64,000 nt of DNA, taken from NCBI GenBank assembly GCA_015075515.1, contig JABTUE010000002.1, positions 533,478 to 597,477 of the forward strand, given 5' to 3'. Source of the DNA: Planctomycetota bacterium (GTDB taxonomy: Bacteria; Planctomycetota; UBA8742; UBA2392). Below the pieces are notes generated by a model. That model searched no databases. It was given only the letters and a program-made list of their open reading frames with translations, and was not told the origin of the DNA. The position numbers and the translations under genes are program-made. Shown in pieces: positions 1-64,000 of the stretch (within the stretch, counting starts at the first letter, position 1; each line of letters begins with the position of its first letter).

Positions 1-375
1 GTGGAAGTAGACTTTGCGCTGACGCTGGGTTCTCTGGGCGGCGCGCCGATACGTAACCTGGCCGTCGAATCCATAGACCTTGTCGTAACCTTTGACTCAA
101 CCACCACGGTGCTGCGGCTGGGTGATTCGTTCTTTGCCACGCCGGGCAACGCGGGCCTGGTATTTGCCACGTTTCAGATCCAGCCCGGCGGAGGCAGGGC
201 GCTGCCGCTGGCATTGACTGACGCCGCGGCCACAGCCACGTTGCGTCTGACCATCCGCACCTCAACGGGGCATCTGGGCAACCTGAACCTTTCCGCCACG
301 GCCACGGCGCGCGACACCGCCACCGGCCGCGTATCCACGGCCTCGGACAGCACCACCACAGTGATTACTCCCTGA
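1..375 (+). CDS. C-terminal fragment of a Thr/Ser/Ala-rich hypothetical protein (5' partial, continues upstream of window)
   Basis: ORF open from window edge to stop at 375; no recognisable domain. Confidence 0.3.
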   Translation: MEVDFALTLGSLGGAPIRNLAVESIDLVVTFDSTTTVLRLGDSFFATPGNAGLVFATFQIQPGGGRALPLALTDAAATATLRLTIRTSTGHLGNLNLSATATARDTATGRVSTASDSTTTVITP

Positions 376-381
376 TAGACT

Positions 382-1671
382 GTGGCCGTGAAGCCGCCCG
401 AAGAACAACTGCGCGACGCGCTTGCACTGGCTCAGGGCGGCGATCTGGCCCGCGCCCAGATGCTGCTGGAACTGTTGCCGCTGGACGCACTGGAGCCACG
501 GCTGCAACTGGAAGCCAACTACCTGTGGGGTCTGGTGCTGGCCCGACGCGGCGACCCGCTGGAGGCCGCGCATCGCTTTCAACTGTGCGTGCGCCAGGAC
601 CAGAGGTTCTTTCCGGCCCTGGATGCATGGGGCAACGTGCTGGCCAGCATCGGCGACGCGCGCGGCGCGATTGAAAAGTACAAACGCGCGCTGGCCGTGG
701 CGCCTCCGCGCAACGCCGCCCATGTGCTGTTTAACTACGGTGTGGTGCTTTTGCGCAACGGCTACAACCTGCGCGCGCTGCGAAAGTTCCGCGAGGCCTT
801 CCGGCGTGATCCAGCCAACGCCGACGCGGCCTACATGACAGGGGTTTGCTTCCTGAACCTCAAACGCCCGCGCGGGGCGCGCAAGTGGCTGAATGAAGCA
901 CTGCGCCTTCACCCCCGGTCACCGCGCAACCTCACAGCGCTCGGAAACGCCTTGGCCCTGGAACAGCGCGACGCCGAAGCCGCACAGGCCTTCGAACGCG
1001 CGCTGGCACTCGACGGTACCTTTCATGATGCCTGGTACAACTGGGCCGCGCTGCTGGCTGCCCGGGCGGACTTTGCCAACGCCATCCGCAAGGCCAAATC
1101 CGGCCTGAAACACCACCCGCGCAGTTTTGAGCTGGTGGTCATGCAGTTGTTCTGCTTGCGCCAGATGGGCGCCTACGACGCGGCGTTGAACGCAGCGCGA
1201 CGCGCGCGCCAGTGGCTGGCCGAATCGCGTGCCGACGAACGGGCCGGGCATTTTGCCGACCTGCTGACGGCCAACCAGGCGTCGGCCCTGCGCGGCCTGG
1301 GGCGCGCGCGCCAGGCGCGGGCGGTGCTACTGGAACTGCTGCGCGCCTCGCCCGAAGCCTGCCCGGCGGCACTGGCCGAGTTGCGGTATCATGACACCCG
1401 CGCCCTGCCGCGCGCCCGGCGCATGGAGCTGACGGTCACTGTAACGGCACCCGACGCCGTTGCCGGCGACGACGACCCCGGCCGACCCCGCGCCTACCAA
1501 CGCACCTACTGGGTGATTGCCGCCACGGCCAAAGAGGCCCGGCGGCTGGTGCGGGAACTTGAGCCGACCGACGCCGTGGTGCGCTTTGACCCCCAGATTA
1601 ACCTGCTGGAACACCACCAGAACGCCGACCAGGGCGTCACCGAACGCACGCCGGCCATTCCCGTGGAGTAA
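382..1671 (+). CDS. TPR-repeat protein
   Basis: GTG-start ORF of 429 aa; repeated 34-aa Ala/Leu/Tyr/Asn patterns (e.g. EANYLWGLVLARRGD, AWYNWAALLAARADFANA) typical of tetratricopeptide repeats. Confidence 0.65.
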   Translation: MAVKPPEEQLRDALALAQGGDLARAQMLLELLPLDALEPRLQLEANYLWGLVLARRGDPLEAAHRFQLCVRQDQRFFPALDAWGNVLASIGDARGAIEKYKRALAVAPPRNAAHVLFNYGVVLLRNGYNLRALRKFREAFRRDPANADAAYMTGVCFLNLKRPRGARKWLNEALRLHPRSPRNLTALGNALALEQRDAEAAQAFERALALDGTFHDAWYNWAALLAARADFANAIRKAKSGLKHHPRSFELVVMQLFCLRQMGAYDAALNAARRARQWLAESRADERAGHFADLLTANQASALRGLGRARQARAVLLELLRASPEACPAALAELRYHDTRALPRARRMELTVTVTAPDAVAGDDDPGRPRAYQRTYWVIAATAKEARRLVRELEPTDAVVRFDPQINLLEHHQNADQGVTERTPAIPVE

Positions 1672-1689
1672 CACACCAAGAGTCATTCC

Positions 1690-2658
1690 GTGCGCCAAGG
1701 CGCGTCGTATAACGGCGCCATGTCCGAACTGCTCTGGTCGTTCACCCACCGGCCCTACGTCACGCTTTTTCTGCTGGCGTTTCTGGCGCTCAGTTGGCTG
1801 GAACAGGGCGGCCTGCGCACGCTGCTTTGGCTGATCACCGGCTATTTTGTCGCCTTTGTCGCCGAATGGGGCAGCATCAACCACGGTGTTCCGTTCGGCT
1901 TCTATGTCTACAACTATGAAGCTCTGTCCAACGATCTGGTCGTGGCCGGCGTGCCGTTCTTTGACAGTCTTTCGTTCGCGTTTCTCAGCTACGTCAGCTT
2001 TTCTTTCGCCCAGTACTTCGTTTCGCCGCTTTGGGTACGCGGCTTTGACGTCCAGCGGGTAACACCGCGCGCCACGCGCAACTCCGCAGGTGTGCTGTTC
2101 CTGGGTGCGTGCCTGATGGTCGTGATTGACGTGATTGTGGATCCGGTTACGCACCACGGCCGCCACTGGTTTCTGGGCGACATCTATTACTACCCCGTGC
2201 CGGGGCATCACTTTGACGTACCATTGGCCAACTATGCCGGCTGGTTCGTCGTCGGCTGGCTGACCATCCTGATCAACCAGCACCTGGACCGCTGGCTGGC
2301 ATCGCGCGAGGCCAACCGGGGCCGGGCAACAGTCCTGCGCCACGCGCCAGGCAAGGGGTTGTACGCGCCGCTGTTCTGGGCGGGCATTGTGCTGTTTCAG
2401 CTTGGGGTTACAGCGTGGCTGGGCTGGGGTTATGACCTTTCGCTGGTGGCCGGCGACAAAACGGCCTGGCAGAACGGGCTGCGGCTGCAATTTCTGGCCG
2501 GGTGCTTTGTGATCGCGCCAATCCTGATTCTGGCCGCGACACAACTGGTACGGGTCAACCGCGAGCCAGAGGCCGCCGTTCTGGACCAGTGGCTGCAAGA
2601 GTACCCCTGCGCGGCCCTTAAGTCGCGCCGTGCCGCACCCGACCGCAGTGCGACGTAA
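1690..2658 (+). CDS. Polytopic membrane protein, possibly carotenoid-biosynthesis-associated (DUF422-like) family; alternative start at 1720
   Basis: 322-aa ORF with several hydrophobic helices (LFLLAFLALSWL, FVAFVAEWG, GWFVVGWLTIL); family call is by resemblance only. Confidence 0.45.
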   Translation: MRQGASYNGAMSELLWSFTHRPYVTLFLLAFLALSWLEQGGLRTLLWLITGYFVAFVAEWGSINHGVPFGFYVYNYEALSNDLVVAGVPFFDSLSFAFLSYVSFSFAQYFVSPLWVRGFDVQRVTPRATRNSAGVLFLGACLMVVIDVIVDPVTHHGRHWFLGDIYYYPVPGHHFDVPLANYAGWFVVGWLTILINQHLDRWLASREANRGRATVLRHAPGKGLYAPLFWAGIVLFQLGVTAWLGWGYDLSLVAGDKTAWQNGLRLQFLAGCFVIAPILILAATQLVRVNREPEAAVLDQWLQEYPCAALKSRRAAPDRSAT

Positions 2659-2721
2659 TTCTTTGCCCCAACAGCCCCGTCCCGGCATTCTGATTATTGC
2701 CACCCCCGGTTGTGAGGAACC

Positions 2722-4206
2722 ATGCGCAACCTGATTGCGGCCATTGCGGCTGCCTGTGTTCTTTCCGGGCATGTTCTGTGCCAGCAGGAACCCAAGCCCG
2801 CGCCGCGCACGCCCGAGCAACTGCGCGAAGAAGGCAAGGCGTTTCTGGAACGCTTTGCTGCTGACCGCCGCAAGTTCGAACCCCAGGCCGGCCTTGGCGG
2901 CGACGAAGGCGGCAAGGTGGACTCCACAAAGAACACCCTGAGCGAGTGCAAAATCGAAGTCGAAGGCTGCGAGAAACTCACGGGCTACGTAAGCGTACCT
3001 GAGGGTCTTGAGCCCGGCCGCAAGGTCGCGCTGATGTTCGCCTTTCACGGCAATGGCGACTTGGGCAAGGGCCGCGTCCAGAATGTGTCACGAATCAGCA
3101 CCGCGCGTGACCCGGTAATCACGATCGGCCTGCAATACCAACAAACCAAAGAGGGCGGAGGCGGCTGGTTCAACGGCCCGACCCTGGCCACGGCAGACAA
3201 GATTCTGGAGGCCGCGCGCTGGCTGGTGGACAAAGCGATCAAGGACCACCCCGTGGACCGTCAACGCGTGTTTGTTTCGGGCTTTTCCTGGGGTACAAGC
3301 TGGGCGGGGGCATTGGTCACACGCGACTGGCAGAACAACCCCGACGCCTTCCGGTATCGCGGTCTGTTTCTGTACAGTTCGGGCGCGAACATGGGCACCC
3401 GCGAGACCATGCCACCGGTGCCGGTGATTGCCACCGTGGGCGAAGATGAAACTGCCGTAATGGGCAGCGCCAACGTGGTGGCGGCCGTGCGATATTTCTG
3501 TAACCAGTACCGCAGCTACGGCGCATGCGTGCAGTACCACGAAATCCCCAAAATGGGGCATCAGGTCAACGGCCGTTGTCTCCAGATCACGCGCGACGCG
3601 ATTCAGCAACTGGGCGGGCCGGGCGCCCTGCCCTACCCTGACCCGAATGCACCGATACCTTCGCCCCTGCCATTTGCCGAAAGCACAGACACTTACGTTA
3701 AGGAAGTCATCGAGCTTTGCCGCCAGGACCTCTGGCAGGACGCCATTGCCCGCGTGGAGGCAATCGAAAAAGACAAGTCCATCGCGCGCGACGCCAAGAA
3801 GGCAATCAAGAATTTTGAGCGCGAGATCGAAAAGGTCGCCAAAGCCGAGGCCGCACGCATTGAAAAACTGCTTGCCTCCTGCCTGAAGGACGAGCAGCTT
3901 CCCAACCCGCACGAGGTGCGCCGTATCCGGGCCATTGCCGCGGCCTATGGTGAGACCGGCTGGATGAAGCTTCATCGCTTCACGGAAGCGCTGGCGAAGC
4001 TCGAAGGCGACTTTCCGCCGCTGGTGCGCGAACGTGAACGCGCTGAACAAATGGCCCGCGCCTGGGCGCTTGAGTCTGAACCCGGCCAGCGTCCGGCAGC
4101 CAAAGCCGCTTTTGCGGCGCTGGCCGCCCGCAAAACCGAAGACGGCGGGGCCAGCATCTGGCCCAAGGCCGCGGCCTACCGTCTGGCCTGGTGGATTGAC
4201 CGGTAA
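2722..4206 (+). CDS. Secreted alpha/beta-hydrolase-fold esterase (PHB-depolymerase-like) with C-terminal helical domain
   Basis: Signal peptide MRNLIAAIAAACVLSGHVLC; GxSxG nucleophile elbow GFSWG; MFAFHGNGD oxyanion-region-like; coiled-coil-rich C-terminus. Confidence 0.5.
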   Translation: MRNLIAAIAAACVLSGHVLCQQEPKPAPRTPEQLREEGKAFLERFAADRRKFEPQAGLGGDEGGKVDSTKNTLSECKIEVEGCEKLTGYVSVPEGLEPGRKVALMFAFHGNGDLGKGRVQNVSRISTARDPVITIGLQYQQTKEGGGGWFNGPTLATADKILEAARWLVDKAIKDHPVDRQRVFVSGFSWGTSWAGALVTRDWQNNPDAFRYRGLFLYSSGANMGTRETMPPVPVIATVGEDETAVMGSANVVAAVRYFCNQYRSYGACVQYHEIPKMGHQVNGRCLQITRDAIQQLGGPGALPYPDPNAPIPSPLPFAESTDTYVKEVIELCRQDLWQDAIARVEAIEKDKSIARDAKKAIKNFEREIEKVAKAEAARIEKLLASCLKDEQLPNPHEVRRIRAIAAAYGETGWMKLHRFTEALAKLEGDFPPLVRERERAEQMARAWALESEPGQRPAAKAAFAALAARKTEDGGASIWPKAAAYRLAWWIDR

Positions 4207-4274
4207 CATGTGTGCCCCGAGACACAACCTGCGCCCGGCCCGCGCTGGCCCTTTGGGCGGCTTTGGGGCACACT

Positions 4275-5297
4275 ATGGACATGGAAGCTGGCGCGCCCCT
4301 GGATACCCGTGGCCGACACCTGCGCGATCTGCGCATCTCGGTGACAGATCGCTGCAATCTGCGTTGCGGCTACTGCATGCCAGCCGACATCTTCGGGCCG
4401 GGGTACCGGTTTCTGCCGCGCTCGGAACTGTTGAACTACGACGAAATCACCCGCCTGGCGCGGGTGTTTGCCGGCATCGGCGTGCGTAAGGTGCGCCTGA
4501 CCGGCGGCGAGCCGTTGCTGCGACGCGACTTGTGGCGCCTGGTCGAAAAACTGCGCGCCGTGCCGGGGATTGAAGACATCGCCCTGACCACCAACGGCCT
4601 GCTTCTGCCGGATCAGGCGCGGGCTCTCAAACGCGCCGGTCTGAACCGCGTGACCATCAGCCTGGACAGCCTTGACGACGTGGTGTTCGGACGCATGAAC
4701 GGCCAGGGAGTGGGCGTGGCGACGGTGCTCAAGGCCATCCGCTGTGCCCAGGAGGAAGGTTTTTCGCCGCTCAAGCTCAACATGGTGGTCCAGCGCGGCA
4801 TCAACGATCACGAGATCGAGCCGATGGCTGAACACTGGCGCGGCACGGACGTGATTGTGCGCTTCATCGAATTCATGGACGTCGGCAACACCAACGGCTG
4901 GCGCATGGAATCGGTGGTCAGCGCCCGTGAAATCCTGTCGCGGCTTGAGGCCCGCTGGCCGCTGGAAAGCGTCGAGCCCAACTATCCCGGCGAAGTCGCC
5001 CGGCGCTGGCGCTACCGCGACGGCAAGGGTGAGGTCGGCATCATCAGCAGCGTCACCAACACCTTCTGCGGCGACTGCACACGCGCGCGCCTGAGCGCCA
5101 AGGGCGAGTTGTACACCTGCCTGTTTGCCTCGCGCGGGCACGACCTGAGGGCACTGGTGCGCGGCGGTCTTGACGACGCCGCCCTGTCGCGCGAGATCAC
5201 GGCGCTGTGGCGTGCCCGCGACGACCGCTACAGCGAGCTGCGCGCCGGCCAGACCACGCCTCCGCCCAAGCCCGAGATGAGCTATCTGGGTGGTTGA
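4275..5297 (+). CDS. moaA: GTP 3',8-cyclase MoaA (molybdenum cofactor biosynthesis, radical SAM)
   Basis: Radical-SAM CNLRCGYC motif near N-terminus, GGEPLLR, C-terminal second Fe-S cluster cysteines CGDCTRARLSAKGELYTC; ATG at 4275 chosen over upstream in-frame 4212. Confidence 0.9.
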   Translation: MDMEAGAPLDTRGRHLRDLRISVTDRCNLRCGYCMPADIFGPGYRFLPRSELLNYDEITRLARVFAGIGVRKVRLTGGEPLLRRDLWRLVEKLRAVPGIEDIALTTNGLLLPDQARALKRAGLNRVTISLDSLDDVVFGRMNGQGVGVATVLKAIRCAQEEGFSPLKLNMVVQRGINDHEIEPMAEHWRGTDVIVRFIEFMDVGNTNGWRMESVVSAREILSRLEARWPLESVEPNYPGEVARRWRYRDGKGEVGIISSVTNTFCGDCTRARLSAKGELYTCLFASRGHDLRALVRGGLDDAALSREITALWRARDDRYSELRAGQTTPPPKPEMSYLGG

Positions 5298-5306
5298 AAA
5301 CAGCAT

Positions 5307-6158
5307 TCACCAGCGGATCGCGCCGAACATGTCCAGCATGGCAAACATCTGCCTGGCCTGCTCGTCGGGCAGACCGGTCATCGGCGGACGCGTGCCGTAG
5401 TGGCCGAACTTCTTGCGGCGCAGAATCGCCTTGACCGCGGGCATCAGGCCGAACTTTTCCAGCAGGTTGCGCACACTGTTGAGTTTGACCTGGTTGTCGG
5501 GCTTGCGTTCAATGGATTTCACAAGATCGGGAATCACGCTGGCACAGGCTGTGATGCTGCCCCTGCCGCCGGCGGCCAGGGTCGCGGCAATCAGCTTGTC
5601 GTTGCCTACCAGATAACTGCCGCCGGCAAAACGGGCGGCAAGCCGCGCCAGTTCGGCCTCGTCACCGCTGCTGTCCTTCACGCCACGCAGACCTGCGTGT
5701 TGGCCGATGGCCGCCAGCAGTTCCTCACTGATGGCAATGCCCGTAACCTGCGGAATGTGGTACAGCAGCACCGGCAGTCTGCTCGCGTCCAGCACCGCGC
5801 GAAAAAACGCCACCAGACCGGCCAGCGGCGCGTTGCGAAAGTACGACGGCGGCGGACACAACAGCGCCGCATAGCCGCATTCGGCACCGACCGCCGCCAG
5901 TTCCAGAACTTCGGGCAGGGCGTTGGCGCCCACATTCAGCAGCAGCTTCAGGCCGGCACTGTTTTTGGCCGCGGCACGGGCCACCTGTACACGCTCGGCC
6001 AGGCTGAACGAGGCAAACTCGCCGTTTGTGCCCAGAATCAGCGCGCCATCGAGGCCTTCGGTGGCCAGCCACGCCAGATGACGGCCCAGCGCGGGCAGTT
6101 CCAGAGCGCCGGATGCATCCAGCGGCGTGGGCACAGGGGCAAAGGCACCGGCAATCAT
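5307..6158 (-). CDS. DapA/NAL-family class I aldolase (4-hydroxy-tetrahydrodipicolinate synthase-like)
   Basis: GLDGALILGTNGEF, LLYHIP, GVKDSSGD motifs of the DHDPS/N-acetylneuraminate lyase family; start taken at the internal ATG (MIAGAF...) because the upstream 53 aa look non-coding. Confidence 0.7.
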   Translation of the reverse strand: MIAGAFAPVPTPLDASGALELPALGRHLAWLATEGLDGALILGTNGEFASFSLAERVQVARAAAKNSAGLKLLLNVGANALPEVLELAAVGAECGYAALLCPPPSYFRNAPLAGLVAFFRAVLDASRLPVLLYHIPQVTGIAISEELLAAIGQHAGLRGVKDSSGDEAELARLAARFAGGSYLVGNDKLIAATLAAGGRGSITACASVIPDLVKSIERKPDNQVKLNSVRNLLEKFGLMPAVKAILRRKKFGHYGTRPPMTGLPDEQARQMFAMLDMFGAIRW

Positions 6159-6298
6159 GCCGCAAGTGTAGCGCGGTTTAGGTTTTTCGTTTCCGGATTC
6201 CGGATCGGCCGCTACCGCGTTATGGCCGAAATCCAAATCCAAATCCCGCGTTCTGCCTATAGTATGCCCCACGACCGCAAGCCAAACGGAACCCGGCC

Positions 6299-8713
6299 AT
6301 GACTTCCTCGACCACACGCCGCATCCAGAAAAACCTGACCGTGATGTTTACCGACATCTCGGGGTTCACCCAGCACACCGAGATGATCAGCCGCGAAGCC
6401 CTGATGAAACGGCTGGAGACCCACAATGAATTGCTGATGCCGATTGTCGCCCACTTTGAGGGCAAGATCGTCAAAACTATCGGCGACGCGTTTCTGATCA
6501 CTTTTGAAAGCCCCACCAACGCCGTCCAGTGCGGGCTGTTCATGCAGCACACACTGGCCAAGTTCAACAAAGACAAACCCGTCGGCGAACAGATTCACAT
6601 CAAGGTCAGCATAAACAGCGGCGAGGTCACCGTCACCGACACCGACGTGTTCGGCGACCCGGTCAATGTCGCGGCCAAGATCGAAAAGGCCACCAACCCG
6701 GACGAAATCTACTTCACCGAGGCAGTGTTTCTGGCCATGAACAAGGCCGAAGTACCCACCAGTTTCGTCAAGTCCTTCCGGCCCAAGGGCGCCGACAGTC
6801 AGGAAATCAAGCTTTACAAGGTCGCCATGGACGAGGGCGACGAACGCTACCAGAAGGTCATTCAAGGCACCAAGATTGACCCCGAACGCGTCAAGACCCG
6901 CGTGGCCGAACTTTCCAGTCTGGCTGAAAAGGAGTTTTCACGCTACCAGGACACACTGGAGGCTCTGGTTGAAAGCCAGGGCAAATCGTCGCGCAACATG
7001 ATCGTCACCGTTCTGGCCGCCGTGGTGATCCTTGCCGTGGTGATCGTGGTGGCGGTATCGCAGTTCTCGGGCAAGTCGGCCGCGATTGACCCCTCCGAAC
7101 AGCTCACCCGCGATGTGCGCGTGTATCTGGCCAGCGGCAAGGCCGCCGAGGCACGCCAGGCGATTGACGCCTATATGAAAGAACGCGGCACCGACAAAAC
7201 GACCGAAAGCCTTCTGGTCGAGGTGCAAACGCTGGAGAAAACCCAGGCCGAGTCGGCCGCCCAGAAATCTGCCGAACAACTGGCCCGCGACGTCCGTCAG
7301 TACCTGGCCAACAACAAGCCCGCCGAGGCGCGCCAGGCCGTGGACGCGTACATGAAGAGCCGCGGCGCCGACAAGACCACCGGCGAATTGCTGGACGAAA
7401 TCCGCAGCCTGGAAATCAATGATCTGGCCGCCCAGGCCCGCAACCTGATCGCCGACGGCAAACCCGAAAACGCCGCCGCGGCCGTGAACAAGTACTTTGG
7501 CGCCAAACCCGCCGAAGGCGACGCGCGCAAGGCACTTGAGGAAGCCCAGGCGTACCTGGCTGCGCGCGACCTGCTGGATCAGGGCAAGGCCGCCGACATG
7601 CTGGCACAAATCAAGGCCGCCTTTGGCGACCGCAACCCCAGCGCCGAACTCAAGCAGATGCGCGAACGCGCCGACGCGCTGATCCGGGCACGGGACATGA
7701 TGGCCACGATGGATCGCTTCCGCGAGCCCGCGCGCATCATCGGCACGATTTCGCGCGCCTTTGGCGACGACGTAAGCAACCCCGCGGCGCTGGACATCCT
7801 TGAGGAAGCCCTGGCCAACGAGGTGTTCCGTATCACGCAGGAAAACGGCTATGACAAGGGCGCCGAAGAACGCGAGGCGCTGCGCAAACGCTTTTCCAAC
7901 GTGCGCTCGTGGAAGTACGTCACCGTGTGCCTGTGTATGGGCTATGTCTGGAAGCTGACCATGGACGAACGCTCCGGGCGGCGCCGCCACGATGACCGCT
8001 ACTGGTTCGAACGCAACAAGATCATTCTTGAGTACGCCAACGAGCACCCTGAACTGATGTACCGCTTCGGCACCATGCTGTTCATCCTGGACCGCAAGCG
8101 CTGGCAGTCCGTGGCATCGGGCGTTGATTGCTGGCGTGCCGCGCTCAAGGCCGACCCCAAACTTGCCGACCGCCACGCCGAGTTCTGGAAGATCTACGAA
8201 ATTCCGTTGCACGAGGATCACGCCGTGTGCGCCAAAGACCTGAAATCGGCGCTGGTCTATTCGCTGGGGTTTGCCTATGGGCCGGTCGGCGACGTGCGCG
8301 CCCTGATCAAGGAACGCTACTACCTCGAGGTGCGTGACACGCTGGTGGCCTTTGCCAACAACAAGGACAACGACAACTCCGTGACCAGCGAACGTGCCAA
8401 CTCGTTTGCGATTCTGGCTGAAATGGGCGACGCCTCGCTGATTGTGGACCGTTTCTGGCTGTTCCGTCAGACGTTTGACGACTACATGACCGGCGATACC
8501 CCCGGCCGCGAGCACATGGCGGCGCTGTTTGCCGAAACCATGACCGCCGAGGACTACAAAGAGTACCGCGCGATCCTGGACACCAACCTGCGCGACGTGC
8601 GCAACAAGGAAGGTCGCTATTCGGGCTACACCAGGGCCCAGGACAAACTGGTGAACCTGCTGGAAGACCTGCGCCGGGCGCAGCCCGCCCACACCGACGC
8701 GTTCGGCGGCTGA
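6299..8713 (+). CDS. Class III adenylate/guanylate cyclase (CHD domain) - TM segment - ~60-aa tandem repeat - large uncharacterised C-terminal domain
   Basis: N-terminal FTDISGFT...IGDAF...GEVTVTDTDVFGDPVNVAAKIE cyclase catalytic motifs; hydrophobic segment MIVTVLAAVVILAVVIVVAV; two near-identical ~55-aa units (RDVRVYLASGKAAEARQAIDAYMKERGTDKTT / RDVRQYLANNKPAEARQAVDAYMKSRGADKTT). Confidence 0.8.
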   Translation: MTSSTTRRIQKNLTVMFTDISGFTQHTEMISREALMKRLETHNELLMPIVAHFEGKIVKTIGDAFLITFESPTNAVQCGLFMQHTLAKFNKDKPVGEQIHIKVSINSGEVTVTDTDVFGDPVNVAAKIEKATNPDEIYFTEAVFLAMNKAEVPTSFVKSFRPKGADSQEIKLYKVAMDEGDERYQKVIQGTKIDPERVKTRVAELSSLAEKEFSRYQDTLEALVESQGKSSRNMIVTVLAAVVILAVVIVVAVSQFSGKSAAIDPSEQLTRDVRVYLASGKAAEARQAIDAYMKERGTDKTTESLLVEVQTLEKTQAESAAQKSAEQLARDVRQYLANNKPAEARQAVDAYMKSRGADKTTGELLDEIRSLEINDLAAQARNLIADGKPENAAAAVNKYFGAKPAEGDARKALEEAQAYLAARDLLDQGKAADMLAQIKAAFGDRNPSAELKQMRERADALIRARDMMATMDRFREPARIIGTISRAFGDDVSNPAALDILEEALANEVFRITQENGYDKGAEEREALRKRFSNVRSWKYVTVCLCMGYVWKLTMDERSGRRRHDDRYWFERNKIILEYANEHPELMYRFGTMLFILDRKRWQSVASGVDCWRAALKADPKLADRHAEFWKIYEIPLHEDHAVCAKDLKSALVYSLGFAYGPVGDVRALIKERYYLEVRDTLVAFANNKDNDNSVTSERANSFAILAEMGDASLIVDRFWLFRQTFDDYMTGDTPGREHMAALFAETMTAEDYKEYRAILDTNLRDVRNKEGRYSGYTRAQDKLVNLLEDLRRAQPAHTDAFGG

Positions 8714-8716
8714 TGT

Positions 8717-9448
8717 CTACTGCTTGACGTCTATGCCGAAACGGTTGCGCAGAATGTCCAGCAGGTCAAAAAAGTTATGAATCTCAAAGTCCGGCTGAGT
8801 CTCGCCCGGCGGGTGCTGTTTGGTGGTGCGACGGTTGAGCACCGAAATCATGCCGATGCGGTTGCACGGGTCTATGTCCAGGCGCGGCCGGTCGCCCACA
8901 TACATGCATTCGCTGGGCCGCACGCCCATCTGGGTGGCCGCGCGCAGAAACAGCTTGGGGTTGGGCTTTGAGATCCCGATTTCGTCGCTGATGAAAATCG
9001 CGTGCGGGTCCAGCAGCTTGACCACGCCCAGGCGCACCAGCTTTTCGGCCTGTTTCAGCGCCAGCCCGTCCGTGATTACGCCCAGCTTCACGCCCGTTTG
9101 CTCACGCAGCAGCGTCATGACGTCCAGCGCGTCTTCGTACGGACGAAGCTCGCGGAACTTTGTCTCGTGGTAGCCCACCACGCCGGCGGCAATCAGCACC
9201 GTGCGGTCGGCGTCTTCCCAGTAGTGCCGCGGCACCCGCAGCAGAAGCTTGTCGAAGTGATGCTCGTAGTTGCTGCTGAACTCGTTAATGATCTCGGCCA
9301 GTTCGCGCAGCGCATCCTCGGTGGCCATCTTGAAACCGTGGGCGCGCATGTGCTCAATCGCGTTGCGTCGCGCCAGCGCCGCAAACTCACTGGTGGAATA
9401 CAGCGTGTCGTCAATGTCGAAAAAAATGCACCGCAGCGTGTCGGCCAT
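8717..9448 (-). CDS. HAD-superfamily hydrolase
   Basis: N-terminal FFDIDDTLY (DxDxT motif I), later VGDRPRLDI-type motif IV. Confidence 0.7.
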   Translation of the reverse strand: MADTLRCIFFDIDDTLYSTSEFAALARRNAIEHMRAHGFKMATEDALRELAEIINEFSSNYEHHFDKLLLRVPRHYWEDADRTVLIAAGVVGYHETKFRELRPYEDALDVMTLLREQTGVKLGVITDGLALKQAEKLVRLGVVKLLDPHAIFISDEIGISKPNPKLFLRAATQMGVRPSECMYVGDRPRLDIDPCNRIGMISVLNRRTTKQHPPGETQPDFEIHNFFDLLDILRNRFGIDVKQ

Positions 9449-9540
9449 GCCCGCATTGTAGAGCCATCGCGCCGCCCGTCACCCCCGCTTGACGCTGCAT
9501 GGCCCCCATCGCACCATTGCGCCCCGCCCGCAAGGCCAGG

Positions 9541-9615
9541 GCCAACATAGCTCAGCGGTAGAGCAGCCGCTTCGTAAGCGGCAGGTCGTGGGTTCGAATC
9601 CCACTGTTGGCTCCA
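9541..9615 (+). tRNA. tRNA-Thr (anticodon CGU)
   Basis: Cloverleaf readable: acceptor GCCAACA/TGTTGGC, D-arm TAGCTCAGCGGTAGAGCA, anticodon stem GCCGC/GCGGC with loop TTCGTAA, T-arm GTGGGTTCGAATCCCAC, encoded CCA. Confidence 0.85.
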
Positions 9616-9628
9616 GGCCGGGTGCGTG

Positions 9629-10456
9629 TTACGGGTTGTTCTTGAGCAGTTCGCGGGCCTTTTCCTGCCAGCGCGCAAACTCGAACTCCATTCCCGCAGG
9701 CGCTTTGGCCTCGGAGCCCAGCAGATATTTCTGCAGCCGGTTGCGGGCGCTTTCGGCCTCGGCGGGCAGGTTGCGATCCTTGGCCCACGCAAACTCCATT
9801 TCGGCGCAGTAAAGCTGGTTTTCGGGCCAGTCAGGAGCTTTCTCGACGGCCGTCAAAAGGTTTCTGCGCGCGTTGCGCAGGCTTCCCACACTGGTCGGCG
9901 GCCCCGGCGCGCGCATCTGCAGCACACCCAGCACCCGCCACGGTCCGGCATGGCCGACATCGGCGTTCTTTTCGATCAAACCGCGCATGTCCTGGTCCAC
10001 GGTCTTGGCGGCGTTAAGGCCGTAGTCGTGGTCCACGTCGCCCAGCATGCCCGCCAGCACGCCGTGGCAGTAGCGCGCCTCGATGTTGTCCGGGCTCAGC
10101 TTCAGGGCGGTGTTGGTATAGGCAATGCCGTCCTTGACAATCGGCCGGCGTTCCTGGCGCGAAGGCATGAACTCGCCCAGCCACATCGCCACGCGCGCGG
10201 CCTCCAGCAGCACTGTCAGGTCGTCGGCCCGCCCGGCAATCGCCTGGGCGTACTTGTCGCGCGCCACGCGGACGGACTCCACGCTGCGGGGCTGCTGGGC
10301 AAAGGCCGCTCGCGCGTGCGCCACCAGAACCTCAAAGCCCTCGGCATTGGCCGTGCCGTTCTTGCCGTTGCCCTTGACCACATCATCGGGCACATAGCGG
10401 CACCCGGCCGCAATGGCCGCCACCAGCATCACCATGTACGCTACAGGCCTCATCAC
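9629..10456 (-). CDS. Lipoprotein, hypothetical (helical/TPR-like)
   Basis: Lipobox in MMRPVAYMVMLVAAIAAGC; protein-like composition; the opposite-strand ORF 9626-10519 judged a shadow. Confidence 0.5.
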   Translation of the reverse strand: MMRPVAYMVMLVAAIAAGCRYVPDDVVKGNGKNGTANAEGFEVLVAHARAAFAQQPRSVESVRVARDKYAQAIAGRADDLTVLLEAARVAMWLGEFMPSRQERRPIVKDGIAYTNTALKLSPDNIEARYCHGVLAGMLGDVDHDYGLNAAKTVDQDMRGLIEKNADVGHAGPWRVLGVLQMRAPGPPTSVGSLRNARRNLLTAVEKAPDWPENQLYCAEMEFAWAKDRNLPAEAESARNRLQKYLLGSEAKAPAGMEFEFARWQEKARELLKNNP

Positions 10457-11313
10457 TCGTACCGTTTGGCTACCCGGTCCAGGCGCGCGCTGTCTGCCGC
10501 CGGAAAGCGCGGCGACTGAAGATTGGTGCCCAGCTTGCGCCCGGCTTCGGTTTCGTCCAGGTTCGCCAGCGCCTTTTTCAGCGCCTCGCGCGCGTCGCCC
10601 AGCCTTCCGTCCACTTCAACAACCAGATCCTGGGGCAGCATTTCCGACTTCAGGCCGGACTTGAGAATCTTCAGATCGGCGTCTTCCTGCAACGCCTTGA
10701 GCGTCAGCCGGTCCATCAGCACATGGCGCGGCGCCCCGGGTGCCTGGTCCAGAATGTCATAGGCCGCGTCAAACGGGTTGTCGGTCTGTTTCCAGACCAC
10801 AGGTTTCTTGCCCTCAGGTGCGGGCATCACCACTTTGTTAAGCCAGTCGCTGTCGGCCGTCAGGCTGGTGGCGATTTCCGCCCCTTCAGGAAAAGCCTCC
10901 GGCGCAGGGGCGTCGGCCGGCCCGACCAGCACGTATTGCTCGCCGTCCAGATCGCCGCGACGGGCTTCGGCCAGAACCGTCAGCTTCAGGGCACTCTTGT
11001 GCTTGAGATAAAAGCCGGGGCTGACAATCGCCACCGCCACCGGCTTGTCCTTGTCCTGCAGCAGCTTCAGCGCCTCGTCGGGCTTGTTGCGCACGCCTCG
11101 TCGCACAAAGCGGGCCTCGGGAACCTGCGTGCCCAGCCACTGGCACAGCGAATCAATGGTTTCGCCGGCCTTGTCGTCCGTGGCGTGGCGTTCGCCAAGC
11201 TTGTAGACAGCCAGGCCATACTCGGCCTTTGGCGAAGGCTCCCTGGGTTTATCCTGGGCTGACGACACCAGTGGAACCGCCAGAACCAGAAGCAAAAACA
11301 GCGCGCGTTTCAT
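10453..11313 (-). CDS. Secreted periplasmic protein, possibly PhnD/SsuA-like substrate-binding fold
   Basis: Signal peptide MKRALFLLLVLAVPLVSSAQ; 4-nt overlap with downstream lipoprotein gene; fold assignment weak. Confidence 0.4.
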   Translation of the reverse strand: MKRALFLLLVLAVPLVSSAQDKPREPSPKAEYGLAVYKLGERHATDDKAGETIDSLCQWLGTQVPEARFVRRGVRNKPDEALKLLQDKDKPVAVAIVSPGFYLKHKSALKLTVLAEARRGDLDGEQYVLVGPADAPAPEAFPEGAEIATSLTADSDWLNKVVMPAPEGKKPVVWKQTDNPFDAAYDILDQAPGAPRHVLMDRLTLKALQEDADLKILKSGLKSEMLPQDLVVEVDGRLGDAREALKKALANLDETEAGRKLGTNLQSPRFPAADSARLDRVAKRYE

Positions 11314-11385
11314 GCGAACCTCCCTCCAGATTGTAAGGCCGGCATCGCCCGTTCACCCCTGCCGAAATTGCGGCAGTCGGCCGGA

Positions 11386-14151
11386 CTACAACCGCCGCCC
11401 CCGGTCGTTGAACCAGGCCAGAATGCGCGGCACCACAAAGTAGCTGACCGCCACGCCCGCTACACAGCCCACGGCCAGAACCTGCCCCAGCGACACAATG
11501 CCCCGGTGGCTGGCGATCACCAGCGTGCCAAACCCCAGCAATGTCGTCAGACCGCACAGCACACAGGCCTTGCGCGTGGCGGCCACGGTGCGCTTCGGGT
11601 CGCCATGTCGCTGGCTGTGGACCATGTAGACGCCGGCGTCCACGGAAATGCCAATCAGGATCGGCACGGCAAAGAAGTTGGCAAAATTGAAGTGCAGGCC
11701 GGTCACCGTCATGGTGCCAAGCAATATGCCGATGGAACCCGCCAGCGGCAGCATCGCCACCAGCACCGCCAACGGCCGGCGCAGGTCGGCAAACAGCAGC
11801 ACCACGATCGCGACAAAGGCGTACAGGACACTGAGAGCAAACCCGCGCACAATCAGGTTGCCGCTTTCGTGAATCTGCACGGTCACACCGGTGGCGTGGG
11901 GGTCAATCGCCAGAATCGCGGCGTTGAACTCTCCGGCCACGTCGTGCTGCCAGACATCGCGTGCCGGGTAGATATACAGAGCGTGCAACTCGCGCCCGTC
12001 GGGCGCCTTTCCGACATAGCGCGGACGCAGCATCGGCGGCAGGCTGGATGTGGTCACAGGCGGCGGGTCGCAATCCCGGCGCAGAGTGGTGATGGCCCGC
12101 GCCAGCGAATCAAAGAACGGCTTTTCGATTTCCGCCACGCGCAGTTCGATGTGACCCGGGCGCTGACGCAGGTCGTCCACCAGCCGGCCGGCTTCTTCCA
12201 GCGCGGGGGCAAACGCGGCGCCAAACTCCGGCCCGCGCGAAGAAAGCTGTTGCAGCGCCGCCTGCAGCCGGCGCGTGGCGGCCCGCAGCCGTGCCGCCGT
12301 GGTGGGTTCGACGGGCGCGGGCGCGAACTGCGCCGGTAACAGCCCGCGCAACCGGCCCAGCGACGCGCGTTTGTCCTGCTCGTCTTCCGGAACCATTGAA
12401 TCAAAGCCGCCCACCAGACCGCGCTCGCGCAACGGTTCGTAGCGCCGGCGCAATTCGGCCAGTTCCTCCAGCGTAGGCCGGATGCTGACGGCATAACTGG
12501 CGCGCTGGTCGTGCCGGATCAGCAGCCGCTCCCAGGCTACGCCACGGGCCGAAGGGTCGTTCAGTTCCAGCAGGTTGTAATCAAACGGTACCCAGCCCCG
12601 CGCCGTCTGGACAGCCGCGGCACCGATCGCCGACACCATCAGCGCCACCACAATCCAGCACGCCAGGCGCGACGCCACCGGCGCCGGCGGGGCCGAACCA
12701 TCGGCCGCGCGCATGGCCTGGCGCAACGCCGGGTTGCCCTCGCCCACGCGACGGGCGTCCACCAGCACCAGCATGGCCGGAAACACCACCAGCATCGCCG
12801 CCAGGCACATCAGAATGCCCAGACCGCAGATCAGCCCCAGTTCCGCCAGCCCCAGAAACTCCGTAAGAGCCGCCGTGGACAGCGCCACAGCCGTGGTCAG
12901 GGCACCCAGCACCGTGCCCATGCCGATCTCGCCGTAGACCTCGACCAGCGCCTCGCGCACCGTAAGGCCGTGGCTCAGCGCGGTACGGTAGTGGCTCAAC
13001 AGGTGAATCCCGAAATCAATGCCCAGGCCCACCAGCACCACGCCAAATACCATGGCAAAGATGTTCAGATGACCGATCAGCAGCGTGGTCGCGCCGATCG
13101 TCCAGCACAGGGCCAGCACGAGCGCCAGCACCGCCAGAAGCGGGCGCAGCACACTGCGAAACGCCGCCACAAACATCAGGCCCACGCCGGCAATCGCCAG
13201 CAGTGTTGCCAGCATCATGTCACGGCTCGAACTGGCCATTTCATCGCTGTAGATCACCGGCCGCCCGGTCAAACCGATGGCCAGTTCCGGGTACTTCGCC
13301 GCGTGCCGGTCGCGGATCTCGCGCGCCACGCGCAGCGGCTCTTCCACCTGGTTGAGGGCTCCGGCGTCCTTGCGCGGCAGAATCGGCACGAACAGCACGC
13401 GCCCCTGCCACAAAAACAGATAGCCGTCCTCGTCCACGGCCGGGTCGCTGCTCTCAAAAACAAACATGCGGTCCATGCCCGGCGCGCCACGCGGGGCGTT
13501 CAGCGATACACGCATGGCCTTGAGCAGATCCGCCAGCGACCGCCCGCCCTCGCGCGCGCGGCGCAGGGTGTCACCGCCGTCGGCGGATTCTTCAATGTTG
13601 GCGCGCAGGCCGTCCACCAGACCCACAAAACCCGGGTCCTGGGCCACCTGCCGCAACAGCGGCGCGCCGTCGCGAACCTGACCGGCTATCGCGTCTATGT
13701 CCTGCCGCGGCAGGTACAGCATCCGCGTGCCCCCGAAACTGTCGGGCGGGACGCGTTCCAGCACTGTCGGAAACAGTTCCGGGTGCTGCCGCAGATCGGC
13801 CGCGATCGCCGCCGCGGCCTGCTTCATCTGGGCGCGTGTGCGCGCCGACGGCTGCGGCGGGTGGTAACCGGGGTTGGCCTCGGGCCCCGGCGCGGGCGCG
13901 ACCATCAGCAGCATCAGCTCCTGGTCGCCAAAGGCTTCGGTGAACTGAAGAAAGCGCCGGTTGAAGTCGCTTTCGGGGTCAACCAGCGCGTTACGGTCGG
14001 TAATGAACTTCAGCCGCGCCACAGTCAGCGCGACGCTGCCCGCCGCCAGCAGCAGCCCGGCGATCACCAGCCACAGTGCGTGCCGGCACACGAATTGTGC
14101 CAGCGCCATCAGCGCGCGCTGCCGGCGTCCGACCTTGGCGGATTCGCTCAT
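11386..14151 (-). CDS. MMPL-family RND superfamily exporter (HpnN-like)
   Basis: ~920 aa with two six-helix hydrophobic bundles separated by large periplasmic domains, typical MMPL architecture; start at internal ATG (MSESAKVGRR) to avoid overlap with the divergent epimerase gene. Confidence 0.75.
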   Translation of the reverse strand: MSESAKVGRRQRALMALAQFVCRHALWLVIAGLLLAAGSVALTVARLKFITDRNALVDPESDFNRRFLQFTEAFGDQELMLLMVAPAPGPEANPGYHPPQPSARTRAQMKQAAAAIAADLRQHPELFPTVLERVPPDSFGGTRMLYLPRQDIDAIAGQVRDGAPLLRQVAQDPGFVGLVDGLRANIEESADGGDTLRRAREGGRSLADLLKAMRVSLNAPRGAPGMDRMFVFESSDPAVDEDGYLFLWQGRVLFVPILPRKDAGALNQVEEPLRVAREIRDRHAAKYPELAIGLTGRPVIYSDEMASSSRDMMLATLLAIAGVGLMFVAAFRSVLRPLLAVLALVLALCWTIGATTLLIGHLNIFAMVFGVVLVGLGIDFGIHLLSHYRTALSHGLTVREALVEVYGEIGMGTVLGALTTAVALSTAALTEFLGLAELGLICGLGILMCLAAMLVVFPAMLVLVDARRVGEGNPALRQAMRAADGSAPPAPVASRLACWIVVALMVSAIGAAAVQTARGWVPFDYNLLELNDPSARGVAWERLLIRHDQRASYAVSIRPTLEELAELRRRYEPLRERGLVGGFDSMVPEDEQDKRASLGRLRGLLPAQFAPAPVEPTTAARLRAATRRLQAALQQLSSRGPEFGAAFAPALEEAGRLVDDLRQRPGHIELRVAEIEKPFFDSLARAITTLRRDCDPPPVTTSSLPPMLRPRYVGKAPDGRELHALYIYPARDVWQHDVAGEFNAAILAIDPHATGVTVQIHESGNLIVRGFALSVLYAFVAIVVLLFADLRRPLAVLVAMLPLAGSIGILLGTMTVTGLHFNFANFFAVPILIGISVDAGVYMVHSQRHGDPKRTVAATRKACVLCGLTTLLGFGTLVIASHRGIVSLGQVLAVGCVAGVAVSYFVVPRILAWFNDRGRRL

Positions 14152-14195
14152 GGCCGCAGCATAGCGTGGCGCGGGGCTCAGGCTATTCTCCGCGC

Positions 14196-15242
14196 ATGCG
14201 CAGGGCGTTTGTGACCGGAACATCAGGCTTCATCGGCTCGGCCGTGGCACGCGAGCTGGTCGCCGACGGCGTGCATGTGCGCGTCCTGATGCGCAAGGGT
14301 GCCGACCGCAAGGCCATTGAAAAACTGGACGTCGAGATCATCGAGGGCGACCTGCTGGACGCGCCGGCCCTGGCCCGCGGGCTGGCCGGTTGCGACGCGT
14401 GCTTTCACGTGGCCGGCCTGAACAAGCTGTACCTGCGGGGCCATGCCGACATCAAACGCATGTATGACGCCAACGAACGCGGTGCCCACATGGTGCTGCG
14501 CACGGCCGCGGAAAGCGGGTGCACGGCAATCGTGCACACCAGCACCGTGGCGATTCTGAAACAGCCGCCGGACCGCCACGCCCACGAGGACGACCTGGCC
14601 CCCGAGCACGAACTGGTCGTGCACTACCAGCGCAGCAAGTACCTGGGAGAACAGAAAGCCCTGAAGCTTGCCCAAGAAGGCGCGCCGGTGGTCATTGCCA
14701 GCCCCAGCGCGCCGATGGGCCCCTTTGACGTCAAGCCCACCCCCACCGGCCGCGTGGTGCTTGATTTTCTGCGCCGCAAGATGCCGGGCTACATGGAAAC
14801 CGGCCTGAACGTGATTGACGTGCAGGACTGCGCCCGGGGGCACATTCTGGCCGCGCAAAAGGGCAGACCCGGCCGCCGCTACATCCTGGCGCACGCCAAT
14901 CTCAGCATTCTGGACATCTTCCGCACCCTGGCCGAACTGACGGGCATCCCCGCGCCCGGCTTCAAAGTGCCGAAATTCGTCGGCCTGATGACCGCATTTT
15001 TCAGCGAACTCAAGGCCAAGGCCACAGGCCGCGACGCGGCCGTACCGCTGGCGGGCGTGCGCATGGCTCTGAAACCGATGTTTTATGACAACTCGCGGGC
15101 GGTTGCCGAACTGGGTCTGCCCACCCGCGACGTGCGCCGGACACTGCGGCGCGCCGCGGCCTGGTTTGTCGAACACGGCTACGCCCCGGCGCCGCCGCGG
15201 GCGCTTGGCCCGTGGCATGAAGACAACAACGGGACGGCATGA
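14196..15242 (+). CDS. NAD-dependent epimerase/dehydratase (HpnA-like sugar epimerase)
   Basis: Rossmann motif FVTGTSGFIGSAVARELVADG immediately after ATG at 14196; YxxxK-type SDR-extended family spacing. Confidence 0.8.
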   Translation: MRRAFVTGTSGFIGSAVARELVADGVHVRVLMRKGADRKAIEKLDVEIIEGDLLDAPALARGLAGCDACFHVAGLNKLYLRGHADIKRMYDANERGAHMVLRTAAESGCTAIVHTSTVAILKQPPDRHAHEDDLAPEHELVVHYQRSKYLGEQKALKLAQEGAPVVIASPSAPMGPFDVKPTPTGRVVLDFLRRKMPGYMETGLNVIDVQDCARGHILAAQKGRPGRRYILAHANLSILDIFRTLAELTGIPAPGFKVPKFVGLMTAFFSELKAKATGRDAAVPLAGVRMALKPMFYDNSRAVAELGLPTRDVRRTLRRAAAWFVEHGYAPAPPRALGPWHEDNNGTA

Positions 15243-15281
15243 CCTCGCACCAGGAGCGTTTCGCCGGTAACCTGACAGCCC

Positions 15282-16967
15282 ATGTCTGACCCGGAACAGG
15301 CGCCGTTTTCCAGCCACCTGGATGAGCTGCGCAAGCGGCTGATCTACATCATCGCGGGCGTGATGCTGGCGTTTACGCTGGTGTTTTCTCTGTGGGCCGG
15401 GGCGATTGTCCGCTACATCCAGGAAATCGCGGTGGTCGAGCGCGCCGTGCCCGCCGCCCACAGCGCCATCAACGACAATCCCGCTGCCGCCATCCAGGTT
15501 GCCGGCAGCGGCGCAGTGCGTGATTCCGCGTTTACCGCCGACCGGGGCCTGGTGGTCTTTGTAGACCCGGCCTCGGCCTTTGTGCCCGTTCCGGCACCGG
15601 GAACAACGCCGCCGCTGGTGTTTACCGGCCGGCTCAAGCCAGGCACCCGGGCTGAAGCACGCGACGACGCGGTGTTTCTGGAACTTGACGTAAGCGACCC
15701 GACGCCGCGCACGCTGCAGGTGACCGTGCCCGCCGACGCCCCGATGCGCCTGCGCGGCACCGGTGTGGTAAACCTGGCCGCCCGCGAAGGAACCACCCAA
15801 CGAATGCAGGTGCAGTTTTCAGCCATCAGCCCGCTTGAAACCTTCAGCACCACCATGCGCGTGGCGCTGTACGCATCGCTGGTGTTTGCCTATCCGTGGG
15901 CAATGCTGCAGCTTTACCTGTTCATGGCACCGGGCCTGTACCGCCACGAACGCCGCTTCTTCAAGGTAGCCATTCCCAGCATCTTTGTGCTGTTCACCGC
16001 CGGCGCGGCCTTCGGGCGCTACATCCTGCTGCCGATCAGCATCGGGTTTCTGCTCGACTTCAACGTCGAGGCTTACAACCTGCGCACGGATTACTCTCTG
16101 GCCCAGTTTCTCAACCTGGTGTTCACGTTGACTTTCGGGCTGGGGTTTGTGTTCCAGATTCCACTGCTGGTGGCGCCCCTGATCCGCTTCGGGCTGGTAC
16201 CGCCGGACTTTTTCAAACGCTACCGCAAATACACCGTGTTTGCCGCGATCGTGATCGGTGCCGTGATCTCGCCCACGGGCATGATCTGGGACATGTTCAT
16301 TGCCGGCGCGCCGGTGGTGTTTCTGGTCGAGTTCGGCGTGATCGCCGGCAAACTGTGGAAACGCGCTGTGTTGCGGGCCGCTGAGCGCGAGGCCCTGCAG
16401 CGCGCCAAAAACGGCGATCAAGTAAACGTCGAAGAACTGGCCGGGGGCCTGGCCGTAGATCTGGAAAAGCGCCTGAAAGAGTTTGCCGCCGGCGGCGCGC
16501 GCGAGTTTGCCCGTGAACTGATGACCGGCATGCGTTCCAGCGGCGACGAAATCAGCACCATGTTCGACGACGACTACACTGACGACCAGAAGCCGCCCGT
16601 CGAGGTTCGCCTCAAGCCGCGCCCCAAACCCGAGTCAAAGACACCCGACGTGCCGGACACCCCGGCGGTCAAGCCCGACCAGGTGTTCACGCCAGCCACA
16701 CCGGTTGCGGAACCCGGGTCCGCGACTGACCCAACCATGGACGCCACCGCCATCGCCGCGGCAGATGCCGCCCCAACCAGCGGCAACGGCAACGGCAAGC
16801 ACGAGCAATACCCCGACCGGCCGTGGGTCGAAGGTATAGACGAGAATCTGGCGCGTTACGTGGAAGACCGCGTCAGCCAGCGCCTGGAACAGCTTATGGA
16901 ACGCGAGCTGCGCCCCTGGATGGAACGCGTTGAACACGAACTGCGCAACCGCAAACAGGACAACTGA
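15282..16967 (+). CDS. tatC: Sec-independent protein translocase TatC, atypically long (561 aa)
   Basis: N-terminal HLDELRKRL motif, six hydrophobic helices with TatC-like spacing (YASLVFAYPWAMLQLYLFMAPGL..., FGLGFVFQIPLLVAPLIRFGLV); ~140-aa insertion after TM1 and ~200-aa Pro/Asp-rich C-terminal extension. Confidence 0.7.
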   Translation: MSDPEQAPFSSHLDELRKRLIYIIAGVMLAFTLVFSLWAGAIVRYIQEIAVVERAVPAAHSAINDNPAAAIQVAGSGAVRDSAFTADRGLVVFVDPASAFVPVPAPGTTPPLVFTGRLKPGTRAEARDDAVFLELDVSDPTPRTLQVTVPADAPMRLRGTGVVNLAAREGTTQRMQVQFSAISPLETFSTTMRVALYASLVFAYPWAMLQLYLFMAPGLYRHERRFFKVAIPSIFVLFTAGAAFGRYILLPISIGFLLDFNVEAYNLRTDYSLAQFLNLVFTLTFGLGFVFQIPLLVAPLIRFGLVPPDFFKRYRKYTVFAAIVIGAVISPTGMIWDMFIAGAPVVFLVEFGVIAGKLWKRAVLRAAEREALQRAKNGDQVNVEELAGGLAVDLEKRLKEFAAGGAREFARELMTGMRSSGDEISTMFDDDYTDDQKPPVEVRLKPRPKPESKTPDVPDTPAVKPDQVFTPATPVAEPGSATDPTMDATAIAAADAAPTSGNGNGKHEQYPDRPWVEGIDENLARYVEDRVSQRLEQLMERELRPWMERVEHELRNRKQDN

Positions 16968-17548
16968 TGGCCAAGCGTAAACCAGCCAAAGGCGTCACCC
17001 GCGCCCAGTGGGCCGCGATCAAGGTGTTGGCCTGTGACGTGGACGGCGTGCTGACCGATGCCGGCGTGTGGTACGGCCCGGGCGGCGAACTGGCCAAGCG
17101 CTTTTTCATCCGCGACGGCATGGGGCTGCGCCTGCTTGAAGCCGCGGGTGTGCGCGTGGCCGTAATCACCAGCGAGGACAGCCCGGTGGTGGCCGCGCGC
17201 GTGCAGCGCCTGATGCTCAGCGCCTACCGCCCCGGCATGAAACGCAAGGGCGAGGCGCTGCGCGGCATCATGGCCGAGTTCGGTGCCGCCCCTGACGAAA
17301 CGGCCTACATCGGCGACGACGTCAACGACGCCGAGGCCATGAGCGTGGCCGGCATCGCGATCGCGCCCGCCGACGCCAGCGCCGACGCGATTTCGCGCGC
17401 CCGTTACGTCACCGCCAAACCGGGCGGTAACGGCGCCGTGCGCGAAGTGGCAGACCGGATTCTCGATGCAAGGGGAGTTGACGCCGCGCGCCTGTGGGCC
17501 GAAATCCACGGCGGACGCGCCGAGGCCCACGACACCGGAACGGTGTAA
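16967..17548 (+). CDS. KdsC-family HAD phosphatase (3-deoxy-D-manno-octulosonate-8-phosphate phosphatase-like)
   Basis: IKVLACDVDGVLTD (DxDGV), AYIGDDVNDAEAM motif; ATGA start/stop overlap with tatC. Confidence 0.7.
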   Translation: MAKRKPAKGVTRAQWAAIKVLACDVDGVLTDAGVWYGPGGELAKRFFIRDGMGLRLLEAAGVRVAVITSEDSPVVAARVQRLMLSAYRPGMKRKGEALRGIMAEFGAAPDETAYIGDDVNDAEAMSVAGIAIAPADASADAISRARYVTAKPGGNGAVREVADRILDARGVDAARLWAEIHGGRAEAHDTGTV

Positions 17549-17558
17549 GGCCCAGGCT

Positions 17559-18494
17559 TCAGATTCTCCAGAAACGCTCAATGTACCCCGCACGCTTTAG
17601 CTGCCGCGCATAGGCGCGGGCCAGCGGCGCGTAACGTCCCGGGCCACCGACAATGCCCTGTACCTGGCTGCGATGGCATTCAAACACCTTCTGGGCAAAG
17701 CGTGAGGCCTCGGCGCTGAAGGTTCGCGTAAAGGGCCGGGCAGGACTCTTGCGCGCCCGTGGTGCCCCGCAGTGCAACAGCCCGAAACACATGGCGACTT
17801 CGTGGACCACGGCGGGATCCAGCCCCGCGGTCATCGGCGCGGCCTGAAAGGATTCGGCAAGCTCGTCATACCATTCGGTCTTGAAACGACCCAGGCCGAG
17901 CGTCTCCAGTCGCAACGCCACGGCGTGGCGCACAAAGGCATAAGGCCGGTCTTCGTAGTACCAGACATCGCCATGGCCCAGGGCGCGCGCAGCATTGTGT
18001 GTCAAACGATGGTCCACGTGTTCGCCCACGCCCAGAGGCGCGTAAATGCGCCGGGGCCGGGCGGCGGCCACAATTTGGCGTACCAGGGTATCGGCCCGGC
18101 GCTGGTCGGCGCTCTCGCGTTTCTGGCGCGCAAAACACAGCCCCGCCAGATCACGGTACGCCGCGGCGCGAAACGGCGCGTCGGGCAGACCCCCGTGCAG
18201 CACGCTGGCACCCAGCAGGCGGCAGGCTGCTTCGTCTTCGGCCCGCCGCCGGGGATAGTCGTGGCGCAAAAACGGGCCGGCGTCGCGCGGCCCCGCGTGT
18301 GTGAATAACGACGCCACCAGCACACGCTGGTCGCGCCGCACATGGGCGCGCACCGTGGCCGACATGGACAAGGCCACGTCATCCAGGTGCGGCGAGAGAC
18401 AAAGCACGTCAAATCGCCGCGTCACATGTCTTCCACGATTGCGCCGGCGGCACCGAAACCCAGTGTGATGACAACCGTCCGGCCTGGACCGCAC
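17559..18494 (-). CDS. PIG-L/LmbE-family N-acetylglucosaminyl deacetylase
   Basis: FDVLCLSPHLDDVALSMSATV motif (PHxDD); N-terminal 25 aa of the ORF are Arg-rich and the true start is probably internal. Confidence 0.65.
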   Translation of the reverse strand: MRSRPDGCHHTGFRCRRRNRGRHVTRRFDVLCLSPHLDDVALSMSATVRAHVRRDQRVLVASLFTHAGPRDAGPFLRHDYPRRRAEDEAACRLLGASVLHGGLPDAPFRAAAYRDLAGLCFARQKRESADQRRADTLVRQIVAAARPRRIYAPLGVGEHVDHRLTHNAARALGHGDVWYYEDRPYAFVRHAVALRLETLGLGRFKTEWYDELAESFQAAPMTAGLDPAVVHEVAMCFGLLHCGAPRARKSPARPFTRTFSAEASRFAQKVFECHRSQVQGIVGGPGRYAPLARAYARQLKRAGYIERFWRI

Positions 18495-19237
18495 AGGCCG
18501 GCCTTGCGCGCCGCCAGCGCGGCGAGTTCGGCGTCGTTGAGCACGCGCACCGTGGCGGGAGCCGCGCCGGAAAGTTCGGTCGCGCGCCCCACAATGCGCC
18601 GTACCAGTTCGCGGTCGCCGCCCCAGCCGGCATACGTGCAGGGACCGGGCACAAGCTCGTCGTCTACTTCAACCGGCAGGCCCAACAACACGCGCGGGGC
18701 ACCCGTAGCCAGCCCGCGCGCCAGCGCCAGCGCGGCGAACTCGGACGCCGCCAGGCCCTGTTCCCTGGCCTCGGTACGGGTCAGCCGTGACTCATCCAGC
18801 ACCACCGGCAGCCGGGTGACGTCGCGCGCCAGCGCCGTAATCAGGCTGCTGGTCGGGCCTCGCTGGCACACCTTGATGGCCGTCTGGCCCACGTCCACCA
18901 CGACTTCGTCGGGCTCGCCGGCCGTGCCCGGCCCAAACCCCGCGCCGGGCAGAATGCGCGCAAACCCTGCCTCCTGGGCGAAGCCGCCAAGGCCGGTAAT
19001 ACCCCCGGCCAGTACCACATGCTCGAAACGGCCCGCCCGCTGGCCAATCGCGGGCAGAGCAGCGCGCAGCCGCGCGGCAAAATCCGCCGCGATCGAAGGG
19101 TCGGGCTCACCCGCCGTGCGACGCTGGTCCAGCGCCCAGGCCCCGACCTGTTGCCAGAACTTGCCGTCCTGGTGTGGCAGGTCGCGCAGGGCAACCGAGC
19201 GAATACCGGAAGGACGATAGCGCGTGACGGCACTCAT
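18422..19237 (-). CDS. Hypothetical protein with ASKHA (ROK/BadF-like sugar-kinase) motifs
   Basis: VVVDVGQTAIKV and VRVLNDAELAALAA...VITLGFGAAGAIV resemble phosphate-1 and ROK signature motifs; frame chosen over the low-complexity + strand ORF; boundaries uncertain. Confidence 0.35.
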   Translation of the reverse strand: MSAVTRYRPSGIRSVALRDLPHQDGKFWQQVGAWALDQRRTAGEPDPSIAADFAARLRAALPAIGQRAGRFEHVVLAGGITGLGGFAQEAGFARILPGAGFGPGTAGEPDEVVVDVGQTAIKVCQRGPTSSLITALARDVTRLPVVLDESRLTRTEAREQGLAASEFAALALARGLATGAPRVLLGLPVEVDDELVPGPCTYAGWGGDRELVRRIVGRATELSGAAPATVRVLNDAELAALAARKAGLCGPGRTVVITLGFGAAGAIVEDM

Positions 19238-19323
19238 GACTCAAAGGCTAACAATTTCCCGCCTTGGTTGGTTCTGAAGTTTGCGTGAAGTTGCCGCGCC
19301 GGATTGCAGCACCAGATGCGTTT

Positions 19324-20139
19324 TCACCGCCGCCGCATCAGGCGCAGGGCGGCTTCGCGCCCCAGGTCGTCTTCGCGCGGGATGGCGCCTGTGGTCTTGT
19401 AAACCAGCCATTCCAGCGCGCGCCAGAAACGGATGCGATCCAGCACCGGGTTCAGCCAGCCAATCGCGATGCAGTAGCTTTGCGTGTACGGCGGGCAGTG
19501 GTGGCGCGCGTGCTGGCGGAAGCTGATCACCAGCCCCAGCGCCTGCAACAGCCGCCCCAGCGCCGGCGGGTTTCTGCGATGCGCCCACTGGTGAAACAGG
19601 TTGGCGGCCATGCAGCCTGCCAGCAGCACATAGGCCCCCACCAGCACCGTCGTGCCCGCCAGGTCGTCGTCGGCGGGGTCGTAAAAACCCAGCAGCGCCA
19701 TCAGCGGCGCCGCCACCAACGCCTGTTCGCCCAGCACCTGCACCACGCCGTGGCGCGTGATCGCCGCAGGATCCACATGATGTTCACGAAACGTGCGCAC
19801 AAACATGCGCCCGATCACCGGCATGCCGGGCCGGCCCCAGGTGTCGCCCGCCCAGTGGATCAGTCCGCAGATGAAATCCGTCAGCACCCACCCGGCCACA
19901 AAACCAGCCAGCAGTTGCCACGGCGCCAGCGACCGCGAAAACACCTGCCAGCCCACCCACGCCGCCAGCGCGCAGAACGCCGCAAGACCGGCCACGTTCA
20001 GCGCGTGCTGGGTTCGCGTGTACCCGGCCGCCAGAGTCGCCGCATCGTGGCGTGACGCCGGCGGAACCCGGGGCTCGACATGAGCCGGGGGCGTCGCAAT
20101 GGCGACGGCAGCGGGCTCGACAACAGTTGTGGCGTTCAT
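19324..20139 (-). CDS. CarF/TMEM189-family membrane lipid desaturase (plasmanylethanolamine-desaturase-like)
   Basis: Histidine boxes HWAGDTWG, FREHH, HQWAHRRNP, HARHHCPPY in a four-helix membrane protein; start at MNATTVV. Confidence 0.6.
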   Translation of the reverse strand: MNATTVVEPAAVAIATPPAHVEPRVPPASRHDAATLAAGYTRTQHALNVAGLAAFCALAAWVGWQVFSRSLAPWQLLAGFVAGWVLTDFICGLIHWAGDTWGRPGMPVIGRMFVRTFREHHVDPAAITRHGVVQVLGEQALVAAPLMALLGFYDPADDDLAGTTVLVGAYVLLAGCMAANLFHQWAHRRNPPALGRLLQALGLVISFRQHARHHCPPYTQSYCIAIGWLNPVLDRIRFWRALEWLVYKTTGAIPREDDLGREAALRLMRRR

Positions 20140-20264
20140 GGGGGACCCCGCCAAAGGCGCCAGAAGATACCGCAGGCAAGGCCCCCGGGTCAAACCGAAG
20201 TGCCCCGCGCTCCGGTGCTTGACCCGAAGTGAGCCTGTGTTAGGGTTCCGGGCCTGCCCGCAAA

Positions 20265-20341
20265 GGACCGTTAGCTCAGTTGGCTAGAGCGCTACCTTGA
20301 CACGGTAGAGGTCACTGGTTCGAGTCCAGTACGGTCCACCA
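20265..20341 (+). tRNA. tRNA-Val (anticodon GAC)
   Basis: Acceptor GGACCGT/ACGGTCC, D-arm TAGCTCAGTTGGCTAGAGCG, anticodon stem CTACC/GGTAG with loop TTGACAC, T-arm GGTTCGAGTCC, encoded CCA. Confidence 0.85.
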
Positions 20342-20346
20342 CCTTC

Positions 20347-20398
20347 CAGCCCGCCCGCAGAGCCAAGTCTGGCAATGCGGGCGGGCTGGTTTCTGTAT
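20347..20398 (+). terminator. Rho-independent terminator-like hairpin after tRNA-Val
   Basis: Perfect 13-bp inverted repeat CAGCCCGCCCGCA...TGCGGGCGGGCTG followed by GTTTCTGTATC. Confidence 0.5.
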
Positions 20399-20505
20399 CG
20401 CGCATCCCCACTGTCACCAAGATTGTCACCAAGGTTCGGACGAATCTGCCCCATTCTACGGCACCCATCGCCGAGAACCGATGCGGCCATGGGCGAGGTA
20501 CGAAG

Positions 20506-21569
20506 TCAGGGTCGGTGTCGCCAAGCCAGTATCCTCTCCAGCTGATCCTGCAGAGCTTGGATACTGAGGGGCTTTGTTTCAGCTTTGGATCGCCGGCGAC
20601 GGGCTGAATCAGGTTTCCCTCGGCCACGTTTGGGTTTGGACAACACCTTGGCACGCTGCTTTTCGTAGTTCTGGTAGTACTGCTGCTTCTGCGTCTGCCG
20701 CCGCAGATAGGCCTTTTCCAACTCGGCAAGGCGGGCGGGTTCGTCCTTGCCATGCAGCCAGTTGGCCAGGTCCGGCGACCGCCCATCCGGCACAACCACA
20801 AACAGCCGCCAGGTCCGACGATCAGCCACGCGTTGTTGCTGTAGGCCTGGGTCATCGGCTCGTCGTGGAAGAACCCGGTGAGCATCGCGCCGAGTTCCGC
20901 AGAAACCGATGGCCGATCCGTGATTGGTCGAGATTGCAAGTTCAGTCCCCGCCCAATCGGGTACAGGTAGCCCTTGAGGCCGGCGTGCCGTGTCGGCACA
21001 GCCCGCGAAATCAGCCCCCAGGAAGTTACTTCGCCAATGCAGCGGTGCGTCTGACGTAATAGTCGATCGACGGGAGCCAGCAGCCGGGTGAGCTTGGGAT
21101 CGCAAACTCCATCGCTGCGAGGCCTGTAGACGTCGTCCCGCCACACAAAGATTGCCTTGCCTGAACGAGAACCAATCCTGGCATCAAAGCTCGTACACCA
21201 GGTTCCCTTCAGGGCGGACTTGGGACCTGTATTGGGCAGTGCACGCCCTGGCAGGAACACCTTGCGCAGCCAAACCGAAAACTGCGACGCTACCGATCCC
21301 CGCCGGCGGCCGGCCCTTCTTGCATAGTCTTTCTCCGCGCGCCCTGTAGGACCTGAGAACAGCTCCAGTTCACGGACTTCCCCGACCGCCAGGGCCGCAA
21401 GACGAGAGAAGACAAACGCGGCGGGGTCGGCAAGCCGTTGCAGCTGGCTGTCGGTCAGGTCGCCCCTGCCGGCCAAGTGGGCCAACTTTCTCAGTTCATT
21501 AGCCACGCTGTAGGCCCGCTCTTGAGGGCTGCATGGTACGGGCGCAGCCGGGTTGGTGTCCACCGGCAC
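20506..21569 (-). pseudogene. Frameshifted hypothetical gene (possible replication/mobilisation protein of integrated element)
   Basis: Protein-like N-terminal part in the 21569-start frame and C-terminal part (KDEPARLAELEKAYLRRQ...) in the 21144-start frame; the 3' tail of the long ORF runs antisense through tRNA-Val and is spurious. Confidence 0.35.
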
Positions 21570-21656
21570 TGAATCCGCGAAATTCAGCCCAACTCAGCTT
21601 GAAAAAGTGGCCCTTGGCCACACTTTTGAATTGGAGCCCTTGCCTGGAGGAAGCCC

Positions 21657-22454
21657 ATGGGACTCGCCACAGCCCCTCCTCCTTCAATAATGGTAGCCAA
21701 TTCTACCAACTTCCAACAAACGGTCGGTCTGACCAGGCGCGCCCAAGAGGTGCTTACGGCGATCCAAGCCGGCAATGCACTGCTTTCCCGCCACGCCTCC
21801 CCGGTAGAGACCAAACGCAAGGCCCGTGCCCTGAGGAAGCGTGGTTCCAGATCGTACCGCGGGCTCGGCAGCTGTTCGGATTGCGAAATCCGCGCTACGG
21901 AACAGGGTTTCGAGCTGGTACTCCAGCACTGCAACACCGCAGTTTGTCCGCGTTGTGCTCGCATCAAGGCCAAGTCGGTCGCCCGAAAGTACCGTCCTGC
22001 ATTGATCGCAGCCATTGAGGCCGGCCATCAGCTTTCCCGCATCACCCTCACTCAGGTTCGGCGCCCGGATGAACCGGCATTGGATGCCTTACAGCGCCTG
22101 CGTGCCTGCCTGGCAAGATTCGGGACGCTGCGGCCCGATGGGGCCACGCCGGTGATCCGTAGCGACAACGGGCTGATCTTCCAGAGCAAGCGCTTCCGGG
22201 CTGCCTGCAAGGACTATCGGCTCAGCCAAGAGTTCGTCACGCCCTACACGCCCGAGCAGAACGGCATGATCGAAAGGTTCTTCCGCAGCCTGAAAGAGGA
22301 GTGCGTGTGGCTTGAGAACTTCACCGACTTTGAACAGGCCAGAGCAGCCGTGGCAGGCTGGATCCGGTTCTACAACTCAGAGCGGCCGCACCAGTCATTG
22401 AACTACATGAGCCCGGAACAGTTCCGGGCCCAACAAGCAAACCAGGTGGCTTGA
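21657..22454 (+). pseudogene. Chimeric/truncated DDE transposase: zinc-ribbon-containing N-terminal part fused to C-terminal half of an rve (IS3/IS481-type) integrase core
   Basis: C-terminal SDNGLIFQSKRF...TPYTPEQNGMIERFFRSLKEE...YNSERPHQSL is the conserved distal half of the DDE integrase core; the first two catalytic-region blocks are absent; upstream CSDC...CPRC cysteine pairs. Confidence 0.5.
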
Positions 22455-22527
22455 CTTCAGGGGAGCACTACACGCTGACCTTGGGTTGGCGCTGCTTTCT
22501 TTTCAACCCTTACATCTGGAGGTTCCC

Positions 22528-23562
22528 ATGGTTCTTGGCACAGCAGTGCTTGATGCCGCGTCGTCGGCTTCGAGCGGCAATTTGATTTCCGGGCGGCTTT
22601 CGGCGCGGCCGGATGCCCGTTTGGGCCAGCTTCTTGGCCAGCTTGAGGCGCTGGCTGTCCAGCAGCGCGACATTGCCGTCAACACGCGCGAGCTGGCGAT
22701 GGCGCCTGAGGATAGCGCGCTCGTGGTTGGTCGCGCCGAGCGTTTTGGCCTGCGCGAGCATGCCTTTGCCCAGCTCGCCACGAAGTTGCAGATCCCCGCG
22801 CATTACCTGCGGCGTTGCGCGCCCGAACTGCGCGCAGAGAACGTCAATCGCTGGCTGCGCGAGGCCGACCGCGACGTGATGCTGCGCTTCGAGGGCGGCG
22901 AAGTCCGCGGCGTGCTCTCGGGCGCGTACCGGGCGATCAACCACCAGGACATCCTGGGCTGGCTGGAATCGCGCTTGGGCGAGAACACCCCGGTGCGCTA
23001 CGAGCTCACCGAGGGCTACCTCGACTTGCAGGTCGTCGGCCCAGCTGAAGCCGGTATGCCGGAGGCCCGCCGCGACCCGCTGCACCGCGGTCTGCACCTG
23101 CGCAACAGCGAAGTCGGCCTGGCACGGGTGAACATCAGCGCCCTGGTGTACCGCACGATCTGCCTCAACGGACTGGTCATGGGTGCCGGCCGCTGGGCTT
23201 ACCAGCGACGGCACGTCGGCAAGGCCGAGATTGCCGATCAGGTGCGCGAGGCCTTTGACCACGCGATTGAACTGTCAGCCCAGGCCGTGACCGCCTTCGC
23301 CGGGACGCGGGGCATCCAGGTCAAGGAACCCGAAAAGGCGCTGGACCGCATCGTCACGCGTTACGAACTGGCCGAAGACGAGGGTGCGGCAATCCACCGC
23401 GCCTGGCAGGTGGAACCGGGCAAGACCCTCTTCGCGGTGATCAACGCCCTGACCCGCGCCGGCAACGACAACGCGCTCGCCCTGGAAAGCCGTCACAAGC
23501 TGCAAACCCTCGGTGGCCGCCTCTCTGACTTGTCGGCAACGGGCCGATGGATAGATAACTAA
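22528..23562 (+). CDS. DUF932-like phage/plasmid-associated protein
   Basis: LRNSEVGLARVNISALVYRTICLNGLV matches the NS..G....R..C.NG block remembered for DUF932; GGAGG RBS 6 nt before ATG at 22528. Confidence 0.5.
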   Translation: MVLGTAVLDAASSASSGNLISGRLSARPDARLGQLLGQLEALAVQQRDIAVNTRELAMAPEDSALVVGRAERFGLREHAFAQLATKLQIPAHYLRRCAPELRAENVNRWLREADRDVMLRFEGGEVRGVLSGAYRAINHQDILGWLESRLGENTPVRYELTEGYLDLQVVGPAEAGMPEARRDPLHRGLHLRNSEVGLARVNISALVYRTICLNGLVMGAGRWAYQRRHVGKAEIADQVREAFDHAIELSAQAVTAFAGTRGIQVKEPEKALDRIVTRYELAEDEGAAIHRAWQVEPGKTLFAVINALTRAGNDNALALESRHKLQTLGGRLSDLSATGRWIDN

Positions 23563-23634
23563 CCCTTCGGATGTTGCATTGGCGGCACATTTTGGTCTGG
23601 ACTCAGTACCTCGGTACGTGTCTACAATGCGGAC

Positions 23635-24036
23635 ATGAGAGGTTTGGCACATGTGCTGCTAGCCATTCTCGCCGTGGTCGCGCCAGTCGCCGGCGTGTGT
23701 CGCTGCGATCCTGGCGCGATTTTCCGGTCTCTGTTTGCGTGCCACGAACACACGACCGGCCACGTTTGCAGCCATGGCGACCATGGACAAGGCGGCCAGT
23801 CGCAAGACACGCCAGAGCGAAAGTGCCCGATTACACTGAGCTGCGCTGACGGACTTGACTTGTTGATAGAGCCTGCGCCGGGATTGTTCGTAGAGCGCGA
23901 GGTGTCGACTTACTGCACTACAGCGGCCTTTGCAGGCAGCCTCTATCCGACGCACGCGCCAAGGCCCAACAGGGCATCGCAGGCTCATCCGCCGCCAGTC
24001 TTGACTCACTTAAGACTTTGTCGCTTCCTCATCTGA
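23635..24036 (+). CDS. Possible small Cys/His-rich secreted protein upstream of efflux operon (doubtful)
   Basis: Hydrophobic N-terminus, CRCD, HEHTTGHVCSHGDHG cluster; may be non-coding. Confidence 0.15.
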   Translation: MRGLAHVLLAILAVVAPVAGVCRCDPGAIFRSLFACHEHTTGHVCSHGDHGQGGQSQDTPERKCPITLSCADGLDLLIEPAPGLFVEREVSTYCTTAAFAGSLYPTHAPRPNRASQAHPPPVLTHLRLCRFLI

Positions 24037-24102
24037 TCTCGCACGCGCCGATGCCCTCGGCATCGGGTTCAATGTTGGTGCCTCTTCTGCCTGAGGTGAC
24101 CC

Positions 24103-25476
24103 ATGCGTGCTGCATTCAAAATTGTCACATGCATTTCCTTCGCCGCGCTGTCCGCGTGCACGGCAGTCAATACTGAGAGGTCGCGACTGGACGCCACGCC
24201 AGCGCCGGACTTCAAGGCGCTGTCGTCGGCCCTGGACGATGTGCTTGCGGATCCTGCCAGGTCGCAGGCACCAGAGGCCCTGTCGGCTGCGTCGCTGGCT
24301 GACATCCAGCGAATGTCCCAGACGCGCAGCCCCTTTCTTGCCGCAGCCTACTACCGCTGGAAGGCCGCGGTGGCGCTGATCGACACGGCCTTTGAGATGC
24401 CTGAGGGCATGGTCGAGTACCGCGAGTTCATGCAGGCGGAGAGGGCCAACATTCGCCTCATGGATGAACGGCGCAGCGTGATGCTGTCCCAGATGTTCCC
24501 CAATCCCGGCAAGGTGGTGGCCCGCCAGGACATGCTGGCCGCTGAAGCTTCCGCCATGGCGGAGGAGTTCAGCGCCGTGCGGCGCGAGTTGCGTCGGCAG
24601 GTGACGGCCGCCTATGTGGACATCCAGTCGCTGGATGCCAGGGCTGAGGTGCTGCGGCAGCTGGTGGCACTGGCCAGCGGGCTGGAGGCGCTGATGGAGC
24701 CCATGGTCGAGACCGGTCAGGCCACGCAGGCCAGCCTGCTGCGCATGCAGGTCGAGCGCGAAGAGATGCAGAGCGATCTGGCATCGTTGTCTTTGCGAAG
24801 ACCGGCTCTAGTGAAGGTGCTGGAAGCGGCTTCGGGCGTCCGTCTCGACCCCGCGGTGACGGTGGACGCACTACCCGAAGTCCGTCGCGCGGTTGTGCCC
24901 GGCCGGGCTGAACAACTGGTTGCCCTGGAAACGCACCCCATGCTGCAAATCGCCCACGCGCAGGCACGGGTGGCGGACGCAAAGCTGATTGAATCGAGGT
25001 GGATGTGGGTGCCGGACTTCTTCGTCGCGGCAGAATGGATGCAGATGAACGTGCCGGGCGACATGCCCTTTGAAAGCGCCGTGGCGTTTCGCGTCGGCAT
25101 CACGATTCCCTGGAGTTTCGGCGCCAATGCTGCCCGCAGCAACGCCGCCGAGGCGGATCGCATGGCAGCCCTGCTGGTGGTTGCCCAGAAGCGGCTGGAT
25201 CTTCAGGCCGAGCTTGACGCCATGCTGTTCGAACTGGCCGATGCCGAACGCATGCTGCGCCTGCTGGGTACCAGCATCTTGCCCAAGGCCCGCCAGGCCT
25301 TGGAGTTGATCCAGGGTGATTTTTCCGCGGGCCGTGCCGGCCTGACTGATGTGATCAGCGCCTGGCAGGCCTGGCTGGGGGGCGAGCTGTCGCTTATCCG
25401 GGCTCGTGCGGAAGCCCTGAAGTCTCGTGCGGCCGTGGAGTCATTGACCGGACTGACCTTGAAAGATGAACCATAA
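24103..25476 (+). CDS. Outer-membrane efflux protein (TolC/CusC/CzcC family) lipoprotein
   Basis: Lipobox FAALSAC; two repeated helical halves of the OMF family; heads a four-gene efflux operon. Confidence 0.75.
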   Translation: MRAAFKIVTCISFAALSACTAVNTERSRLDATPAPDFKALSSALDDVLADPARSQAPEALSAASLADIQRMSQTRSPFLAAAYYRWKAAVALIDTAFEMPEGMVEYREFMQAERANIRLMDERRSVMLSQMFPNPGKVVARQDMLAAEASAMAEEFSAVRRELRRQVTAAYVDIQSLDARAEVLRQLVALASGLEALMEPMVETGQATQASLLRMQVEREEMQSDLASLSLRRPALVKVLEAASGVRLDPAVTVDALPEVRRAVVPGRAEQLVALETHPMLQIAHAQARVADAKLIESRWMWVPDFFVAAEWMQMNVPGDMPFESAVAFRVGITIPWSFGANAARSNAAEADRMAALLVVAQKRLDLQAELDAMLFELADAERMLRLLGTSILPKARQALELIQGDFSAGRAGLTDVISAWQAWLGGELSLIRARAEALKSRAAVESLTGLTLKDEP

Positions 25477-25487
25477 GGAGCAAGTAC

Positions 25488-26138
25488 ATGCGCAATGTAA
25501 TGGGATTTGTCACCGCCTGCGCCTTCATGTTGCTGGTGGGTGGCCTGATTCGAGGCGCGGCACTCAGCCGCGTTGACGCTCCGCTGGCCGAAAGCCAGCA
25601 GGATCAAAGCCAGCACCAGGGCCACGGCGCTGACACACCTGCGCAGCAACCCAAAGCAGAAGAGCCAACGAAGGCCGAGCCTGAGAGCAAAGAACCCGGG
25701 AAGGACAAGCCTGAGCCGGAGGCCGTCAAAGAACTTGAGAACGCCAACGATCCTGTGAGCAGCAAAGCGGCAGGCGACAAGCCCACAGTGCTGGAACACA
25801 AGGGCTGGAAAGTACGGTTTGAGAACGAGGCCAACCGCGACAAGTTCCTGAAGAAGCCGATCCGTTACTACGCTGCCCTGTCTCTTGAGCCCACCAGTGA
25901 CGGCAAGCTTCTGAAGGTGGACCCTTCCGGCTACGAAAAGGCTGCGCCCGCAACCTGCGGCATCATGGGCGGGGATATTGACCCTGACGGTGACGTGTTC
26001 GTCCTGCATCGAGGCTTCAAGGTCTACTTCTGCTGCTGGAGCGGCTGCGGCGACGAATTTGTGGCCAACGCTGCCAAGTACTACGACCATTACGGATTGG
26101 TCGAGAAGGACGGCAAGCTGGTGCGAAAGAAGGAGTAG
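25488..26138 (+). CDS. Periplasmic YHS/TRASH-domain metal-binding protein
   Basis: Signal-anchor, low-complexity Lys/Glu/Pro linker, two YHS-like modules (HKGWKVRFENEANRDKFLKKP; HRGFKVYFCCWSGCGDEFVANAAKYY). Confidence 0.5.
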   Translation: MRNVMGFVTACAFMLLVGGLIRGAALSRVDAPLAESQQDQSQHQGHGADTPAQQPKAEEPTKAEPESKEPGKDKPEPEAVKELENANDPVSSKAAGDKPTVLEHKGWKVRFENEANRDKFLKKPIRYYAALSLEPTSDGKLLKVDPSGYEKAAPATCGIMGGDIDPDGDVFVLHRGFKVYFCCWSGCGDEFVANAAKYYDHYGLVEKDGKLVRKKE

Positions 26139-26140
26139 CC

Positions 26141-27709
26141 ATGCCCGAAGAATCCCCAGCCGAAAAGCCGACGGATCCGGCGCGCCCCGGCTTCCTGAAG
26201 CGCCGCGCCTTTCTTGCTTCGGTTCTGGGTGGCACCGTGGCCGGCCTGGCTGGTGCCATGCTGGTGCCTCGTGACTGGCTGCTTGCGCCGGGAAAGTCTG
26301 CGGTCGACCCACATGCGGGCCATGGGTCCGGGGGAACCAAGGTCTTCTATGCCTGCCCCATGTTCTGCACGAGGCTGGACAAGCCCGGCGATTGCCCGGT
26401 GTGCGGCATGACGCTGGAAATGTTCGTGGACACAGGCGAAGTGCTGCCGCTGGACGATCGCGACCGCTGGGCCATGGGCATTCGCGCCGAGGCCCCAAAG
26501 CGGCGGATGCTCGCCCGTGAAATCCGGACCTTGGGCCAATTCGAGGTTGATGAATCCCTGGATCGGGTTGTCAGCGCATGGGTCGCGGGCCGGATTGACC
26601 GCATGCACGCGGACTACACGGGCGTTGCGGTGTCGGAAGGCGATCACTTGTTCGACTTGTACTCGCCGGACCTCTACTCAGCCCACAGGGAGTTAAAGGT
26701 TGCCCAGGACGCCGCAGCCGGCGGTACTCCCGGTGCCGACAAGCTGCTGCAACTGTCCCGCGAGAAACTCCGGCGGCTGGGACTGACCGCGCCTCAGCTG
26801 CAGCAGCTCGAAGGTCGCCCCGCCGATTCACCGACCTTCACCGTGCCCAGCCCCATCTCGGGTGTGGTTCTGGAGAAGATGGCACGCGAAGGCCAGTACT
26901 TGGAGACAGGCATGCCGGTGTACCGCGTGGCCGACCTGTCGCGCCTCTGGCTGATGTTGAGCATTCACGAGCGCGACCTTCCCTTTGTCGTGCTGGGCCA
27001 GCCGGTCCGTTTCGAGCTTGGGGGAGTTGCCCCCGAAACCGTCAGCGGGCAAGTCAGTTTCATTGACCCCACGCTCGACACCATGACACGCACAGCCCGT
27101 GTGCGTGTCGAGGTTCCCAATCAGTCCGGCCGACTCAAGCCCGGCATGTTTGGTACGGCGACGATTCTGGCCTGGCTCGCGTCAGACGGGACGGTGGCCC
27201 AGCCGGCACTGGCCGGCCAGTACGCCTGCCCGATGCACCCGCTGCAGTGGTCCGAAGTCGCAGGGGAGTCTTGCCGGATCTGCGGCATGTCTATGCGGCG
27301 ACGTGCCCCTCAACGCGGCAGCCCGCAGGCGCATGTTCTTTCAATCCCGCGCGAGGCCGTTCTCAGCACGGGGCGGCGTCACGTCGTGTACGTCGAGTGG
27401 TGGGCCAAACGCAAGCCGGACGGCACGGTCAGCCACAACCACGCCGGCCTGGCCGAGAAGCTGCAGAGGCCCGAGTACCAGGGCTTTGAAGTCAACCTGG
27501 GCGCGCTGTGCGCCGAATACCACGAACTGAAGGACGGCACACTTCATCGCGGTGACGAGTACTACGCCGTGCGTTCCGGCCTGCCATCGGGGGTACGGAT
27601 CGTGACAAACGGGCAGTTCCTGATTGACAGCCAGATGGAACTTGCGGGCAAACCCTCGCTGTTCCGGCCGGAAGGCGGGTCGGCGGCGGCAACCCACAGC
27701 GGTCATTGA
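26141..27709 (+). CDS. Heavy-metal efflux RND periplasmic adaptor (CusB/CzcB family) with two Cys-rich metal-binding modules
   Basis: FYACPMFCTRLDKPGDCPVCGM and YACPMHPLQWSEVAGESCRICGM motifs flanking a membrane-fusion-protein beta-barrel/lipoyl region. Confidence 0.8.
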   Translation: MPEESPAEKPTDPARPGFLKRRAFLASVLGGTVAGLAGAMLVPRDWLLAPGKSAVDPHAGHGSGGTKVFYACPMFCTRLDKPGDCPVCGMTLEMFVDTGEVLPLDDRDRWAMGIRAEAPKRRMLAREIRTLGQFEVDESLDRVVSAWVAGRIDRMHADYTGVAVSEGDHLFDLYSPDLYSAHRELKVAQDAAAGGTPGADKLLQLSREKLRRLGLTAPQLQQLEGRPADSPTFTVPSPISGVVLEKMAREGQYLETGMPVYRVADLSRLWLMLSIHERDLPFVVLGQPVRFELGGVAPETVSGQVSFIDPTLDTMTRTARVRVEVPNQSGRLKPGMFGTATILAWLASDGTVAQPALAGQYACPMHPLQWSEVAGESCRICGMSMRRRAPQRGSPQAHVLSIPREAVLSTGRRHVVYVEWWAKRKPDGTVSHNHAGLAEKLQRPEYQGFEVNLGALCAEYHELKDGTLHRGDEYYAVRSGLPSGVRIVTNGQFLIDSQMELAGKPSLFRPEGGSAAATHSGH

Positions 27710-27721
27710 TAGGGCGACGGC

Positions 27722-30700
27722 ATGGTCGGCAAGCTGATCGAGCAATGTCTGCGGATGAAGCTGCTGGTGCTGATCGCCACGGCCGGCGTGATCGTATTCG
27801 GTTTCAAGGCGCTGCTGGATAACCCCAAGGATGCAATCCCCGACATCAGCGTAAACCAGGTGATCGTCTCCACTGAATGGATGGGACGAAGCCCCCAGGA
27901 TGTCGAAGACCAGATCACCTACCCGCTGGCAAGCGCCTTGCAGGCCGTGCCCCGGGTTGAAGACGTGCGCACGATGTCAGGGTTCGGCATGTCGCGCGTG
28001 TACCTGATTTTCGAGGACGGCGTGGACATCTACTGGGCCCGCGCCCGGGTGCTGGAGCGCATGGCCGTGGCGCAGGCAAACCTGCCCCAGGGCGTTACGC
28101 CCACGTTGGGCCCCGACGCCACGGCGCTGGGCCAGGTCTACATGTACACCGTTGACGGCCCATACGATCTGGCCGAGCTGCGCACGATCCAGGATTACAC
28201 GCTGCGCTACGCCCTGCTGCAGGTCGACGGGGTGGCCGAGGTCGCCAGCATCGGCGGGTTTGTCCGCGAGTACCAGGTCGAGATTGACCCGGAGAGGCTG
28301 CGCGCCCACGACGTCATGCTCGACGATGTCGTCACAGCCCTCAAGAACTCCAACTTGGATGTGGGGGCCAAGGCCGTCGAAAAGGGCGGAGCCGAGTACC
28401 TGATTCGCGGCGTGGGATTCGTGAAGACCCTGTCTGACCTTGAACAGGTTGTCGTCAAGACCAACGGACACGTGGCTGTGCGCCTGTCGGACATTGCGCG
28501 GGTACAGCAAGGACCGGAGTTCCGGCGTGGCGCGCTGGCCGATGGCAACAGTGAGCGCGTTGGCGGCGTTGTCACCATCCGGTACGGCGCAAACCCGCTT
28601 GAAGTAGTGGAACGCGTCAAAGTGGAACTTGCGCGCCTGCAGACCACACTGCCGCAGGGAATCCAGGTCACTTCATTCTATGACCGGACCGAGCTGATTC
28701 ATGAAACGCTCGACACTCTGCGCGACACACTGGTTGAAGAAATCATTGTCACTGCGTTGATCATCCTGATCTTCCTGCTGCACATACGCAGCGCGCTGAT
28801 CGTCGCCAGCACCTTCCCGCTGGCCATGCTGCTGGGCTTCATCGGCATGCAGGTGTTCGGGGTTTCCAGCAACATCATGAGCCTGGGCGGCATCGCGATT
28901 GCCATCGGCGACATTGCCGACATGGCGATCATCATGACCGAGGCGATCTACTTGGGCCTGCTTGACGACAAGGGTCGAAGCCCGCGAATTCAGGTCGTCG
29001 GCAATGCGGCCCGTGAAGTCGGCGGTGCCATCGTCACCAGCGTGGCGACCACGGTGATCAGCTTCATCCCGATCTTCGCCCTGACCGGCCAGAGCTACAA
29101 GATGTTTGCGCCCATGGCCTGGACGAAGACACTGACCCTGAGTGCCTCGTTGCTGCTTGCGGTGTGTCTGGTGCCCGTGCTGTGCTACATGTTCATTGGC
29201 GGGCGGACGGCCAAGCAGCTCGCGCCGCGTCAACGCCGATTCAGCGCTGTGCTGAAGTGGGTGGCGGCTCTGGGCATGAGCGCGCTGGTGGCTTGGGTCG
29301 TGATCCGTTCTGACCGGTACATCGAAGCCTGGCTCGGGCTGGATGCGGCCTTTGTCGCCGTGCCGGCCTTCCTGTTGGCGGCGCTTGGTGTGTTACGGGT
29401 CTGGGTCGAACCCCTCACGCCGATTGAATCCAACCCGGTTTCGCGCGCTCTGGTCGGAGTGTACCGGCCGACGCTGAGTCATTTCCTGCGTCGCGGCAGG
29501 CTGCTGTACGCATTTGCCGCGGTCTTCATGGTCCTTGGTGCCATGGCCGCCTTTGGCGCGCATGTGGTGTTATGGCCCATCAAGGCGCCGATGGAGGCTG
29601 CCGGCGGTGAACCCGACCGGATCCGCCCGATTGCCGCGATCCAAGACCACTACCCGGGTTTCGGCCAGGAGTTCATGCCGCCGCTGGATGAAGGTTCGCT
29701 GCTGTTCATGCCTTCGCTGCTCTCACAGGCCAGCCTTTCAGAGACACTGCGGGTGATGGAGTGGCAGACCCAGCAGATCATGACCGTGCCTGAGGTCGCC
29801 CAGGCCATAGGCAAGCTGGGCCGGGCCGAAACTGCCCTGGACCCCGCGCCGATCGGCATGATCGAGACGGTTGTGATCCTGAAGCCCCGCGACCAATGGC
29901 GGCCGGGCATGGACAAGAAGCAGCTCGTGGCCGAGCTTCGCCGTGTCACGGGACTGAAGGGCGCAGCACCAAGCTGGCTGCAACCGATCCAGACCCGCGT
30001 TGTCATGCTGTCCAGCGGCATACGCTCACAGATCGGGTTGGAAATCCTGGGTGATGATGCCAACCAGCTTGCGGAACTGGCGCTGGCGCTCGAACCGATC
30101 ATCAAGCAGGTTGAGGGCGCGGGCGACGTTGTAGCCATGCGCACCGGTGGCAAACCCTACATCGAGTATCGTCTGCGCCGGGAACGGATGCAGCACTATG
30201 GCCTGTCAGTGATGATGGTCCAGGAGACCATTGAGGCCGCGGTGGGCGGCATGAAGCTGACGACCACAGTGGAAGGGCGCGAACGCTACCCGGTGCGTCT
30301 GCGTTACGAACGCGATTTGCGCGACCGATTGGAAGACCTGGAACGCATTTTGGTCGCGACGCCCGGCGGCGCGCAGGTGCCGATCACGGAAGTGGCGGAC
30401 ATTGAATACGTGGTCGGCCCTTCCGAGATCCGCGGTGCAAACGGCAAGCTGGCCGGCTACGTCACATTCAACACGGTCGGCGTTGATGAAACACGCCTGA
30501 TCGCGCGGGTCGAAGAGCGCCTGCAGCAGGCCATCAACAACAAGGAGATCGACTGGCCGTCGGGCTACTCCTTCAACTGGGTCGGCCAGTACCAGGAACA
30601 GCAGCGCACAAACCAGCGCCTGATTCTGATCGTGCCGGTGATCCTTGCGTTGATTCTCCTGATCCTGTACCTGCACTTCCGCAGGTGGTCCTACACCCTG

Positions 30701-31198
30701 ATCGTGTTCTCAGGCCTTCCGCTGAACCTCGCGGGCGGGGCGCTGATGATCCGGTACTGGCCCTGGCTGCAAAACCTGTTCACGGGCCAGCCTCAGGGCC
30801 CGCCGGTCTATGTGACGGTCGCAGTCATCGTGGGATTCCTGGTGCTGGCCGGGGTCGCGCTGAATGACGGCGTGGTCGTAGGCACCTACATTGAACAGCT
30901 GCGGCAACGCAAGCCGCCCCGAACGATTCAGGACATGCGCGATCTTGTCACCGAGGCCGGAAGCCGCCGCGTGCGCCCGGCATTCATGACCCTGCTGACC
31001 AGCCTGATCGGACTGTTGCCCATCCTGTGGGCGACCGGCCGGGGCAGCGACGTGATGCAGCCCATGGCTCTGCCGATCTTCGGCGGGATGCTGATTGACG
31101 CGGTGTCCATGTTCATGGTGCCCGTCGTCATGTGCCGCTGGCACGAATGGCACCTGCGAGCGGAATTGAAACGTGCCAGTTCGACTAGTACCGCCTGA
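27722..31198 (+). CDS. Heavy-metal efflux RND pump (CusA/CzcA family, HME-RND)
   Basis: 1158 aa, 12-TM two-repeat RND architecture with large periplasmic loops; conserved charged-residue relay AIGDIADMAIIMTE in TM4. Confidence 0.9.
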   Translation: MVGKLIEQCLRMKLLVLIATAGVIVFGFKALLDNPKDAIPDISVNQVIVSTEWMGRSPQDVEDQITYPLASALQAVPRVEDVRTMSGFGMSRVYLIFEDGVDIYWARARVLERMAVAQANLPQGVTPTLGPDATALGQVYMYTVDGPYDLAELRTIQDYTLRYALLQVDGVAEVASIGGFVREYQVEIDPERLRAHDVMLDDVVTALKNSNLDVGAKAVEKGGAEYLIRGVGFVKTLSDLEQVVVKTNGHVAVRLSDIARVQQGPEFRRGALADGNSERVGGVVTIRYGANPLEVVERVKVELARLQTTLPQGIQVTSFYDRTELIHETLDTLRDTLVEEIIVTALIILIFLLHIRSALIVASTFPLAMLLGFIGMQVFGVSSNIMSLGGIAIAIGDIADMAIIMTEAIYLGLLDDKGRSPRIQVVGNAAREVGGAIVTSVATTVISFIPIFALTGQSYKMFAPMAWTKTLTLSASLLLAVCLVPVLCYMFIGGRTAKQLAPRQRRFSAVLKWVAALGMSALVAWVVIRSDRYIEAWLGLDAAFVAVPAFLLAALGVLRVWVEPLTPIESNPVSRALVGVYRPTLSHFLRRGRLLYAFAAVFMVLGAMAAFGAHVVLWPIKAPMEAAGGEPDRIRPIAAIQDHYPGFGQEFMPPLDEGSLLFMPSLLSQASLSETLRVMEWQTQQIMTVPEVAQAIGKLGRAETALDPAPIGMIETVVILKPRDQWRPGMDKKQLVAELRRVTGLKGAAPSWLQPIQTRVVMLSSGIRSQIGLEILGDDANQLAELALALEPIIKQVEGAGDVVAMRTGGKPYIEYRLRRERMQHYGLSVMMVQETIEAAVGGMKLTTTVEGRERYPVRLRYERDLRDRLEDLERILVATPGGAQVPITEVADIEYVVGPSEIRGANGKLAGYVTFNTVGVDETRLIARVEERLQQAINNKEIDWPSGYSFNWVGQYQEQQRTNQRLILIVPVILALILLILYLHFRRWSYTLIVFSGLPLNLAGGALMIRYWPWLQNLFTGQPQGPPVYVTVAVIVGFLVLAGVALNDGVVVGTYIEQLRQRKPPRTIQDMRDLVTEAGSRRVRPAFMTLLTSLIGLLPILWATGRGSDVMQPMALPIFGGMLIDAVSMFMVPVVMCRWHEWHLRAELKRASSTSTA

Positions 31199-31347
31199 CA
31201 GGCCCCGCCTGGCCGCGCTGTATCCTGTGGTGGTCACCCTGAACGATAGCCCGCATGTGCGTCCCGGCTCTCGGCCGTAGATGTCGGGCCTGACCCATAC
31301 TTCTAGTCAGCAGACTTGCAGCCCCACTTGGGGGCCAAGGAGGTCCC

Positions 31348-33093
31348 ATGCCTATACAACTGGTTGTTCGCGCGGATGCGTCGAGCACCCTGCGCAACAT
31401 CTTGAACTACTCTTCAGGCAACTTTGCGTGGGTCCAGGAGCTGCTTCAGAACGCGCGTCGTGCTGAGGCTTCCGAGGTGCGGGTTGAAATCGATACCCGC
31501 GCTGGCACCGTCACCGTGACCGACAACGGCCACGGTGTGCTTGACCCGCAGGACCTGATCAACATCGGCAAGTCCGACTGGGCCGAGGGTGTCAGGGCCG
31601 AACGCCCCGCCGGCATGGGCCTGTTTAGCGTGTTCAAGCTGGGCGGCCTGGCCGAGGTGCGTTCCGGCCGCTGGCGGCTCACGCTGGACTACGAGGCAAT
31701 GTGCGCCGGCAAGCCTGCGGTCTATGAAGGCCTGCTGCCCGCAATGAAGGGCACGCAGGTCAGGGTCAGCCGGCTGCACCACGCGTTTGGCAGCCACGAC
31801 ATGCCCCACGTTGAGGGCTATGCCCAACAGTGGCAGCGTCAGGCCGAGTTCATGCCCTTCCGCACCACGATCATCGTTGACGGCGCCAGCCGCGTCGTTG
31901 ACCCCTACAGCCCGCAGGCTGTGCCCAAGGGTGCCCTGCGCGCGGACACCTCGTGGGGCTTCATTGATCTGCACACCGAACCGCCGGCCCGCGGCGACCA
32001 CGCCGGCGTGGCGCTGATCCGGCAGGGCATCTCGACCCGGCTCAAGGGCCTTTCCGGCCCCTCAGACATGGCCTGGGTGCGCATCCATGCCCGGCCGGGC
32101 ACGGTCAGCTTCACCCTGCCTGACCGCGATGCGATCATTGAAGACACCGACTACCGCAACCTGGTCACCGAGGTCCAGCAGCCCCTGGTGCAGGCCGTGA
32201 TCGGTCGCACCTTTCAGTTTGGCGACGACAAGGCCCGCCAACGATTGTCCAGCCTGGTCTATGCCTGGAACCCGCTGCGGGTGATTGACCTGCCCCCGGA
32301 CCTGCAGCACCTGCAGCTGCGCCAGGATCGCGATTACCTGTACACGCTGACGCGCCAGCAGGTGGCCGAGCGGCTCTCCAAGGGCGCCTTGGCCTGTGCC
32401 TTTGAGCCCCAATACCACACGACCCTTGAGCTGGTGCCCAACGAGATGCTGCAACTGGCCTCAGGGCAGGCCCAGTTGTTCAAGGCCATGTTCCCTGATG
32501 TGCCGCTGATAACCGAGATCCGCTTCGGCATCACGGCCGACGACCGCAGCGACCTGCTGTGGCGTTGCGAGCGCGTTACCTACAGGTTCGACACTGGCGA
32601 GACCCGGGAGGTCCAGCCGGTGCCGGAACAGACCGTGTTGGCTGACGGCGACCTGGAGGGCGAGTTCGTGCCCGACGACCGAGATCGAGCCGACTTCCGC
32701 AGCGGCAATGACTTTGCCGTGGTGCACAGCTGCGCCGACGCTGTGGCCTACCCGAACCTGGATCCGTGGCACGCCTGGCACGAGGAAGAACTGGACCAGG
32801 AACAGGCCGACGAACTGTGGCGCACCAGCGACCTCGCCGTGCACATCGCGGCGAAGTGGCCGGGTGTGCCGGCCAATGACGTGATTCCGGACGAACTGGT
32901 CACGCTGCTGCGCGATCGGCTGGCCGACGGCAAGGACTGCCGGCTGCGCTTTGCCAACGCCAAGTTCGAGCTGGGCTGGGGCAACCAGCTAAGCATCCGG
33001 TCCATACTGGTCGAGGTTGTCGAGAACGGAAAGGTCACCCGCAAGGTGCGCCTGGTCGAGAACTGCGGCTACCTGCAGGAGGTGAAGCTATGA
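31348..33093 (+). CDS. GHKL-superfamily (HATPase_c-like) ATPase domain protein, function unknown
   Basis: N-box ELLQNARRAEASEV and G1 box VTVTDNGHGV in first 70 aa; remaining ~480 aa unassigned; AAGGAGG RBS before ATG. Confidence 0.5.
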   Translation: MPIQLVVRADASSTLRNILNYSSGNFAWVQELLQNARRAEASEVRVEIDTRAGTVTVTDNGHGVLDPQDLINIGKSDWAEGVRAERPAGMGLFSVFKLGGLAEVRSGRWRLTLDYEAMCAGKPAVYEGLLPAMKGTQVRVSRLHHAFGSHDMPHVEGYAQQWQRQAEFMPFRTTIIVDGASRVVDPYSPQAVPKGALRADTSWGFIDLHTEPPARGDHAGVALIRQGISTRLKGLSGPSDMAWVRIHARPGTVSFTLPDRDAIIEDTDYRNLVTEVQQPLVQAVIGRTFQFGDDKARQRLSSLVYAWNPLRVIDLPPDLQHLQLRQDRDYLYTLTRQQVAERLSKGALACAFEPQYHTTLELVPNEMLQLASGQAQLFKAMFPDVPLITEIRFGITADDRSDLLWRCERVTYRFDTGETREVQPVPEQTVLADGDLEGEFVPDDRDRADFRSGNDFAVVHSCADAVAYPNLDPWHAWHEEELDQEQADELWRTSDLAVHIAAKWPGVPANDVIPDELVTLLRDRLADGKDCRLRFANAKFELGWGNQLSIRSILVEVVENGKVTRKVRLVENCGYLQEVKL

Positions 33094-33305
33094 CCACGCC
33101 GCTCAGGCAGGGCAAGAAGCTCGCAAGGGTCGTCCCCAGCCGCAGCCACGACGCCCGCAAGACCAAGCGAATGTTCGTCGAGCTTGATCACACAGGCCTG
33201 TTGCCGGAGATCCGCCTCCAGCCGGCAGGGAAACGCAGCGGGGTCAACATCACCGTGGACGGGTGCTACGAGATGCTGGTGAAGCTAGTGGTTCAACATT
33301 TTTGA
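33090..33305 (+). CDS. Small ORF translationally coupled to GHKL ATPase; 3' end lies inside IS630 element
   Basis: ATGA overlap with upstream stop; last six codons are IS630 terminal sequence. Confidence 0.25.
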   Translation: MTTPLRQGKKLARVVPSRSHDARKTKRMFVELDHTGLLPEIRLQPAGKRSGVNITVDGCYEMLVKLVVQHF

Positions 33306-33347
33306 TTCAGTCGGTGGCGTTGGCTTGCCGATGGGTGGGTATCCACC

Positions 33348-33806
33348 TTGAGGAGCCTTCCCATGGCCAAGCGCTACATCGTCCGCCTCACCGCTGAAGA
33401 ACGGGATCAGCTTACCGCCCTCGTCAAGACAGGCAAAGCGGCCGCCAAGAAGCGCCTGCATGCCCAGGTCCTGCTTCTGGCCGACGCTGACGGGCCGAGT
33501 CTGATCGACGCCCACATCGCCACCGCCTGCCGGATCCACGTCAAGACCATCGAGCGCATCCGCCGCCACTTCGTTCTCGACGGCCTCGAACGCGCGCTCA
33601 ATCGCAAGAAGCAGGAGCGTCCGTCCCGCCAGCCGAAGCTCGACGGCCGCGGCCAAGCACGGTTGACCGCCTTGGCCTGTTCCAAAGCGCCCGATGGCCG
33701 CGCGAACTGGACGTTGGAACTTCTTGCCGACGAGCTTGTGCGCCTGAACATTGTGGACTCCATCTGTGGCGAAACCGTGCGGCGCTATCTTCAAAAAACG
33801 AGTTGA
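33348..33806 (+). CDS. IS630-family transposase, N-terminal HTH part (OrfA)
   Basis: Helix-turn-helix-rich 152 aa; ends at A6 slippery run (33793-33798). Confidence 0.7.
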   Translation: MRSLPMAKRYIVRLTAEERDQLTALVKTGKAAAKKRLHAQVLLLADADGPSLIDAHIATACRIHVKTIERIRRHFVLDGLERALNRKKQERPSRQPKLDGRGQARLTALACSKAPDGRANWTLELLADELVRLNIVDSICGETVRRYLQKTS

Positions 33807-34495
33807 GGCCGCACCAAAGCGAGTACTGGTGCATCCCGCCCAAAGAGAATGCGGCTTTCGTGGCGCAGATGGAGGAGGTGCTTGATCTGTACCACGCGCC
33901 CTACGACCCGTCGTGTCCGCTGGTGTGCATGGATGAGTCGCCCAAGCAGCTTGTGGCGGAAACCCGCAGCCCCTTGCCGATGGAGCCGGGCAAGCCGCGT
34001 CGCTTTGACTATGAGTACGAGCGCAAGGGCATTGCCGAGATCTTCATGTTCACCGAGCCGTTGACCGGCCTGCGCTGGGTGAACGTGCGGGAGCGCCGCA
34101 CCAGGAAGGACTGGGCCGAGCAGGTGCGCTGGCTGCTGGAAGAAATCTTCCCCTGCGCGGCCAAGGTCACGCTGGTGTGCGACAATCTGAACACTCACAC
34201 CAAGGCCTCACTCTACGAGGCCTTCGATCCGAAGACGGCCAACAGGCTGGCGAAGAGACTGGATCTGCGGCATACGCCCAAACACAGAAGCTGGTTGAAC
34301 ATCGCCGAGATTGAACTCAAAGCCCTCTCAACGCAATGCCTGAACCGGCGCATCCCCGACTTGGCGACGCTGGCAAGCGAGACGCGGGCGTGGCAACATG
34401 GGCGCAACGCCGCGAGCCGGAAAGTTGACTGGCACTTCACCACCCAAGACGCACGCACCAAACTGAAAAGCCTTTACCCGACAACTCAATCGTGA
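33803..34495 (+). CDS. IS630-family transposase, DDE catalytic part (OrfB)
   Basis: VCMDESPKQL..., LVCDNLNTH, NIAEIELKALSTQCL motifs of IS630/Tc1 DDE domain; reached from OrfA by frameshift. Confidence 0.7.
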   Translation: MRPHQSEYWCIPPKENAAFVAQMEEVLDLYHAPYDPSCPLVCMDESPKQLVAETRSPLPMEPGKPRRFDYEYERKGIAEIFMFTEPLTGLRWVNVRERRTRKDWAEQVRWLLEEIFPCAAKVTLVCDNLNTHTKASLYEAFDPKTANRLAKRLDLRHTPKHRSWLNIAEIELKALSTQCLNRRIPDLATLASETRAWQHGRNAASRKVDWHFTTQDARTKLKSLYPTTQS

Positions 34496-34522
34496 CGAAC
34501 CACTAGCCTTCAGAGGTGCAAC

Positions 34523-35032
34523 ATGGTCACAGAGGATCCACTTGCTGTCGTCCACTACGAGGGAAAGTGGACTTGGTACCGGAGCGAAGTGGACTATTGG
34601 GTACTCGATAGTCGGCGATGGGTAGATGCGTTCATACGAGAGGGTTACGACGTTGGACCCGACCCCTATGGAGATCGCTTCGGCATTGAGATCGTCGACG
34701 ACAAAAACTTCGGATCCTTCTTAGCCAAAATGGACCCATTCAAAGTCAAGATCGACGAGGTCGCGGCTGAGCTGTGGGAAGCATATCGGAGGAACACTTC
34801 TTCATGGTGGGATGTCGCACACCTCTTCCCTCAGATTTGGTTAGATGCCGACCTCAAAGTATTGCGATCTGTGTACGGTGATGGTGTGGAGCTTGAAAAG
34901 TATGTGCCCCCTGGTTGGCGTGGTCTCTACATTGATTTCCTTTCCGCGTCTGGCGATTCGCTACCCGAGGCAATGCAGTACTGGAAAAAAGGGAAGGTCA
35001 ACTTGCTAGAGCATTTCAAAGGCCGCGTGTGA
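34523..35032 (+). CDS. Hypothetical protein in low-GC segment between two IS elements
   Basis: 169-aa ORF, Trp/Tyr/Asp-rich, no recognised motif; local GC visibly lower than surroundings. Confidence 0.4.
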   Translation: MVTEDPLAVVHYEGKWTWYRSEVDYWVLDSRRWVDAFIREGYDVGPDPYGDRFGIEIVDDKNFGSFLAKMDPFKVKIDEVAAELWEAYRRNTSSWWDVAHLFPQIWLDADLKVLRSVYGDGVELEKYVPPGWRGLYIDFLSASGDSLPEAMQYWKKGKVNLLEHFKGRV

Positions 35033-35290
35033 GTGCGGACAGGCTCAGTGCTGAACTCGATCCTTCTTGGTGTGGCTGTCGCCTGATGACGCACGAGAAA
35101 TGAGTGCTTTAATTGCTGGAATGGCTCAGAGCCCCCTAGCGCCTTCAAGCGGTTAGTGATCACCGAAATCAGTCTGTTGGCGTAGTCCGGAGTCGAACAC
35201 AAGGCTTGGAGTCGAAAAATGCGTCATCTTGCTAACTCACCCTGCTTGATCTTGCTAGGCTTGCTTCTTAGAGGCTGTTTCAAAACCATT

Positions 35291-35677
35291 CTAACTCCGT
35301 AATGCCTTGTTGAAGCAGATCATGGCGGCGGCGAGGGTATGAAACCCGATCAGGCTCAGAGGCGTCTTCTCGTAACACACGCGCAACCTGCGCCAGGCCT
35401 TGAACCACGGGATCGTGCGCTCCACCACGTACCGCAGTTTACCCAGCCCGCTGCCGTGGGTGTTGTCTCCGGGCCTTGCCAGCAGAGACTTCACGCCCAT
35501 GGCCTTGACCCGAATGATGTTCCACTCCCATCCGTAGCCGCGATCCGCAAGGTAGTACTCGGGCCGGCAGATCGGTGGTCCCGCACGGCCGCGAATCGGC
35601 GGGATGGCGTGCAGCAAGGGCAGCGCGAGGTGCCCGTCCGGCACGTTGGCGCCCGTGAGGAAGTGCGCCAGCGGCAC
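35291..35677 (-). CDS. IS5-family transposase C-terminal DDE part
   Basis: YLADRGYGWEWNIIRVKAMGVK...VVERTIPWFKAWRRL motifs of the DDE_Tnp_1 family; separate frame from N-terminal ORF (programmed frameshift typical of this group). Confidence 0.7.
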   Translation of the reverse strand: MPLAHFLTGANVPDGHLALPLLHAIPPIRGRAGPPICRPEYYLADRGYGWEWNIIRVKAMGVKSLLARPGDNTHGSGLGKLRYVVERTIPWFKAWRRLRVCYEKTPLSLIGFHTLAAAMICFNKALRS

Positions 35678-35694
35678 GCCGTTGGCGTCGGTGA

Positions 35695-36093
35695 TCAGGT
35701 GGTGCTTGCAGCCTTGCTTGGCACGGTCGGTCGGGTTCGGGCCGGTGTGGGCCCCCCAAAAACCGCACGCATGGAGACGCTGTCGGCAACAGCGCGGGAG
35801 AGGTCAATCTTGCCCTGCCTGTTGAGCCTGGCCAGTGAAAGCTTCCAGATGGTCTGCCAGATGCCGGCTTTGGTCCAGTCCTTGAAGCGTCGCCAGCAGG
35901 TGGCCGGGCTAGCGGCTCCAAGCTCGGCCGGGATGCTGTTCCAGGCCCCGCCGGACTTGAGCACAAAGAGGATGCCCAGCAAACAGGCACGGGGATCGGC
36001 AACGGGCCGCCCGCCCTTTGGTTTGGGACGTTCGGGGGGAAGCAGGGGTTGGACGACGCTCCAAAGTTCATCGCTGACCAAGGGTCGAGGCAT
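35695..36093 (-). CDS. IS5-family transposase N-terminal part
   Basis: GGRPVADPRACLLGILFVLKSGGAWNSIP...WRRFKDWTKAGIW, the DUF4096-like N-terminal region typical of IS5/IS427 transposases. Confidence 0.7.
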   Translation of the reverse strand: MPRPLVSDELWSVVQPLLPPERPKPKGGRPVADPRACLLGILFVLKSGGAWNSIPAELGAASPATCWRRFKDWTKAGIWQTIWKLSLARLNRQGKIDLSRAVADSVSMRAVFGGPTPARTRPTVPSKAASTT

Positions 36094-36630
36094 GGCATTC
36101 TCCAGGTTAATGGACCTATGCCAAACCTATCGGCCAGCCTCCCAAGCCAACTTTACTGGTTTTGAAACAGCCTCTAAGGGGCGGCTAACGGAGCGAGGGA
36201 CTGTGCCCCAGCCCCGCGGTTCGCGTCGGAGTCGAACTGTCCTTAGTCCGTGACTTCCCGCATTTTCTGTTGGCAGTTGAGGTCATGTGACCCCATGGGT
36301 TTGGTGCTTCAATGGCCGATTATTCGAATAATCGACCACTTACGGTTTTGTGCTCGATCATATTTGGCTGTTTACGACCTGGGTAGCCAGCGAAGCCCGC
36401 GACATGCCGGTTGGCGATTCTACACCTCCGTCGAGTCGAAGAGGTCTTTGTATGCCTTCGGGTCGGCTATGGTTCGGCCAGGTTCCATGTCGTAGATACC
36501 GAGCAGTTCGGCAAGTCTAGTCGCCTACCGTTTCACTATCACGGGGATCAGGACGCAGATCTGGACAGCATGGGACAAGTGTGTCTCGCAAGCCTTAAGA
36601 GGTTTGATGCAACTGCCTTTCAGGCTGCAA

Positions 36631-37329
36631 TCAGCGTAGACTCTTGGCCAACAGGGCCAGTCTCTTGTTTGTTGCGGCGTCGGAGACCTGATCTCGAAGC
36701 CACCTAACCAACCTTCGAAAGTGCGTGGCTGGTAGCGCCCCTGGGTTGCGAGTGCCCGGCATTCGGCCGAACCAGCCAATCAAGTCAGCATCGGTGACGT
36801 GCGGTGGGTCCTCAACATCGACAAAGATCGGTTTACACGCATGAAACACGCCATGCTTGCGGGCACGGGCACGATACTTGAGGTTCCATTTCCCAAGATC
36901 GTTGTCTTTGCAATCGGTATGGTCGAGCGGGAACGGCATGCTGTCGCGTAGCATGCAGTTGCTGGGCGGCTCAACGCCCCGCTTGCGGTACCACCGGGCA
37001 GCCCGCTCGTGTGCGCGGAGACCGTTTTCGTCGACCTCAGGTCGCCATGACTTCAACACGCGGAGTACCGCAACAAGTCGCCTGCCGGACTCTTCGCCCC
37101 TGGGGTACACGATCTTCTTGGTCATGTAGGCGACCACGTCACCCTGCTTCAGCCGCGGTGCAAAGTTGCCGGCGCGGCATAGCGCTGTGATGGACGGGTA
37201 CTTGGACCTGAGGTCCGGCTCACGACGGCAAGACGCGTCAATGAATGGTGGCAGGCCAAAAAGCGCAACGGCACGCCGCCCGTGGGCGTTATGGATCAAG
37301 GGTCTGAAGGTGTTCAGGTACAGGGACAT
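36631..37329 (-). CDS. Hypothetical protein, last gene of the minus-strand defence-like operon
   Basis: 232-aa ORF 49 nt downstream of the DUF499-like gene on the same strand; no recognised motif. Confidence 0.4.
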   Translation of the reverse strand: MSLYLNTFRPLIHNAHGRRAVALFGLPPFIDASCRREPDLRSKYPSITALCRAGNFAPRLKQGDVVAYMTKKIVYPRGEESGRRLVAVLRVLKSWRPEVDENGLRAHERAARWYRKRGVEPPSNCMLRDSMPFPLDHTDCKDNDLGKWNLKYRARARKHGVFHACKPIFVDVEDPPHVTDADLIGWFGRMPGTRNPGALPATHFRRLVRWLRDQVSDAATNKRLALLAKSLR

Positions 37330-37378
37330 CTGTTCGACTTTCGCAGTGCGCCATGGAGGGTGCGCCCCAACCAGTTGG

Positions 37379-40303
37379 TCACAACCCGGCCTGGACGTCG
37401 TCGTTCAGTCCGAGCTCCCTGAGGTCCGCCTTCGTCTCGTCCATCTTCTGCGCTTGAACGCCGCCCTCGGGAGCTGCCTCGAAACTCACGCTTAGTTTCA
37501 AATTGCCGGCCGTGGCGTACTTGGCCAAGACCTTGGTGTAGAAGTTCATCCACTTCTGCGCCGGCACCTCGCCCGTCCAACGCAGCGTCTTCTGCTTTGG
37601 GGGCTCAGGTAAAGGCGGCGGTTGCGGCGTCTCCTTGCTGGAGATCCTCAATGTTGCTCTCGCCTGAATGTCATCCACGACCGCCTCAACAACGTACTCA
37701 CCTTCCTCGCCAGTGGCCTTGAATCCACCCTTGTCGTCAATGTCGCCGCCCGTGGCTGACCACTTCACGCCACTGACATTCATCGGTCGGCCATGCTGGT
37801 CCAGCCCGCCCACACGAAACACAACGCGCCCCTTGGGTTTCACGTTGGCAATCGAGGGACTGATCTCGATGCTTGTCAGCTTGGGCGGCTCCACGTGCTT
37901 CTTGGCTTCGTCGGCCGTGAGGATCACAACATCGTCTGAAATCTCAATGTCCTCGGCCGCGCAGTCCTGTTCGAAGATGAACGGCTCGTAACGTCCATCT
38001 GGGCGCTTGCCCGCGTATGCTAGGATCTTCTCGCTGACGCCTCTGGCGATGGTCTCCTTGATGACGTCCGCGTTGAGCAGGCGTGGGAACTCCGGGGAAG
38101 CGAAAAATGCATCCCGCACTGCACGTGTGCTCCACTCTGCAAATCCGGGCCATTTCCGGACGAGGAAGTTCGGCGTGATGGTCTTTTCGACGACGCCTTG
38201 CTCCCGAAGTCGCTTGAGTATGACCTCGACCATTGTTGAAGCCTGGCTGGAGTTGATCAGTCCCAAGTCGATCCTGGTCAACTCGTTGTCCTTGCCCAGC
38301 AACAGCAGGAACTTGTAGCTACGCCATACAGATTCCTTCACATCGCGCTTTGCCCGCACCACGTGTTCGGCAAGCTGGCGTTTCTGGCCATCGTCGATGT
38401 GGAGCTCATCCTTTTCGGCGTCAATCGCCTCCCACGCCAGCGCCTTGCGAACTTCTTCTCGCACGTGGTTGGCGGACTCGGCCACGCACCACACAATCGC
38501 GCTCTTGAAGGTCCGGCCTGACTTTCCGCACTCCCATGTCATGGGCTTCACCAAGGCCTTGGTCTTGGCTTCCTCCTCCATGGAATGCTCAGGCGCGAGC
38601 ACTGCCAGCGTCAAGATTGGTCGGTCTGCGACAGCGCTGCTCTTCTCTGGAAAGAACACGCGTTCGATGCCATTGTCTGGCGGAAATACCTTCTGGATTT
38701 CAGCCCGCGCTCGTTCGTCAATCGCCTTCTCCGTGATGCTGGCACGCCTGTCCGAAAAGCGCTTTATCAGATTCTCGGTAGTACTGAACTTGTACCGGTT
38801 GCGTTCAACGGACAGGTAGTAGCAGCCCTGGCTGAGCGTCTCCAGCACGGTTTCAATATGGCCGATGTCGAGGCCGGGCTCGCCCACACCCAGCCGAATC
38901 TCCGGCACAGTTGCCACCGCCTTGAGTTGGCCGCCGTTGGATTCAAAGAAAACTGTCGTGGCAACCTTCTTGTGCAGCCTGGCCTTGCGAATATCCGGCG
39001 TGGCTTCACGGTCCAGCCGGTCTGCGTGGGAGTCGTTCTTGCCGGAAATGTCGGTCGTAACCGCGCCCTCAAGCTTGTTCTCACCCAGCTGCTCAAAGGT
39101 CGCGGTGCGGAAGAATGGATCCTCAAGTGGCGCAGAACCAAGGCCGATCAACGCGTCCTTGTGTGCCCCGCGGTAGTCGTCGCTGTAGGCCTTGGACACC
39201 CACAATGCAAGCAAACGCAGAATGCCGCGGGTCTGCTGGAACCTCGGAAGCTGCTGCCACTTGCGCTCAAACACCGACAAGACCACGGGGTGAAACGGAT
39301 ATGTGGCGGCAAACGCCTCCCTGGCGTTATCCGCGGGAAACCAGCCCGGAATCTGTGTGCGGTGCTCCGACACCCACTCGGCGTATGCCGCAACGACCTT
39401 TTCGGCTTCCTTCGTCAAGCCTTCCCACTCGAAGAGGCGCCGACGAATGATCTCGGCGGTTTCGGTTTCGGCGGACAGCAGTACGGCCTTGGCGTACTTG
39501 TCCAGCTTCTTCTTGATGCGCTGGTAATCGTCCTGGTCCTCAGCCGTCATCTCCAGGTCGGACTTCGGTATCGACACCATTAAAACGATGCGATTGGACG
39601 TCGCCGCAACTTCGCACAGGTTCTCGATGAAGTTGTAAAGCTCGCCGCCAAGGCCGTTCTTCCGGTTTCGGCTGACATAGTTCATGACCTCGTCCATCAG
39701 GATGAGGCAGGGCTTCTTGTCGGGGATGAACGAACGGATCACTTCGCCGGATGGCGCCGTCTTCTGTTTCTCGTGCTCGGCGACCAGTTCAAAGCCTTCC
39801 TTGCCGCCGATCTGCCAGGCCAGTTCTCCCCACGGTGTCTTGCGCACTGGCGTGCCGTCTTTGCCGCCGCGCCCCGTTAGCGAATCGAACTCCGTTCCTA
39901 CAAAAATGCCCGTGGCAGCCTTGGGCACTTCCTTCGTTCCCGCGTGCTCAAGGATGGTGCTGACGCCCCGCCACGACTTTGCCTCTTTGCCGGCCGAAGC
40001 AAGGTGATACAGCAACGTCAACGCGTGGGTCTTGCCGCCGCCGAACTGGGTCACGAGGTTGAAGACGGGCGAGCTCTCAACCACGATTCCCGACAGCCGC
40101 CGCACAACCTGTGCCGCCGTGGTCAGCAGCCCCTTGGTCAGATATGTGCGGCCGAAGAAACGTGCCGGGTCCTGATAGTCCTGCCGTGCATTGCCGTCGC
40201 GCACCTGGTCGAGGTGCACGGCGAACTCTGATGCATCCAGCGGCTTGCCCTCGCGCAGGTCTTCGCGGGGGTAGATCACCTTGTACCAGGGTTGAAGGGC
40301 CAT
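37379..40303 (-). CDS. DUF499-like P-loop ATPase (974 aa)
   Basis: Walker A FGGGKTHALTLLYHL, Walker B CLILMDEVMNY, long helical C-terminal region; resembles the DUF499 family that co-occurs with DUF1156 methyltransferases. Confidence 0.7.
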   Translation of the reverse strand: MALQPWYKVIYPREDLREGKPLDASEFAVHLDQVRDGNARQDYQDPARFFGRTYLTKGLLTTAAQVVRRLSGIVVESSPVFNLVTQFGGGKTHALTLLYHLASAGKEAKSWRGVSTILEHAGTKEVPKAATGIFVGTEFDSLTGRGGKDGTPVRKTPWGELAWQIGGKEGFELVAEHEKQKTAPSGEVIRSFIPDKKPCLILMDEVMNYVSRNRKNGLGGELYNFIENLCEVAATSNRIVLMVSIPKSDLEMTAEDQDDYQRIKKKLDKYAKAVLLSAETETAEIIRRRLFEWEGLTKEAEKVVAAYAEWVSEHRTQIPGWFPADNAREAFAATYPFHPVVLSVFERKWQQLPRFQQTRGILRLLALWVSKAYSDDYRGAHKDALIGLGSAPLEDPFFRTATFEQLGENKLEGAVTTDISGKNDSHADRLDREATPDIRKARLHKKVATTVFFESNGGQLKAVATVPEIRLGVGEPGLDIGHIETVLETLSQGCYYLSVERNRYKFSTTENLIKRFSDRRASITEKAIDERARAEIQKVFPPDNGIERVFFPEKSSAVADRPILTLAVLAPEHSMEEEAKTKALVKPMTWECGKSGRTFKSAIVWCVAESANHVREEVRKALAWEAIDAEKDELHIDDGQKRQLAEHVVRAKRDVKESVWRSYKFLLLLGKDNELTRIDLGLINSSQASTMVEVILKRLREQGVVEKTITPNFLVRKWPGFAEWSTRAVRDAFFASPEFPRLLNADVIKETIARGVSEKILAYAGKRPDGRYEPFIFEQDCAAEDIEISDDVVILTADEAKKHVEPPKLTSIEISPSIANVKPKGRVVFRVGGLDQHGRPMNVSGVKWSATGGDIDDKGGFKATGEEGEYVVEAVVDDIQARATLRISSKETPQPPPLPEPPKQKTLRWTGEVPAQKWMNFYTKVLAKYATAGNLKLSVSFEAAPEGGVQAQKMDETKADLRELGLNDDVQAGL

Positions 40304-40312
40304 CTCGCGCTC

Positions 40313-40894
40313 CTACTTCATCAAACCAAACCTGCCGGTGCCGGCGTCCAGTTGCCACCACTGAAAGAACCCGTACGGAAAGTACTCCGCCTCGTTCGTC
40401 CTGCCCACCACCACAAGGGTCTCGCCTTCAAGGCCGACACGGCCGGCAAGGCCCATGGCCTGCACCACCTGCTCTTCCAATGCCCGCACCAGCTTCGGCG
40501 CGTCCTCCGGGTTTCGCCGGTAGCAAAACACAACCCGCAAACTGGCCCGAACAATCAGCACCTTCCACAGCGAGTACGCAATGCGGTCAACCGCCTGGCT
40601 GTTCTCAAGCTCTGCGACCGCTACCGGGAACCTCCATCGCTTCTCGCTATCCCCAAAGGCCATCATGTCCAGTGCCAGGTACTCGCTTTGGTTCACCGGC
40701 AGCAGCGTGGCCTTGTGCCCGATGGCTGATGCCTGCCAGCCCACTTCGCGGCAGGTTTCCACCGTGCAAGTCGTCAGCGCCCTTGTCCAGGCCGCGAGCT
40801 TGCCCTGCGTGGCCGCCTGCTTGAGCGGCCCGGCGTGCTCCTGCCTGCTGACCAACTGCAGGAAGACATCGCGCCAGTCCGCGGCCTCAACCAT
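40313..40894 (-). CDS. DUF3780-like small protein
   Basis: 193 aa, position between the methyltransferase and ATPase genes as in DUF1156/DUF499 cassettes; 1-nt stop/start overlap (TAATG) with the methyltransferase gene. Confidence 0.45.
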   Translation of the reverse strand: MVEAADWRDVFLQLVSRQEHAGPLKQAATQGKLAAWTRALTTCTVETCREVGWQASAIGHKATLLPVNQSEYLALDMMAFGDSEKRWRFPVAVAELENSQAVDRIAYSLWKVLIVRASLRVVFCYRRNPEDAPKLVRALEEQVVQAMGLAGRVGLEGETLVVVGRTNEAEYFPYGFFQWWQLDAGTGRFGLMK

Positions 40895-43818
40895 TAGAAG
40901 CCCAGTCCTTTCTTGCGGGCAAGCACGCCATCGACCCAGCGTTTTTCGTCCGTGCCCGTCGGGTACAGCGCCGACAACGCCTGTGCAAGCGTCCAGAACT
41001 TACCGTCGCGCCCGACGCCTTCGTCAACCAGAAAGCGTTTCATGGCTTCGCTGCGCCCGGCTGCGAACAGGATCATTGCCTGGTGCACACGGTCCAGTGT
41101 GGTCTCGCCTACCTTGGGGGCACCCTTCTTGCCCCAGCCGCCTTCAACTTCAGCCTGCTCCAGTTCTTCCTCGAAGGCCATTTGTTTCTGCTTGGACTTC
41201 TTACGCCGGCCAGCCGGCGCGTCGCTTTCATCCTTGCCGAAGAGAGCCTTGGTACGCTCAGAAACAGGCAACAGGCGTGCCGTGTCCTTTTCGATGGCGA
41301 CGACTGTCTGGAGATTCTCCAGGTGTGCGCCCAACCCCTGGGCTATCTTGCGCGCCGCGTCGTACTCAAGGCTGAAGCCGGCAGCCTTGCTCTTCTTTTT
41401 GTTCTTGTTGTTGTCGCTGTCGTCGGCGTCAGCGTCGCCACCGGCATCGTCTTCGCCGGAACTATCGGGTTTGCCGTTACCGGTACTCAGCGTCCAGAGC
41501 CACATGGCCGTGAGCCGGGCGTCTTCTTCGAGACTGGCTGCATCCACGCCCTGGAAGACCTGGTTTAGAGCTTCCTGGGACACGGCGGCCCAGACTTGCT
41601 CCAGATAAACCCGCAATGTCACTTCTTCGCCGCTGGCCTTCTCGACACGGGCGTAGCGCGAAAAGATCTCCAAGGCAGGGCCCAGGCAAGCGAAGATGGC
41701 ATCCGCGCCCACGATCCCTTCGGACCGGAGACGTGGCATCCACTCCGAAATGCGCCGAGGAAGTTCAGCGAGTACTTCACGCCAGTCGCCTACTTCGGCA
41801 TCGCGGAGTGAGCCGTCGGGGTTCTCGCGGGGCCTGCAAACCAAGTGGACCGAGCTGCTAAGTGCGGCTGAATCCTTCGCTCTCATCCGAGTGGTGTTCT
41901 CTGTGTGTATGGGCCAGGACGCCGTGACCATCCACCCGGCACTCACCAGTGCATTGAGAAGAGCTTCCCATCCGGCCGTGCCCTTGTGAGCGAAGATCAC
42001 GACACCCACTCCGTCAGGCTTTAGTGCTCGCCGGGCGTCCGCTAGTGCCGCTTGCATCGTTGCTTCGAAGTAACGTCTGTCCTTTGGGGGCCCTTCATCA
42101 GCCGGCGGCCCCGGGTCCATTATGCACTCCCCAGTTTTCGGGCTGAGTTGCGACGAGAACAAACCCGGATGAACATGAACCAAAGCACGCTTGAGCCACA
42201 CAAAGCAAAAATCTGACAGCGCCGCATATGGTATGGCGTCGTAGTACGGAGGGTCTGTCACAAGATATGTAAGAGAGTCATCGGGCAAGGGAGTTCTAGT
42301 TGCCGAGCATCGTGCGACCGTTCCCACTGATCGAATTGAATCCCCCTCCCGAGTCAGAAAGCTGACGATCAGACCATGCGCGTACTCGACACCGCCCACA
42401 AGCCTAGACATTAGTGGATTGGCCTCTGCAAAATCTGGCTTCATTGGTAGACCGCTTCCTTGGAACACGGTCCTGAAGTGATCGTGGCCAAAATAAGAAC
42501 ACGCGGAGAGCATTGGGGCGGTGTTACTGACGGCTAGGGCAATACACGATGCCACTGCGTCGGCGTAGTTGGCATCATCGCCTGCGCTGAGTATCTCCGC
42601 TCTGACATAATCAACGAGCCGGCACATAGTGCCCAACGCCAGTGCCTGCCGGGAAAGGTACACGTCGCTCCACCGTTCCATTCCGTATTTGTTTATTCGG
42701 TAGCCGAGAGTGCCGTCCGGCGGAGTTGGCTCATCCGGTATAAAGGAGTAATGGCCTTGGTTGTTGACTTCAATGCTGGAAAGTTCGCCCTCGGCACTTC
42801 GTGCTGCGTTGATGTCTTCCACAGTGGGCAACCGATAGTGTCGACCGCCGCCCTTGTCCAAGGTGATGACAGCAACCATGCGGGCATCTCGTGTGCCACC
42901 GTGCTTGGCTCGCAGCTGTTCTCGTGTCGCTTTGTACGGCGTCGTGTAGCCGCAGCACGGACAAGTGACTGCCATTCGATTGACAATGCCGGGCTGCACC
43001 TCTTTGTTAGACTTCGGCTCGAACACCTCAACATGCACTCTTTTGGCGGCTCGGTCGCCCCGATATCGCAGGGCCACACGAGACTTTGCTTTCTTGGACA
43101 GCCAAAGCATCCCCAGCAAGGGCACTTCTGCCCCGCAGGCAGGGCCTTCACATGTGATGGTGCGCGCCCAGATGTACGCCAAAGGGATGTTTCCCCTGCT
43201 GTCGGCCGGATAGAAGGCCGACAGTTTTTTTCGCGCTTGTTCCAGCACCCACTTGCCCCATTTCTCAACGCCCTCCGCAAGCCGATGCCCGAACTTGGGG
43301 AGGTACTCCTGCGATACCTTGTTCAGCAACACCGGAATGGGATTGAGGTCGCCGGCGAACGTGTTCGCCCCAACTCGCAGCGCCTCAAATGGAATCGAGC
43401 CCGCGCCGGCAAACGGGTCCATGATCAGCGGCGGACCCTCGGGATGTGCAGCCGAAACCAACCTGCGTGCGGCGGTCAGGTATGTGGGATTCACTCCCGC
43501 GTCCCAGGCCGCAAAGTCGGCCACAAACTGCAGCAGCGCTTGGCGCAAGGCCATTGGGTCCGACAGGTTGCGACCGGTAAACGGCTTGAGGGCTTCACGG
43601 GCGGCTGCACGAAATCCATCCGGGCAGTTCTCGTCAGCGGGATCCGGAACGATCGTTGCCAGAATGACCGCCCGGCAGGACGCCAAGGGCCGCGTTGCCC
43701 ACCAAACGTGCATGGTATGCAGGTGCCCCTTGCGCACATTCTGGTCCTTCCGCGCATGCTCCGAAATCTGACGAATCGGCAGGTCAACTTCGATGAGTTT
43801 CTTGGGTGCATTCTTCAT
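40894..43818 (-). CDS. DUF1156-like N6-adenine (DPPY-motif) DNA methyltransferase (974 aa)
   Basis: N-terminal KLIEVDLPIRQISEHARKDQNVRKGHLHTMHVWWATRPLASCRAVILA block characteristic of DUF1156; catalytic motif IV LVTDPPYYDAIPY; AdoMet-binding FAGAGSIP-like motif. Confidence 0.8.
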   Translation of the reverse strand: MKNAPKKLIEVDLPIRQISEHARKDQNVRKGHLHTMHVWWATRPLASCRAVILATIVPDPADENCPDGFRAAAREALKPFTGRNLSDPMALRQALLQFVADFAAWDAGVNPTYLTAARRLVSAAHPEGPPLIMDPFAGAGSIPFEALRVGANTFAGDLNPIPVLLNKVSQEYLPKFGHRLAEGVEKWGKWVLEQARKKLSAFYPADSRGNIPLAYIWARTITCEGPACGAEVPLLGMLWLSKKAKSRVALRYRGDRAAKRVHVEVFEPKSNKEVQPGIVNRMAVTCPCCGYTTPYKATREQLRAKHGGTRDARMVAVITLDKGGGRHYRLPTVEDINAARSAEGELSSIEVNNQGHYSFIPDEPTPPDGTLGYRINKYGMERWSDVYLSRQALALGTMCRLVDYVRAEILSAGDDANYADAVASCIALAVSNTAPMLSACSYFGHDHFRTVFQGSGLPMKPDFAEANPLMSRLVGGVEYAHGLIVSFLTREGDSIRSVGTVARCSATRTPLPDDSLTYLVTDPPYYDAIPYAALSDFCFVWLKRALVHVHPGLFSSQLSPKTGECIMDPGPPADEGPPKDRRYFEATMQAALADARRALKPDGVGVVIFAHKGTAGWEALLNALVSAGWMVTASWPIHTENTTRMRAKDSAALSSSVHLVCRPRENPDGSLRDAEVGDWREVLAELPRRISEWMPRLRSEGIVGADAIFACLGPALEIFSRYARVEKASGEEVTLRVYLEQVWAAVSQEALNQVFQGVDAASLEEDARLTAMWLWTLSTGNGKPDSSGEDDAGGDADADDSDNNKNKKKSKAAGFSLEYDAARKIAQGLGAHLENLQTVVAIEKDTARLLPVSERTKALFGKDESDAPAGRRKKSKQKQMAFEEELEQAEVEGGWGKKGAPKVGETTLDRVHQAMILFAAGRSEAMKRFLVDEGVGRDGKFWTLAQALSALYPTGTDEKRWVDGVLARKKGLGF

Positions 43819-45277
43819 GGGGACGATGCCTTGATCTTCTCAACCAGCGCCTTGCGTTCTGCTTTTGGTACGCCTTCCAGGTACGCCCGGGCCGCAACCG
43901 CAATCAGTTCGCCACGATTGAGCCGAGTTTGTGTCTCAAGGACGTCAAACCATTGGTGGTGGTCTCTGTCCCTGTTTGCGATGTCCGCGGCACCCCAATC
44001 AACATTCAAGCTTTCGCTGAAGCGCTGACGGAAGGTAGGCGACTTGAAAATCTCCTTTTCAGGCGGTTCCGTGCCAAACAACTTGAAAAGTTGAAGCCGT
44101 ACATTCTCGCCACAGTCTCCATCCCGCACGGCGCATATCGGGATGCGCTGATCTTTGAACACGTCCATCATCTGCGCGATACGGTCCTTATCTCCGGCCG
44201 CAAACACGCGTGCTGTCTTCAGGAAGTCCGCGTCATGCATGCGCAGAAGCTCGGTAACAACGGCCCCCGCAATTTCGTCCTCCACGAGAATGTAGATCGA
44301 CGGAATGGCCAAGCTGTCCATCATGCTGACGGCCTGGCGGACACCGATTCGCGGAATCGGAACGACACCCGTCCCCTCCCGCTTCAGGAAGACGCGAGAT
44401 TCTTCCGGCAGTGCCAAGAGTACATACTCGCTGTGTGTGGTCATGAGAATCTGGAGCTTTCGGCGCTTTGCAACCTCTACCAGGTACTTTCCGAGCTCAA
44501 ACTGGGCGCTCGGGTGTAGCGCTGTTTCCGGTTCCTCTAGCAGAATCAGGCTTTTCACTGGCGTGGCTTCCAAGGCTGTGACAACCAGGTACAGGCGGGC
44601 TTCGCCGGACCCCATGTTGGCCTCGGTGTATTCCGCGCCGACCTCGCGCTTGACGGTGAGCATATCAAAGGCCCGCCGGGCGTACCTCTTCTTCATGACA
44701 TTCACGTGGGCGGCGTCGTACTTGCACAACAGGATCTGCGAGACGCGTTCAATCACCTCGGCTTGGATCTGCTTTCTCTCACGCGCAGAGAGTTCGGCAT
44801 CTTCAAGTTGCTTCTTGACTCCGCGCTCCGCTCCGAGTGCGGCACGTAGAACCCTGTACCGATGTAACGGACGTGGCGATCTGGCTGGCGGTCGTAGCCT
44901 GCCCATGAATCGCCTGAACGTGACACCGTATTGGTAGTTACCCTTGCCGCGCCATCCTTGCCCGGCTGAGCTGCGTAGAAAAACTCTACCGACGCATCAT
45001 CCCGAAACGGTTTCTGCGGCAATCCGCCTACGAGGATGAATGTAGATACGTAGTAGCGCTCTTTACACTTGTATGCGGACGCTGCAAGCTGCAAGACCGT
45101 TGACTTGCCTGTGCCATTCACGCCGCAAAGCGCCAAGATCGGGCTCTCGATGGAGATCGTTGTGTCGGTGTGGTTGCGGAACCCCTGTATCCGCATGCGC
45201 ATCAACACTTCGCCGTAGCGCTCAAAGCGCGTTGACGCTGCAAAGTCCGCCTGAAGCTCTTTACGCGGATCAGCCAT
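43815..45277 (-). pseudogene. OLD/PARIS-like ABC-type ATPase plus TOPRIM(DUF4435-like) nuclease gene, disrupted by a frameshift near 44840-44865
   Basis: Upstream frame (45277-44753): Walker A GVNGTGKST. Downstream frame (to 43815): Walker B/D-loop LILLEEPETALHP, MTTHS, then TOPRIM-like ILVEDEIAGAVV...AAGDKDRI...AVRDGD. The two frames overlap by ~150 nt with no intervening in-frame stop. Confidence 0.55.
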
Positions 45278-48200
45278 TCACGGCCCCCTTGATGGCCTGT
45301 GCTGAAACAGCGTAATGCTCCACGGTCACGATGGGCTTCCATCCCAAGCGTGCCGGGTTGCGCACCACGTGAACTTGGGGTGTCGAGCCGCAGTTGAAAA
45401 CCACGTACAGCCAGAAGTCGTCCTTCAGCCGTTCGGCGGTCTTGTATTCGTTGGTGGTCAGCGCCACCTCGCCCACGCCCGAGCGTCCCTTCACCTCAAT
45501 GAAGCGCACGTCTATAGCTGTGGCCGGGTCCTCCGGGTGCGGCAGCCTTGATATCAGATCAAAGCCACGGTTCTCGTTCTCGACGCTCTCGACCGTGCGG
45601 CCCTGGGCTTCCTCGTAGGCGATCACGGCTTGCACGGCAATGCGCTCAATCTCGTCGTCCCGGACCATCGGGGCCACGCCGGGCGAGGTGCGCTCCGGGT
45701 GCGGCAGAACCCAGGCGCAGCCAACGTGCTGGATTTCGCCGATAGTGCACTGGCACTCGCGGTCAAGCTCGGCGATGCGCTGCTCGCGCCGGCCATTCAG
45801 TTCTTCCAGCCTGTCTTCGGCCTGCTTCATGCTTGCAATCAGCCACGGCGGCGTGGTGCCGAGCTTGCTGGCCTGGTCATGCAGCCCGGCATAGGTCATC
45901 TGCTGGCGGTGGATCAGCTCGTTCAGGCTGATCTCAATGTGCCGGCGGATGGTGTTGGTTTCCTTCAGGCGCTGCTTGGCGACCTCGGCCAGGAAGCCTG
46001 TCAGGCACTTGTCCATCAGGGCGTGCTCTCTGGCCTCGCGGGACGCCAGACCATCAGGCCCCGGCGCGGCGGTGCCCTTTGGCGCGGCCGTCAGGTCAAG
46101 GAAGATGGTGGGCTGCCGCACGGAAAGCTCGCCGCCCGGCGTGGCCTGCACCACAAACAGGCGACGGTGCAGCACGTTGCCAAGGCCGTCCTTCACAGAC
46201 GCCGAAAACACGTCCAGGTGGTAGGGCACGGGACTGTGCAGGTCATGAAACACCGCGCCGCGTCCCAAGCCCTCGCGCACTTGTTCCCACAGAGTCTGGC
46301 GCACGGTTTCAAACAAGGGGTGGCCGGGTGTGACCCATTCGCACGTGGGATCTTTGCTAAGCAGGGTTTTGTCAAAGACGATCTGCTTGTACTCGCGGCC
46401 CAGTTTGCCAAATCGGGACTCAAGCTTGTCGCCCATGGGCCACAAGTGCCGGGGCACGCGGCCGACACGATAGTTGTGGCTTGCGGCCGGCGTTTCTTTG
46501 GGCACGACACCCACAACTGGGCCCGCCTGGACGAAGAAATCCTCGATGACCTCGGGAACGAGGCGGCGCTCGCGGGCCTCGGCCGATTTGCCTACGATGG
46601 CGGAAAGGTTGAGCTCTTTCTTGGCCAGGCCTTCGAGGGTTGATTCAGTGATCTCGCGGAAGCGTTTGGGGTCAACGTCCTGCACGATGCGGGCCTTGAT
46701 GCTCTCTTCTGTCTGGTTGTGCAGGTACATGTCGCGGATCAACTTCTCGAGCTGGTTCGACGGAAACAAGTCGCCCAGCACGTTGAACACCTTCCCGGTG
46801 CGCAGAGGGTCCAGGTCGGCTTCGATCTGCTCCAGACGTTCAAACAGCTTGTCCAGCACGCGGCCTTCACGTGTGTTGGTGGCCACGAAGTTGAAGATGA
46901 GGCAGTCTTTCTCCTGGCCGTAGCGGTGGATACGGCCCATGCGCTGCTCAAGCCTCACGGGGTTCCACGGGATGTCGTAGTTGATCATGAACCAGCAGAA
47001 CTGCAGGTTGATACCTTCGCCCGCGGCCTCGGTGGCTACAAGTACCTGGGCGGAATCACGAAACTCTCGTTCGGCGTAGATGCGGGTGCCGGGCGTGTCG
47101 CGGTCGCCGATCTTCATGCCGCCGTGGATCTGGGTGACCGACAGCCCCCAGCCGTTCATCTTGCCGACGAGGTAATCCAGCGTGTCCTTGTGCTCGGTGA
47201 ACAGCAGCAGCTTCATCGCCGGGTCTTTGAAGATGCCCTTCTCGATGAGCAACTCGCGCAGGCGTGTCAGCTTGGTTTCAATCTCGCGCTGCTCCAGCAG
47301 CTTGGCCTGGTCGATCAACTTGTTCAGCTCGATGATCTCTTCGCGCAGGGCAGCCGGGTCAACGGACGCGACCACATCTTCAAGCTCGGCCAGAATCTCC
47401 TGCTGCTCGTCGTCCGGCAGTTCATCGAAGTCCTCCGGCAGCTTCTTGTTGATCTGCCGCTTACGGTAACCTTCGGGGTCCTTGAGAATGTCCTCGCGCT
47501 TGTCGCGCATACGCTCCAGGCTGCGGCGTGCCGCATAAACACTGGACGCTAGCCGGCGCTGCAACATGGCCATCGTGAAGCCAACAGCGCGGCCGGTCGT
47601 GGCATTGGCTGCCTGGGCCTTAATGGACTGATCTTCAACGTAGCGCGTGAGCGTGTCGTAGAGGTCCCACTCGTCGCTGTCGATCTCGAACTTGGCCGTC
47701 TGGACGTTGCGCTTGGTGAACAGTTTTTTGATCTGGCCGGTGTCCGGGTCCGGGAACGTAACCAGGGCTTCTTTGGTCCGGCGCAGATAGAACGGCGCGG
47801 AGTTGCGCTGCATGGCTTCTTCAAGGCTCTTGACGTCGCCGTACACGTCGGAATCCAGCAGCCGCAAGAACAGGCAGAAGTGGTCCGGGTCGCCCTTGTG
47901 CGGCGTGGCTGTCATGAGCAGGTAGTGGTCGGTCATCGCCGACAAGTGCTCGCCAAGCTGGTAGGCCAGCGTCTTCTTGTCAGCACTGTAGGCCGACATT
48001 TTGTGGGCCTCATCGACAATGATCAGGTCCCAATGGCTGCGCAGCAGGCTTGCGCGGGCATCGTCAATGCGCGACACCCAGGACACTGACGTGATGACCT
48101 GGTTCTTGTCTTGCCACGGGTTGGTGCCGTAGTTCGCGCGCAGCACGTCACCCTTGACGATTTCAAAGGTCTCGCGGAACTTGTCTTTCAGTTCGCGCTG

Positions 48201-48731
48201 CCACTGAAAGGTGAGGTTCGCCGGCGTGACGATCAACGTGCGCTTTGCAAGGCCGCGAACCTTGAGCTCCTTCAGCAGCAAACCGGCCATGATGGTCTTG
48301 CCGGCGCCCGGGTCGTCGGCAAGCAGAAAGCGGATGCGCGGCAGCTTGATGAAGTAGTCGTAAACGGCCTCAAGCTGGTGTGGCAGCGGGTCCACGCGGG
48401 CGATGGAAAGCGAGAAGTAAGGGTCGTACTCGTACGCTAGGCCAAGCCGCAGCGATTCCACGCCAAGGCGGAACTGCACCGGGTCGCCATCGAACGGCGG
48501 TTGATCGGGGCTGACATTGAGTGAGGCTAGCTGGGTGGGGTCGAGGACAGGCTCATAGACCTTGCCCGAGTCCAACCCCTTGCCAACAAGCTTGACCGAG
48601 GGCCCGACGGGCATGCACACGATTACCTGCACGGGCTCTGGGAACAGAGAGCCGCGCACGATTGCTCCGGGTTTCGGCGCACTTCCGGTCATCCGCCCGC
48701 ACCAGTTGGTTCGAATCACCCATTCAGCCAT
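45270..48731 (-). CDS. SNF2-family helicase with C-terminal DUF3883-like (restriction-endonuclease-fold) domain
   Basis: Motif I LADDPGAGKTIMAG, motif II LIIVDEAHKM, helicase-C motifs VLVATEAAGEGINLQ and QRMGRIHRYGQ; C-terminal ~120 aa (IDVRFIEVKGRSG...WLYVVFN) resemble DUF3883. Confidence 0.8.
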   Translation of the reverse strand: MAEWVIRTNWCGRMTGSAPKPGAIVRGSLFPEPVQVIVCMPVGPSVKLVGKGLDSGKVYEPVLDPTQLASLNVSPDQPPFDGDPVQFRLGVESLRLGLAYEYDPYFSLSIARVDPLPHQLEAVYDYFIKLPRIRFLLADDPGAGKTIMAGLLLKELKVRGLAKRTLIVTPANLTFQWQRELKDKFRETFEIVKGDVLRANYGTNPWQDKNQVITSVSWVSRIDDARASLLRSHWDLIIVDEAHKMSAYSADKKTLAYQLGEHLSAMTDHYLLMTATPHKGDPDHFCLFLRLLDSDVYGDVKSLEEAMQRNSAPFYLRRTKEALVTFPDPDTGQIKKLFTKRNVQTAKFEIDSDEWDLYDTLTRYVEDQSIKAQAANATTGRAVGFTMAMLQRRLASSVYAARRSLERMRDKREDILKDPEGYRKRQINKKLPEDFDELPDDEQQEILAELEDVVASVDPAALREEIIELNKLIDQAKLLEQREIETKLTRLRELLIEKGIFKDPAMKLLLFTEHKDTLDYLVGKMNGWGLSVTQIHGGMKIGDRDTPGTRIYAEREFRDSAQVLVATEAAGEGINLQFCWFMINYDIPWNPVRLEQRMGRIHRYGQEKDCLIFNFVATNTREGRVLDKLFERLEQIEADLDPLRTGKVFNVLGDLFPSNQLEKLIRDMYLHNQTEESIKARIVQDVDPKRFREITESTLEGLAKKELNLSAIVGKSAEARERRLVPEVIEDFFVQAGPVVGVVPKETPAASHNYRVGRVPRHLWPMGDKLESRFGKLGREYKQIVFDKTLLSKDPTCEWVTPGHPLFETVRQTLWEQVREGLGRGAVFHDLHSPVPYHLDVFSASVKDGLGNVLHRRLFVVQATPGGELSVRQPTIFLDLTAAPKGTAAPGPDGLASREAREHALMDKCLTGFLAEVAKQRLKETNTIRRHIEISLNELIHRQQMTYAGLHDQASKLGTTPPWLIASMKQAEDRLEELNGRREQRIAELDRECQCTIGEIQHVGCAWVLPHPERTSPGVAPMVRDDEIERIAVQAVIAYEEAQGRTVESVENENRGFDLISRLPHPEDPATAIDVRFIEVKGRSGVGEVALTTNEYKTAERLKDDFWLYVVFNCGSTPQVHVVRNPARLGWKPIVTVEHYAVSAQAIKGAVNG

Positions 48732-48905
48732 CCACCGACTGCATCACAACGCCCGAGTTGGAACGAGGTTACGCCCGGTGTTTACAAGCCGGAAACACCA
48801 TACTCGGTGCTGCGACACTTTCCAAGGATGGACGGGAATCGGATCTCGCGTCGCATTCAGATGTAGGCTGTCCGGCGTAGCGGCCACCCATGCCCAGCAG
48901 GCGAC

Positions 48906-48933
48906 TATTGCAAATGCAATAGCTCCTGCAATA
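48906..48933. promoter_or_regulatory. Operator-like palindrome TATTGCA-AA-TGCAATA plus third TGCAATA half-site, immediately upstream of XRE regulator gene
   Basis: Perfect inverted repeat at 48906-48921 and repeat half-site 48927-48933, 10 nt before the ATG at 48944, in the divergent intergenic region shared with the helicase operon. Confidence 0.45.
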
Positions 48934-48943
48934 CTGGGCAACT

Positions 48944-49294
48944 ATGTGGACAGGCGCCAACATTCAGAAGCTACGACACCGCTTAGGCTGGACCATGGAG
49001 CAGATGGCCCAGGCGATGGGCGTCAACTACACGACCATTTGGCGCTGGGAGAGCGCCGTGCTGCCTCAGCTTCCCGACTGGCAGGGCGTGATTCTGAACA
49101 GGCTGGCGGCCTACGCCGACGAATGGGAGGCGAAGCAACGCGCTCAGCAGCAGGCTCAAGCTGCAAAGCAGGGCGCGGGTGATGCCCTGGGGACGATACT
49201 GGTTGCCGGCGGGCTCATCGCGTTGGCGGCAGCGCTGTTCGCCGGCGCCGCCGGTTCGTCCAAGCCGACCAAGAAACGGACGCGACGGAAATAG
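48944..49294 (+). CDS. XRE-family helix-turn-helix transcriptional regulator with C-terminal transmembrane anchor
   Basis: HTH LGWTMEQMAQAMGVNYTTIWRWE; C-terminal hydrophobic LGTILVAGGLIALAAALFAGAAG followed by KKRTRRK. Confidence 0.6.
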   Translation: MWTGANIQKLRHRLGWTMEQMAQAMGVNYTTIWRWESAVLPQLPDWQGVILNRLAAYADEWEAKQRAQQQAQAAKQGAGDALGTILVAGGLIALAAALFAGAAGSSKPTKKRTRRK

Positions 49295-49368
49295 GCGGGC
49301 TTTACGGGCTTGCCCGCCAAAGGACCTAAATGCCCGAAAACCGTTGAAAAGAAAGGAGGATCGAAACC

Positions 49369-49515
49369 ATGCGTAAGGACATCGCAAAGACAGGCAGCGC
49401 AAAGCTGGCCCCGAAGGGCCAGCTTAGGCTGACCGTGCCGCTGAAGACCGAATCACTGGTCATCGCGGGACTGTTCTGCTTCGGACTGGCGCTGCTGGTC
49501 TCCGCCGCAAAGTAG
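49369..49515 (+). CDS. 48-aa tail-anchored small membrane peptide (not in ORF track)
   Basis: ATG 8 nt downstream of AAAGGAGG; MRKDIAKTGSAKLAPKGQLRLTVPLKTESLVIAGLFCFGLALLVSAAK; followed by a strong terminator hairpin. Confidence 0.4.
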   Translation: MRKDIAKTGSAKLAPKGQLRLTVPLKTESLVIAGLFCFGLALLVSAAK

Positions 49516-49534
49516 CATCACGGCGGAAGGTGGG

Positions 49535-49576
49535 AGGGGCGCGCCAACGCCCCTCCCACTGTCATTCTGATTGAAA
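49535..49576 (+). terminator. Rho-independent terminator-like hairpin
   Basis: GGGAGGGGCG-CGCCAA-CGCCCCTCCC perfect 10-bp stem, then ACTGTCATTCTGATT. Confidence 0.55.
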
Positions 49577-49690
49577 CAAACTGAAATTCAATGGCCGTTT
49601 TATGTGGGAGTGGAGGTGGGAGCGCGCCTGCCTCTCTCGGATCGAAAACCGCCAGCCTCGGCATAAGTGCTTTGGCTGGCGGCGTTTACT

Positions 49691-49775
49691 TGGAGCGGGC
49701 GAAGGGGTTCGAACCCTCGACCACCTGCTTGGGAAGCGACAAGTACACACCTTCCCCCAACTAGACCGACTTGGC
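49691..49775 (-). other. tRNA-like 3' fragment (T-arm, acceptor 3' strand, CCA) without a matching 5' acceptor strand; candidate att-site remnant
   Basis: Minus-strand reads ...GGTCGAGGGTTCGAACCCCTTCGCCCGCTCCA, a canonical T-stem/loop/acceptor/CCA. No complementary GCGGGCG 5' strand could be found by eye. Confidence 0.4.
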
Positions 49776-49863
49776 CCAATGAGCCTCACACTGGCTTCAC
49801 GGGCTGAGTTGCGGGCGATTGACGATCCCGGATCAAAACCTTGCATGTCCCTGCTTGTCCCGG

Positions 49864-49896
49864 ATATCGTGTACATATCGTGTACATATCGTGTAC
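49864..49896. repeat. Three perfect tandem copies of 11-bp ATATCGTGTAC
   Basis: Read directly at 49864-49896, ~45 bp upstream of the integrase start codon; candidate integrase arm-type binding sites. Confidence 0.7.
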
Positions 49897-49941
49897 AACG
49901 GGGACGCCTGTCGCGTAAGCAGGCGGTCATGGGTTCAGGTC

Positions 49942-51207
49942 ATGGCGAGGTCGAGAAAACCAGCGCGGGTCGTGAAGTGGCGCGGTGTGTGGTACCTGTT
50001 CTACACGGACCACAGCACCAACCGGCAGATGCGCCTGGCATGCACCTCGTTGGGCGCGACCAACGCGGACGAACGCCGCGAGCTCCTCAACGAGTATCGC
50101 TCCAAGGAAGTCAACGATCTTGCCGAAGTCAACAAGCGCGGGGGCGGCTTGGCATACGATCGCCCGTTGATCACGGAGCTTGACAGCTACGTGGAGGCGT
50201 CGCTCAAGCGGGTATCTATTCGTGCCGCCAATCCAGAAGCGCGTAGCGGACTGAGCGCCAAGACCGGCAAGGTGATCGAGAATGTTGTGGACCACTTCAA
50301 GAAGTGGCTTATCCGAACCGGCCGAGAGCGATTGACCACGGGAAGGCTTGATGGCCCAACGCTGCGCGAGTATCGCGACGACTTGGCGGCAGAACCCGCG
50401 CGGCTTGGTCGCAAAGCCGTCAAGAGGTCCGCGCCGACCATCAACCAGTATCTGCGAACGATCAAGACCTGCCTGGTCTTCCTGCACTCAAAGCGCCCTC
50501 CTCGATTCCCAGACTTCGAGAACTTGAGGATTGCGCTGAAGCCACTGCGGGAGGATCGGAAATCCCCCGTGGCATACACGCCGGCGGAGCTTCGGGCCTT
50601 TCTGGCGGAGGCGGAGGCCCGCGAACAACCCCACAAAGTAGTGGAGGTTCAACGAACCAAGCACGACAAGCCAGAGAAGTTCCTCATGGAGACGGTCAAG
50701 ACTGCTTCCACGCCTGTTTCGCGCCTCTTTCTGGTCTTGGCGCTGATCGGATGCCGCCTGGGCGAAGCCCTGGCCCTGAGGTGGCAGGACGTTGATCTCA
50801 ATCGTGGCAGGATCACCATCCGTGCGCCCAAAACCGGACGCACGCGCTGGATTCCATTGGTGGGCGCCCCCGAGGGCGCCATTGCGCCCTCTTTGCTGGA
50901 CAGGTTGCGGCGCTGGCGTGAAGAAGACCCCAAACGCGAGTATGTCCTGCCCCACACTGGCCTAGACGCGCCCGTCTTTCCCAAGGGGGCATGGAAGGGC
51001 ACCAACCGCAACGCGGGCATCAGGGCGATCTCCCCGCAGCACCTGCGGCAGAACTTCACCAGCTACGCGGGCTCACTTGGCATCCCTGCCACGGTGGCGG
51101 CCATGTGGCAAGGGCACGGTGCAGACGTGGCTGAGAAGCACTACCGCGCCCAAGTACTCGACCGCAACGAAGGAGCTTCCTTCGACGTCGCGATGGGATT
51201 AGCCTGA
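49942..51207 (+). CDS. Tyrosine-type site-specific integrase
   Basis: C-terminal catalytic region ALIGCRLGEALALRWQDVDL (Arg I), HLRQNFTSYAG (His-x-x-Arg), HYRA (Tyr nucleophile); start at ATG 49942 rather than upstream 49819. Confidence 0.8.
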   Translation: MARSRKPARVVKWRGVWYLFYTDHSTNRQMRLACTSLGATNADERRELLNEYRSKEVNDLAEVNKRGGGLAYDRPLITELDSYVEASLKRVSIRAANPEARSGLSAKTGKVIENVVDHFKKWLIRTGRERLTTGRLDGPTLREYRDDLAAEPARLGRKAVKRSAPTINQYLRTIKTCLVFLHSKRPPRFPDFENLRIALKPLREDRKSPVAYTPAELRAFLAEAEAREQPHKVVEVQRTKHDKPEKFLMETVKTASTPVSRLFLVLALIGCRLGEALALRWQDVDLNRGRITIRAPKTGRTRWIPLVGAPEGAIAPSLLDRLRRWREEDPKREYVLPHTGLDAPVFPKGAWKGTNRNAGIRAISPQHLRQNFTSYAGSLGIPATVAAMWQGHGADVAEKHYRAQVLDRNEGASFDVAMGLA

Positions 51208-51227
51208 ATTGAGAATGAGAGGAACGT

Positions 51228-51701
51228 ATGGGCAAAGTGCCTCATAACTCCAAGGCGGCAGATGCTGAATCAGCAGTTTCGCGTAGCGCGATTCAGCTGG
51301 CTGCCGCTGTCAAGAACTTCCCCGCGCTTGACGCCGAAGAGCATTTGATACCACTTTCCGAACTTACGGAAGTGGTCACCGTAAGGACGAACCAATGGTC
51401 GTCCCGCGTTCAGCGGGCTCTGGATAAGCTCGACATCTGTGCGGCACAACTACCAGACGCAAAGCGGTCAACCACGGTACTCGCAGCCAGTGCCCGGATT
51501 GACGAACTGTTTGATCCGGTACGTCAACAAATCGCTGAAACTATTGCGGGGTACAAGGCTGGGTATCTTGCACCTCACGAACGGCGCGACGTCCTGTTCT
51601 GGTCTTGGCGGGCTATCAAGGAGAAAGCTGAACTGCTTTTAGCCTCAGCAGAGGAAATCCGCATGCTCGCACTGCGCGAAGTTCCTCTTCAAAGATCGTG
51701 A
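51228..51701 (+). CDS. Hypothetical protein
   Basis: 157-aa ORF 20 nt after integrase stop, GAGAGGAA RBS-like before ATG; no motif. Confidence 0.4.
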   Translation: MGKVPHNSKAADAESAVSRSAIQLAAAVKNFPALDAEEHLIPLSELTEVVTVRTNQWSSRVQRALDKLDICAAQLPDAKRSTTVLAASARIDELFDPVRQQIAETIAGYKAGYLAPHERRDVLFWSWRAIKEKAELLLASAEEIRMLALREVPLQRS

Positions 51702-52105
51702 CGATCGTGCTGACTGATCCGTCTCAACCCGGACGCGGCAAGAAAGGGGCGGATGTGGATTGGGGGGATGGCAGAACTTATGTGCCGCCATCCGTCGCGG
51801 AGCTAATCAAGGACGTATTCACGAACGGTGCTGGCTGGCACCCGGCTGCCGCATTCATCGGTCGTGACCGGGGTGAAGTTGTTGACGTCGTGAAGTACCC
51901 GGGTCGCAAAAGATACCAAGAGGGGCTCAAGAAGTTGATCCCGAAGTTGGCAAGGCTTGTGAACGAGGACAAGAGCAGCAAGCGCCCCAGTAAAGAGCCG
52001 CGCACCAACCGAAGGTACGTGCTCAAGGGCGGCGTGCGGGTCGAAGTAGTCGACTGTCGCTCACGCAAGGCCAAGGCCCAGCAAGATACGCCGGACACCA
52101 AGTAA
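51698..52105 (+). CDS. Hypothetical protein
   Basis: 135-aa ORF overlapping upstream stop by 4 nt; no motif. Confidence 0.4.
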   Translation: MTIVLTDPSQPGRGKKGADVDWGDGRTYVPPSVAELIKDVFTNGAGWHPAAAFIGRDRGEVVDVVKYPGRKRYQEGLKKLIPKLARLVNEDKSSKRPSKEPRTNRRYVLKGGVRVEVVDCRSRKAKAQQDTPDTK

Positions 52106-52562
52106 CGCCTTTACGGCCAATGCTTGCGGAAACAGCGACATAGGGGCTGTGGCGGACCTCGCGGGCGGCGTCAACCGAAACCATGGCCCAAGGCTCCGCC
52201 GCATCCATCATCGGCTCCTTTTCCGCCAAACCGCAGCGGTTTTCGCAAATCACCTGACTCGTGATCTGCTCCGGTCGTTGGTGCCCCCGTCACTTGATTC
52301 CGCAGCATTCGCCATTACGGCTGCATTACGGATTCAAAATCGGTCAAGTAGTTTGACCCTCGTACCCTCCTGGAACGCAGGTGGAATGCGGCTTCTGCGG
52401 TGTTTTGCGTTTCAGCGGAATTTCTTTTTGGTTACAACCGCAGCTCTCTAGAGAAGTCGCGCCGAGCGCCACAATGCCCTCACGTCAACGAGATCAAGCA
52501 GAGCTCGCTGACACGTGCGAAGGGGAACAGTTGTGGAGCAGGCACCTCGGATACCTCGACTC

Positions 52563-52772
52563 ATGACGCTTGTCCAGGCAGCGGCCGCGCTTGGTCAACA
52601 CGTCAGCGTCAAGGTGCTCCGGGCAGAAGTGAAAGCAGGGCGCCTGCGCTGCTACCGAGTACGCCCCGGAGCAAACTCGAAAATTCTGCTCAGTGAGTGT
52701 GACCTCGCGGACTGGCTTCAGAACGTCGCTGGCAGTCGCCAGAGGGCGTTTCGCCAACGCGGCGCGCACTAG
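52563..52772 (+). CDS. Excisionase/AlpA-like helix-turn-helix DNA-binding protein
   Basis: 69 aa, LMTLVQAAAALGQHVSVKVLRAEVKAGRLRCYRV resembles the Xis/AlpA HTH_17 fold; position between integrase and primase genes. Confidence 0.45.
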   Translation: MTLVQAAAALGQHVSVKVLRAEVKAGRLRCYRVRPGANSKILLSECDLADWLQNVAGSRQRAFRQRGAH

Positions 52773-52791
52773 AAATCAGGAGAAGTCAACC

Positions 52792-54837
52792 ATGGCTAAG
52801 AAGACAAATCCACCAGAGTCGTTCGAAGGGAATATTGAAGACCTTTATGAAGACGGACAACTACAGCCCAGTTCGGCCCAAGGCGACCCAGGCACATCCC
52901 AGGGTACGATGACGCCAACTTCGGACTCGCCTACGGAGTCTGCCGCAGAGGACGGCTCGAATCAGACTGCGGCTGCCGCCCCGGCCAACTCATCTACCTC
53001 CCCCAAGGACAACCCGGTCATGGCGGAGCATGACGATCAGGGTGCCCCTTCAGGAGTGGCCGGATCTGACGGCTTGAGAGCTGAGGGCGCCAATACAGGT
53101 GCCGAAAGTAACCCCGCTGACAATGAAGCTCCCCAAGGCTCCGGTGCGGATGTGGATGTGGATGTGGATGGGCCGGATGCCGCCGCTGCAGAAGGCCCTC
53201 CAAAGCCGCCGGAGGTCACGCCAGCTGTTGCTGAAGACGCACAACACATGAGCGTGGCGAATGACCACTCGGCGTCGGAAAGCCAACCTGCCGGCCCGGA
53301 CGCGAATAGTGTCGGTAGTGCTGCATCAGGAGTAGTCCCTGCAGGTTGTGCTGGACGTGGACAATCCCATCTAACCTACGACCTGCCCGTATCCGATCGC
53401 ACATCGGAGTTCGTCGACTTGATGAAGGACTCCCACAGAGTGTTTCGCGCCGAACCAGGCGGTACGGCTCCGGGCAAGCGCATACTATTGCTCGTCGGAA
53501 CGCCCCCGCATGTGCGCTTGCGCATGGCGGCGCCTGCAGAGTTGCGCCACGACCTTGCGAACTACATTGATGTCTATTCGGAAAGACTCAAGGGCTACAT
53601 TTCACTCCCTATGGAGGAGACGTTGAGCGTTCTGCACAGTGTGCACCTTTCCAGACTGCCTGCGATCACCCGTGTCGCCAACGGTGTGGCTTACAATGGC
53701 GACTACATCCAGCTGTCCGCCGGTTACGACCCGGCCACGCGGACGTATGTCACCCACAGAGTTCAGGCTGACGCGCAGGCAGTTGGCGCATTTCGACAAC
53801 TGTGTCGCGGATTCAAATTCAAGGACGAGGCCAGCTTCGTCAACCTGCTGGGATTCCTGCTCATTGCGATGCTGGGTCCCCTGATTGTGCGCGCGCCAGG
53901 CCTGATGATCATGGGCGACCTGCTGGTCGGTACTACCGCGGGCAAGACGACCTTGGCTCTGATGTTGAAGGTCATCATTGACGCTTTCTGCGCACCCCGA
54001 ATCTACACATTCCCCCACGACGAGAAGGAGTACGTCAAGTTGCTCGGCGGCATCCTCAGCGAGCCGAATGAGCGAGTTGTGGTGTTCGACAATGTCAAGC
54101 CAAAAAACGGTAACTCATACTTGGAGAATCAAACCTTTGAACAGCAGATAGGCGCCAGAGTACTGAATGTGCGTGTTCTGGGTACAAGCCATCAAATAGC
54201 CCGCATCAATGACCTTCTGTTTGTTTGTACGGCCAATGGCCCCTCCATGGCGATCGATTTTGCCAACCGATTTATCCACAGTCATTTGGAAGTGCCGGAC
54301 GGCGGAGTGCGTCCGGAGCCAATGATTGACAAGGTAAAGGAGGCCGAGGAACAACGCGAAAGGGTTCTCGCCGAGCTGGCCTACATGGTCCAAGTATGGA
54401 AGGAGAAGGGGGCGCCCTTGTCAACCAAGTGCAAGCACCGCGACCAAGCCATGGCCAGTTTGATTGGCGGCATCATGGAAGCCAACGGATACGATGCCTT
54501 CCTGGCCAACCACAGTTCTGCCCTTGCCGGGGCTACCGGTCCGTTGGTCGAGACCTACTACACCTTGGCGTCGCTGAACATGGCAAAGAAAGGTGGGACC
54601 TTCACTGCCCTTGAGTGGGTCAACCACGTTCGCGACAACAAGGCGCTAAAGCAGCACTTCCCCGCCACGGTCTCACTTCACAGCCAGCGTGCCCGCGCCA
54701 ATACCTTCCTGCAGCACGTTGCCCAAAACCCGGTAGTACTGGACGGCATCCGCTACACACTCACGGTGATCAAGAACAAGCGCAACAACAACTACTTCGT
54801 CACGGAGGAAGCCCTGCCCGGCCACGAGGCCGAGTAG
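52792..54837 (+). CDS. Phage/plasmid primase P4-family C-terminal domain plus P-loop NTPase protein, acidic disordered N-terminus
   Basis: ANGVAYNGDYIQLSAGYDPATRTYVTH...LLGFLL...GDLLVGTTAGKTTL matches the remembered P4-primase C-terminal/D5-like NTPase pattern including Walker A; AGGAGAAG RBS before ATG 52792. Confidence 0.5.
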   Translation: MAKKTNPPESFEGNIEDLYEDGQLQPSSAQGDPGTSQGTMTPTSDSPTESAAEDGSNQTAAAAPANSSTSPKDNPVMAEHDDQGAPSGVAGSDGLRAEGANTGAESNPADNEAPQGSGADVDVDVDGPDAAAAEGPPKPPEVTPAVAEDAQHMSVANDHSASESQPAGPDANSVGSAASGVVPAGCAGRGQSHLTYDLPVSDRTSEFVDLMKDSHRVFRAEPGGTAPGKRILLLVGTPPHVRLRMAAPAELRHDLANYIDVYSERLKGYISLPMEETLSVLHSVHLSRLPAITRVANGVAYNGDYIQLSAGYDPATRTYVTHRVQADAQAVGAFRQLCRGFKFKDEASFVNLLGFLLIAMLGPLIVRAPGLMIMGDLLVGTTAGKTTLALMLKVIIDAFCAPRIYTFPHDEKEYVKLLGGILSEPNERVVVFDNVKPKNGNSYLENQTFEQQIGARVLNVRVLGTSHQIARINDLLFVCTANGPSMAIDFANRFIHSHLEVPDGGVRPEPMIDKVKEAEEQRERVLAELAYMVQVWKEKGAPLSTKCKHRDQAMASLIGGIMEANGYDAFLANHSSALAGATGPLVETYYTLASLNMAKKGGTFTALEWVNHVRDNKALKQHFPATVSLHSQRARANTFLQHVAQNPVVLDGIRYTLTVIKNKRNNNYFVTEEALPGHEAE

Positions 54838-54965
54838 GCGCACGTTCCCGGTGACCGGAGGCCTTCCGGCTTCCGGTCACCGGGGCGGGAAAGCCCTCAG
54901 AAATGCAGTGAGTGCAGTGGTCTCAGTTGTTTTTGCACTGCGGCCCCGGCGATCAAGGAGAAGCC

Positions 54966-56552
54966 ATGAACGATGTCCAAGCGGCAGAACGCGTACGGGG
55001 TCAAGAGACCGACGTTGCGGGCGTCGATGCCAAACAGCTTCCAGGTTCCAGCTTGCATGGCGATGGCAAGCGTCACCCTGTCGGCTTCAGCATGAGTGTT
55101 GTGGGCGTCAGGCGGACAGCAGGGGCAGGGGAGGGCTTGGTACCTGTGGAACTGGACGAAATCTCAGCCGAGGCGGTGGTCGGGGCTCTGGATGACGCCG
55201 GTCAATACGACGGCGGCGCGGTCATCCACATGTTCTCACCTCACTTGTTTGCCAAGCGGGTCTATGTGGGAACTTCCATGGTGGTGTGCCGCGTCGTCCG
55301 CCTCGATGGCGAGGGTCGAGAAACCGACCTCACCGACGTTGACGTGGACCGACTGAAGTCTGTCTTGCACGATGGGCAAAACTACCACATCGCGATGCCG
55401 GGGCGGCAGGAACTGATCGTGTTGCTGCTAATGAGCCGTCCGGTGCTGCCGCGCCAACAGCCCATCCATGACACCGGCCTCAAGGGCCTGTTCAACCGCG
55501 CCGCGCTTGGCGCCAGCGCACTCCTGGAAGGCGCCATCGCCGCGGCGGGCATGCAGATCGCAAGTGAAGCGGTCTTGCCCGCCTCCAACCGCCACGGAAC
55601 CCCGAGCTATGAGAAGGGTGAAGAAAATGGGCGCGGCTTCCGCAGGGCGCTGAACTTCAAGCGTGTCTCCGGGCTGGCGGCTGTCCCGGTTCTGGGGTTC
55701 CGGCAGGAGGTTCAAGTGCCTCTGGGTTCCAACATACAGGACGAGCGCTTTGGCCATCCGGCCTTTGTGTCCCGTCGCGCCCTGTACTCGCCGGAAGAGC
55801 TGGCGTCCTATGCGCCCGCGCCGGAAAACGCGCTGGACCAGGACGAGGCCACGTCATTTCTGGCTCGCCTGCGCTCCCCTCAGTACCGCACCGAGCTGAT
55901 GCAACGCTTTGCGGCTACACACGGGGAACTCGCCTCTTTCGGCGGTTTGGCGGCACGCCTGCAACCCGTGCCGGCGGAGGAGCTTGAGAAGGCGCTCGGG
56001 GACATGGCCGCATTCTCCGAGAACCTGGCGATGGTGAACAAGATGCGCACGGACGCCGGGCTGCCCCCGGTGGGTTACCGCAGCCAGCCCTTCGGCATGG
56101 CGCACTCCAACGACGAGGTCATCAGCGATCCCATCGAGCTGTTCCGTTTCAAGGCCAAGAGCATGTTCCTGGGCGGTGAGTTTCATGCCGCTCTGCTCAG
56201 CGGTGGTCCGCCCACCGAACTCGTGGTGCCCATGGACCAGCTCGGCTGGCGTCCGCTTGAAGGTGGACTTCTGCGTGGCGGCGTACCATGGGAAGCCAGC
56301 GGCCCCCGTGTGGCGTGGATCGAACCGGGCAAGGATCAACTGCTGCTCGATCTGCAGGCTGTGCTCCAGCATTTCCGCCAGACCGGGCTCAAGCGCTGTG
56401 TTGACCTCTGCGTCAGACCGGCGCACTTCGCGCAGTTGATGGCTGGCGCCGGTCTGCTTTCGGGAACAAGCACGTCCGCCACGACAAGATCCATCGAGTC
56501 AACTCCCCGCTCCGTGTACCGCCTGAAATTCAAGAGCTTCTTTCTTGGCTAG
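54966..56552 (+). CDS. Hypothetical protein
   Basis: 528-aa ORF starting at ATG 54966 with AGGAG RBS; no recognised motif. Confidence 0.4.
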   Translation: MNDVQAAERVRGQETDVAGVDAKQLPGSSLHGDGKRHPVGFSMSVVGVRRTAGAGEGLVPVELDEISAEAVVGALDDAGQYDGGAVIHMFSPHLFAKRVYVGTSMVVCRVVRLDGEGRETDLTDVDVDRLKSVLHDGQNYHIAMPGRQELIVLLLMSRPVLPRQQPIHDTGLKGLFNRAALGASALLEGAIAAAGMQIASEAVLPASNRHGTPSYEKGEENGRGFRRALNFKRVSGLAAVPVLGFRQEVQVPLGSNIQDERFGHPAFVSRRALYSPEELASYAPAPENALDQDEATSFLARLRSPQYRTELMQRFAATHGELASFGGLAARLQPVPAEELEKALGDMAAFSENLAMVNKMRTDAGLPPVGYRSQPFGMAHSNDEVISDPIELFRFKAKSMFLGGEFHAALLSGGPPTELVVPMDQLGWRPLEGGLLRGGVPWEASGPRVAWIEPGKDQLLLDLQAVLQHFRQTGLKRCVDLCVRPAHFAQLMAGAGLLSGTSTSATTRSIESTPRSVYRLKFKSFFLG

Positions 56553-56559
56553 GAGAGAC

Positions 56560-57546
56560 ATGGACATCCTCGACAAGAACCAAGGCTATGACGCGCTCTC
56601 CATTTGGGAGCTCGCCAAGTCCTTGTACAAAGTTCGGATCTTTCGAGGCCACGTCGCCAACGAGGCTGTCGTGGTGTGGCGGGTACCAGACAAGCACGAG
56701 TGCGCGGTCAGGGTGCAAGTGCAGGACCTGCCCCAGCTGGCGTGGCGCTTTGCGGTGATGCCCGGCGTGTGTCTCCCGGGGGGTGCCCAGATCGCGCCAC
56801 AATTCGATGATTGGCGTCCAGTGGTGCCTTCGCTGCACGAGCTAGCGCTGTTGCCGGTGGTCAGGCATATTGCCCGCGGCCTCTGCTGGCCAAGCGGCGG
56901 ATTGCAATGCGGCCCCGGCTATATCCCGGAAAAGCAGCTGCTCGTACTTGAGCCCGAAGTCGTAAAGACGAAGTTCGCTAACTCCGCGGCCGAACTCGCT
57001 GCCAGGCTGCCGTTTTCGAATGCAGTGGCGGCGCGGAAGTGGCTGGAATGGCTTGCGCTGGCGGTCCAAGTCCCGTCGCAGGCCCCACCCTTGGTTATTG
57101 CGGGCAGTGCGGTTGAACCCGTGAAGTCCATCGTGGCTGACGTGTCGAGCGCGCTGGTCGAGGGCAAACCGCCTTTCCGCCTCAACCGATCGGGTCAGAG
57201 CGACCGACGACTTCGTGTTCAGCTGGAGCTTGCCTACCGTAGTTGTCTACGTGTGGCCATACTGCACCAGCCCCAGTTCGGGGCGCATTTTGATCGAGTG
57301 CTTGAACTGCTGCTTCGCGGACGAACCAGCGGCAATCTGCACAGCCCCGAGGTACTTGTCCTGGTGGTGGGAAAGTCGTACTCGCCATCACCGTTGCTGG
57401 ACAGCGGGCAATGGCTGGAGGTGGAGACGCCGCATACTAAGCTCCGCCCGTCCATCACGCGACATGCCATGACCACCCGGCAACAAATCTTGCAGGAGAT
57501 CGTGGCTCAGCGCTTTGCGACCGCCCCGACTCGTGAGCGTGAGTGA
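56560..57546 (+). CDS. Hypothetical protein
   Basis: 328-aa ORF starting at ATG 56560 (AGGAGAG RBS), about 10 nt after the stop of the upstream gene. Confidence 0.4.
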   Translation: MDILDKNQGYDALSIWELAKSLYKVRIFRGHVANEAVVVWRVPDKHECAVRVQVQDLPQLAWRFAVMPGVCLPGGAQIAPQFDDWRPVVPSLHELALLPVVRHIARGLCWPSGGLQCGPGYIPEKQLLVLEPEVVKTKFANSAAELAARLPFSNAVAARKWLEWLALAVQVPSQAPPLVIAGSAVEPVKSIVADVSSALVEGKPPFRLNRSGQSDRRLRVQLELAYRSCLRVAILHQPQFGAHFDRVLELLLRGRTSGNLHSPEVLVLVVGKSYSPSPLLDSGQWLEVETPHTKLRPSITRHAMTTRQQILQEIVAQRFATAPTRERE

Positions 57547-58493
57547 AAAAAAGAATTTTCAGAAACAATTTGGCAGCTTTTTTGCCGTGGTGTAACGGTA
57601 GTTGTCTGTGGTGTAGGCTGGGCTGGCCAAGCTTGCGGTCTCGAACTTGACCAACTCGCTCAACTCGATTCCTAAGATCCTTGAGGTCTAGAGAATCGGC
57701 TACTAACGCCAAAACATCACAACAAAATAAGACTTCTGGTAATGCCAGAACAAACCAAGAATGTCCACGAGACGAGAAACCGTGTTGCACGGAAACACTA
57801 TCCTTACGAGGATAACCAAGCCGTATCAGCCACGTCCCCAGGGGACAGATACCCGTCGAGGAAAACTGTCAAGGCGACAGGACACCAGCCACCCGCTCCA
57901 GCGGGCTGAAGTTGGCGGAGTTGCTTCGCGGTCTGGCGAATCAGGAGTCGCGACCCAGATTCGTCCGGCCCGACGGCAGGCGCCGACTGGCTGAAGAACT
58001 ACGGTGGCGGGGTCGCAACCCGCCCCGAAATCTGAACACAACCAACCTGAACTGCGCAATCCCGGCCGTGGGGACGCCCGCGGCCGGGATGCACGTCTTC
58101 CAAAAACAGCTACGCTGCTGAAGTTGTCGCACCGCTTGCTATCATTGTGCCGCCAAGGGCTTGAACTGGAGTTCGAGCCAGGCAGATAACGCAAGAAATG
58201 CCGTTGGCTGGCCGGGTTCGACCAGCCAACGGTAAACGATGAACAGGGAGATTTGACGGGGCAGGCCGGCTTGGCTGCCCACGACAGAACGAGAGCGCAA
58301 ACAACTGTTTTCTGCGGCTCACACGAATCGGCCAAATTCACATACGACCGCAGATACGAGGCGCCCCGCTTGGGGCGGCCTGCGTGTCTGCTTCGTATAG
58401 GGCTCTTGGCCGAGCCCGTGTGAGGGCGGCGTGGGTCGTCCCTCCTTTCGTTTAGGGGATTGGCTGCCCACGCACTCTTGTGTGGGGACGGCC

Positions 58494-60203
58494 ATGAATC
58501 CGAACACCGAATACCAATCGCATCCAATCTACCGCACGGTCCGCCAGGCATCGTTGTGCTTGGCTGGACTGGTTTGCGTGTGGACTGCTTCTTGTGGCGG
58601 CTCCGCCGGCAACTCAAGCGGCGTGGCCAATGGCAGCGGCGAAGACCGTGGCGGAGCAAGCGGTGCATCTGGCCAAGGACAGGTTGCAGGGGCGTCGTTG
58701 AGGGCGGTTCTCGATGCCAAGAAACGCTACGACGAGCACTCCAAGGCCAATCCTGCACCCTTGACCGAGGAATGGAAGCTCTGGCAGCAGCGGCAGGAAG
58801 AGCTTTCCAAAGAGCTTTCAGCCGTCGCGGAACGGGAGTATCCAGAAATCTATGCCGCGATCCGGGGCCACCAGAAGGCCACCACGGTGTCCAAGGACAG
58901 GGTTGCGGCCGAGATGTTGCATCTGCCGTTTCGCATGCCGATCAAAGTTATTGACGTGGAGCCTGCCAAGTCATGGGCCAAACAGGCCATGTTTGGCGGG
59001 GCTGACATGAAGTACATGCTGAGGTTCTCGCTTGTCGGCAAAAGCGACGCGATTGGCCCCATGTTATTGCTCTACTGCGCGGTGCCGGAAAAGTTTGCAA
59101 CGGCATTGAAGAAAGACGAGATCATTGAACTGCGCGCCACGTTGCGCGCCATTGAGAGCGAGATTACGTACCAGTTTGCGTTCGAGACGCCGGAGGCGTT
59201 TCCCGTGCGCCAGCAGATCGCGGCTATCCGAAAGCAGCTGCGGGAGACCGACGACTCCAGGAAGGCTGCCTTGCTGGTCCGAGATGCTGGCGGACTCGGC
59301 CCTTTCGCGGCCTTCGACGCCTGCCTGTTATGGGAGGCATACCTCATTCAGCGGGTTGGCCTCGTGTTGGATGACAATCTGACAACGGAGGAGGCGCAAC
59401 CGCTCGCCCGACAGTTGATCGATATCGATATCCCGCTCATGACTGCCCGTAGCTTCGAGTTCCAGCAGATGGCCATTGTGTCGGATGAGTTTGGCCCGCT
59501 ACTCCTGATGTGTGTACTTTCCGCTATGGCGGAAGGGAAATTTGATCAGGCCAAGGCAGAAGATCTTGGCCACGCGCTCGGAGGGCTGTTGGCGCGCAGC
59601 GAAACCGTGTATCGCGACAGGGCCAGGCGCCACGACGACACGAAGTATGGGTTGTTCGGCGCAGTCCTCATCCCAGAGTCCGCGAACTACTCACGGGACG
59701 CGGTCTTGCAGACCGCAATCATCAGCGCCTTGGCAAAACTCCGCTCTGCCAAGGCAGTTCGGGGGCTTCAAGAGTTCATCGGTGCCAGGTGGCCCATGGA
59801 GACACTGCGCCTGCAAGCGGCGCTGGTCTTGGCGGTCACACCCGGCAACGAAGCTGCCCAGGCGTTGCAGGATCTTGGCGACCTCCAGCCGGTGGCGCTG
59901 GCCAGACGCGTCCAGAGCCTCAAGACCAAGTTCCCTCGCTGCCTCTTTGTCTTCCAACTGGACCGTGGCTCGTTGGCCGAAACGGCAGGACTCAAGGTCG
60001 GAGATGTGGTTCTTCGCTATGACGGACAGGCCGTGGACACCACAACGGCCTACGGCGAAGCACGCGAAGCCGCGGAGAACGCGGGGAAGAAGCAGGTTGC
60101 GCTCGTGGTCTGGCGGAACGGCGAAGAGAAGTCGCTGACCGTTCCGGTCGGCAAGTTGGGCTTCAACGTGTTTGACGTCGAGTTTCCCAAAGAAAACAAA
60201 TGA
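58494..60203 (+). CDS. Lipoprotein with HEAT-like repeats and C-terminal PDZ domain
   Basis: Lipobox LVCVWTASC; C-terminal GLKVGDVVLRYDGQAVDT...VALVVWRNGEEKSLTV is a PDZ fold signature; start at ATG 58494. Confidence 0.5.
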   Translation: MNPNTEYQSHPIYRTVRQASLCLAGLVCVWTASCGGSAGNSSGVANGSGEDRGGASGASGQGQVAGASLRAVLDAKKRYDEHSKANPAPLTEEWKLWQQRQEELSKELSAVAEREYPEIYAAIRGHQKATTVSKDRVAAEMLHLPFRMPIKVIDVEPAKSWAKQAMFGGADMKYMLRFSLVGKSDAIGPMLLLYCAVPEKFATALKKDEIIELRATLRAIESEITYQFAFETPEAFPVRQQIAAIRKQLRETDDSRKAALLVRDAGGLGPFAAFDACLLWEAYLIQRVGLVLDDNLTTEEAQPLARQLIDIDIPLMTARSFEFQQMAIVSDEFGPLLLMCVLSAMAEGKFDQAKAEDLGHALGGLLARSETVYRDRARRHDDTKYGLFGAVLIPESANYSRDAVLQTAIISALAKLRSAKAVRGLQEFIGARWPMETLRLQAALVLAVTPGNEAAQALQDLGDLQPVALARRVQSLKTKFPRCLFVFQLDRGSLAETAGLKVGDVVLRYDGQAVDTTTAYGEAREAAENAGKKQVALVVWRNGEEKSLTVPVGKLGFNVFDVEFPKENK

Positions 60204-61653
60204 TGAGGCCGCCGGTCGGCCGGGCTTGTTGCTTCATGGAAAGGGGGCAATCGTGGATATTGCAGCTGCATTGAATCACCTTCTGGCATCGCCGCACTTT
60301 GTTCGGTTCGAGACCGCGCTCCAGCAGGAGTCAATCTTTGACGTGCTCAAGATCAGCACGCGCGAAGTTTCCCATGCTTCGTTCCTGGCATGGTTGCTCG
60401 ATCCCCAAGGGGGTCACGACGCCGGCGAGAAGCCCCTGAGGCTGTTCCTCATGCGCGCGGCCGCAGCCAAGGCCTCCGAGAGCATCACTCCTGTCGTCAT
60501 TGACGCGGTGGACCTCAGTACGGCGACCGTTTACTGCGAGTATCAGGTCACCAAGGACAAGAGTGAAAAGGGCAGGCTCGACATCGTGGTGGACCTGCCG
60601 CGCGAGGGGAAGGAGATCAACCCACTGCTGGTGTTCGAGCATAAGGTGTTCGCGGAACAGAGCGGTACCCAGACCGACGTGTATGTGGGCTGGGCCAAAG
60701 AGAACAAGTTCTCACAGCCACCGGTTCTCGATGGCGAGCACATGCCCTTAATGGTGTATGTCGCCCCGGCGGCCCCGGAACAGCCTCCCGCAAAGCCTTT
60801 CGTGGTGTTTGACTACGATCAGCTGTCGCAGTGGCTCGATGACGTGCTTGCCAACACCGGAATCAACCGGCATGGGCGGTTCCTCGTCAACGAGTACAAG
60901 GCTTGCCTGAGCCAGCTTGAGCTTTTCGGCAATCCTGCCGCTCAGTTGGCCCAGACTGCACTGACCAGCGAACCAGAATGCCATCGGGCCATTGAAGTGC
61001 TTCGCGCGGGAGGCGAGGGGCTGCGGCGCTTTGACCACCATGTGGCCCGCCACGCCAAGGCCTTTGCCAAGCTGGGCATCGAGACCAAGCGGGTCAAGTC
61101 CAAGGGCGCATCGGCCACGGTCTCTGAGCTTCGCAGCCGTGTTGAAGGGGTGTTCAAGGGGTCAAGCTGGCAGCTTTCGGGTTCCACGGGGTCGCTGGCA
61201 GTTGACACATCGGTCTTTACTTCATGTTTCAAGGCAGGCGTGGCCAACGGGGGTTTCGAGAAATACGGGTGGCCCTACATGCGATTCTACTTCGCCCGAC
61301 CGGAAAACGGCGAGGCCAGCGTCGAGTTCTACGTGGGCGTTGTTTACGGCGACAAAGAGGCGCGCGAGAAGACCAAGGCGCGTGTGTTGAGGGCGGCCGA
61401 AGCTCTGCGCGGCGCCATCGACAAGGCCGGTCTGGACTACGCCAAAGGTCGAAAGGGCAACAAGATCGCCATCTGCAAGCTCAGCATGCCCACCATCAAG
61501 AACGCTGCCGATGACATTCCGGAGCTTCTCGCCAAGCACAAGTCGGAAATCGACAAGGCCGCGGCGTTCTTCCAAAGCTTGCGTCCAATCGTTGACCACT
61601 GGCTGGCCGAAGAGTTCCCCATGGCTATGGCGGACTGGAAGCCGGAAGCATAG
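60172..61653 (+). CDS. PD-(D/E)XK nuclease-superfamily-like protein; start uncertain
   Basis: GRLDIVVD...LLVFEHKVFAE gives the D...(D/E)xK arrangement after an FDVLKISTREVSHASFLAWLLDP N-terminal block; first 32 nt overlap the upstream gene. Confidence 0.45.
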   Translation: MTSSFPKKTNDEAAGRPGLLLHGKGAIVDIAAALNHLLASPHFVRFETALQQESIFDVLKISTREVSHASFLAWLLDPQGGHDAGEKPLRLFLMRAAAAKASESITPVVIDAVDLSTATVYCEYQVTKDKSEKGRLDIVVDLPREGKEINPLLVFEHKVFAEQSGTQTDVYVGWAKENKFSQPPVLDGEHMPLMVYVAPAAPEQPPAKPFVVFDYDQLSQWLDDVLANTGINRHGRFLVNEYKACLSQLELFGNPAAQLAQTALTSEPECHRAIEVLRAGGEGLRRFDHHVARHAKAFAKLGIETKRVKSKGASATVSELRSRVEGVFKGSSWQLSGSTGSLAVDTSVFTSCFKAGVANGGFEKYGWPYMRFYFARPENGEASVEFYVGVVYGDKEAREKTKARVLRAAEALRGAIDKAGLDYAKGRKGNKIAICKLSMPTIKNAADDIPELLAKHKSEIDKAAAFFQSLRPIVDHWLAEEFPMAMADWKPEA

Positions 61654-64000
61654 GCTCTGTGATGCAGTGCTGAGACCGCACATCCTCGTTCGGGCGCGTC
61701 ATGGGTGGCTTTGCCAGAATGCTGCGAATGACGTCATCCTTGCGCGCCCGGACTTCCGGTGTTCGCGGCGTTGTACGCTGATGGTAGTACAAGTACTCGG
61801 GCAGGTAGAGTGGTTTGCGTGCAAGTTCGACCATCGGAATCATGGTTGCGTAGTCAGTGCACTCCTCGATCCACTTACCGCCGACCTGAAATGCCTCGCG
61901 CGGCACTCGGTCAAAAAGCCTCTTTTGGAAAGCTCGCAGGTGAATCCACACTTCGCCTCCCCATTTGCGCCGTGGGTCAACGAAGTTCGGATGGTAGAGC
62001 TTGAGCGGTTTGTCCGGCCGAAACATCGCCCCAAGTATCAAGTCGTGGCCATCGCCTTGTGCTGCGCGAAGGCGACTGATAGCGCGCGGAGAAATGAGCG
62101 CATCATCCATGTCCACGATCACCACCAGCGTCTCTGGATCAATGCAGATGGATGACACGCCTGTAATGAAGTTCGGGATCCGTCCATGGGGTCTGGAATT
62201 CCGCATCAGTGTAAGGCGGCTTTCCAGTGGCTTCAGGACGTGCGGCAGCAGAGTCGAGTCGTCAGATGCGTCATCAATCACGATCAGGCCGAATGCTTGG
62301 TCGTCTTGCATAAGCATGCTTGCCGCGAAGCGGCGCACGCTGTCAGGTGGCGTGTTCCGGCCCTTGGCTAGGACGACGATTGGCTCAACCCGCCGAGCGT
62401 ATTCCCAATCTTCAGGCGTTCCTTCCAGATCCCACCGGCCATGCTGCACCACAGGTACTCGTCCTTGACCGGCCAAGTCGCGTACGCGCTCCAATGCACT
62501 GGTCTTGGTCTTCCAGCTATTGGGGGGATGAATGTAGAAAGTTCGTGGATCGCCACCCCTCAACGTTCTTTTGCCTTGGAGTGCCTGACACTTCTGAACG
62601 GAACGGTACCACGAAAGTGCCAAGCGACCATCTTGCTCGTAATTTGGAAGCGGGCGGCATTCCTTCAGGCGAGCCAAATCCAGCAAGCCGCACCTGACCT
62701 CGGGGACGTACTCACCTGGTGGTGCAGCATATGTACTTGCGCTCGATACCGGCTCGTGGGCAATGTTGAAAGCGACCCCCAGAACATCATCCGCCTTCAC
62801 GGCCTGGAGCATTTCGGATAAGTAATCGTGCCTGAGGTCGCGTCGACCGATGATCACGTCAACGTCGCACTGGAGTACGTAGCGGGTGCCTATCTGTTCA
62901 AACGCCCAGAGTTGGGGCGCAACTGGAACGGTGACATTGGAGTGGCTGTGCACGCATCCGATCCCGAACCAGCGCTCGTTGATCTCAGCAATCGCTTCTG
63001 ACGCTTCGGGGGCGATCACAATCCTGTTGACGACTCTACTCTCCAGAAGCGCTTCTGCCTCCCGCATCAGGCGTGGATAATCACCCGGCGAGTACTGTCG
63101 AAGAAATGGACCACGAAACGGATCAACGGCCAATACAACCTCGGCGAAGCTGCGCGGCAAGCTCAGTTGCCTGACGATATGACGCACTTGATCGGCGACG
63201 ATTCCCGCATCCATCGCGCAGGCCTTGATCATCAGCGTGACGGCAGGTTCAGCTTGAACAAGCTCAGGCGCACTTGGCACCCAAGCTGCCTCCCAATTGC
63301 TGTTGGCCCAACCCCGGACCAGGTCGGCATAGAAGTCCTGAAACCCGGGGAGTTCAGCGGGGTTCGCCAGCACATCGCTACCCCGATCGCGTCGTGCCAG
63401 TTCGTCGTCGGCAAGGTTCAACGCACTAATTGCATAGAGTCTGGCAGCGGAGTCCATGAACACGTCAACATTCATCGGCAGTATTGATGTTCCGATGTCG
63501 ATGTACACGAGGCGGGAGTTGACGATTCTGAAGTTTGTGCGCTTGATGTTCGCGCAGACGATGCCGGCATCAAGGCAGGCGCGAAGGAAGTCAAGTGCCT
63601 GCTGGGTCGTAATGCGCGCGGCTTCTTCGGATGGGTCCCACGGATATGTACATCTCCAAGACTTGCCATCTTGGTGCCACTCCGGTGTCGGCGCGACCTT
63701 CTGCCCTGCGCCTAGAGCGTGCTGCAGCCAGTCCACAGTGGGTACGGTGAGGGTTCCTTCGTAGAAGATCTTTTCCACTTGGTCGCCGACTCGGTACACA
63801 ACTCCTTCCTGTCCAGCGCCCAACAGGAGTTTCTGCGAGCTGGTGTGAACCCAGCAACGCGCAGCTACTGCCAGCTTGCGTCTAGACTTGCCATACTCGC
63901 CGTCTGAAAGTGCGTATTGGGTGACTTCGCCGGACAATGAGTAATCGCAGTAATACGGCTCGCACATGACTGTGCCGATGCGGGGGTGCTGAAGTAGCAA
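61625..64000 (-). CDS. Partial (N-terminus beyond window) multidomain protein: protein-kinase-like domain fused to glycosyltransferase family-2-like domain(s)
   Basis: Kinase-like catalytic-loop and DFG-like motifs (IVCANIKRTNFRIVNSRLVYIDIG) and glycosyltransferase-like DxD motif (LVVIVDMDDALISP); ORF runs to window edge. Confidence 0.45.
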   Translation of the reverse strand: MLLQHPRIGTVMCEPYYCDYSLSGEVTQYALSDGEYGKSRRKLAVAARCWVHTSSQKLLLGAGQEGVVYRVGDQVEKIFYEGTLTVPTVDWLQHALGAGQKVAPTPEWHQDGKSWRCTYPWDPSEEAARITTQQALDFLRACLDAGIVCANIKRTNFRIVNSRLVYIDIGTSILPMNVDVFMDSAARLYAISALNLADDELARRDRGSDVLANPAELPGFQDFYADLVRGWANSNWEAAWVPSAPELVQAEPAVTLMIKACAMDAGIVADQVRHIVRQLSLPRSFAEVVLAVDPFRGPFLRQYSPGDYPRLMREAEALLESRVVNRIVIAPEASEAIAEINERWFGIGCVHSHSNVTVPVAPQLWAFEQIGTRYVLQCDVDVIIGRRDLRHDYLSEMLQAVKADDVLGVAFNIAHEPVSSASTYAAPPGEYVPEVRCGLLDLARLKECRPLPNYEQDGRLALSWYRSVQKCQALQGKRTLRGGDPRTFYIHPPNSWKTKTSALERVRDLAGQGRVPVVQHGRWDLEGTPEDWEYARRVEPIVVLAKGRNTPPDSVRRFAASMLMQDDQAFGLIVIDDASDDSTLLPHVLKPLESRLTLMRNSRPHGRIPNFITGVSSICIDPETLVVIVDMDDALISPRAISRLRAAQGDGHDLILGAMFRPDKPLKLYHPNFVDPRRKWGGEVWIHLRAFQKRLFDRVPREAFQVGGKWIEECTDYATMIPMVELARKPLYLPEYLYYHQRTTPRTPEVRARKDDVIRSILAKPPMTRPNEDVRSQHCITEPMLPASSPP

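What the first reader, a model, noticed from the sequence alone, without database searches (positions are those of the whole stretch)
43815..45277. Embedded OLD/PARIS-like ATPase-TOPRIM gene is split by a frameshift inside a tightly coupled operon
The Walker A half (frame starting 45277) and the Walker B/TOPRIM half (frame ending 43815) overlap by ~150 nt around 44840-44865 with no in-frame stop between them. Either a single indel inactivated the gene (toxic nuclease arm silenced while the methyltransferase and helicase modules are retained), or it is a sequencing error, or expression requires ribosomal frameshifting. Each alternative changes the interpretation of the cassette. The gene start overlaps the helicase stop (8 nt) and its stop overlaps the methyltransferase start (ATGA), so it is not a recent sloppy insertion.
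Basis: seen in the sequence. Interest (0 to 1): 0.6.

Follow-up and report, generated by a model that had tools for sequence, protein, structure and literature searches.

The report
Frameshifted HEC-04 defence nuclease gene
A phage-defence gene (an ATPase fused to a DNA-cutting domain, family HEC-04) nested inside an Hma defence operon of a Planctomycetota genome has really lost one base and is split in two; this is most likely an ordinary, recent gene inactivation.

Summary
On the minus strand, a 174-aa Walker-A ORF (44753..45277) and a 363-aa Walker-B/TOPRIM ORF (43815..44906) overlap by 154 nt. The second lies in the -1 frame of the first. Both are wedged between a SNF2 helicase and a DUF1156 methyltransferase with 8-nt and 4-nt overlaps.

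The operon is a PADLOC Hma system (HmaA, HmaB, HmaC). The split gene is HEC-04, a published, experimentally validated ABC-ATPase-TOPRIM defence protein of about 489 aa.

- More than 100 homologues are single ORFs. In about 20 species the gene sits at the same place in one frame.
- Profile scoring puts the lesion at 44800-44832. The best repair adds one T at 44817/44818, which restores a conserved Phe.
- It is not a sequencing error. The identical junction is present in all 11 fetched contigs (of 18 on record) from at least six run series, and no intact near-identical allele is on record.
- It is very unlikely to be programmed frameshifting. There is no slippery heptamer, no homopolymer, no downstream RNA structure, and the frameshift is not conserved.
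- Apart from the indel the gene looks healthy: 87 of 89 highly conserved columns are kept and all catalytic motifs are present. The inactivation is therefore recent.

Verdict: ordinary pseudogene of a known family; low interest.

The parts
45270..48731 (-). hmaA: SNF2/DEAD helicase with a NOV_C domain (1153 aa), first gene of the Hma operon. Its stop overlaps the start of the split gene by 8 nt.
   Evidence: PADLOC HmaA E=2.2e-194 over residues 22-1126. Pfam SNF2-rel_dom, Helicase_C and NOV_C. Aligns almost end to end with orthologues in about 20 species.
44753..45277 (-). N-terminal fragment of the frameshifted HEC-04 gene (174 aa). Residues 1-153 are native (Walker A GVNGTGKST at 45098..45124, Insert-1 sheet, strand S2). 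The last ~21 residues are out-of-frame tail ending at TGA 44755..44753.
   Evidence: PADLOC HEC-04 E=7e-12, profile positions 18-145. Alignment to intact homologues. NCBI MBE7491680.1.
44800..44832 (-). Frameshift junction. The best single repair adds one T at 44817/44818 (GAG-TC-AAG to GAG-TTC-AAG), restoring a Phe/Tyr that is conserved in homologues. The alternative is loss of one copy of the tandem GGAGC GGAGC at 44825..44834.
   Evidence: Profile scoring of all single repairs: +1 nt 758.7 bits at 44817/44818 with a plateau over 44800-44832; -2 nt 754.3 bits; -5 nt 751.8 bits. Alignment A1.
43815..44906 (-). C-terminal fragment ORF of HEC-04 (363 aa as the longest ORF; native sequence starts at about 44816). 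It carries the ABC signature MGSGEAR (44595..44615), Walker B SLILLEEPE (44526..44552), and TOPRIM VEDE (44274..44285), GD (44190..44195) and RDGD (44115..44126). Its stop overlaps the hmaB start (ATGA). Gene callers start it at GTG 44756, which overlaps the N-fragment stop (GTGA).
   Evidence: PADLOC HEC-04 E=6.4e-32, profile positions 139-403. NCBI MBE7491679.1, 313 aa.
40894..43818 (-). hmaB: DUF1156 DNA methyltransferase (974 aa).
   Evidence: PADLOC HmaB E=5e-101. Pfam DUF1156. Full-length matches in orthologous loci.
40313..40894 (-). Small conserved gene (193 aa) between hmaB and hmaC. It belongs to no described family.
   Evidence: No Pfam, NCBIfam or PADLOC hit. Present at 47-63% identity at the same position in 7 other loci.
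37379..40303 (-). hmaC: DUF499 ATPase (974 aa), last core gene of the Hma operon.
   Evidence: PADLOC HmaC E=6.7e-125. Pfam DUF499..

Best explanation
The region is a four-gene Hma operon (hmaA helicase, hmaB DUF1156 methylase, a small conserved gene, hmaC DUF499 ATPase) of a Planctomycetota MAG. One cargo gene, HEC-04, is embedded between hmaA and hmaB. HEC-04 is normally one ~489-aa polypeptide: an OLD-like ABC ATPase that senses infection, fused to a TOPRIM nuclease effector.

In this lineage a small indel has shifted the frame between strand S2 and the signature/Walker B part of the ATPase. The indel is most probably loss of one T from a TTC Phe codon at 44817/44818. Less probably it is a 5-nt tandem duplication of GGAGC.

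Ribosomes starting at 45277 therefore stop at 44753 after 153 native residues plus about 21 junk residues. Walker A ends up on one fragment, and Walker B, the H-loop and the TOPRIM site on another. Published mutants show that both the Walker A lysine and the TOPRIM metal site are needed for defence, so the gene is most likely a null allele.

The mutation is real and, on all evidence on record, fixed in this clonal population. It is recent: no second lesion is present and the conserved residues are kept.

- Shown: gene identity, single-ORF norm, position of the lesion, reproducibility across assemblies, absence of recoding signals.
- Inferred: loss of function; that the cost or toxicity of the nuclease favoured or permitted the loss; possible polarity on hmaB, whose start is translationally coupled to the now largely untranslated C-terminal ORF.
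For: - **Family and architecture.** PADLOC HmaA/HmaB/HmaC and HEC-04 are the best hits. The repaired protein gives one continuous HEC-04 match at E=1.3e-47. Fold and sequence are nearest to OLD 6p74, GajA and PtuA.
- **Single ORF is the norm.** Most of the 120 listed homologues are 484-499 aa at 99-100% coverage. In about 20 GTDB species the N and C parts lie in one frame between hmaA and hmaB.
- **Lesion placed.**
- **Real, not error.** The exact 174-aa product is on 18 contigs from SRR11593520, SRR21762700/1, SRR28263012-15, SRR24682841/44, SRR30015101, ERZ3604704 and the NCBI MAG. All 11 fetched loci contain the 81-nt junction exactly, with no gaps in or near it. No intact allele above 67% identity was found.
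- **Recent.** Only 2 of 89 columns conserved at >=95% depart (D87P, S218T), against 0-6 in intact homologues.
- **HEC-04 needs both domains and is toxic when induced.** bioRxiv 10.1101/2024.01.29.577857.
Against: - Loss of function is inferred, not measured.
- Both fragments remain clean ORFs with all motifs intact. This is what a very young pseudogene looks like, but also what a still-selected split gene would look like.
- The population is nearly clonal at this locus (0-1 SNP in the gene), so there is no polymorphism with which to test for relaxed selection after the frameshift.
- The break lies at the topological position where Rad50/SMC heads are naturally bipartite, so reassembly of the two fragments is not structurally absurd.
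- A GTG start overlaps the new stop (GTGA), which could allow reinitiation.
- Read-level heterogeneity could not be examined.
Confidence: 0.8

Rival explanations
1. Functional split gene. The N fragment (Walker A lobe) and a C fragment reassemble into an active ATPase-nuclease, as separately expressed Rad50 N and C lobes do. The C fragment would be translated either by termination-reinitiation at the GTGA overlap (44753..44756) or from ATG 44906.
For: - The break falls after strand S2, in the helix at the start of Insert 2 and before the signature/Walker B lobe (AF2 model of the 67%-identical homologue P0001, pLDDT 89).
- PDB holds Rad50 heads solved as separate N (149 aa) and C chains that match this N lobe.
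- Both ORFs are free of further lesions and keep all motifs.
- A GTG start overlaps the N-fragment stop.
Against: - No homologue is naturally organised this way. Other short homologues are broken at different places, or only appear short because the gene start was called late or the contig ends.
- A start at GTG 44756 would lose about 21 native residues. ATG 44906 lies inside the upstream ORF and has only a weak AGG upstream.
- The arrangement arises from a frameshift with junk tails, not from a clean gene fission.
- Intactness is equally explained by recency.
Confidence: 0.1
2. Programmed -1 ribosomal frameshifting, or transcriptional slippage, produces the full-length protein from the sequence as it stands.
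For: The needed shift is -1, the common direction for programmed frameshifting. The two frames overlap without stops for 244 nt.
Against: - There is no X XXY YYZ heptamer anywhere in the overlap. The only homopolymer of 4 or more is T5 at 44983, about 165 nt upstream of the homology junction.
- The 96 nt after the junction fold less stably than shuffled controls (z=+1.19).
- Homologues in all other lineages are plain single ORFs, so recoding is not a trait of the family.
Confidence: 0.03
3. Sequencing or assembly artefact: the organism has an intact gene.
For: The window comes from a MAG with a very long contig (987 kb), possibly long-read based. L001 has only 2.7x coverage.
Against: - The identical junction occurs, with no gaps in or near it, in all 11 fetched contigs, which come from different run series and three assembly pipelines (NCBI MAG, ENA SPAdes, Logan).
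- The junction context has no homopolymer.
- All neighbouring large genes are intact.
- No intact allele exists in the 15-billion-protein collection.
Confidence: 0.03

Closest known systems
HEC-04 (Hma-embedded candidate 04; PADLOC PDLC04149; Payne et al., bioRxiv 10.1101/2024.01.29.577857)
   Same: It is the best profile match for both halves and for the repaired protein. The domain order is the same, ABC ATPase then TOPRIM. The gene is embedded in an Hma operon. The Walker A lysine and the TOPRIM Glu and Asp-x-Asp residues are present.
   Different: Here the reading frame is broken after residue 153, so the defining fusion of ATPase and TOPRIM in one polypeptide is lost. The match to the PADLOC profile is moderate (160 bits). 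The closest intact relatives are 67% identical.
Hma system (HmaA helicase, HmaB methylase, HmaC ATPase; Payne et al. 2021, PMC8565338)
   Same: All three core genes are present, full length, on one strand and tightly coupled, in the order hmaA, hmaB, hmaC. There is embedded cargo, as in 63% of Hma systems.
   Different: An extra conserved 193-aa gene lies between hmaB and hmaC and belongs to no described family. The cargo gene is frameshifted.
OLD-family nucleases (Thermus scotoductus OLD 6P74; P2 Old) and Gabija GajA
   Same: They share the ABC ATPase plus C-terminal TOPRIM nuclease architecture. They are the best PDB hits both by sequence profile (6p74, E=5e-13) and by fold (6p74, E=4e-14; GajA).
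   Different: Only 12-16% identity and global TM-scores of about 0.3-0.36. The inserts and the C-terminal helical extension differ. There is no GajB-type or UvrD-type partner gene; the partners here are Hma genes.
PARIS (AriA ATPase + AriB TOPRIM, or fused AriAB)
   Same: An ABC ATPase associated with a TOPRIM nuclease. The AriA profiles hit the Walker B region (E=4e-23).
   Different: The AriA and AriAB matches cover only the ~90 residues around Walker B and are far weaker than HEC-04. No DUF4435/AriB-type domain was detected. The two ORFs here result from a frameshift inside the ATPase domain, not from an AriA/AriB gene boundary.

Membership tests
HEC-04 (PADLOC) | Best-scoring significant match to the HEC-04 profile | tested here: met
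   The N half scores E=7e-12 and the C half E=6.4e-32, each the top hit. The repaired protein scores E=1.3e-47 as one stretch, residues 16-413 on profile positions 18-403.
HEC-04 (PADLOC) | ABC ATPase and TOPRIM fused in one polypeptide of about 490 aa | tested here: not met
   In the present sequence the frame breaks at about 44818, giving ORFs of 174 aa and 363 aa (or 313 aa as called). The ancestral state, and most of the 120 listed homologues, are single ORFs of 484-499 aa. This is therefore a disrupted member.
HEC-04 (PADLOC) | Catalytic residues shown to be essential (Walker A Lys; TOPRIM Glu and Asp-x-Asp) | tested here: met
   K58 lies in GVNGTGKST. E333 (VEDE) and D386/D388 (RDGD) are kept. 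Their essentiality comes from the K62A and EDD mutants in 10.1101/2024.01.29.577857.
HEC-04 (PADLOC) | Embedded between genes of an Hma system | tested here: met
   It lies between hmaA and hmaB with 8-nt and 4-nt overlaps. The position is the same in about 20 other species.
HEC-04 (PADLOC) | Confers phage defence | not testable with these tools
   This needs plaque assays with the native and the repaired allele.
Hma system | HmaA, HmaB and HmaC present once each, on the same strand, not pseudogenes | tested here: met
   PADLOC E-values are 2e-194, 5e-101 and 7e-125. Full-length alignment to orthologues.
OLD-family nuclease | N-terminal ABC ATPase plus C-terminal TOPRIM with a conserved metal site | tested here: met
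   Pfam AAA_15, AAA_21 and AAA_23. PF20469 (OLD-like TOPRIM) is precomputed for several homologues. 6p74 is the top hit by profile and by fold.
PARIS (AriA/AriB) | AriA-type ATPase over its full length, with a DUF4435/AriB TOPRIM partner or fusion | tested here: not met
   AriA profiles match only residues 181-287 of the repaired protein. AriAB scores E=7.5e-13 against 1.3e-47 for HEC-04. No DUF4435 hit.
Septu (PtuA/PtuB) | PtuA ATPase with an adjacent PtuB HNH nuclease | tested here: not met
   PtuA profiles give only weak partial hits. No HNH gene is in the operon.
Programmed -1 ribosomal frameshift site | Slippery X XXY YYZ heptamer in the frame overlap | tested here: not met
   None is present in 44753..44996.
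Programmed -1 ribosomal frameshift site | Stable downstream stem-loop or pseudoknot | tested here: not met
   Minimum free energy -20.9 kcal/mol against a shuffle mean of -24.25; z=+1.19.
Programmed -1 ribosomal frameshift site | Frameshift conserved among homologues | tested here: not met
   Homologues are single ORFs. The few broken ones are broken elsewhere.

The most novel reading that the evidence does not exclude
The frameshifted allele is not dead. The 174-aa Walker-A lobe and a C-terminal Walker-B/TOPRIM fragment would reassemble into an active, naturally split OLD-family nuclease, in the way bipartite Rad50 heads do. The C fragment would be re-initiated at the GTGA stop-start overlap at 44753..44756, which would also keep translational coupling to hmaB. 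Such a split could lower toxicity while keeping defence.
Probability: 0.07. Interest if true: 0.45.

Novelty: new member of a known kind. Interest (0 to 1): 0.2.

Why it matters
- **For annotation.** The two 'AAA family ATPase / ATP-binding protein' entries (MBE7491680.1 and MBE7491679.1) are one disrupted HEC-04 gene and should be flagged as a pseudogene. The cassette should be read as Hma with inactivated cargo, not as a PARIS-like two-gene module.
- **For biology.** It is one more example of an embedded, potentially toxic effector being switched off while its host system stays intact. That fits the reported toxicity of HEC-04 on induction and the rapid turnover of cargo in Hma systems.
- **Overall.** It opens no new question. 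It would matter more only if the split form proved active, or if disruption of HEC-04 turned out to be systematically recurrent.

Tried and rejected
- **Slippery sites and homopolymers in the frame overlap.** None relevant.
- **RNA structure downstream of the junction.** Less stable than shuffles.
- **Internal promoters or terminators in 43700-49500.** No promoter-like sites; terminator-like hits at the chance level.
- **Search for a closer intact allele.** The full-length search gave a best hit of 67% identity. A junction-only 150-aa query returned only P0127 (53%) and the window's own N fragment. A DNA pattern with a variable gap across the junction found 0 hits in JGI metagenomes.
- **Structure prediction of the repaired protein.** The 67%-identical P0001 was modelled instead.
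- **Literature search for the run accessions.** Nothing found, so the sample types are unknown.
- **5-nt tandem duplication (GGAGC x2) as the lesion.** Not excluded, but it scores 7 bits worse than +1 T and would make the protein 2 residues shorter than all close homologues.
- **PARIS, Septu or Gabija membership.** Rejected on profile coverage and missing partner genes.
- **Test for relaxed selection after the frameshift.** Not possible. The contigs are 100% identical apart from one SNP in L001 (44716 A>C, Asp to Ala, at 2.7x coverage) and two contig ends that switch into a diverged allele.
Full report
**1. Observation**

On the minus strand there is an ORF at 44753..45277 (174 aa) and an ORF at 43815..44906 (363 aa).
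- The first encodes the Walker A motif GVNGTGKST.
- The second encodes an ABC signature-like MGSGEAR, the Walker B motif LILLEEPE, and TOPRIM motifs VEDE, GDKD and VRDGD.
- The ORFs overlap by 154 nt. The downstream frame is open as far back as 44996, so the two frames run side by side without stops for 244 nt.
- The downstream frame is the -1 frame of the upstream one. This corresponds to loss of 1 nt, or gain of 2 or 5 nt.
- The upstream ATG overlaps the stop of the preceding 1153-aa gene by 8 nt. The downstream stop overlaps the ATG of the following 974-aa gene in an ATGA.

**2. What the genes are**

PADLOC profiles identify the operon as an Hma system:
- HmaA SNF2 helicase, 45270..48731, E=2e-194.
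- HmaB DUF1156 methyltransferase, 40894..43818, E=5e-101.
- HmaC DUF499 ATPase, 37379..40303, E=7e-125.

Pfam agrees.

The two fragments both hit HEC-04 best. The N fragment covers profile positions 18-145 and the C fragment 139-403, which are adjoining parts of one model.

HEC-04 is 'Hma-embedded candidate 04' of Payne et al. (bioRxiv 10.1101/2024.01.29.577857). [quoted passage not shown] It protects E. coli from phages. Defence is abolished by a Walker A mutation (K62A) and by a TOPRIM metal-site mutation (E319A/D375A/D377A). It could not be induced because of apparent toxicity. In that paper 63% of Hma systems carry embedded genes.

By profile and by fold, the nearest solved structures are the Thermus OLD nuclease 6P74, then GajA, retron-associated OLD/PtuA ATPases and SMC/Rad50 heads. 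PARIS AriA and Septu PtuA profiles match only the ~90 residues around Walker B. There is no DUF4435 or HNH partner. 'OLD-like' is therefore right and 'PARIS-like' is imprecise.

**3. Is one ORF the normal state?**

Yes.
Most of the 120 listed are 484-499 aa and cover 99-100% of the query, at up to 67% identity.
- In about 20 species of at least ten phyla from the GTDB scan, the gene lies at the same place, hmaA-HEC04-hmaB-(small gene)-hmaC. In nearly all of them the N and C parts are in one frame.

**4. Where is the lesion?**

In the alignment, the N frame follows the homologues up to ...GFYVPHSERSAE. The C frame follows them from KKQLEDAELSAR....

I scored every possible +1-nt, -2-nt and -5-nt repair between 44920 and 44761 against a profile of 32 intact homologues:
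- The best repair is insertion of a T at 44817/44818 (GAG TC AAG to GAG TTC AAG), at 758.7 bits. It restores a Phe where homologues have Phe or Tyr, and gives exactly the homologues' length.
- Removing one copy of the tandem GGAGC GGAGC (44825..44834) also restores a frame. It scores 7 bits lower and shortens the protein by two residues.

I favour the 1-nt deletion at about 3:1. Only a closer intact relative or polymorphic reads can settle it.

**5. Real mutation or artefact?**

The window is from a Planctomycetota MAG. NCBI already lists the two fragments as MBE7491680.1 and MBE7491679.1, on a 987-kb contig.

The exact 174-aa product, which ends at the frameshift-created stop, is on 18 contigs. 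These come from Logan assemblies of SRR11593520, SRR21762700/1, SRR24682841/44, SRR28263012-15 and SRR30015101, and from ENA ERZ3604704.

All 11 loci fetched contain the 81-nt junction exactly. None has a gap in or near the split gene, and eight are 100% identical to the window over 3.7-6.5 kb. The exceptions are L001 (one SNP) and L009 and L010, described below.

No intact allele closer than 67% is on record. The junction has no homopolymer. A sequencing or assembly error is therefore very unlikely.

**6. Programmed recoding?**

- There is no X XXY YYZ heptamer in the overlap. The only run of four or more identical bases is T5 at 44983, far upstream of the homology junction.
- The 96 nt downstream fold less stably than shuffled sequence (z=+1.19).
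- The frameshift is not shared by any homologue.

I put this at about 3%.

**7. Age and state of the gene**

Apart from the indel the gene looks healthy.
- It departs from only 2 of 89 columns that are at least 95% conserved (D87P, S218T). Intact homologues depart at 0-6.
- There is no second stop or indel in 1.46 kb, and all catalytic residues are kept.

Either the lesion is recent or the pieces are still under selection. The population is nearly clonal at this locus, so this cannot be tested. The only variation seen:
- One SNP in L001 (44716 A>C, Asp to Ala in the conserved KYDAAH motif, at 2.7x coverage).
- The end of L009 and the end of L010 each switch into a 14-20% diverged allele of a second strain.

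**8. Mechanistic reading**

An AlphaFold model of the 67%-identical homologue P0001 (pLDDT 89) places the break in the short helix 154-159. This is just after strand S2 and before Insert 2, the signature helix, Walker B, the H-loop and the TOPRIM domain.

The frameshift thus separates the Walker A lobe from the Walker B/TOPRIM lobe. Both the Walker A lysine and the TOPRIM site are required for HEC-04 defence, and the family works as a fused sensor-effector. The simplest outcome is a null allele.

The loss is plausibly tolerated or favoured because HEC-04 is toxic when over-expressed. This is an inference.

A secondary inference concerns hmaB. Its ATG overlaps the stop of the C-terminal ORF. 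That ORF is now about 940 nt of mostly untranslated mRNA unless ribosomes re-initiate, so the frameshift may be polar on hmaB and hmaC.

The new TGA stop overlaps an in-frame GTG (GTGA, 44753..44756). Gene callers take this GTG as the start of the 313-aa product. Reinitiation there could both relieve polarity and yield a C fragment.

Rad50 and SMC heads are bipartite at this same topological position, and Rad50 heads have been solved as separate N-lobe and C-lobe chains. A functional split protein is therefore not impossible. I give it about 10%, because no homologue is organised that way and because the fragments carry frameshift junk or lose about 21 native residues.

**9. Comparison with the known, and novelty**

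This is a disrupted member of a published family (HEC-04) in its published context (Hma). It fails the family's defining 'single fused polypeptide' feature only because of the lesion. Nothing here is a new kind of system.

**10. Wider context seen in passing**

- GC content drops from about 0.64 to about 0.60 at roughly 34 kb.
- An IS630-like transposase lies at 33348..34495, and a tyrosine integrase at 49819..51207, just upstream of hmaA. The Hma cassette is therefore probably in an acquired island.
- Some other HEC-04 homologues are also disrupted, at different positions. L093, a short-read assembly, has one frame change at about residue 77 with intact hmaA and hmaB. This hints at recurrent cargo inactivation but was not quantified.

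**Verdict**

This is an ordinary, recent pseudogenisation of a known defence gene. Interest 0.2.

Noticed in passing
window 33348..34495 (+): An IS630-like transposase is in two ORFs: an HTH part (33348..33806; HTH_32) and a DDE_3 part (33803..34495) in the -1 frame. An A6 run (33793..33798) sits just before the 4-nt overlap. This is either a second frameshifted gene in the window or a programmed frameshift or slippage site of the IS.
   Followed up: partly
window ~34000..64000; integrase 49819..51207 (+): GC content falls from about 0.64 (1-34 kb) to about 0.59-0.60 (34-64 kb), starting at the transposase. A tyrosine recombinase gene lies just upstream of hmaA. The Hma cassette probably sits in a horizontally acquired island.
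   Followed up: partly
window 40313..40894 (-): A 193-aa gene lies between hmaB and hmaC and has no Pfam, NCBIfam or PADLOC match. It is nevertheless conserved (47-63% identity) at the same position in 7 other Hma loci (L013, L018, L022, L024, L025, L029, L030). It looks like an undescribed accessory Hma component.
   Followed up: partly
L093:3654-5116; L092:3513-4972; L014:10001-11471; L029:10001-11436; L033:10001-10375: Other HEC-04 homologues are disrupted at different positions. L093 (a megahit assembly) changes frame at about residue 77 while hmaA and hmaB are intact. L092, L014 and L029 have several breaks (decayed or error-prone assemblies). L033 keeps only residues 1-124. This may reflect recurrent inactivation of this cargo gene.
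   Followed up: partly
L009 (window 44088..44211) and L010 (window 43214..43738): Two Logan contigs from SRR24682844 and SRR24682841 are identical to the window except for a terminal stretch that is 14-20% diverged. In L009, 13 of the 17 differences are at third codon positions. A second, related strain with a diverged Hma/HEC-04 locus seems to co-occur, and its HEC-04 state is unknown.
   Followed up: partly
window 31348..33093 (+): A 581-aa protein has an N-terminal GHKL/HATPase_c_3 (sacsin/MORC-like) ATPase domain and a faint match to BbrUII/HgiDII-family restriction enzymes. It lies next to the transposase and may be another defence-related gene.
   Followed up: no
window 24103..31198 (+): A heavy-metal-type RND efflux operon: outer-membrane factor (OEP), a 216-aa unknown, a CusB/HlyD-like adaptor with heavy-metal-binding domains, and an AcrB/CusA-like pump. 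It appears ordinary.
   Followed up: no
window 36631..37329 (-); 52693..57546 (+); 60172..61653 (+): A 232-aa ORF lies 49 nt downstream of hmaC, and three large ORFs (714, 546 and 333 aa) lie beyond the integrase. None has a family match. A PD-(D/E)XK (PDDEXK_4) nuclease is at 60172..61653. These are uncharacterised island genes.
   Followed up: no

Follow-up and report, generated by a model that had tools for sequence, protein, structure and literature searches.

The segment at 49691-49937 of the window, the 64,000-nt stretch of DNA analysed here, is very probably the integrase-proximal attR of a ~31-kb island inserted in a Planctomycetota tRNA-Gly(CCC) gene. The core of this attR, in tRNA orientation, is 49691-49737, a displaced 47-nt 3' fragment of the tRNA gene that lies on the minus strand and runs from the anticodon loop to the CCA. 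The arm on the island side carries three perfect tandem ATATCGTGTAC units (49864-49896, plus strand), which are candidate arm-type integrase-binding sites, and next to it a gene for a tyrosine integrase of 421 aa (49942-51207, plus strand) is transcribed away from the tRNA fragment.

The fragment is identified by its exact match to intact genes. BLAST of a Planctomycetota tRNA-Gly(CCC) gene, whose intact sequence is GCGGGCGTAGCTCAGTGGTAGAGCTCCTGCTTCCCAAGCAGGTGGTCGAGGGTTCGAACCCCTTCGCCCGCTCCA, against the window aligned 49737-49691 with tRNA positions 29-75 at 47/47 identity (E = 5e-20). The match comprises 2 bp of the anticodon stem, the loop TTCCCAA, the 3' anticodon stem, the variable loop, the T-arm, the 3' strand of the acceptor, the discriminator and the CCA. 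The 32-mer GGTCGAGGGTTCGAACCCCTTCGCCCGCTCCA, which corresponds to the minus strand of 49691-49722, was found at 104 places in a scan of one genome per species and is, in Planctomycetota, the 3' end of tRNA-Gly(CCC); the tRNA identity in the window reaches beyond it, to 49737. No second copy of the 47-mer occurs in the window with up to 3 mismatches allowed, and 0 of 100 shuffles contained it. Likewise, BLAST found within the window no degenerate tRNA-Gly fragment and no pieces of its tRNA-Thr or tRNA-Val.

The position of the insertion was obtained from unoccupied sites, found via a 48-aa gene 175 bp left of the fragment on contigs from other samples that share the same left flank. Three of these contigs (L116, L119 and L120) are 100% identical to the left flank of the window exactly up to 49737, and a fourth (L114) follows it at 95% identity up to the same base; beyond it, all four run on into the 5' half of a tRNA-Gly(CCC) that is complete and is called by ARAGORN. 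Because the sister contigs match up to 49737 and then carry an intact tRNA, they represent the unoccupied attB and set the boundary between 49737 and 49738. This alignment shows that the island starts at 49738. Past the intact tRNA, the empty-site contigs encode a 664-aa DUF2075/Schlafen-type helicase (L114 9432-11426, L116 1142-3136), which has very many ~65%-identical homologues across phyla.

On the other side of the fragment, an intrinsic-terminator hairpin with a U-run occupies 49644-49683 of the minus strand (stem 49648-49683). It folds as RNA with -23.9 kcal/mol (z = -3.86), is followed by UUUUCG, and is also present 3' of the intact tRNA in all four empty-site contigs (L114, L116, L119, L120), as the native 3' flank of tRNA-Gly, in host DNA. 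As shown by the same alignments, 49691-49737 together with the terminator at its left is the original 3' end of the host gene, split from its 5' half by the insertion. Sorting post-CCA terminators into native and island-supplied ones was also tried and dropped as inconsistent, JAHBYA010000001.1 having the reverse pattern.

A functional RNA gene of an unusual kind (a tRNA that is split, permuted or interrupted by an intron, or a tmRNA in two pieces) has in its favour that T-arm, acceptor strand and CCA are perfect and that a strong terminator comes after them. However, the only ARAGORN calls in the window are tRNA-Thr (9541) and tRNA-Val (20265), and neither ARAGORN, which detects permuted tmRNA, nor any of the Rfam models, at gathering or at E<=10, called a complete tRNA or tmRNA at 49691-49737; the 5' half is therefore truly missing, and the sequence is a fragment rather than a gene. 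These negative results rule out a tmRNA, a permuted tRNA and an intron-containing tRNA. The 5' acceptor strand GCGGGCG is missing upstream of the fragment, and every base of the sequence agrees with the 3' part of an ordinary tRNA-Gly, which sister strains have intact at the same position. A functional RNA gene is thus already contradicted, and we give it next to no credence. The earlier note had described a 3' tRNA (or tmRNA) fragment of the kind left by tRNA-targeting integrases, had sought the complementary 5' acceptor strand in vain, and had named a search for a complete tRNA or tmRNA as the check. The fragment is indeed that of a tRNA, tRNA-Gly(CCC), with contigs of identical flank carrying the uninterrupted tRNA here, and the absence of the 5' strand and of a complete gene is borne out, whereas the tmRNA alternative falls with the missing ARAGORN and Rfam calls and the exact match to tRNA-Gly.

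A second copy of the block can be traced in the contigs that contain the element. Every island contig with the identical integrase (L002-L007) starts inside the 47-nt tRNA block. The first base of L002 corresponds to 49708 and the last base of the left-flank contig L115 to 49720, the two contigs entering the block by 30 nt each from opposite sides; from 49708/49709 onward, the body of the window is 99.99% identical to L002 and 99.3% identical to L003. The Logan assembly, which we take to have used k = 31, breaks at a repeat that has two contexts per side, and the breaks are thus indirect evidence for a second copy of the block (attL) in genomes carrying the element. At that far end, ~31 kb to the right, the island's own 47-nt copy would rebuild a functional tRNA. 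A metagenome scan yielded no junction between host flank and tRNA, a homology search found no copy of the DUF2075 host gene of the empty site at >=90% on the 144-kb contig of the source MAG, and synteny upstream of tRNA-Gly is too weakly conserved among representatives to walk from.

The island body (49738-64000) runs off the window, which takes in the first 14.3 kb of it. Its total length of ~31.4 kb is estimated from Logan contigs of 31,380 and 31,780 nt (31.4 and 31.8 kb) that begin inside the tRNA block, and in the related island of JACKIE010000008.1 the distance from the intact tRNA to the fragment is 31.7 kb. The far end is predicted ~31 kb rightward, at window-equivalent 81.1-81.5 kb, beyond the window.

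The integrase sits on the island side of the fragment and matches PF00589 with E = 1.7e-12. Its start codon is the ATG at 49942, instead of position 49933 as given before. The protein is 100% identical to database protein P0001 and has 117 homologues, of which the members named by a source are from Planctomycetota. The residues R272, K297, R369, H392 and Y401 are invariant in 52 homologues, and the first His of the HxxR motif is replaced by Gln (A1 consensus PQxLRQNF). The AlphaFold2 model has a pLDDT of 92, and Foldseek matched it to XerA, IntI4, Tn1549 Int and lambda Int with E values of 1e-8 to 1e-6.

The relatives of this integrase are found at the same target. At least 8 Planctomycetota contigs, including JACKIE010000008.1, JAOSKM010000002.1, JADJRK010000001.1 and JAMQHL010000021.1, carry an intact tRNA-Gly(CCC) together with one or two 3' fragments on the same strand, 13-58 kb downstream. 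Taken together, the compared loci show that the integrase family targets tRNA-Gly(CCC). As a side observation, integration into this gene recurs in Planctomycetota MAGs and makes it a hot spot (loci L008-L095), where the integrases are 23% to 66% identical to that of the window; several contigs, for example JAOSKM010000002.1 at 460-520 kb and JADJRK010000001.1 at 196-286 kb, have two tandem islands, each with its own fragment and integrase.

The position of the integrase relative to the fragment had been considered atypical in the earlier note and suggestive of rearrangement or of a second, nested element, in which case the integrase would not belong with the fragment. The argument has some basis in that divergent shapes (SIT + OD) account for <8% of cases among integrase genes beside full tRNA genes (PMC2951348). 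However, that a displaced 3' fragment always has the island on its 5' side is the configuration rule used as a filter by Islander (PMC4383910), and a tblastn search showed that the integrase adjoins the fragment and diverges from it in 10 of the 11 related Planctomycetota islands with an integrase match (L067, L059, L030, L084, L033, L016, L008, L056, L047 and L053; the sole exception is L040). Since the same layout recurs in ten related islands, it is the norm for the family, and no rearrangement or nested element is required. The fragment, a spacer of ~200-280 bp and the divergent integrase recur in these ten loci, the related arms are colinear from the core to the ATG, and the islands seen at both ends have one integrase each, at the fragment end, with no integrase match in the 8-kb blocks around their intact tRNAs. 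Rearrangement or nesting is already contradicted by these observations, and its probability is very low indeed.

The site of strand exchange within the core can be narrowed by comparing alleles of the target. In L003-L007, whose integrase is 100% identical to that of the window, and in L173 (88%), the fragment has a different T-arm, GGTCGTGGGTTCGAGCCCCAT..., which occurs in intact genes too (L175/L176). Identical or close elements therefore adjoin two T-arm alleles, which places the element in hosts or strains with different target alleles. Because whatever lies 3' of the crossover in the fragment comes from the host and its alleles differ, the exchange must lie 5' of tRNA position 50, within GCTTCCCAAGCAGGTGGTCG. 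Strand exchange would thus fall in the interval from tRNA position 30 to 49, at the anticodon loop or close to it, and so belong to the anticodon-centred class, which is common in Islander (PMC4383910). The second tRNA-Gly(CCC) allele, with the T-arm GTGGG TTCGAGC CCCAT, is seen at the starts of L003-L007, in L173 (1-47) and in L175 (1011-1085).

The 11-bp units stand out in the arm between core and integrase. Tandem Repeats Finder reports 49864-49897 with period 11, 3.1 copies, 100% matches and a score of 68, the highest in the window, and so agrees with the three perfect units noted before. With up to one mismatch, ATATCGTGTAC occurs 4 times in the 64 kb vs 0.12 expected (30-fold), three of the four being those of the array, which is the sole source of the excess. 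The last unit ends 45 nt before the integrase ATG at 49942. The number of units varies among elements with an identical integrase, being three in the window, L001, L002 and L007 and two in L003-L006, and all relatives at 66-88% integrase identity have two. Judged from this distribution, two units are the ancestral state and the third is a recent duplication. In an alignment from core to ATG of six elements with integrase identities of 66-100%, CGGAT(A/T)TCGTGTACATATCGTGTACA is invariant amid a diverged spacer.

The window contains only the integrase-proximal arm, with its three units; the far arm is known from relatives. Related islands carry the cognate motif twice in tandem at their far ends, in the same orientation, 65-95 bp after the CCA and past a hairpin: GTACACGATTTT and GTACACGATATT in L054, GTACACGCTATT and GTACACGATAAA in L039, GTACACGATATT and GTACACGATTTG in L175/L176, GTACCGCAAATC and GTACCAACAATG in L024, and GTACCGTGAATT and GTACCAAAAACC in L036. 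In L054, L039 and L175/L176 this is the same motif as that of the window's units, twice on the far arm, and the 8-mer TCGTGTAC is confined to the unit pairs in L067, L054 and L059. More distant relatives have, at the same place in the proximal arm, two tandem units of another motif (TTTTCGGTAC/ATCTCGGTAC in L030, ATTTCCGGTAC/AATTCCGGTAC in L084) and, in both these loci, inverted copies of the motif closer to int as well; a covarying motif (GTACCG...) is found on both arms of the 50%-identity clade. The motif is thus present on both arms in the relatives seen at both ends (L067/L054, L059/L039, L030/L024 and L084/L036), and at the far ends of L175/L176 too. In a set of ten islands, the mean number of 8-mers in common is 5.3 for matched arm pairs vs 1.5 for mismatched ones.

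A motif distinct from the core that recurs on both arms and changes along with the integrase clade is what marks the arm-type sites of heterobivalent integrases. The comparison of position, sequence, both arms and clade covariation supports the view, already put forward as plausible in the earlier note, that the ATATCGTGTAC units behave as arm-type recombinase sites. They would be bound by an extra N-terminal domain of the integrase. Such a domain, with a beta-beta-beta-alpha topology, is predicted for the first ~66 residues, before the core-binding domain, with a pLDDT of ~90 in the full-length model. A matching pair of GTACACGAT units after the intact tRNA is expected on the far arm of the window's island; by analogy with lambda Int, this pair would link the arm sites to the core within the recombination complex.

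The protein side of this proposal is less distinct. Searches of the PDB gave no significant match between the N-terminal domain and known arm-binding folds (best 3ju0, E 2.5), Pfam gave no arm-domain match in the integrase, and hhalign against lambda Int aligned the catalytic motif only. Since the domain lacks a match to known arm-binding domains, its predicted binding to the arm units is suggestive only.

The main rival to the arm-site reading accepts the island end as real and has the ATATCGTGTAC units bind another protein of the element, either an HTH_17-like excisionase candidate or a repressor of the int promoter. The candidate excisionase or directionality factor is an 85-aa ORF at 52515-52772 (plus strand) with a weak HTH_17 match (PF12728, E = 1.3e-3, below Pfam's cut-off), and the syntenic 73-aa gene in the relative L174 has an unmarked match to PF12728. 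The ORF is kept in the island backbone, where the gene order int, ~290 aa, ~80 aa, ~560-710 aa and ~520-545 aa is maintained in L002-L007, L168 and L174. The placement of the units 45 nt before the int ATG would also suit an operator, and the N-terminal domain of the integrase is without a tie to known arm-binding folds. Tandem direct repeats beside a core can serve an excisionase or a repressor too, as do the tandem directionality-factor sites X1 and X2 of lambda Xis. Repeats in this position are typical of directionality-factor sites, for example those of TorI in KplE1 (PMC2951348). On the other hand, four independent relatives have the motif on both arms, in the same orientation and about equally far from the core. 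The directionality-factor sites known to us occupy one arm only. The covariation of the motif with the integrase clade likewise favours binding by the integrase, although a small HTH gene would covary too. We therefore regard binding by another protein as unlikely, and retain the integrase as the probable ligand of the units.

It could also be supposed that the site is a dead scar, i.e., that the island is immobile, its partner site lost and the repeats mere products of slippage without function. The partner site lies beyond the window and was not observed in the host genome, the third repeat unit is a recent duplication of slippage type, and the backbone gene at 51228-52105 is frameshifted in the window. 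However, the integrase is full length with all catalytic residues present, empty and occupied sites both exist with flanks that are 100% identical, and the identical integrase is also found beside a different tRNA allele. Furthermore, down to integrase identities of 66% the repeat keeps its two-unit core unchanged between diverging flanks, and in samples with the island the assemblies break on either side of the 47-mer, which implies a second copy there. A dead scar is accordingly quite improbable in our view.

The frameshifted gene follows int directly. It is a single 292-aa ORF in L002-L007, whereas the copy in the window is divided into 157 and 135 aa by a 1-base indel; the gene is broken in L001 too, in another way. 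The frameshift in the window may reflect an error of sequencing or the onset of decay.

Between the core and the repeats, the island-side spacer (49738-49863), part of the integrase-proximal arm, is poorly conserved compared with both of them (alignment A3, six relatives). Just before the 11-bp units, at 49842-49861, Tandem Repeats Finder detected an imperfect direct repeat of 2 x 10 bp, TGCATGTCCC/TGCTTGTCCC, whose place is taken by a GCTTACCTTGATTTGGC motif in related arms; the repeat may serve as a promoter or as a site for an accessory protein.

On the other side of the units, an imperfect palindrome (49903-49936, plus strand; arms 49905-49910 and 49920-49925) abuts the int start codon and looks like a core-type site. 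Its right half and the next bases (49917-49936) resemble tRNA-Gly 36-55 in 17 of 20 positions, a BLAST match that is not significant alone (E 0.47), and of which the AGGGG part may simply be the ribosome-binding site. Relatives have at the same place a perfect 8-10 bp palindrome, GACCACCTGC-N7-GCAGGTGGTC (L067 6304-6330; L174, L168, L172/L173), the right half of which equals tRNA-Gly 39-48, i.e., the 3' anticodon stem and variable loop, and the spacer of which has the length of the anticodon loop. The palindrome of the window is degenerate and weak (DNA fold z = -1.06), and in relatives at 50% identity it is missing. From these alignments the palindrome looks like a symmetrised core site. It might be a second, core-type operator for Int, with int gated by arm sites and a decoy core, or else a cryptic secondary recombination site; we hold either role to be rather doubtful, and we know of no described core-mimic operator at an integrase gene.

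A promoter scan of the arm found no sigma-70-like promoter between core and int. The int promoter must fall within the 204 bp from core to ATG and thus among the candidate arm sites. A comparable arrangement is found in the recombination module of KplE1 (and of the HK620/Sf6 type; Panis et al. 2010, PMC2951348), where the intS promoter overlaps the att arm with its IntS and TorI sites and the layout gives negative autoregulation. Both systems transcribe int from an attachment region beside tRNA sequence, with arm-type sites and promoter within ~200 bp; in KplE1, however, the neighbour of int is the intact tRNA (attL, convergent), and here it is the displaced fragment (divergent). By analogy, such a layout would predict negative autoregulation and the uncoupling of int from the excisionase gene, and binding of Int at the repeats would probably also repress int, a speculative extension of the KplE1 case.

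Among the closest known systems are the tDNA islands of the anticodon-centred class A in Islander (Hudson, Lau & Williams 2015, PMC4383910). Shared traits are a tyrosine integrase inside the island, a displaced 3' tDNA fragment downstream in the same orientation, a block of identity that starts from the anticodon stem-loop and, in relatives of the window's island, tandem arrays at one tDNA. Here, by contrast, the host phylum is Planctomycetota, tRNA-Gly(CCC) is apparently a clade-wide hot spot, and the integrase is at the fragment end and not beside the intact tRNA. Of the marks by which Islander recognises an island, the window and its sister contigs provide the incomplete tRNA end fragment, the integrase on the island side and the unoccupied site with a boundary at the fragment edge, and the intact cognate tDNA at the other end, in the same orientation, is found in relatives (JACKIE010000008.1 and others).

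The arrangement of the arms recalls that of lambda Int and attP (P1, P2, P'1-3), which likewise has short non-core direct repeats on both arms, ~100-150 bp from the crossover and with 2-3 adjacent units on one arm, and an integrase whose core-binding and catalytic domains are preceded by an extra N-terminal one, as predicted here. Unlike in lambda, the N-terminal domain here has no detectable sequence or fold match to that of lambda Int, the core is inside a tRNA gene, and the 5' rather than the 3' end of int faces the att site. P4-like enterobacterial islands (tRNA, int, cargo, direct repeat) also combine a tyrosine integrase, the 3' part of a tRNA and variable cargo that includes defence genes; in contrast to them, the integrase here is at the opposite end of the island, has no P4-type N-terminal domain (DUF4102) by Pfam, and belongs to a clade restricted to Planctomycetota, as far as sources name its members.

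The site is thus an ordinary kind of element that is unusually well documented, mechanistically textbook and of small surprise. Its value lies in an island boundary set to a single nucleotide in an uncultured genome of Planctomycetota, a phylum whose mobile elements are little known (our literature search found no paper on tRNA islands in it), and in showing tRNA-Gly(CCC) as a recurrent integration hot spot in the clade, with tandem arrays. A defined integrase, its attB and candidate arm sites provide raw material for integrase-based genetic tools in this phylum, whose members are difficult to engineer, and, for annotation, the island explains the variable, defence-rich 30 kb that flank the site.

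With respect to the nature of the element, the 22 kb of island seen showed no recognisable phage or conjugation genes. IMG/VR contains no exact match to the 11-bp repeat and no relative of the integrase above 35% identity, and thus gives no sign that the element is a phage. The cargo is not common to the window and the JACKIE island. It is defence-like or accessory in look (60253-61653, and L112 11373-21401, which is window-equivalent 61.6-71.6 kb) and includes a PD-(D/E)XK protein matching the PADLOC candidate PDC-S26, a PDZ protein, a glycosyltransferase/radical-SAM cluster, ankyrin-repeat proteins, a PDDEXK_1 nuclease, a weak DUF932-like match and a second SNF2 helicase.

The flank on the host side (~39400-48731) contains a defence system of the Hma type. 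HmaA is an SNF2/NOV_C helicase (45270-48731, PADLOC E 2e-194), genes for a DUF1156 methylase and a DUF499 ATPase lie further left, as seen in L001/L113, and a split AAA_15/HEC-04-like ATPase is inserted between the genes of the system. The sister contig L114 has other genes beyond the Hma helicase. The G+C content decreases from ~0.65 (1-34000) to ~0.60 (34000-64000), a drop that begins far left of the island boundary and suggests that the DNA of the host-side flank, too, was acquired horizontally or is variable.
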